Positions 1 through 23,957 of a stretch of 23,957 nucleotides of DNA are shown piece by piece. A program made the translations under genes and the position numbers. A model generated the notes under the pieces. That model made no database searches, was not told the origin of the DNA, and worked only from the letters and a program-made list of their open reading frames with translations. Origin of the DNA: an uncultured delta proteobacterium. Lineage in GTDB: Bacteria; Myxococcota_A; Polyangia; Polyangiales; Polyangiaceae. Position 1 is the first letter of the stretch. The number at the start of each line of letters is the position of its first letter. The stretch is from positions 1 to 23,957 of the forward strand of contig CAVQUB010000023.1 of assembly GCA_963716725.1 (NCBI GenBank), read 5' to 3'.

Positions 1-78
1 GCGAACCCTCGTGGTGACGTACCCGAGCCAAGCGAATGATTGCCGTGGCTGGCCGCGCGTGCCATGGAGCGACCGAAT

Positions 79-495
79 ATGAAGCAGAATGAACCGGTCA
101 CCAGGATCATGTCCGCTGACCTCAAGACCGTCCATCTGGGGCAGCAGATGAGCGATGTCCGGCGCATGCTGGCGAACAATCCCTTCGATCACGTGCCGGT
201 CATGAGCGGAGACAAGCTCATCGGCATGCTCAGCTCGAGCGATGTGATGCGGCTCACCTTCGACGCCGGAAACGCCGATCCGCGCTCGGTCGATGCCGTG
301 CTCGACAACCAGTTCACGGTCGAGGGCACGATGACGAAAGAGCTGGTGACGCTGCGTCCCAGCGACACGATCCGCCAGGCTGCAGAGCTGTTGGTCAAGT
401 CTTCGGTTCACTGTCTGCCCGTGCTCGACGAGGGCAAGCTCGTCGGAATCGTCACCAGCACCGATCTGATTCGCTATCTGCTCGATCAGTACTGA
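79..495 (+). CDS. CBS domain pair protein (138 aa)
   Basis: Two CBS repeats (V.RIMS..L.TV / HVPVM..DKLIGMLS..DV and TMTKELVTL / HCLPVLDEGKLVGIVTSTDL). ATG at 79 has GGAG at 66-69. Confidence 0.9.
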   Translation: MKQNEPVTRIMSADLKTVHLGQQMSDVRRMLANNPFDHVPVMSGDKLIGMLSSSDVMRLTFDAGNADPRSVDAVLDNQFTVEGTMTKELVTLRPSDTIRQAAELLVKSSVHCLPVLDEGKLVGIVTSTDLIRYLLDQY

Positions 496-556
496 TCACA
501 GCGCGCAGTTCTGATCAAAGGGAGCCTGCTCGGCTCACAACACGAGCGCCTGGTCG

Positions 557-760
557 TCAGTGCTGCGACGCGCACTTGAGGCACGGCGGCATCTTGCCTT
601 CGTCACACGGTGTGTCGTTGCACACCCCGAGCGTGCCCGGGGAGTAGGCGCACTGTTCGCCGCGCACCTTGCATTCCTTGGCCGGACCCTCGCTCTTGCC
701 CGGGCAACCCGTCACCACGAGAGCCACGAGGACGACCCAGAGAGCTCCGGAGGCTGTCAT
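557..760 (-). CDS. Small Cys-rich lipoprotein (67 aa)
   Basis: MTASGALWVVLVALVVTG-C: hydrophobic signal plus lipobox-like Cys, then six more Cys in a mature region of about 48 aa. Confidence 0.65.
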   Translation of the reverse strand: MTASGALWVVLVALVVTGCPGKSEGPAKECKVRGEQCAYSPGTLGVCNDTPCDEGKMPPCLKCASQH

Positions 761-779
761 GTTTCGCGAAGCTTGGAGC

Positions 780-862
780 AGCGCAAGGCCGGCAGCAACG
801 ACGGCGTGGACTGCGTGGACGGCGTGAGCCGCGCGTCCGACAAGACCCTCGAGGTGAAGTAG
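780..862 (+). pseudogene. Orphan 3' end of an unidentified gene (RKAGSNDGVDCVDGVSRASDKTLEVK*)
   Basis: Run of codons almost all ending in G/C, ending in TAG, with no plausible start. Confidence 0.3.
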
Positions 863-875
863 CTGCCCACCCCCG

Positions 876-996
876 CCGTGCTCGGGCCCCATCACCCTTC
901 GGATATCGGGGAGCGCGTCGCGGGCCCTGCGCGCGGCTTGCCCCTACCCAACTGCGTGCTCGGCGGCTGCGCCGCCTGCGCGCGCAGGGGAGGGGC
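876..996. repeat. REP-like paired imperfect hairpins
   Basis: Two stem-loops share the arms cgtgctcgg...cctgcgcgcg (876-936; 940-996 with inner ggcggc-tgc-gccgcc and outer gcccct/aggggc). Confidence 0.5.
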
Positions 997-1035
997 TCGC
1001 ACTTCAGCGCTAGCGTCGTGGTACGCTGGTGGTCG

Positions 1036-1287
1036 TTGACGGCTCCGATTGCAGTTCCTCCGCCGCGTGACAGCTTCGCCGACGCCCTCGCGGAGGCGAA
1101 AGAGGTCGCGGACGCCTCGTTCGAGGAGCGCTATCGTATGTTCGAGGCCGCGTGCGCGCTGGTGTTCGAGATCCTCGAGACCCACCCGGCTCGGCAGCAG
1201 ATCCTCGACTACCGCGACCCTCTGCCGGCAGACGCCCCCGCCGTGTTCGAGCGCGCACGTCGCGCGGAGCCCGAGGTCAGTGGCTGA
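1036..1287 (+). CDS. Small helical protein, putative antitoxin partner of downstream nucleotidyltransferase
   Basis: Coding-like segment DSFADALAEAKEVADASFEERYRMFEAACALVFEILE; stop overlaps the GTG start of the next gene. Start uncertain (GTG 1018 or TTG 1036). Confidence 0.6.
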   Translation: MTAPIAVPPPRDSFADALAEAKEVADASFEERYRMFEAACALVFEILETHPARQQILDYRDPLPADAPAVFERARRAEPEVSG

Positions 1288-1843
1288 GCCGATTGTGATC
1301 GCGGCGGCCGGCGACGTCGTGCACGCGCTCGAAGCAGCAGGCTTCGACTACGCGCTGGGTGGCGCCATCGCGCTTGCCTACTGGGGAGTTCCTCGGGCCA
1401 CCGTCGACGTCGACGTCGGCGTCGCGGCGGAGCCCATGCAGCTTCCCGATCTCTTCCTCGCGCTCCGGCGAGGTGGCTGCGAGATCGACGAGGACAGGGC
1501 GGCCGAAGCCGCGATGCGAGGTGACTTCGGTTGTCGGGCGCGAGGCGTTCGAGTGGACGTGTTCCTCCCCGTGCTGCCCCTCGCACGCAGCGCGATCGAT
1601 CGGCGCGTGCGGGTCCCCTTCGGTCGGGCGGAGGCTTGGATCGTGAGCAAAGAAGACGCCGTGCTGTTCAAGCTCTTGTTCGGCCGCACCAAGGACCTCG
1701 CCGATCTGGAACGCCTCTTTTCCGTGCACGCGGAGCGCCTCGACCGGGTCTACCTCGACCGCTGGGTGGGCAGCATGTTCGAAGACGACGACCCGCGCCG
1801 CGCCGCCTATGCGTCGCTGATCGATCGCGCTGGGCTCGGCTGA
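1280..1843 (+). CDS. Nucleotidyltransferase (AbiEii/DUF6036-like, Pol-beta fold)
   Basis: Motifs YALGGAIALAYWGVPRATVDVD and LFKLLFGRTKDLADL, typical of AbiEii/MenT-like NTases. Confidence 0.8.
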   Translation: MAEPIVIAAAGDVVHALEAAGFDYALGGAIALAYWGVPRATVDVDVGVAAEPMQLPDLFLALRRGGCEIDEDRAAEAAMRGDFGCRARGVRVDVFLPVLPLARSAIDRRVRVPFGRAEAWIVSKEDAVLFKLLFGRTKDLADLERLFSVHAERLDRVYLDRWVGSMFEDDDPRRAAYASLIDRAGLG

Positions 1844-1905
1844 GAGCAGGGCCGCGCAGCAGTCGAGGGGTGGCCCGCGCCTGCACGGAAGGTCGGCGCG
1901 GTCAT

Positions 1906-2283
1906 CTACTGCTCCTCGGGGAACGCCATGCGGCGGAGGCGAAGCTCGAGCTCGGCCCGAAAGGAATCGAGCTCGTCGCCGCTGATCCCGCCAGGCAAGA
2001 CCGCCGCGGGGCCGATGCGGATTTGACCCACGACCCACGCGAGGGTCGCCGGGTCAGCGCCGCCGTCCTTGGCCAGGGCTCCGGCCATGGCAACCGCATA
2101 GCGCGCCTCGGACAGGATCCGCGCGGTCCAAAACAGCTTGTCGTCCTCAGAGCCGTCGGCGAGCGCGCGCCGGATCTCGGCGTTCGTCACCGGGGCGTCC
2201 CAGTTGAAATAGGGGACCGCGTCGGGACTCTCGACGTCCAGGCTCGGATCTGCGGGCGTGGCCGGTGGCGTGACCGGGAGCAT
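1906..2283 (-). pseudogene. Chimeric ORF: antitoxin N-terminus fused to AbiEii-like toxin C-terminus
   Basis: N-half PYFNWD...IRRAL...FWTARILSEARY resembles small antitoxins found upstream of AbiEii genes. C-half KDGGADPATLAWVV.Q..IG...LPGG...EL..F...L..RL..MAFP resembles the AbiEii-like toxin C-terminus. No NTase motifs. Family calls are from recall. Confidence 0.5.
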
Positions 2284-2320
2284 GACTCGGGTCAGCCTAC
2301 CACCGTCCGTCAGCCGACGC

Positions 2321-3625
2321 TCACAGCCCGTAGACCTTCGAGCGGTCGCCCTCGACGCCGCGCAGCGCGTCCCGCGTGTCGACCACCAGCTTGGCCTCCG
2401 CCAGCAGCCGCGCGCGTTCCAGCTTCAGGTGGTCGGTGATGATCACCACGCAGTCGTAACCCGCAAAGCTCGACTTGGGGTCGACGCTGCTCATCTTCAT
2501 GCCGTCCTCGTCGAAGCTCGGCACGTGCGGATCCATGTACGACAGCTCCGCGCCGCGCTGCGCCAGATCGTGCATCACGCTGAAGGCGGGGCTCTCGCGC
2601 ATGTCGTCCACGTCGCGCTTGTAGGCCACGCCGTAGATCAGGATCTTCGAGCCGTTCAGCGGCTTCTTCTGGGAGTTCAGCGCCTCGCTCACGCGTTCGA
2701 CCACGTAGGCCGGCATCGAGCTGTTGATGGTGTCCGCCAGCTCGATGAAGCGCGCCTGGTACTTCAGGGTGCGCAGCTTCCACGACAGATAGAGCGGGTC
2801 GATGGGGATGCAGTGCCCGCCCAGGCCCGGCCCCGGATAGAAGGGCATGAAGCCGAAGGGCTTGGTCGCCGCCGCGCGGATCACCTCGCAGGGATCGAGC
2901 CCGAGCCGCCGGCACATCATCGCGACCTCGTTGACCAGGCCGATGTTCACCGCGCGGAAGGTGTTCTCGAGCAGCTTGACCATCTCGGCGGCCTGGGTGC
3001 TCGACACCGGGACCAAGCGTGTCGATGATGTTCGAGTACAGCGCCGTCGCCATCTTCATGCACTCGGGCGTGACGCCGCCGAGCACCTTCGGCGTGTTCT
3101 TGGTCTTGTAGGTCGCGTTGCCCGGGATCGACGCGCTCGGGCGAGAACGCCACGAACACGTCCTTGCCCAGCACCGCGCCGCCCTCGGTGAGCTCGGGCA
3201 CCACGACCTCGTCGGTGGTGCCGGGGTAGGTGGTGCTCTCGAGCACGACCAGCATGCCCGGGTGCTGGTGCTTGGCGATCTCGGTGGTCGCTTCGACGAT
3301 GAAGCGCATGTCCGGCTCCTTGGTCTTGTTCAAGCGGCGTCGGCACGCACACCACCACCGCGTCGGCCTCGGCCAAGATCGCCGGATCGGCCGTGGCCGC
3401 CAGCGTGCGCGCCTTCACGTGCGGGGCGAGGTCCGCCGTCGGCACGTCCCGGATGTACGACTCGCCGGCGTTGAGCAGCCGCACCTTCTCGCGGTCGTAG
3501 TCCAGGCCCGTCACGCGGAAGCCCGCGCGGGCCAGCTCGGCGACCAGGGGCAGGCCGACGTAGCCGATGCCGACGACGACGACGTGGGCGGTCTTCTGTT
3601 CGATTTTTTCGAATAGGGTGGGCAT
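2321..3625 (-). CDS. Nucleotide-sugar dehydrogenase (UDP-N-acetylglucosamine 6-dehydrogenase WbpA/WecC family), three apparent frameshifts
   Basis: GIGYVGLP Rossmann motif, CVPTP, ESTTYPGTT, FSPERVDPG, KLLENTFRAVNI, GPGLGGHCIP, YKRDVDDMRESP. Single extra bases near 3333, 3122 and 3016 split it over four ORFs. Confidence 0.9.
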
Positions 3626-3682
3626 GGTGATTCCGGGGGCGGACTCTACGAGGGTAGGGGGTTCGATGCCAGCCCCGCGGTC

Positions 3683-3756
3683 GGGGTTCACGGGGCGGGG
3701 GTTCACGGGGCGGCGGCGAACCTGGGCGGAGGTTCGGGGCGGCCCGAACCTGGGCG
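3683..3756. repeat. Short tandem and inverted repeat cluster
   Basis: ggggttcacggggc occurs twice in tandem within 3683-3711; cgaacctgggcg at 3717 and 3745; hairpin aggttcggg-gcgg-cccgaacct at 3730-3751. Confidence 0.55.
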
Positions 3757-3766
3757 CCGCGCAGGC

Positions 3767-4660
3767 TCACGGAACCAACAACGCCAGCGCGCCCCGCAGC
3801 CAGGGCTCGACCCCAGCAGCCGGCGTGCCGCCGCGTCGCGCGAGCTCGTTCAACGCGCCGTCGGCCTGCCGTTTGCGAAAGCCGAGGCGGGCCACGTCGA
3901 CGGGCACCTGGCGCGACGGCTTCGAGCTCTGGCGCGGGCGTGGCGATCGTGGCTTCCGCGCCGCGCGCGCGCCCACGCGCCGTTTGGTCTCGACCTCGAT
4001 CAGCGCATCGAGAGCGCGTTCGATCAGGCGAGGCAGGTCGCCGGGTGCGATCACGTGGCGCAGCAGGTTCTGCGCCTGATCGATCTTCTCGCGAAGCTCC
4101 GCGCTGGCGGTGAGCTCCACCCGGAAGCTGTGCGCAGAGAGCGCCTCGATGCGGGGCCGCGGCGTCTCGACGGGGGCGGCCACCGCCCCACAGTCACCTG
4201 TCCCAGGACAGGCAACCTCCCCGATCTCGCCAGCCGTCCCGCCACCACCACCAGGTTGCATCGGCGCAACCATCGGCAGCACGTCGGACTGCGGACGCAC
4301 TCCGTGACACCCGAAGGGGTGGAACCAGCGCGCCAAGATCGCCTCGAGCTCCCGCCGCGTCTTGCCACGGGCCTCGGCCAAGAGCGCGTCGGCGTTCTCG
4401 TGGGTGAGCGCGTTCGACAGCAAAAACAGCCCCGTCAGGTGGATCCTGCCGGTCTCGAGTTCGTCGATCACGCGGGGCATGCGCGCACACAGCCGCGCGA
4501 CGCGCATGCGTTTCGTCGCCTCCTCTTCGGAGTAGCCGAGGCGCTCGATGCAGAACGAGTGCAGCGACGAGCAGGCGAGGTCGAGGTACAGCCGTCGCCG
4601 ATCGACCTCAGCCAAAAAGCGGATCACCTCGGCGGTGGCCTTGCGTTCGCCCGCGCGCCT
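3767..4660 (-). pseudogene. DUF222-type (myxobacterial HNH-associated) gene, 5'-truncated and lacking the HNH domain
   Basis: ERKATAEVIRFLAEVDRRRLYL...SSL..FC..RLGYSE..A.KR..VAR...GRIHLT.L..L signature. SRQVPVDVAR runs straight into the LGFR...LRGALALL C-terminal helix with no Cys/His HNH motif. The ORF N-terminus is repeat- and IS-derived. Confidence 0.7.
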
Positions 4661-4699
4661 CGCCCTCACGCGCGACCCGTCCAAAATCCGGGCAAAATC

Positions 4700-4749
4700 G
4701 CCCTCGCTCTCGCTCTCGCCCCCGCTCTCGCTCTCGCCCCCGCCCCCGC
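4700..4749 (-). repeat. (GAGGGC/GAGAGC/GGGGGC)n hexamer tract, about 8 units
   Basis: Read directly from the sequence. Confidence 0.9.
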
Positions 4750-4850
4750 ATCCTGTCGGGGTGGCGCTTCCTGCCGGTGGGCTAGTGCCGCGCGGCAGAA
4801 GTTTCGCTGGTTTCTTTTCCGTGTGCGTGTCGTCGGTGTAGTGGGGTGAC

Positions 4851-5168
4851 ATGATCGACTACAGCGCGTTCGCGGGTCGAGCGCACGGTGGTCGTCCGAC
4901 GGTTCCGCTCGCGCTGAGGGCTGAAGAGCGCGCGCGGATCGAGGAGGCGTTGCGACCCGGCAGGGCGGAGCAGCGGCTGGTTCGTCGGGCGCAGGCCGTG
5001 TTGATGATGGCGGACGGAGTGCCTGCGACGGACATCGCCCGGCTCCTCGGGGTGCACGTGCGCACGGTGGACGACTGGCGCAAGCGCTTCGACTGCGCGG
5101 CACCTAGCGAGAGACTGGCGGACGCCCCGCGCTCGGGACGGCCGCCCTCTCTCTCTCGGACACCGTAG
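4851..5168 (+). pseudogene. IS630 transposase N-terminal HTH fragment
   Basis: RRAQAVLMMADG...DIARLLGVHVRTVDDWRKRF...LADAPRSGRPP; no DDE domain follows. Confidence 0.8.
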
Positions 5169-5354
5169 CGGCTCGAGTAGAAGCACCGACGACCTCGCGG
5201 CGAGGATCGACGCGTACGTCGCGTGGTATCTGCAGACCGACCGACCCTTTCGCTGGTCGTACCGCCCCAAGTCGTGGGCCGAATCCAGAAAAATCCCCTC
5301 ACTTTCTGCGAGGAAAGCCGCAACTGTTTCGGAGTGAGGCCCGACCACACGGGG

Positions 5355-5850
5355 ATGGCACAGGAAGGGCGAAAGCTCGGAAGATTTGGGGATGGGACGG
5401 ACGAGGTGATCGGTGCGCTGATCGAGGTGCATCGGCATCTCGGTCCAGGGCTGATGGAATCCGCATATGAGGCCTGTCTATCTGCCGAGCTGTCCGAACG
5501 ACGGCTCAAGTTCGAGCGGCAGCGACCGCTACCAATCCGCTACAAAGGCGTACACCTTGACTGCGCCTATCGCCTCGACCTGGTCGCTTCCAGATCATAT
5601 CCTCCTGGAGCTCAAGGCGGTCGAGCGGCTGCTCCCGATTTACGAAGCGCAGGTCATCACCTATCTGCGCCTTTCGCGGTTGCCCGTCGGCCTGCTCGTC
5701 AACTTCAACGTGACCGCGCTCAGAAATGGCCTGCGGAGGCTAACGCCTGACCACCCCAAATCCTTCCGCTCTTCCGCCCTTCCTGTGAGAGCCCAAATGA
5801 GCGCAGGTCTCAGGGGCGAATCCACTCGAACTTCGGCCGCGCGGCACTAG
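5355..5850 (+). CDS. GxxExxY protein (PD-(D/E)XK-like), one frameshift near 5587
   Basis: VIGALIEVHRHLGPGLMESAYEACL, YRLDLV, then in the other frame ILLELKAVE...AQVITYL...GLLVNFN. Reads through to the TAG in the right IS end. Confidence 0.85.
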
Positions 5851-5892
5851 CTGACGCCGAGCCGCTTGATCGCGAAGGCGACCGACACGACG
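5851..5892 (-). pseudogene. fic 3'-region fragment (continues 4764-4781 across the IS)
   Basis: ctgacgccgagccgcttgatcgcgaaggcgaccgacacgacg matches about 6804-6845 of the intact fic gene; gcgcttcctgccggtgg at 4764-4780 matches 6728-6744. Confidence 0.75.
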
Positions 5893-5993
5893 AGGGGTGT
5901 TGAGCGGAGCGTGCAGTGCACGCACACGGATCTCGAGCCGGTCGATGACGCTTTCCTGGTTGTGGCGGTCGTTGGTAGGCCGGTCGACCGAGG

Positions 5994-6251
5994 TCAGCGG
6001 TAGATCTCGCGGCGGTGAGCGACGCGCACCACCAGCACGATCACGGAGGTGTCGTCGACTTCGTACACGACACGATAGTCGCCGTGTCGGATCCGGTAGC
6101 GGTCGTCCCCGGTGAGCTTTTCTGATCCCTGCGGCCGCGGGTCGACCGCCAAGCCGCGGATCTTGGTGACGAGTTTCTCGCGGTCCTTCCGCGGAACCTC
6201 CTCGAGCTCCTTGGCGGCGGAGCGCTTGATGAGGACGCTATAGCTTCCCAC
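5994..6251 (-). CDS. relE: RelE/ParE family type II toxin
   Basis: YSVLIKRSAAKEL...DPRPQGSEKL...YRIRHGDYRVVYEV...VVRVAHRREIYR. Confidence 0.9.
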   Translation of the reverse strand: MGSYSVLIKRSAAKELEEVPRKDREKLVTKIRGLAVDPRPQGSEKLTGDDRYRIRHGDYRVVYEVDDTSVIVLVVRVAHRREIYR

Positions 6252-6468
6252 GTCGCTTCAGGTCCCTGACGAAATCTTCGAAGCGAATCGCCGGTTCTTT
6301 CGCCCGGCGGCGAATGGTGTCGAGATCGTCCGCGTCCTCGGCGAGCTGCGCCCGTACCGCCTCGTTCACGAGGTCGGACACGCTCCGTTCAGTCTCGGCA
6401 GACTTCAGTCGGAGCGCTCGATGCACGTCCGTCTCGAAGTAGACCGTCGCTCGTTTTACCGCGGACAT
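6238..6468 (-). CDS. CopG/RHH antitoxin
   Basis: KRATVYF...LRLKSAE...SVSDLVNEAVR plus acidic EDADDL; overlaps the toxin start. Confidence 0.85.
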   Translation of the reverse strand: MSAVKRATVYFETDVHRALRLKSAETERSVSDLVNEAVRAQLAEDADDLDTIRRRAKEPAIRFEDFVRDLKRRGKL

Positions 6469-6474
6469 GGCCCC

Positions 6475-6509
6475 AAGCTAACGTTATGACGTCAAGGCGT
6501 CAAGGCGTC
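6475..6509 (-). promoter_or_regulatory. sigma70 promoter (likely leaderless) with operator-like repeats
   Basis: TTGACG (6503-6498), 17-nt spacer, TAGCTT (6480-6475), 6 nt before the ATG. Palindromes TAACGTTA and TGACGTCA and repeated cgtcaagg. Confidence 0.65.
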
Positions 6510-6516
6510 GGAGGCC

Positions 6517-6636
6517 CCAGCGCGCCAAGATCGCCTCGAGCTCCCGCCGCGTCTTGCCTCGGGCCTCGGCCAAGAGCGCCTCGGCGTTCTCGTGGGTGAG
6601 CGCGTTCGCCAGCACGAAGAGCCCGGTCAGGTGGAT
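6517..6636 (-). pseudogene. 120-bp internal fragment of a DUF222-type gene
   Basis: Matches 4325-4444 with 7 mismatches by eye; followed by a 2-unit hexamer tract at 6637-6650. Confidence 0.85.
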
Positions 6637-6649
6637 GCTCTCGCTCTCG

Positions 6650-7834
6650 CTACGACCGCCCCGGAGTCTCCAACTCGGTTCCCGCCCGCAGCCGGTCGAG
6701 ATAGCGCTGGTACACCCACGAGCGGTCGCGCTTCCTGCCGGTGGTTTCGACGAGGACGCCGGCCTTCTCGAGCGCTTCGACGGCCCGGCTGGCGGTGGGC
6801 TTGCTGACGCCGAGCTGCTTGATGGCGAAGGCGACCGACACGACGGGATGCCGTGGCAACAGCTCGAAGAGGCGCACCGCTGCGACCGATGTCCCGGCGT
6901 GGTCCAAGGCGCGTGTTCGGTCTTCGGTGACCAAGGTGAACAGCTCGCGCGCTGAGATCACCGCCTCTTCGGCAATGGTCGCGACGCCGTCCAAGAAGAA
7001 GTCGGTCCACCCTTCCCAGTCACCGCTCGTTCGCACCGCGCCGAGGCGGTCGTAGTAGTCGGTCCGGTGGCGCTTGAAGAAGAGGCTCAGGTAGAGCAGC
7101 GGCTTGGTCAGCAGCTTCCGGTGCTCGAGCACCAGGGTCACGAGCAAGCGGCCGATTCGACCGTTGCCGTCGAGGTAGGGGTGGATGGTCTCGAACTGCA
7201 CGTGCAGAAGCCCTGCGCGGACGAGCGGCGGCAAGTCATCGTCTGCGTGCAGGTACTTCTCGAACGCAGACAACAGCTCGCCGAGCGCGTGAGGTGGCGG
7301 CGGCACGAAGGCCGCGTTGCCGGGACGGCTCCCGCCGATCCAGTTCTGCGTGCGACGCACCTCTCCCGGTCGTTTGTCCGCCCCGCGAACGCCTTGCATG
7401 AGACGCGCGTGGGTCTCGTTGAGCAAGCGCATCGACAGCGGCAATCCCGACGAGTCTGCCAGCTGCGTGCGTGCGAAGTTGAGGGCGTCGAGATAGTTGC
7501 AGACCTCTTCGACGTCCGCGCTCCTCGGACCTCCGCCGCTCTCGGCCTCGAAGGTGAGCAGATCGACGAGGGTCGCCTGGGTCCCTTCGATCTGAGACGA
7601 GACCACCGCCTCCTTGCGGACGAAGGCGTAGATGAACCAGTCGATCGACGGCACCATCTCGCCCGCGAGCTCCAGCCGGGCCAGCGCCTGTTCCGCGGCG
7701 CGGAGTCGCTCGTCGAGCGAGCCCACCATCGCGAGCCGCGGCTTCGTGGGCGGCAGCGGCGCTGGGATGAAGGCCGCGACCTCCTCCCCGCCCACCGTCG
7801 CCTTCTCGTAGGCCCCCGTTTTCCTTTGCTTCAT
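6650..7834 (-). CDS. Fic family protein (N-terminal inhibitory helix, C-terminal wHTH)
   Basis: Catalytic HPYLDGNGRIGR; inhibitory SSQIEG; C-terminal LGVSKPTASRAVEAL. Confidence 0.92.
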   Translation of the reverse strand: MKQRKTGAYEKATVGGEEVAAFIPAPLPPTKPRLAMVGSLDERLRAAEQALARLELAGEMVPSIDWFIYAFVRKEAVVSSQIEGTQATLVDLLTFEAESGGGPRSADVEEVCNYLDALNFARTQLADSSGLPLSMRLLNETHARLMQGVRGADKRPGEVRRTQNWIGGSRPGNAAFVPPPPHALGELLSAFEKYLHADDDLPPLVRAGLLHVQFETIHPYLDGNGRIGRLLVTLVLEHRKLLTKPLLYLSLFFKRHRTDYYDRLGAVRTSGDWEGWTDFFLDGVATIAEEAVISARELFTLVTEDRTRALDHAGTSVAAVRLFELLPRHPVVSVAFAIKQLGVSKPTASRAVEALEKAGVLVETTGRKRDRSWVYQRYLDRLRAGTELETPGRS

Positions 7835-7976
7835 CGCCGCAACCGCTGGGAACGAGCTCGTGCCCCAGCCCCTCGCGTAGGAACGAGTTCTTTACCAAAG
7901 CCGACCGTTAGTCAAGGATGCGTTCCTAGGCTGCCTCCCCCCAGGCATGCTCGGGGGCGCCGGTCCGCCACTCCAT

Positions 7977-7996
7977 CACCTGTCCCAGGACAGGTG
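7977..7996. repeat. Hairpin cacctgtc-ccag-gacaggtg just after the ATPase stop
   Basis: Perfect 8-bp stem. tcacctgtcccaggacagg also occurs at 4194-4212 inside the DUF222-type gene. Confidence 0.5.
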
Positions 7997-7999
7997 TGT

Positions 8000-9442
8000 T
8001 CAGCTCAGCGCGCGGCGCTCGAAGAGCGCCGCCATCGTGACTTCCGAGTCCACGAGTTCGTTCGAGTGTCGGTTCTTCTCGAGCCCGTGGGGCGTGATGA
8101 ACACCAGATGCACGGACTTCTTGGTCTTCGTGATGCGGCGGAAGCGGTCGAGCTTTTGGCGGAGCTCCTCCGCGTAGCGTTTCTGGATCTCGAAGGGCTG
8201 GTCGGTGAACTTGATCTCGCAGACGGTGATGACCCCATCTGCGCGATCCAGCAGAAGGTCGATCTGGGCGTCCTGGTGGAGCCAGGCGGACACCTCGCTG
8301 CGAACGCCGGAGATGCCGAGCGCTCGTTCGATGGCGCCCACGTGGCGCAAGCACATGCTTTCGAAACTGAGACCGGACCAGGCATGCCAGGCGGGGGTGC
8401 CGTGGACGTCGCGCCAGCGGCGCACGCGGCGTGACTCCATCCATTTGAGGTGGAACAGGCTGAACTCGTCGGTGAGACGGAAGAAGCGGTCGCGCTCGGT
8501 GCGCCCGAGCGGAATGCTGGAGGCGATGAAGCCGCCTTCTTCCAGATTCGTGAGGATCTTGCTGGCGCCCCCGCCGGTGGAGGCGCCAATGGCGTCGAGG
8601 ATCTCGTTGCGCGTGAAGCCGCGGCGGCGTTTGGCGAGGGTGCGCACGACGGCGACGTACTTGGGATCGTCTCCGAACAGGGAGGCGAACAAGCGATCGA
8701 ACTCGCCGCTCAGCGCGCCGTCCTTGGAGAAGCAGCCATCGTCCACTACTTGGGCCACCGAACGCCCTCGGCTCACAGACTCGAGGTAGTGAGGCACCCC
8801 GCCGAACACCATGTAGAGCTCGCACAGTTCGCGCTGGGTGAGCTTGATCTTCTTGTGCTCGAAAAACTCGCTGACCTCCGCCAGGGTGAAGGGCAAGAGG
8901 CGGAGCGTGCGGGTCAAGCGATTGTGAAGTCCGCCCCTCGCGTTGATCAGCTTGCTCAACATCCACGATGCGGCCGAGCCGCACACGATCATGACGACGT
9001 CGTCACGCCGGGAGCACCACGAGTTCCAGAAGTGTTCGAGCTCACGCAAGAATCCGGAGCGGTGAGTGTCGATCCAGGGAACCTCGTCGAAGAACAGAAC
9101 GTACTTTCGTTTGCGCCCTCGAGCCCGTTCGATAGCGGTTGCGAGCGCGCGGAACGCGTCGTGCCAAGAGGGGGGCGTCGCGAGCTCGGCGCGTCGGTAG
9201 AAGGTCGCCGAAAGTGCTTCTGCGAAAATGACGAGTTGTTGCTCGGTGTTTGCATCGAAGCGACCCACCATCTCGAAGTACACGACCGGTTGGTCCTGGA
9301 AGTGCCGGCGGACCAAGAAGGTCTTTCCCACACGGCGCCTGCCGTAGATGGCCACGAACTCGGCACGATCGCTGGTGAGCGCGGCCTGAAGTGCCTCTCT
9401 TTCCGCGCGGCGGCCACTCAAGGGCCGAGGAATGGTCGCCAT
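8000..9442 (-). CDS. AAA ATPase (archaeal-type ATPase family) with wHTH and C-terminal PD-(D/E)XK-like domain
   Basis: Walker A GRRRVGKT, Walker B LFFDE, CGS sensor, GGVPHYL, C-terminal QIDLLLD...VCEIK. Confidence 0.88.
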   Translation of the reverse strand: MATIPRPLSGRRAEREALQAALTSDRAEFVAIYGRRRVGKTFLVRRHFQDQPVVYFEMVGRFDANTEQQLVIFAEALSATFYRRAELATPPSWHDAFRALATAIERARGRKRKYVLFFDEVPWIDTHRSGFLRELEHFWNSWCSRRDDVVMIVCGSAASWMLSKLINARGGLHNRLTRTLRLLPFTLAEVSEFFEHKKIKLTQRELCELYMVFGGVPHYLESVSRGRSVAQVVDDGCFSKDGALSGEFDRLFASLFGDDPKYVAVVRTLAKRRRGFTRNEILDAIGASTGGGASKILTNLEEGGFIASSIPLGRTERDRFFRLTDEFSLFHLKWMESRRVRRWRDVHGTPAWHAWSGLSFESMCLRHVGAIERALGISGVRSEVSAWLHQDAQIDLLLDRADGVITVCEIKFTDQPFEIQKRYAEELRQKLDRFRRITKTKKSVHLVFITPHGLEKNRHSNELVDSEVTMAALFERRALS

Positions 9443-9540
9443 AACTCGCTTCTGCAGGGTACTTGCGGCGAGCAATCGGTCAAGCCTTCATCGCCACGAC
9501 TCCCTCCGCCAGGGCACTTGTGGCGACCTTTCCGACCAGC

Positions 9541-9617
9541 GCCCTCGCCCTCGCCCTCGCCCTCGCCCCCGCTCTCGCCCCCGCCCTCGCCCCCGCCCTC
9601 GCCCTCGCCCTCGCCCT
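9541..9617 (-). repeat. (GAGGGC)n tract, about 13 units, starting within the stop codon of the upstream gene
   Basis: Read directly from the sequence. Confidence 0.95.
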
Positions 9618-12207
9618 ACTCGAAGAACACCGGGTTGCTCACCGCGAAGGGCACCTTGCCGCTCAAGGGTTGCAGGTTCTTCTCGCCCTTGGCGTGGAAC
9701 ACCACCCAGTTGCGCGCCTTGCTCGCGTCGAGCTGCACCGTCACCAGGTTCACGAAGGTCTTGCCGGTGCCCGTGCCCAGCGGCGCCAGCGGCTCGGTCT
9801 TCTGCGTCACGCCGTTCACGATCACCTCGAGCTCGGTCGCGTCGACGAAGCTCGCCGCGTGCACGCTCACGGTGAAGTCCGCCGTCGCGGGCTTGCCCGG
9901 CACCGTCGATCCCGGTTTGGCGCCACCCGGTCCCTCCACGGTCATGAACAGGCCGCCGCTCACCGTCGCGGTGCCCTTGGCCAGCACGTCGCGCACGGCG
10001 CTGGCCGTCAGCTTGGTCGGGTCGTCGTGGCCGAAATAGAGGCAGGTGCGCGGAAAACCCACCGGCTTGGAGCGGATGTGATGCGAGTCGCTCGAGCCGA
10101 CGCCCCACATGGTGTGCCCGGCGTTGAGCAGCGCGAACCAGTCCTTCACCGACGCGCTGCGGTTGTCCTCGAAGGTCGAGCTGTTCCAGACCTCGACGGC
10201 GTCGAACTCGGCAGCCCAAAGCTCGTTCTGATTGCCTTTGGCGGTCTTCGGATCGAAGCCCGCATGGTCGAAGTAGCCCATCAGCCCCTCGCGCGGGTGG
10301 TTGACGATCAGCACCGGGTTCTCGGGCCGCGCCTGCACCTCGGCGAAGATCTGCGGAGGCTTCTTTCCGACCCAGTCGATGGCGCCGTTGTTCAGCTCGT
10401 CGGGCTTGGGAAAGATCGGCACCACTCCGAAGTGTCCCCAGGTGAAGGTGGTGAGCTCTTCGCTGGGCATGCCGAAGGCCCACTTCTCCATCCCGAGCTC
10501 CTTCACGATCGGCTGAAAGTCGATGATCCATTCGTGCTCACTCGAGACGGGGATCTCGAGGCCCTCGGTCAGCGCGTTCTTCACCTTGTCCATGACCGGA
10601 TCGCTCGAGTCCGCGGAGTGCCACGAGTGGATGTGGAAGTCGGCGCACATCCAGCCGGTGGAGTCGACGCTGTGCTCGAGATCCGCCACCACCTCCACGG
10701 TCTGTCCCGCGGCGACGTCGACGGTCGTGTCGATCAGCTCGTACTCCCAGCCCCGAGTCACCACCACGCGGTGCTCGCCGGGCGGCACGCGCAGGCTCGC
10801 CTCGCCGGTCAGCGCTCGGTCGACCCAGAGCCGGCCGTCGGCTTCTGGCTCGACGCCGTACGCGTCCGGCGCGGCGGCCACCGGACTCTGGGGGATCACG
10901 TGGACGCGCACCGGCAGCGCGACCCCGGTGGTCTTGTCCTTCGCGGTCACGTGCACGGTGCCGTGCGCCGCCAGCGAGAGGTCTTTGCTCGCCACGTCGC
11001 CCGCCACCGCGACCGGGGCGGCGAGCGCGTAGCCCTGGTGCTGCGCGACCAGCTTCGCGCTCTGTTCCGGATCGAGGTGCAGCGTGTATTTGCCGTCCTT
11101 GTCGCTGCGAGTCCGGTTCAGGTACGCGCCCGCGTCGTCGAGTGCGTGCACGTAGGCCTCGGCCACCGGTGCGCCCGCCGAGTCCTTCACCACCCCGCTC
11201 ACTTCGCGGCTCTCCAGCCCGTCCGCGCGCCGCACCGCCTCGCGCAGCCCGTCGTACTCGGGACCGCCGACGATGACCTCGACGTGATCGGTCCAGAAGG
11301 TCTTGCAGATCGGGATCTCGAATCCATCACCGGTCGCGATCACCGAGCCGCTCTCCTCGAACCCGGGCTCGATCTGCTCGCCGCCGGCGAGCCGCCACGC
11401 AAACGACGACTCGTCGTGCACGAAGCCGGCGTAGGACACCTTGCCCTTCGCCTTGGCGAAGCCCCACTCGGGCGACACGAACTGGTTGCGGCTGCCGTGG
11501 AAGAAGGCGTGCAGCTCATCGGTGTAGCCTGACCCGCCGATGGTCAGCGGTTCGTCCCAGGCGTTCTTGATGCCCAAGCGGATCGAGAGCTTGTTGCTGC
11601 CCGGCTCGAGCACGAAGTCATAGGCCGCCATCAGCCCCGAATAGCGTCGCGCCAGCAGGTTCCCGAGGGACCCATCCAAGAAGGGAATGGGCTTCAGCGG
11701 TCCGGTCGCGCGCACCACCGCCGCCTTCCCGTCCGACCCGTCGTTGATCACGCTCACGCTGTCGGGATCGATGATGTCGATGCCGACGCCCATCAAGGTC
11801 TCGCCGTAATACGCCTTGCCGAGCGGCCGCCCGTCGTCGCCCACGCGGTCGACCGCCAGCAGATCGCCGCCGAAGCGCTGATAGCCGTCCGAGACGCCCT
11901 TGTCCTCGATGTAGGCCGCGACCTTGTCGTTGGCCAAGACGAAGTCGCCGACGCGCACGCGCTGCCGCCCGTGGGCGGTCTGCACGACCATCGCTTCGCT
12001 GGTCACGCGCCCCGCGCGGGCCTGACTCGCGGCCTTGGCACCGAAGGGATCGGTGTGCCCCGTCGGATCACCGGTCGCGAACCCGACGCCTTCTTTCGGG
12101 CAGCTCTCGCCGCCACCGCCGCCGCCGCCGTCGTCGGAGCCGCACGAGAACACGGAGAACGCCACAGAGCCCAGGGCCGCCATGCCGGCGAGTCGTCGAA
12201 GCTTCAT
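9616..12207 (-). CDS. CehA/McbA-type (PHP-like) metallohydrolase lipoprotein with carboxypeptidase-regulatory-like domain (863 aa)
   Basis: Signal MKLRRLAGMAALGSVAFSVFS-C; VSGVVKDSAGAPVAEAYV; metal motifs DFHIHS, SEHE, EELT..WGH, NHP, SSDSH. Confidence 0.82.
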   Translation of the reverse strand: MKLRRLAGMAALGSVAFSVFSCGSDDGGGGGGGESCPKEGVGFATGDPTGHTDPFGAKAASQARAGRVTSEAMVVQTAHGRQRVRVGDFVLANDKVAAYIEDKGVSDGYQRFGGDLLAVDRVGDDGRPLGKAYYGETLMGVGIDIIDPDSVSVINDGSDGKAAVVRATGPLKPIPFLDGSLGNLLARRYSGLMAAYDFVLEPGSNKLSIRLGIKNAWDEPLTIGGSGYTDELHAFFHGSRNQFVSPEWGFAKAKGKVSYAGFVHDESSFAWRLAGGEQIEPGFEESGSVIATGDGFEIPICKTFWTDHVEVIVGGPEYDGLREAVRRADGLESREVSGVVKDSAGAPVAEAYVHALDDAGAYLNRTRSDKDGKYTLHLDPEQSAKLVAQHQGYALAAPVAVAGDVASKDLSLAAHGTVHVTAKDKTTGVALPVRVHVIPQSPVAAAPDAYGVEPEADGRLWVDRALTGEASLRVPPGEHRVVVTRGWEYELIDTTVDVAAGQTVEVVADLEHSVDSTGWMCADFHIHSWHSADSSDPVMDKVKNALTEGLEIPVSSEHEWIIDFQPIVKELGMEKWAFGMPSEELTTFTWGHFGVVPIFPKPDELNNGAIDWVGKKPPQIFAEVQARPENPVLIVNHPREGLMGYFDHAGFDPKTAKGNQNELWAAEFDAVEVWNSSTFEDNRSASVKDWFALLNAGHTMWGVGSSDSHHIRSKPVGFPRTCLYFGHDDPTKLTASAVRDVLAKGTATVSGGLFMTVEGPGGAKPGSTVPGKPATADFTVSVHAASFVDATELEVIVNGVTQKTEPLAPLGTGTGKTFVNLVTVQLDASKARNWVVFHAKGEKNLQPLSGKVPFAVSNPVFFE

Positions 12208-12268
12208 TGGGGGTGGGGGAGTGTAGCGCGGGAGCTGGGAGCGGGACACGCGCGCGCTTTTCGCTGGC

Positions 12269-12314
12269 GCGAGGGCGAGGGCGAGGGCGAGGGCGAGGGC
12301 GAGGGCGAGGGCGA
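12269..12314 (+). repeat. (GAGGGC)7 tract
   Basis: Read directly from the sequence. Confidence 0.95.
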
Positions 12315-12316
12315 TA

Positions 12317-12353
12317 TTGACGGACGTCGCGCTTGCCGTACAATTGCCGGCAA
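12317..12353 (+). promoter_or_regulatory. sigma70 promoter and probable operator of the DUF1778-GNAT pair
   Basis: TTGACG (12317-12322), 16-nt spacer, TACAAT (12339-12344); overlapping ttgccg repeats and ttgccggcaa palindrome. Confidence 0.65.
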
Positions 12354-12360
12354 CGACCCA

Positions 12361-12642
12361 ATGTCTGACACATCGACCAGAACTGAACGCATCGAGCTTC
12401 GAGCCGAGCCGGACCGTGCGAAACGGATCCGCTACGCCGCCAAGCTTCGGCGGCAGTCGGTCAGCGCGTTCATGCTCGACGCCGCAAGCGACCGTGCCGA
12501 GCGAGTGATCGCCGAATCCACTACGACCGCCGTGCCCGCGGCGTTCTTCGACAAGCTCTGGAAAGGGCTGAACGCGCCCGCGCGCCCGAACCGTGCGTTG
12601 TCGAGGCGCGCCGCCGCCCCCCGTCGCGTCGTACAACGTTGA
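12361..12642 (+). CDS. DUF1778 (TacA-like) RHH antitoxin
   Basis: RTERIELR...IRYAA....SVSAFMLDAA...AERVI...FFDKL...L.AP.RPN.AL. Confidence 0.88.
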   Translation: MSDTSTRTERIELRAEPDRAKRIRYAAKLRRQSVSAFMLDAASDRAERVIAESTTTAVPAAFFDKLWKGLNAPARPNRALSRRAAAPRRVVQR

Positions 12643-13172
12643 GCGGCGCTGGGGTGGGCACCTGGGTTTCGGAGTCGCTCGCGGACCATCACCGACTTGA
12701 CACCTTCGGGTGCGGGCAGGCGGACCTGGAGCGGTGGTTGAAGCAAAGCGCAGCTCATGCCCAGGCGATGCGTACGGCCCGGACGTTCGTTTGGCACGGT
12801 GGTGACCGCCACATCGTCGCGTACTTCAGTCTCGCAGCTCATCTCGTCCAGAAGTCGGTCTTGCCCAAGCGCCTGGCGCGGGGCGCTCCGGATGCCATCC
12901 CCGCTGTGATGCTGGCGCGGCTTGCCCTGCACCGCAGCCTGCACGGGCAGGGGCTCGGGGGGGAGCTGCTCTGGGACGCTTTGTCGCGCGCGGTCGCGGC
13001 CAGTGAAATTGCGGGCGCCCGGATGGTCGTCGTCGATGCGATCGACGCGGCTGTCGCCGGTTTTTATACCCACCACGGCTTCGCACCAGTTCCCGGGCAA
13101 CCGCTCCGCTTGGTGCAGAAGATTGGCGATGTCGCGGCTGCTCTCCAGCGGGGGTCGGGGCGCCGCGTGTGA
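12639..13172 (+). CDS. GNAT acetyltransferase toxin (TacT/AtaT-like)
   Basis: FGCGQADLERWL, IPAVMLARLA, HGQGLG, VVVDAID, FYTHHGF; TTGA overlap with the antitoxin. Confidence 0.9.
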   Translation: MSGAGVGTWVSESLADHHRLDTFGCGQADLERWLKQSAAHAQAMRTARTFVWHGGDRHIVAYFSLAAHLVQKSVLPKRLARGAPDAIPAVMLARLALHRSLHGQGLGGELLWDALSRAVAASEIAGARMVVVDAIDAAVAGFYTHHGFAPVPGQPLRLVQKIGDVAAALQRGSGRRV

Positions 13173-13178
13173 ATCGTC

Positions 13179-13202
13179 GCGGGGGCGAGGGCGAGGGCGA
13201 GG
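13179..13202 (+). repeat. (GAGGGC)n tract, about 4 units
   Basis: Read directly from the sequence. Confidence 0.85.
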
Positions 13203-13324
13203 CAGCGCAGCTTCGCGCGCGAGTAGTTCAGGTGGCGCGATGATCCCGAACCCCGCGCAATAAACAAGACCACAATATGAGTAATTGCTGTATGACGCAG
13301 ACTGCAGTATGAGTTAGGTGTAGA

Positions 13325-13344
13325 TATCATGCTGTTGCATGATA
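13325..13344. promoter_or_regulatory. Perfect inverted repeat tatcatgc-tgtt-gcatgata in an AT-rich upstream region; candidate operator
   Basis: 8-bp arms ending 26 nt upstream of an HTH gene; 13255-13370 is markedly AT-rich. Confidence 0.5.
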
Positions 13345-13370
13345 CTATTCACCAGAACTCATGGTGTGGC

Positions 13371-13832
13371 ATGAGAAAAGAACTTCGTGAAAGGGCGCGT
13401 CAGAGGCTCGACGAGCGGCTCCTGCCTCTGAAGCCAGTAGACCGTTTCGAGGCGCCGCCCAGGGGCTGGATCAGAGCGGTCCGCGATGCCTTGGGCATGA
13501 CGGGGATGCAACTCGCCCGGCGGCTGAGGATCAGCCCGCAAAGCGTCGACGCGCTGGAGAAGTCCGAGAAGAACGGCGCGATCAAGATCGAGACCCTGCG
13601 CCGTGCGGCGGCGGCCCTCGACTGCACGCTCGTCTATGCGCTCGTACCCAACGCATCGCTCGAAGGGGCGGTGCAGGACCGCGCCCGCAAGATGGCGATG
13701 CGTGACCTTGGCCGCGTCGCGCACACGATGAAGCTCGAAGCGCAGGGCACCGGCGACGCCGAGCTAGAGGCGCGAATCGCCGCCTACATCCGCGACCACC
13801 TCGACGACCGCGATCTTTGGGCTCAGGCGTGA
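13371..13832 (+). CDS. Mobile mystery protein A (XRE HTH)
   Basis: PPRGWIRAVRDALGMT..QLA.RL...E.SE..G.I...TLRRAA.ALDC.LVYALVP...TM.LEAQ. Confidence 0.9.
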   Translation: MRKELRERARQRLDERLLPLKPVDRFEAPPRGWIRAVRDALGMTGMQLARRLRISPQSVDALEKSEKNGAIKIETLRRAAAALDCTLVYALVPNASLEGAVQDRARKMAMRDLGRVAHTMKLEAQGTGDAELEARIAAYIRDHLDDRDLWAQA

Positions 13833-14425
13833 CGGACCTCTTTCACGAACCGGACGCTGCGACACCCCTGGAGCACGAAGAGCGCGAGGGGCTCCTGCAG
13901 ACGTGGGTTACACACCGGCGCGACCTCAACGAGGCCGAACAGGAGAACATCGTGAAGGGCGCGAGATGGGCCCGGCGGAGCCGCGGCCTCACGGCAGTTG
14001 GCCTGCTCGGCGATTCCTTTGCCCGCACGCTGCACGAGCGCATGTTCGGCGACGTCTGGAGGTGGGCAGGGACCTACCGGCAAACCGAGCGCAACATCGG
14101 TATCGAAGCTCACCGGATCATCGTCGAGCTGGCGACGATGTTCGACGACGTGCGCCACTGGGTCGAGCACGCGACCCACCCGCCGGACGAGATCGCCGTG
14201 CGGCTGCATCACCGGCTGGTCGCCATCCACCCGTTCCCGAACGGCAACGGACGCCACGCGCGCCTCATGGCTGATCTGCTGATCGAGAAGCTCGGCGGCG
14301 AACCCTTCAGTTGGGGCGGGGGCAGCCTCGCCGACGTGAGCGAGTTGCGAGCTCGGTACGTGGCGGCGCTCCAGGCCGCCGACGGCCACGAGCTCGGCCC
14401 GCTCTTGGCTTTTGCGCGTTCGTGA
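13829..14425 (+). CDS. Mobile mystery protein B (Fic family)
   Basis: ATPL..EE.EGL, LNEAEQENI, MFGDVW.WAG.YR, HPFPNGNGRHAR; GTGA overlap with protein A. Confidence 0.9.
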   Translation: MTDLFHEPDAATPLEHEEREGLLQTWVTHRRDLNEAEQENIVKGARWARRSRGLTAVGLLGDSFARTLHERMFGDVWRWAGTYRQTERNIGIEAHRIIVELATMFDDVRHWVEHATHPPDEIAVRLHHRLVAIHPFPNGNGRHARLMADLLIEKLGGEPFSWGGGSLADVSELRARYVAALQAADGHELGPLLAFARS

Positions 14426-14477
14426 GCTGGTGTCGAGAGTTGGCTCGGGGTGTGACCCAGCCGTACTCGCCGTGCAC

Positions 14478-14533
14478 GCGAGGGCGAGGGCGAGGGCGAG
14501 GGCGAGGGCGAGAGCGAGGGCGAGGGCGAGGGC
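14478..14533 (+). repeat. (GAGGGC)9 tract (one GAGAGC variant)
   Basis: Read directly from the sequence. Confidence 0.95.
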
Positions 14534-14586
14534 GCCAGCCAAGCGGACATCTGGCTGCCGCCCTGCTGCGTGTCACCGGATTCGAG

Positions 14587-15198
14587 TCACCCCCCGGAGA
14601 GCTGCACGAAGAAGTCATCGACCTGCGGCACGAGGCCCGGCAACGCCGGGTGCTCTGGCAACGCGGAGCCGCATTCGAACCGCGCGCTGCCGTCGGCGGT
14701 CGTGACGAGAACCTGGCGGGCGACCGGCAGCACCACCCACACCACCGGGACGCCCACAGACAAGCACCAGCTGGTCTTTTCCGCGAGGGCGCCCTCGGGC
14801 TCGTCGAGCGCCGCGACCTCCACGGCCAACACTGGTGGAACGCGGCGTAGCCCGCCGGTTCGCGAGCCCAGGTCCGAGCGTCGCCAAACTGCGGCGTCTG
14901 CGGCGCGGGTCGTTCCGGACAAGCGCATTCCTGCTTCGTTGGTGCCAAGGACGAACTCCCGATGGGCTCGGACCCAGGCCCCGACGGTGATCACCACGTC
15001 GGCCACCACGTCCTGCTGTTCGTCCCCGCACGGCGGCAGGTAGAGAAGTTTCCCTTCGACGTACTCGAGCCGCCCCTCCACACGTGGCCACGTCTCCGGG
15101 CGCTCTTCGTCGAATCCGTCGGGCGGGATGAGCTCGACGGGAAACCGAATCGCGCGAGGCAGGACGATCTGCTCGTCATATCGCGCGGCCATCGACAT
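14587..15198 (-). CDS. Uma2 family endonuclease
   Basis: RLEYVEGKL...PP, RAADAAV, PPVLAVEV, K...L..GVPVVWVV.P, LPGL. Confidence 0.85.
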   Translation of the reverse strand: MSMAARYDEQIVLPRAIRFPVELIPPDGFDEERPETWPRVEGRLEYVEGKLLYLPPCGDEQQDVVADVVITVGAWVRAHREFVLGTNEAGMRLSGTTRAADAAVWRRSDLGSRTGGLRRVPPVLAVEVAALDEPEGALAEKTSWCLSVGVPVVWVVLPVARQVLVTTADGSARFECGSALPEHPALPGLVPQVDDFFVQLSGG

Positions 15199-15246
15199 GA
15201 GCCAACTGTCCCATGCGGCAAGGACGGAAACAACGAGGCAGCGGCT

Positions 15247-15435
15247 CGCGGCGGCAAGCCCTGTATCCGCGGCCTACGGATGACGGTTTACGAGGTCCTC
15301 GACTATCTTGCCTCCGGCATGACGGAGGACGAGATCCTGAAGGACTTTCCAGATCTCGAGCGCGACGACATCCGCGCGTGCCTCGCCTTTGCGGCCGATC
15401 GTGAACGCCGCCTCATGGCGGTCCCTGCCGAGTGA
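15247..15435 (+). pseudogene. DUF433 antitoxin, 5'-truncated (in-frame ATG at 15280)
   Basis: RGGKPCIRGLR.TVY.VL.YLASGMTEDEILKDFPDL...DIRACLAFAA; the usual first dozen or so residues appear absent. Confidence 0.8.
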
Positions 15436-15507
15436 CAACGGAGCTTCCTGTGCGGGTACCCGCCGAAGGTCATCTGGATTCGGCTGGGCAACTGCAGGAC
15501 CGACGCG
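15432..15507 (+). pseudogene. DUF5615 PIN-like toxin remnant
   Basis: GTGA start overlap, then out of frame QRSFLCGYPPKVIWIRLGNCRTD, the conserved C-terminal part of DUF5615 toxins. Confidence 0.7.
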
Positions 15508-15548
15508 CAGCCGCGCATGCGCGCGATGGGGACACACGTCCGCGGGTT

Positions 15549-15570
15549 CAGGAACAGGAACAGGAACAGG
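15549..15570 (+). repeat. (CAGGAA)n hexamer tract
   Basis: caggaacaggaacaggaacagg. Confidence 0.8.
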
Positions 15571-15653
15571 ATTTCTCTTCTTCGCTTCCCCATTCTCGCG
15601 CCGCGCACTCGCTTCGCTCGTGCGCGCCCTTGACCCGCGCTGCGCGCGGCGCC

Positions 15654-15700
15654 GGGGGCGAGGGCGAGGGCGAGGGCGAGGGCGAGGGCGAGGGCGAGGG
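15654..15700 (+). repeat. (GAGGGC)n tract, about 8 units
   Basis: Read directly from the sequence. Confidence 0.95.
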
Positions 15701-15811
15701 TCGGTGAGCTGGCGCTGATCGTCTGCTATATTCTACAGGCCACGGAGGCACCCCCCGAAGCGCCTCCGGCCCTTTTTCGACCAGCTCGGGGAACGGGCCA
15801 AGGAGGCCTTC

Positions 15812-16051
15812 ATGACCGGAGCACAAATGTTGATCGAGCAGGGCCGAGCCGAGGGCCTGGAGAAGGGCAGAGCCGAGGGCAAGGCCGAGGGCAAGGCCGA
15901 GCTCCTGCTTCGCCTCATGCGGCGGAAGTACGGAAAGCTGCCTGCGGGGGTGAGCAAGCGCCTGCGCGGCGCGGCAGGCGACGACCTGGGCCGCTGGGCC
16001 GAGCGCGTGATGACGGCGGCGACCCTCGACGAAGTGTTCGAAGGTCGCTAG
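15812..16051 (+). CDS. Orphan Rpn C-terminal protein (RpnS/DUF4351-like), 79 aa
   Basis: Near-identical to 18267-18494; AAGGAGG 5 nt before the ATG; two gccgagggcaag units. Confidence 0.75.
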   Translation: MTGAQMLIEQGRAEGLEKGRAEGKAEGKAELLLRLMRRKYGKLPAGVSKRLRGAAGDDLGRWAERVMTAATLDEVFEGR

Positions 16052-16079
16052 CCGGTGTCTGCCGCTCCGCGGCCTGCGC

Positions 16080-16105
16080 GCGAGGGCGAGGGCGAGGGCG
16101 AGGGC
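16080..16105 (+). repeat. (GAGGGC)4 tract
   Basis: Read directly from the sequence. Confidence 0.9.
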
Positions 16106-16188
16106 TCGGTTCCGGCTGCTCTCGGCCTATGTTCGACCGCCGGTACGCGGCGCGTCTGGCCTCGAGGCGCCGGCGCGGGAAACCCGGG

Positions 16189-16839
16189 TCAAAGTCCGGG
16201 GCCCTGATAGCCGCACTGCCCGGTCCGCGGGGAGTTGACCATGGGCAGGAACATTTCCTTGCTGCACGCGTGCTTCTGCGCGCATCCGCCGCAGAGCGAG
16301 ATCCCCCCGCACGCCACGCAGATCTGTGTGGCCGCGGACGAGCACTTCTCGCATTGGATCAGCGGCGGGTCGTTGAAGGCCACGAGCCTCACGCTCTCCG
16401 CACCGCGCTTGCCCTGCCGCTCGGCGACGACCCTCAGCGCGAGCGTCGTTTTCGTGCCGAAGTCGTAGTCGTAATGGAACTTCAGGCCGGGGGCCAGGAC
16501 GCGGGCGAGGCTCGTCCGCATGTCCTTGTCGACGAGGTCTTGGTCGTCGTAGCCCCCGGAGCTGTAGGTGAAGTCGCCGATCCTGAAAGCGCTCAGATGA
16601 CCGCAGCACTCCAGCCAGGCGCCACGGACGAACTCGTCCAACTTGGCGAGCGACGCCTCGGCGCTCACCTCCAAGTGCATCCAGTAGGCCGTCGCGTGGC
16701 GACCCTCGACCACGATGTGAAACAGCCTGTGCTTCCCGGCCGCGCGGCGCGGGCACGCGGCAAGATGTCTGCTCATGGCAGCTTTGGTGAACTTTGCGTC
16801 GCAGAGCAGGCACTTCCCGTTCGATTGAGTAGCAGCCAT
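16189..16839 (-). CDS. pRiA4b ORF-3-like Cys-rich protein
   Basis: WLECCGHLSAF, FHYDYDFG, several CxxC pairs, NSPRTGQCGY; GGGGAGA upstream of the ATG. Confidence 0.7.
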   Translation of the reverse strand: MAATQSNGKCLLCDAKFTKAAMSRHLAACPRRAAGKHRLFHIVVEGRHATAYWMHLEVSAEASLAKLDEFVRGAWLECCGHLSAFRIGDFTYSSGGYDDQDLVDKDMRTSLARVLAPGLKFHYDYDFGTKTTLALRVVAERQGKRGAESVRLVAFNDPPLIQCEKCSSAATQICVACGGISLCGGCAQKHACSKEMFLPMVNSPRTGQCGYQGPGL

Positions 16840-16850
16840 GTGGTCTCCCC

Positions 16851-16952
16851 TGCGCCGGTCAAAGCCGGCAAGGTGAAATGGTGAAAGTCCAAACAACGAA
16901 AGGATTAGCCAGCCACGTTGACCCCGAGTCATGCGTCGCTGCCCGCGAGGGC
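16851..16952 (+). mobile_element. Probable 5' remnant of a group II intron (domain I)
   Basis: TGCGCC start then gtgaaagtcc...gaaaggattagccagccacgttgaccccgagtcatgcg...ccgcgagggc, resembling bacterial group II intron 5' regions as recalled. No RT or domain V in the window. Confidence 0.5.
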
Positions 16953-16964
16953 GAGGGCGAGGGC
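16945..16964 (+). repeat. (GAGGGC)3 tract
   Basis: Read directly from the sequence. Confidence 0.85.
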
Positions 16965-17062
16965 GCTGATCGTCTGCTATATTCTACAGGCCACGGAGGC
17001 ACCCCCCGAAGCGCCTCCGGCCCTTTTTCGACCAGCTCGGGGAACGGGCCAAGGAGGCCTTC

Positions 17063-17326
17063 ATGACCGGAGCACAAATGTTGATCGAGCAGGGCCGAGC
17101 CGAGGGCCTGGAGAAGGGCAGAGCCGAGGGCAAGGCCGAGGGCAAGGCCGAGGGCAAGGCCGAGGGCAAGGCCGAGCTCCTGCTTCGCCTCATGCGGCGG
17201 AAGTACGGAAAGCTGCCTGCGGGGGTGAGCAAGCGCCTGCGCGGCGCAGCAGGCGACGACCTGGGCCGCTGGGCCGAGCGCGTGATGACGGCGGCGACCC
17301 TCGACGAAGTGTTCGAAGGTCGCTAG
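17063..17326 (+). CDS. Orphan Rpn C-terminal protein (RpnS/DUF4351-like), 87 aa
   Basis: As 15812-16051 but with four gccgagggcaag (AEGK) units; same AAGGAGG SD. Confidence 0.75.
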   Translation: MTGAQMLIEQGRAEGLEKGRAEGKAEGKAEGKAEGKAELLLRLMRRKYGKLPAGVSKRLRGAAGDDLGRWAERVMTAATLDEVFEGR

Positions 17327-17354
17327 CCGGTGTCTGCCGCTCCGCGGCCTGCGC

Positions 17355-17378
17355 GCGAGAGCGAGGGCGAGAGCGAGG
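17355..17378 (+). repeat. (GAGAGC/GAGGGC)n tract, about 4 units
   Basis: Read directly from the sequence. Confidence 0.85.
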
Positions 17379-17490
17379 ACACCTGGCTGTCGCGTGGGTT
17401 TGGGGGTCGGGGTGGCGATCGCCGGTGGCGGAACCGGGCCTCGCCACCCCGGGGGCCGACCGACTCCAGCAGGAAGACCACCATTCCCAC

Positions 17491-17507
17491 TCGGCACGCG
17501 GATTGCG
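17491..17507 (+). promoter_or_regulatory. sigma54-like -24/-12 element
   Basis: TCGGCACGCGGATTGCG fits GG-N10-GC. It is very close to the ATG, so it would require the GTG at 17520 as start. Confidence 0.3.
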
Positions 17508-18494
17508 ATGCCCCCGCCAGTGCAACCGCACGACCGTCTCTTCCGCGCCGTCTTCTCCGAGCCGGAGCACGCGGTGGGTCTGCTGCGCGCGGCGCTGCCG
17601 CCGGCCCTGGCGCAGCAGATCGACTGGGCCACGCTCAGTCCGCTGCGCGCTGGCCTCGTCGACTCGGCGCTCCAAGCGCGCTACGCGGACGTGCTGTTCA
17701 GCGTTCAGCTCGCCGGTCGCCCGGCGATCTTGCACCTCCTGGTCGAGCACCAGAGCACCCCGGACCGGCTGATGCCCCTGCGCCTGCTGGGCTACATGCT
17801 GCGGATCTGGGAGAGGCTCCTCCGGTCCAAGTCGGCCGAGCTGCCGCTGCCGGCGATCATTGCCATCGTCTGCCACCACGGCGAGAAGGGCTGGACCGTT
17901 GCGCGCGCGCTTCGTGAGCTGCTTGCTCTACCACGCGGCGAATTCCCGGAGCTCGAGCCCCACGTGCCGAGCTTCGAGCCCATCATCGTGGACTTGTCGA
18001 AGGCCGCTGACGACGCGCTACGCGCGGAGCTGCTCAGCGCGCTGGGGCTCGCGGCGCTGGTGTGTCTGACGCGAGTGCGCGGGTCCAAAGACGTGCTCGG
18101 GGTCCTGTGGCGCTTCCGGGACGCCTTCGCGGCGGTGCTCCAGGCGCCGACGGGGGTCGGTGCGCTGGCGCTGATCGTCAGCTATATTCTACAGGCCACG
18201 GAGGCACCCCCCGAGCGCCTCCGGCCCTTTTTCGACCAGCTCGGGGAACGGGCCAAGGAGGCCTTCATGACCGGAGCACAAATGTTGATCGAGCAGGGCC
18301 GAGCCGAGGGCCTGGAGAAGGGCAGAGCCGAGGGCAAGGCCGAGCTCCTGCTTCGCCTCATGCGGCGGAAGTACGGAAAGCTGCCTGCGGGGGTGAGCAA
18401 GCGCCTGCGCGGCGCGGCAGGCGACGACCTGGGCCGCTGGGCCGAGCGCGTGATGACGGCGGCGACCCTCGACGAAGTGTTCGAAGGTCGCTAG
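17508..18494 (+). CDS. Rpn family (YhgA-like, PD-(D/E)XK) protein with internal RpnS start at 18267
   Basis: PHDRLFRAVF, ADVLF, LLVEHQS.PD.LM.LRLL.Y; internal SD plus MTGAQMLIEQG; EG-rich and DUF4351-like tail. Confidence 0.9.
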   Translation: MPPPVQPHDRLFRAVFSEPEHAVGLLRAALPPALAQQIDWATLSPLRAGLVDSALQARYADVLFSVQLAGRPAILHLLVEHQSTPDRLMPLRLLGYMLRIWERLLRSKSAELPLPAIIAIVCHHGEKGWTVARALRELLALPRGEFPELEPHVPSFEPIIVDLSKAADDALRAELLSALGLAALVCLTRVRGSKDVLGVLWRFRDAFAAVLQAPTGVGALALIVSYILQATEAPPERLRPFFDQLGERAKEAFMTGAQMLIEQGRAEGLEKGRAEGKAELLLRLMRRKYGKLPAGVSKRLRGAAGDDLGRWAERVMTAATLDEVFEGR

Positions 18495-18598
18495 CCGGTG
18501 TCTGCCGCTCCGCGGCCTGCGCGCGAGCCTGGACCCCGGCTGCGCGCGGCGGGTGCTCCTCCGGAGTCGGACTTTCTCCGACGAAGGAGAGTGAGAAC

Positions 18599-18946
18599 AT
18601 GTTGCAGATCTACCCCGTCATCCTCGAGGCGCTGCGTGAGCTCCAAGGGGTCGTTGCCGTGCTCGCGCGGCGGGACCCGGACCTGACACGACAGCTGCGG
18701 CGCTGCTCGAGCAGCGTCGCGCTCAACGTCGCAGAAGGCATGTACTCGCGCGGGAAGAACCGCGCGGCGAGCTACCACACCGCGCTCGGCTCGGCCCGCG
18801 AGGTGCTCGCATGCCCCTCGCCAGGGACTTCCAAGGGTCGCCTCGAGGTCGCAGGCGCCCTCGGGTACGTTGCGGAGCTCGATCCCGCGCTCGTCGCGAA
18901 GCTCAATCGCATCATCGGAACGCTCGTGCGCTTGGTCGGCGCGTGA
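18599..18946 (+). CDS. Four-helix-bundle protein (23S rRNA IVS protein / Avd-like)
   Basis: D.DL.RQLRR...SVALNVAEG...Y..ALGSARE; AAGGAG SD; carries an apparent 9-aa insert. Confidence 0.85.
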   Translation: MLQIYPVILEALRELQGVVAVLARRDPDLTRQLRRCSSSVALNVAEGMYSRGKNRAASYHTALGSAREVLACPSPGTSKGRLEVAGALGYVAELDPALVAKLNRIIGTLVRLVGA

Positions 18947-19022
18947 GGGCGAGGGAGAGGGCGTAGGGAGGACCCGAGACCTCAGCTCGGCCCGCCCTGG
19001 CATTTGCCGCTCGCGCCGGCGC
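18945..19022. repeat. Hexamer tract plus 62-bp diverged copy of the 3' end of the FG-GAP gene
   Basis: 18961-19022 versus 19418-19479, 56/62 identical; both are preceded by hexamer tracts (18945-18962; 19398-19419). Confidence 0.85.
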
Positions 19023-19078
19023 AGTCCGCGCCGATGATGACAAGGGACGAGCACTGCGGCGTGCGCTATAGTCCTGGC

Positions 19079-19294
19079 ATGCGGAACGAGTTCACCGCCA
19101 TCATCGAGCGCGATGGCGACCTGTACATTGCGTACTGCCCCGAAGTGCCGGGGGCGAATGGCCAGGGCCAGTCCAAGGCCGAAGTGCTGGAGAACTTGTC
19201 TGCGGCCATCTCGCTCATTCTTGAAGACCGGCGTGACGACGCGCTGCGGGGGCTCCCCGTCGACGCCCAGAAGGAAACCGTGGTCGTCGGGTGA
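19079..19294 (+). CDS. hicB: HicB family antitoxin
   Basis: FTAIIERDGD.YIAYCPEVPGANGQG.S..E..ENL..AI; TATAGT -10 lies 6 nt before the ATG (leaderless). Confidence 0.85.
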   Translation: MRNEFTAIIERDGDLYIAYCPEVPGANGQGQSKAEVLENLSAAISLILEDRRDDALRGLPVDAQKETVVVG

Positions 19295-19350
19295 AGCGGA
19301 CCGCGTTCTTGCGCCATCTCCGCCGCCACGGTTGCCATCTGAAAGGCTGA
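19291..19350 (+). pseudogene. hicA: HicA toxin N-terminal remnant (MKRTAFLRHLRRHGCHLKG*)
   Basis: GTGA overlap with hicB; typical HicA start that stops before the G.xH catalytic motif. Confidence 0.75.
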
Positions 19351-19438
19351 CCCTGTCGTCCAACGTGGCCGTGCTCGTGCCGAACGCCGGCCGGGTTGGG
19401 CGAGAGCGAGGGCGAGCGCGTAGGGAGAACCCGAGCCC

Positions 19439-21810
19439 TCAGCTCGGGCCGCCCTGGCACTTGCCGTTTGCGCCGGCGCTCTTGTTGTTGTCGGTGCGGC
19501 ACTCGACCCACGAGTGGGCCGGTGATCCGTCATCGACCACGGCGAAGAGCGGAGTCGCGCCGCTCTTGACGTTCGCGGGCGCGTTCGGGAGATCGAGCAC
19601 CACGTCCTCGGCTTCTGCCGGGTAGAGCGCCTTCGATGTGAACGCGGTCCCGAGCAAGGTCCCGCCGCTCGCGGGGTCGCCGGCGTAGAAGCCGACGGTC
19701 ACCTTGGCGGGCACGCTGGCCTGCCCGATGTTGCGCACCCGCGCCACCACGGCGTAGGTCCCCACGCAGCGGGGGAACACGCTCACGATCAGAATCTGGC
19801 GCCGAGAACTCCCCCAGCGGCTGCACGTTCTGGCGGAAGTTGTTGAGCCGCGGCTGGGTCCAGTTGGGCAGCTCGTTCTTCGGGATGGTGCCGTCCTCGT
19901 CCACGTTGGTCACGTGATACGCATGCTGGTTCCACACGCGCCGCGTGCGCACCCACTTGCCCTGGTCGTCGCCGAACACGCGCAGCCCGCGCTGCTTCGA
20001 GTTGTCCTTCGGGCACACGATGCTCGAATACGAGTTCGACACGACCACGATGTCCGCGTTGCCGTCGTTGTCCACGTCGGCGACCAGCGGATACTCGACC
20101 AGCGTGCCCGTGGTGTTGCAGGTCGACCACAGCACGCTGCCGTCGGTGCCCTTGTAGATGCGGAAGTACTGCTCGTCGGAGTAGACGACCTCCGGCGTGC
20201 CGTCGCCCTCGAAGTCGAACAGGCTCGATCCCGTCGCCGCGCTCGAGCAGTCCTGGGTCTTCGTGAGCCAGAGCAAGGTCTGGTTGGCAGGCACGGCCGC
20301 GTTCAGCACCTTCGAGCCGTCGATGACGGCGTAGCCGATGCCGCCCGCCACTGCGACGTCGGGAACCTGGTCGCCGTTGAAGTCGGCGATGGTGGGCGGG
20401 CCGCCGCCGGTGGTGTTGCCCGAGCTGCCGACCGGGACAGGTGTTCGGCAAAGGTGCCGTTGATGTCGATGCCGGTGCGCAGCACCTTGACCTTGTTGGT
20501 CGCGGTCGCGTCGTAGCGCCACACGCTCAGCTGGTGGTTCGGCTTGTTGATGCTCGCGACCTCCGGCGTGCCGTCCTTGTCGAAGTCGCCCACGGCCACG
20601 TAGGTGCCCGCCAGCCCCGAGTCGGCCAGCAGCGTCCCGTCGATGCCCTTGTGGATGCGGGTCGGCGTGACGATGTCGAGCTTGCCGTCGCCGTCCATGT
20701 CCGAGAGCACGAAGTTGCCCGGGCCCGCCGGCGTCAGCGGGTACTTCAGCGCTCCCGTCGCGCCGTTCAAGACGCCGCCGTCCACCACGACCTCGGGCAG
20801 CCCGTCGCCGTCGAGATCGCCGAGGCTCGGCATGACGCAGGCGGCAGTGGGGCTGGTCCAGAGCTCGCTGCCGTCGGCCTTGTACGCGCGCACCTTGCTG
20901 GTCGTCGCGCACACGACGATCTCGTTGCCCGCCACGCCGTCGATGTTGCCGCCCGCGATGGACCGGCCCGGATGGATCGGATCGACGCTCGGGATTCTTC
21001 GACCACTTCTCGACCAGCTTGCCGTCGACGAGCGACACGACGCGGAGCGTGCCGTTCTCGTTGTATTTCCCGGCCTCGAAGGTCGAAAACACGATCTCCG
21101 GGATGTCCCGCTCGTCGACCTTGGAGTCGCAGTTGTCGTCGTCGAGCTGCACGACGATGGGCGACATCATGATGTCGCCTTTGTCCCAGTGCGCCTTCAG
21201 CTTCGGATCGAAGGCGGCGGGCGTGGGCTTGTACTCGCACTTGGCGAGACAGGTGAGCGGCTCGCCCGGCTTCGGCTCGGCGCCGGGTGCGCACTCCGGC
21301 GGCTTCGGCAAGCACTTGCCCGTCGCGAGCGACGCGCCGCCCTGACAGCTCGGGCCGCCGTCGGCGCCGGCGTCGCTTCCGCCGTCGGGACCTGTCGCCG
21401 GCTCCCCGAGTGAGTACTCGCAGTACTCGCCGGCTCGCGCAATCTCCCGCATCGACGCACATCTTCCCAGGCGTGACGCATTTCTCGAAGGAGCACACGT
21501 CGCCCGTCCCGCAGCACACGCTTCGCGCAGGCCTGCGTCGCGGCGCAGCATGCGCCGTCGATGCACACGCCGCCGTCGCAGCCGCCCGAGCACCCGCCGC
21601 CATCGGTGACGATGCCGCCGCCGGTGCCGCCGCCCCCCGTCGCGCTCGCTCGCCGGCCGCGCCGCCGCTGCCCGCGGAGGCGTCTGCGCCGCCACTGCCT
21701 CCCGTGTTGCTCGCTTTGCCGCCGCCTTCGTCGTCGGAGCCGCAGGCGGCGAAGAGGACCAGGGCGGAGAGGCAGAGGGTAGAAGGAAGATGCCAAGGCC
21801 GGAGGCGCAT
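19439..21810 (-). CDS. FG-GAP/VCBS-repeat lipoprotein with Cys-rich N-region and CARDB-like C-terminus; at least seven apparent frameshifts
   Basis: Lipobox LFAA-C; repeats GDLDGDGLPEV, DMDGDGKLDI, GDFDKDGTPEV, ADFNGD, FDFEGDG.PEV, ADVDNDGNADI; WNQHAYHVTNV; VRNIG...V.VGFY.G...VECRTDNN. Spread over five ORFs. Confidence 0.85.
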
Positions 21811-22048
21811 GGGCGGAGTTTAGCGTGGATCTGCGGCCGACGGGGTGGGCGCGCCGCCGCCTGGGCGTGCTTCCGGCTACCCGGCACGCCCCCACGTCAT
21901 GCCGTTCCACCGCGACCAGCGCGCCGCGGCCTGACGGCGATCGCCCCCGCAGAAGATATCCCGCAGCTACCCCGGAGGCTCTTGCGTCGCGAGCACCGAT
22001 CCGTGGATCGAGGGCGGCGGCCACCCCGAGCAAAACCGTCGACGGAAC

Positions 22049-22213
22049 TTAGGACGCGGGTCCGCCGTCGATCTGGTCGTCGCCGTCACCCCCACCGTGA
22101 GTCAGGTCGCGCAGCGTCCCGAGCTTCACGAGTCGTGGAGTTTCATAAGTTCTCTCGGGCGCCTCCGGAAGCTCCGGAGCGACGGGTTCCATGGGCTTAT
22201 GCCCGCTCGACAT
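22049..22213 (-). CDS. Lasso peptide precursor (54 aa; not in the ORF track)
   Basis: MSSGHKPMEPVAPELPEAPERTYETPRLVKLGTLRDLTH-GGGDGDDQIDGGPAS*: YxxPxLxxxG leader, Thr at -2, Gly1 core, Asp at core position 7. GGGAG SD; overlaps the cyclase stop. Confidence 0.85.
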   Translation of the reverse strand: MSSGHKPMEPVAPELPEAPERTYETPRLVKLGTLRDLTHGGGDGDDQIDGGPAS

Positions 22214-23906
22214 GGCTAGACTCCCTTTGCTCGATACGACAGGTGCGCACGGCCCGAATGATATTCAAGAGTGCCCGGAGGCGCAACGCATCCTGGGCAT
22301 CCAGCGAAATTGGCGGGTGCTCCAGCCAGTCTTCCCGAACTATTCCAGCGAGTTCCTCGGGCAATCGGTCGGTCCAGGGGAGCCGGACCGGCGGGTCCTG
22401 CCAACGAAGTTTTTGAACATCGAAGAGGTGGTCTGGCGCAATTCCGCGCACGGCAGCCCTGACCAGTCGCTTCGGGTGTCTCCCCGTCAGCTCCGTCGGG
22501 TCGCAGCGGTAGGCCAGCTCCAGAACATCGCGGTTGAAAAAGGGGAAGTACCGACGGACTCCGAGCGCGCTACAGACCTCCCAGTTCTGAACTGTCGCAG
22601 CCGCGCTGTGGCGGACACGATGCGAGAGATACGGCCGCTCGCTGCGATCACTTGAAAACGCAGCCTGTTCCTGGCGCGCGTTCTCCAGATACGCTGCCCC
22701 GAGCGCTGGAGCTAGGAAGCTCGGCGGGGCGAGGCTGCTCTTCAGTCCGCTCCTGTGCAGGATGCGGCGCGCCCGTACTCGAGCCCAGTAGCCGATCGCG
22801 GCCGTTCGCGAAAACGCAGCTGGAAACCGCCGAGCGGCGGCCGCGAAGGACGCGGAGGAGGCCCAGTCCGCCAGAGCGGGCCCACCGCCCAGGTGCTCAT
22901 CGCAGCCTTCTCCACCGAACATGCAAAGCAACTTGGTCTCCGCAGCTATGGTGGGAAGCACGCACAGTGCAGGGTGCACGACGGGCCAAACGACCCGCGG
23001 CGCGTCGCGCAGATACTCCAAGCGCGCCTCGGGACTCAGCTCGCGCTCCCACCTGCGCCGGACCCGCGAACCGAGATCGCCGAAGATGCTGTCAACCTGC
23101 GATTTCATTTCGAGGAGCTCGGGTCCGCCGCGAGGGGCGAGGGTCAGCGTGGAAAATTCCCGGCCGAGCGCGTCACCCGCCGCCCAAGCCAGGACGGAGG
23201 AGTCGAAGCCGCCGCTCAAAGTCAGGAGATTCTGACCTGTCTTGTCCAGGGAGCGGCCCAACCCGTCCAGGAGCATCGATCGGAGCTCGGCGGCGTGTTC
23301 CGCGAAGCTTGCTCCAGCGGGCAGTTCCCTCTGCGGGGGATGCCACCATTTTCGGCTCGAAACCCGCGGCCCGAGGTCCACCGAAGCGAGGCTCCGGTAC
23401 TCGAGCAGGGAGACGGCTTCCGAGGGGCGTCCGTTCGCTGGCGGCAGTGAAGGCGAACCGGATGCAGAATTGCGATTGCGAGGGGGTCGAGGCGGGGTTC
23501 CTCCGGCAGGTAGCGCGTGAGGTCGGTGAGACGATCGCAACCCCGAGGGCAGTCCTTCCGCGCCACACGAGTAGCGGGGCCGTCCCCGCGGCGGATTGCA
23601 CGAAGCATGCCTCGGTCTGACTTGGGGAAGCACGCATAAGGTGAAGTCGCCCGGCAGCGCTCGCAGTGAGTTGTCCCGCACGCCGTTGCGCGAGCTCCTC
23701 GCACTCCACGCCGGCGAGCCGCTCACCACCTTCAACAAATGAACGGTTGTCCCGTCGATCCAAGGGGGAGAGTTCCGAATGCGCAACGACCCAGCCGGAG
23801 TTGTGCCTGGGCGTCCCACCCAGTCGAACTGCCGCGAGGTGAGCAGGTCCAATTCCAAGGCTTGTAGGCCGCGGGGGTCCTCCGAACAAAACGCGATGAA
23901 CTTCAT
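22197..23906 (-). CDS. Asparagine-synthase-like lasso peptide cyclase
   Basis: PP-loop LSGGFDSS, GGEGCDE, YFPFFNRDVLELA, PKRLVRAA; no N-terminal Cys of a glutaminase domain; adjacent precursor. Confidence 0.8.
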   Translation of the reverse strand: MKFIAFCSEDPRGLQALELDLLTSRQFDWVGRPGTTPAGSLRIRNSPPWIDGTTVHLLKVVSGSPAWSARSSRNGVRDNSLRALPGDFTLCVLPQVRPRHASCNPPRGRPRYSCGAEGLPSGLRSSHRPHALPAGGTPPRPPRNRNSASGSPSLPPANGRPSEAVSLLEYRSLASVDLGPRVSSRKWWHPPQRELPAGASFAEHAAELRSMLLDGLGRSLDKTGQNLLTLSGGFDSSVLAWAAGDALGREFSTLTLAPRGGPELLEMKSQVDSIFGDLGSRVRRRWERELSPEARLEYLRDAPRVVWPVVHPALCVLPTIAAETKLLCMFGGEGCDEHLGGGPALADWASSASFAAAARRFPAAFSRTAAIGYWARVRARRILHRSGLKSSLAPPSFLAPALGAAYLENARQEQAAFSSDRSERPYLSHRVRHSAAATVQNWEVCSALGVRRYFPFFNRDVLELAYRCDPTELTGRHPKRLVRAAVRGIAPDHLFDVQKLRWQDPPVRLPWTDRLPEELAGIVREDWLEHPPISLDAQDALRLRALLNIIRAVRTCRIEQRESSHVERA

Positions 23907-23957
23907 TGTGGCTCGAGCAACTCGCGCAGCATCACCGCGGAGCGCGTATCGAGGTCG
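23903..23957 (-). CDS. 3' end of an upstream gene translationally coupled to the cyclase (partial; ...DLDTRSAVMLRELLEPQ*)
   Basis: Its TGA overlaps the cyclase ATG (ATGA); runs off the window. Confidence 0.55.
   Translation of the reverse strand, partial: DLDTRSAVMLRELLEPQ

Follow-up and report, generated by a model that had tools for sequence, protein, structure and literature searches.

Several described systems provide points of comparison for the locus analyzed here. The psmCAKB1B2ND cluster of Bacillus pseudomycoides is like the loci of its relatives in having split B1 and B2 genes, an HPr-like kinase gene, and a nucleotidyltransferase-family gene, and its peptide, pseudomycoidin, is like the one predicted here in ending with Ser and lacking an adequate plug (PMC6993621). 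The authors of that study propose that phosphate and hexose together act as the lock (PMC6993621). In the paeninodin type, according to the accessible part of the source, PadeK, ThcoK, and SyanK are His-Lys-Asp-Asp kinases, as in the loci described below, and act on the C-terminal Ser of the precursor (PMC9266682); the His, the Walker-A Lys, and the Asp-Asp pair are reported as catalytic in such kinases in the available portions of two studies (PMC9266682, PMC10368454). The second of these concerns the bsf cluster of Bradymonas sediminis FA350, in which, as far as the accessible text goes, the kinase acts on Ser3, the mature lasso peptide was never detected, and a bordering FG-GAP protein was presumed by the authors to be uninvolved (PMC10368454). 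Seven-residue rings are termed sterically hard to close in the part of a review that was available (PMC12427821), and a study of Bacilli, in its accessible part, gives the biological role of lasso peptides with phosphate as unknown (PMC13381572).

Here we describe a locus from a myxobacterium. The window, that is, the whole stretch of DNA that was analyzed (23,957 nt), quite probably holds the last two genes, C and A, of a lasso peptide operon of the paeninodin/pseudomycoidin type with the order RRE-B2-kinase-C-A. By analogy with these systems, the likely product would be a Gly1-Asp7 macrolactam carrying a phosphorylated, and perhaps glycosylated, Ser15.

Results

A precursor gene with a canonical lasso leader

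The window is the entire contig C23 of assembly G000, which comprises 7.89 Mb in 35 contigs, is 84% complete, and contains 45 MYXO-CTERM matches; together with the Myxococcales label on a protein from the same genus, these matches identify the host as a myxobacterium. A UDP-glucose/GDP-mannose dehydrogenase gene (2324..3625, minus strand), assigned by Pfam, serves as a synteny marker of a polysaccharide region; it is frameshifted and, in four pieces, 74-89% identical to a gene of the same-genus genome G001, where the counterpart sits ~0.9 kb after the precursor gene. Between the dehydrogenase and the precursor region, positions 3770-19300 (~15 kb) are taken up by small accessory genes, namely, those for Fic, an archaeal-type ATPase, mobile mystery protein B, Uma2, Rpn, and pRiA4b ORF3. 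The locus of another relative, G002, is likewise trailed by similar accessory genes, and the stretch in the window looks like an insertion hot spot. An FG-GAP lipoprotein gene, frameshifted into pieces, occupies 19442-21810 on the minus strand; it runs in the same direction as the precursor gene, begins ~240 bp after it, and is reached by a contig of a 92%-identical relative (X3).

The 54-residue ORF described in an earlier note on this DNA is present, with leader and core as quoted there, at 22049..22213 on the minus strand. Its overlap with the end of the asparagine synthase-like cyclase gene, also reported in that note, amounts to 17 nt, and the same 17-nt overlap occurs in G001 and in a second same-genus genome, G005. 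Orthologous precursors are 56-61% identical, and homologous cyclases likewise have a conserved counterpart of the small ORF next to them. The sequence AGGGAG (22221..22226, minus strand), within the 3' end of the cyclase gene and 7 nt before the precursor ATG, resembles a ribosome-binding site and may function as one. No promoter or terminator match was found at 21750-22400.

The leader motif (YxxPxL with Thr-2; 22097..22147, minus strand) runs from Tyr-17 to His-1 and is a putative RRE-binding element. The spacing of Tyr-17, Pro-14, Leu-12, and Thr-2 is canonical, and Gly1 of the core is residue 40 of the precursor. The lasso_leader_L3 model (NF033521) matches the leader at 28.5 bits against a cut-off of 19, and with a leader HMM trained on 18 further precursors the ORF reaches 32.2 bits, compared with 9.3 bits for the runner-up among 118,401 six-frame segments of the genome. 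These scores bear out the reading of the ORF as a lasso precursor. The locus had also been called unannotated, a weak description: the peptide is already called as a gene in a protein collection, and the G005 orthologue (P0043) carries the name [quoted passage not shown] When codons were read by hand against the 92%-identical relative, the leader showed one silent and zero replacement changes among the matches listed. The combination of Ile/Val at -2 and Ser/Thr3 that marks the Bradymonas bsf subtype is absent from the precursor, which has Thr-2 and Gly3. A contig from an RNA library spans 22042-22243 at 94%, a weak hint of expression, as DNA may occur in RNA libraries; the small shares examined of sequencing runs X1 and X2 yielded short pieces only.

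The core and its predicted Gly1-Asp7 ring

The 15-residue core (22052..22096, minus strand), delimited from the sequence and the precursor alignment, is predicted to form a Gly1-Asp7 macrolactam with a tail ending in Ser15. Asp7 is the sole Asp or Glu at positions 7-9, and Ser15 is the only hydroxyl residue. The orthologous precursors align without gaps in the core, and Gly1-3, Asp7, Gly11-Gly12-Pro13, and Ser15 are invariant in all four aligned (4/4). All of these are retained in G001 and G005; Ser15 is also retained in P0041 and in the X3 relative, and Asp7 is the single acid within positions 1-9 of the P0041 core. The Gly1-Asp7 ring assigned in the earlier note is supported by this invariance and by the position of Asp7 as the only acceptor.

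The other features that had been singled out fared less well. The core of the X3 relative, read by hand, has Gly in place of Asp4 and Asp10, Val in place of Ile9, and Glu in place of Ala14, and Asp4 and Asp10 differ in G001 and G005 as well; the four-Asp pattern is therefore not conserved. The core resembles GGxGxDxUx, the nonapeptide motif of RTX-type calcium repeats, a reading that we rejected because Asp4 and Asp10 vary in this way. A homopolymer error shifting the frame of the core was rejected because none of the matches listed for the X3 and X9 contigs has an indel at this place and because the orthologous cores align without gaps.

For a wider comparison, 25 other cores were hand-picked beside cyclases, omitting two Cys-rich cores of L031 and the cores of G028, G154, and G179. 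Every one of the 25 has an Asp/Glu acceptor at positions 7-9 and a Ser among its final four residues (the very last in 11/25), and 14/25 have no aromatic residue. As 23/25 are net negative, acidity is a trait of the whole related group and ordinary for the clade. The earlier claim of unusual chemistry was thus overstated, acidic, aromatic-poor cores that end in or near Ser being typical of related loci. Asp7 is the sole acceptor in only the G001 and G005 cores among the 25, and the 7-residue Asp ring is a trait of the genus-level subclade.

Some related precursors depart from this pattern. Two of them (P0044 and P0045) combine Asp7 with Cys3 and a terminal Cys and possibly represent a disulfide class, and L031 carries two Cys-rich precursors in tandem. 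The predicted cores at L016, L019, and L078 (G018, G020, and G373) begin with Phe or Val, an unusual first residue for lasso peptides.

The same enzymes could also give a stable product that is a branched-cyclic peptide, or one whose threading lasts only as long as the terminal Ser carries phosphate or sugar. We put this just short of an even chance, and it qualifies our best explanation, a paeninodin/pseudomycoidin-type lasso operon, rather than opposing it. In its favor, there is no large or aromatic residue past Asp10, and the relatives have Ile, Val, or Ala at position 9, with Asp, Gly, Ser, or Ala following at position 10; the invariant Gly-Gly-Pro, however, would fit a thin thread with a stop behind it. 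Pseudomycoidin lacking its modifications was obtained in branched-cyclic form, and replacing Leu with Phe preserved the threading (PMC6993621), yet smaller rings are linked to higher stability (PMC7549694), and huascopeptin, in the part of the source available, shows that a Gly1-Asp7 ring is possible. Overall, we consider the odds of threading in the unmodified product to be about even.

Upstream genes in related loci and their absence from the assembly

The contig ends inside the gene upstream of the cyclase gene, of which the last 17 codons are visible (23903..23957, minus strand). The stop of this gene overlaps the cyclase start as ATGA, and the kinase gene makes the same junction in G001 and G005. 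By position only, the visible tail is probably that of an HPr-like kinase; a BLASTP comparison of these residues with the G005 kinase was not significant.

The gene order RRE-B2-HPr-like kinase-cyclase-precursor was observed in G001, G005, and G002, with an NTP_transf_5 gene nearby. In the two same-genus genomes, the block lies among polysaccharide genes and includes PqqD, Transglut_core3, HPr-kinase-like, and NTP_transf_5 genes, and the B2 protein passes NF033537. Polysaccharide genes also flank the loci of G002, G174, G208, G209, and G274. Of the 15 other family genomes with the cyclase clade, all 15 had a kinase and B2 in the DNA fetched, 14 had an RRE, 6 had a nucleotidyltransferase, and 2 had an ABC ATPase, as detected by models partly trained on those loci, with many of the matches confirmed by Pfam; in G018 and G020 the upstream block is on a different contig from the cyclase. 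The kinases of relatives retain the His, the Walker-A Lys, and the Asp-Asp pair. Neither the window nor the 34, 35, and 56 kb fetched around the loci of G001, G005, and G002, respectively, yielded an ABC ATPase.

In G020, the cyclase and precursor share one contig and RRE-B2-kinase-lipoprotein another (L019 and L130), both parts lying well inside their contigs, which indicates a split cluster. At L116 (8805-9803; G179), the RRE model and the kinase model hit one and the same ORF, apparently a fusion of the two. Several clusters (L018, L078, L079, L080, L125, and L130) adjoin rpsB/tsf-like genes, much as the bsf cluster of Bradymonas has a ribosomal-protein border in the available part of its description (PMC10368454).

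In the 84%-complete G000 assembly, we found no PqqD (RRE), Transglut_core3 (B2), kinase, or orthologous nucleotidyltransferase gene, nor the glycosyltransferase and lipoprotein genes of the G001 block. A weak nucleotidyltransferase-like match on C34 was rejected as a cluster member on account of its unrelated neighbors. The genes lacking in G000 form one contiguous block in G001, non-lasso genes included. Given that neighboring non-lasso genes are lacking as well and that the contig breaks off within the upstream gene, the absence of RRE, B2, and kinase points to an assembly gap. No overlap was found between the end of C23 and any other G000 contig. The earlier note had placed these genes past the right edge of the window; that edge is the end of the contig itself, and the placement is supported through the orthologous loci, not through the G000 assembly. 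Formally, then, one sign against its reading that the earlier note had named, the lack of RRE and peptidase genes, does apply to G000, where a gap is the likely reason; both genes are present in the orthologous loci.

The 569-residue cyclase translation supplied with the earlier note is off-frame in part. Comparison with five homologues revealed 7-9 frame-changing indels at ~23349-23806, and the frame remains open because they sum to a multiple of three. The 92%-identical X3 contig shows single-base differences at matching places (among the 8 gaps listed of 14), and the cyclase 5' indels are probably assembly errors. It is improbable that the locus is instead decaying in the G000 strain, with real frameshifts in the cyclase and a lost upstream block. 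Such decay would be consistent with the indels in the 5' part, but these are concentrated at the contig end, the 3' part is intact and has no stop, and frameshifts also affect two unrelated genes of the contig, those for the dehydrogenase and the FG-GAP protein. It would also be consistent with the failure to find RRE, B2, and kinase genes, yet what is absent corresponds to a single G001 block that extends to non-lasso genes. A further point in its favor is the ~18 kb of Fic, Rpn, Uma2, and like genes between the precursor and the dehydrogenase.

The cyclase belongs to a lasso-linked clade

The cyclase gene (C; 22197..23906, minus strand) encodes an asparagine synthetase-like protein that matches PF00733, retains the SGGFDS and GGEGCDE motifs, and has no N-terminal Cys. 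In a tree of 26 rows, which the window cyclase entered by its intact C-terminal part, it is sister to the G001/G005 proteins (support, 100/100) and belongs to a lasso-linked clade of 14 rows (100/100) that excludes five AsnB-like proteins, one of them the AsnB of its own genome. A grouping with ordinary asparagine synthases, raised in the earlier note as a sign against its reading, is thus not what the tree shows. It is extremely improbable that the large gene encodes an ordinary asparagine synthetase or a polysaccharide amidotransferase and that the small ORF arose by chance: although the best NCBIfam match is AsnB, named lasso cyclase models score far below their cut-offs, and true AsnB-like genes occur in nearby polysaccharide loci, the asparagine synthetase model TIGR01536 gives only 39 bits against a cut-off of 267, the genome has a separate AsnB on C8, and the conserved precursor and the tree set the cyclase apart.

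A sequence search of the PDB returned only AsnB, beta-lactam synthetase, CarA, and a hydroxyamidotransferase. The cyclase clade is present in 15/382 other family genomes and was found in 0/210 genomes sampled from other families of the order; a relative also occurs in an Acidimicrobiaceae MAG. Among the matches listed, the true relatives numbered 1/5 genome_contigs loci and ~6/31 metagenome loci.

A giant integrin-like lipoprotein near related clusters

In G001, G002, and G005, a gene for a lipoprotein-like protein of ~1,300 residues is divergently transcribed from the RRE gene. The fold predicted for its C-terminal 458 residues (pLDDT, 90) best matches integrin alpha propellers (TM, ~0.6), and the ESM Atlas returned generic FG-GAP clusters, all under 0.9. 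This family was detected in 32/382 family genomes and in 12/15 of those with the present cyclase clade, nine of these twelve having been used to train the lipoprotein model. It was not found in the G000 assembly, in which we predict that the gene lies beyond the contig end. The FG-GAP lipoprotein gene at 19442-21810 of the window gave no match to the giant-lipoprotein models.

The lipoprotein also occurs in 20 family genomes without this cyclase clade. Of the neighborhoods fetched from these, 17 contain an RRE, 18 a kinase, 13 an Asn-synthase-like gene, and 4 a radical SAM gene; each of the three that lack an RRE is a contig of ≤16 kb. Outside the family, an RRE is present in 12/14 lipoprotein loci (13 of 18 outside genomes with a match), a kinase in 8 to 10 of the 14 by model, a radical SAM gene in 9, and a cyclase in 0, the radical SAM model having been trained on seven of these loci. 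Such co-occurrences are counts, not a statistical test, and kin genomes are not independent. The pairing of the giant lipoprotein with lasso cyclases is a contribution of this analysis. The kinase-to-lipoprotein link is not tight: related kinases are found in 219/382 family genomes (a tally that includes the unpublished G307), compared with 32/382 for the lipoprotein. A physical link between lipoprotein and peptide is something we only infer. A complex prediction that combined the propeller with the leader plus core, the peptide having neither ring nor phosphate, gave a score of 0.01 (mark, 0.32), which counts neither for nor against such a link.

Loci that lack a lasso cyclase were also noted beside this lipoprotein. 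At L115 (5709-13031), L120, L121, and L122 (G071, G278, G269, and G290), the arrangement is kinase-RRE-radical SAM-giant lipoprotein-small Cys-containing ORF, and some of these loci have a nucleotidyltransferase, an ABC transporter, or a short peptidase-like ORF. The same kinase-RRE-radical SAM-lipoprotein module occurs at L160, L161, and L164-L168 in other families of the phylum. In G423, G052, G057, G434, and G601, ORFs of 50-69 residues directly after the lipoprotein have a YxxP motif, two Cys residues, and a terminal Ser/Thr.

Discussion

The precursor, the cyclase, their conservation, and the full gene set of the relatives were observed, and the following biosynthetic steps are proposed by analogy with characterized systems. 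The RRE would bind the YxxPxL leader, and the HPr-like kinase, guided by the RRE, would phosphorylate Ser15 while it is still on the precursor. B2 would then cleave after His-1, and the cyclase would adenylate Asp7 and close the Gly1-Asp7 macrolactam around the tail. The nucleotidyltransferase-family enzyme may put a hexose onto the phosphate. Because there is no large residue past Asp10, either the tightness of the small ring or the phosphate or sugar at its end would hold the tail in place. The expected neutral monoisotopic masses are 1298.50 for the cyclized peptide, 1378.47 with phosphate, 1540.52 with one hexose, and 1702.57 with two hexoses. Gene context makes a role of the product at the cell surface more likely than one as a secreted antibiotic.

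A broader reading, which we offer as a tentative and rather unlikely one, is that Myxococcota have a cell-surface system encoded in polysaccharide loci. Its parts would be an RRE, an HPr-like kinase, in many cases a nucleotidyltransferase, a small ring-and-tail peptide with Ser/Thr at or close to its end, and a giant lipoprotein that has an Ig-like stalk and an integrin-alpha-like propeller head. The chemistry of the ring would be exchangeable, being supplied by either of two lasso cyclase clades or by radical SAM enzymes with Cys-containing precursors, and the kinase, RRE, and lipoprotein would persist while the ring enzyme varies. The phospho(glyco)peptide might serve as a ligand or tag of the lipoprotein, or as a linker between lipoprotein and glycan, in adhesion or kin recognition, and in this genus it would be a Gly1-Asp7 ring locked by its modification. 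If true, such a system would supply a biological role for kinase-type lasso peptides, which have lacked one. The giant lipoprotein, because it recurs, is a candidate partner; an FG-GAP neighbor of a similar cluster was noticed and set aside in one published study, as far as its available text goes (PMC10368454). Among the papers listed in the literature searched, from which subscription journals are largely missing, "lasso peptide" and "FG-GAP" occurred together in the Bradymonas paper only (PMC10368454), and no characterized lasso peptide from this group was found.

Judged by sequence, the window locus would count as part of a class II lasso cluster, with RRE, B2, and kinase found in the relatives only. 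Unlike it, the paeninodin type has a Bacillota host. The paeninodin core is also longer than the one here, and its ring is larger. Pseudomycoidin has a 9-residue ring, compared with 7 residues here, and its tail is much longer; its cluster also includes an ABC exporter, and none was found near the loci of G001, G002, and G005 (PMC6993621). The bsf system differs from the window locus in its Ile-2 leader, Gly1-Asp8 ring, Ser3 phosphate, and exporter, according to the accessible part of the report (PMC10368454). Huascopeptin, as described in the portion of the source available, is a short class II lasso peptide and the first with a Gly1-Asp7 macrocycle, the ring type predicted here; unlike the window peptide, it comes from Streptomyces and has 13 residues. 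The Bacilli capsular polysaccharide loci with paeninodin-like/LPP clusters are like the loci of the relatives in having an RRE, an HprK-like kinase, and an NTP transferase, and the available part of their description mentions no myxobacteria and describes no giant lipoprotein (PMC13381572).

The ring and the plug-less core, to which the earlier note had drawn attention, both have published precedent. As far as the accessible portions of the sources go, the Gly1-Asp7 ring is already known from huascopeptin, a plug-less phosphorylated core from pseudomycoidin, and the embedding in a polysaccharide locus from Bacilli. The window copy is incomplete and error-prone, and G001, G002, and G005 are better templates. 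The core has 15 residues, an Asp-closed ring of 7, and just one Ser, and it lacks a bulky plug, which makes it a minimal test case for the proposed locking of the thread by phosphate or sugar. What is notable here, in comparison with the known systems, is the very small ring and the fact that the related clusters usually stand beside a giant integrin-like surface lipoprotein in polysaccharide regions.
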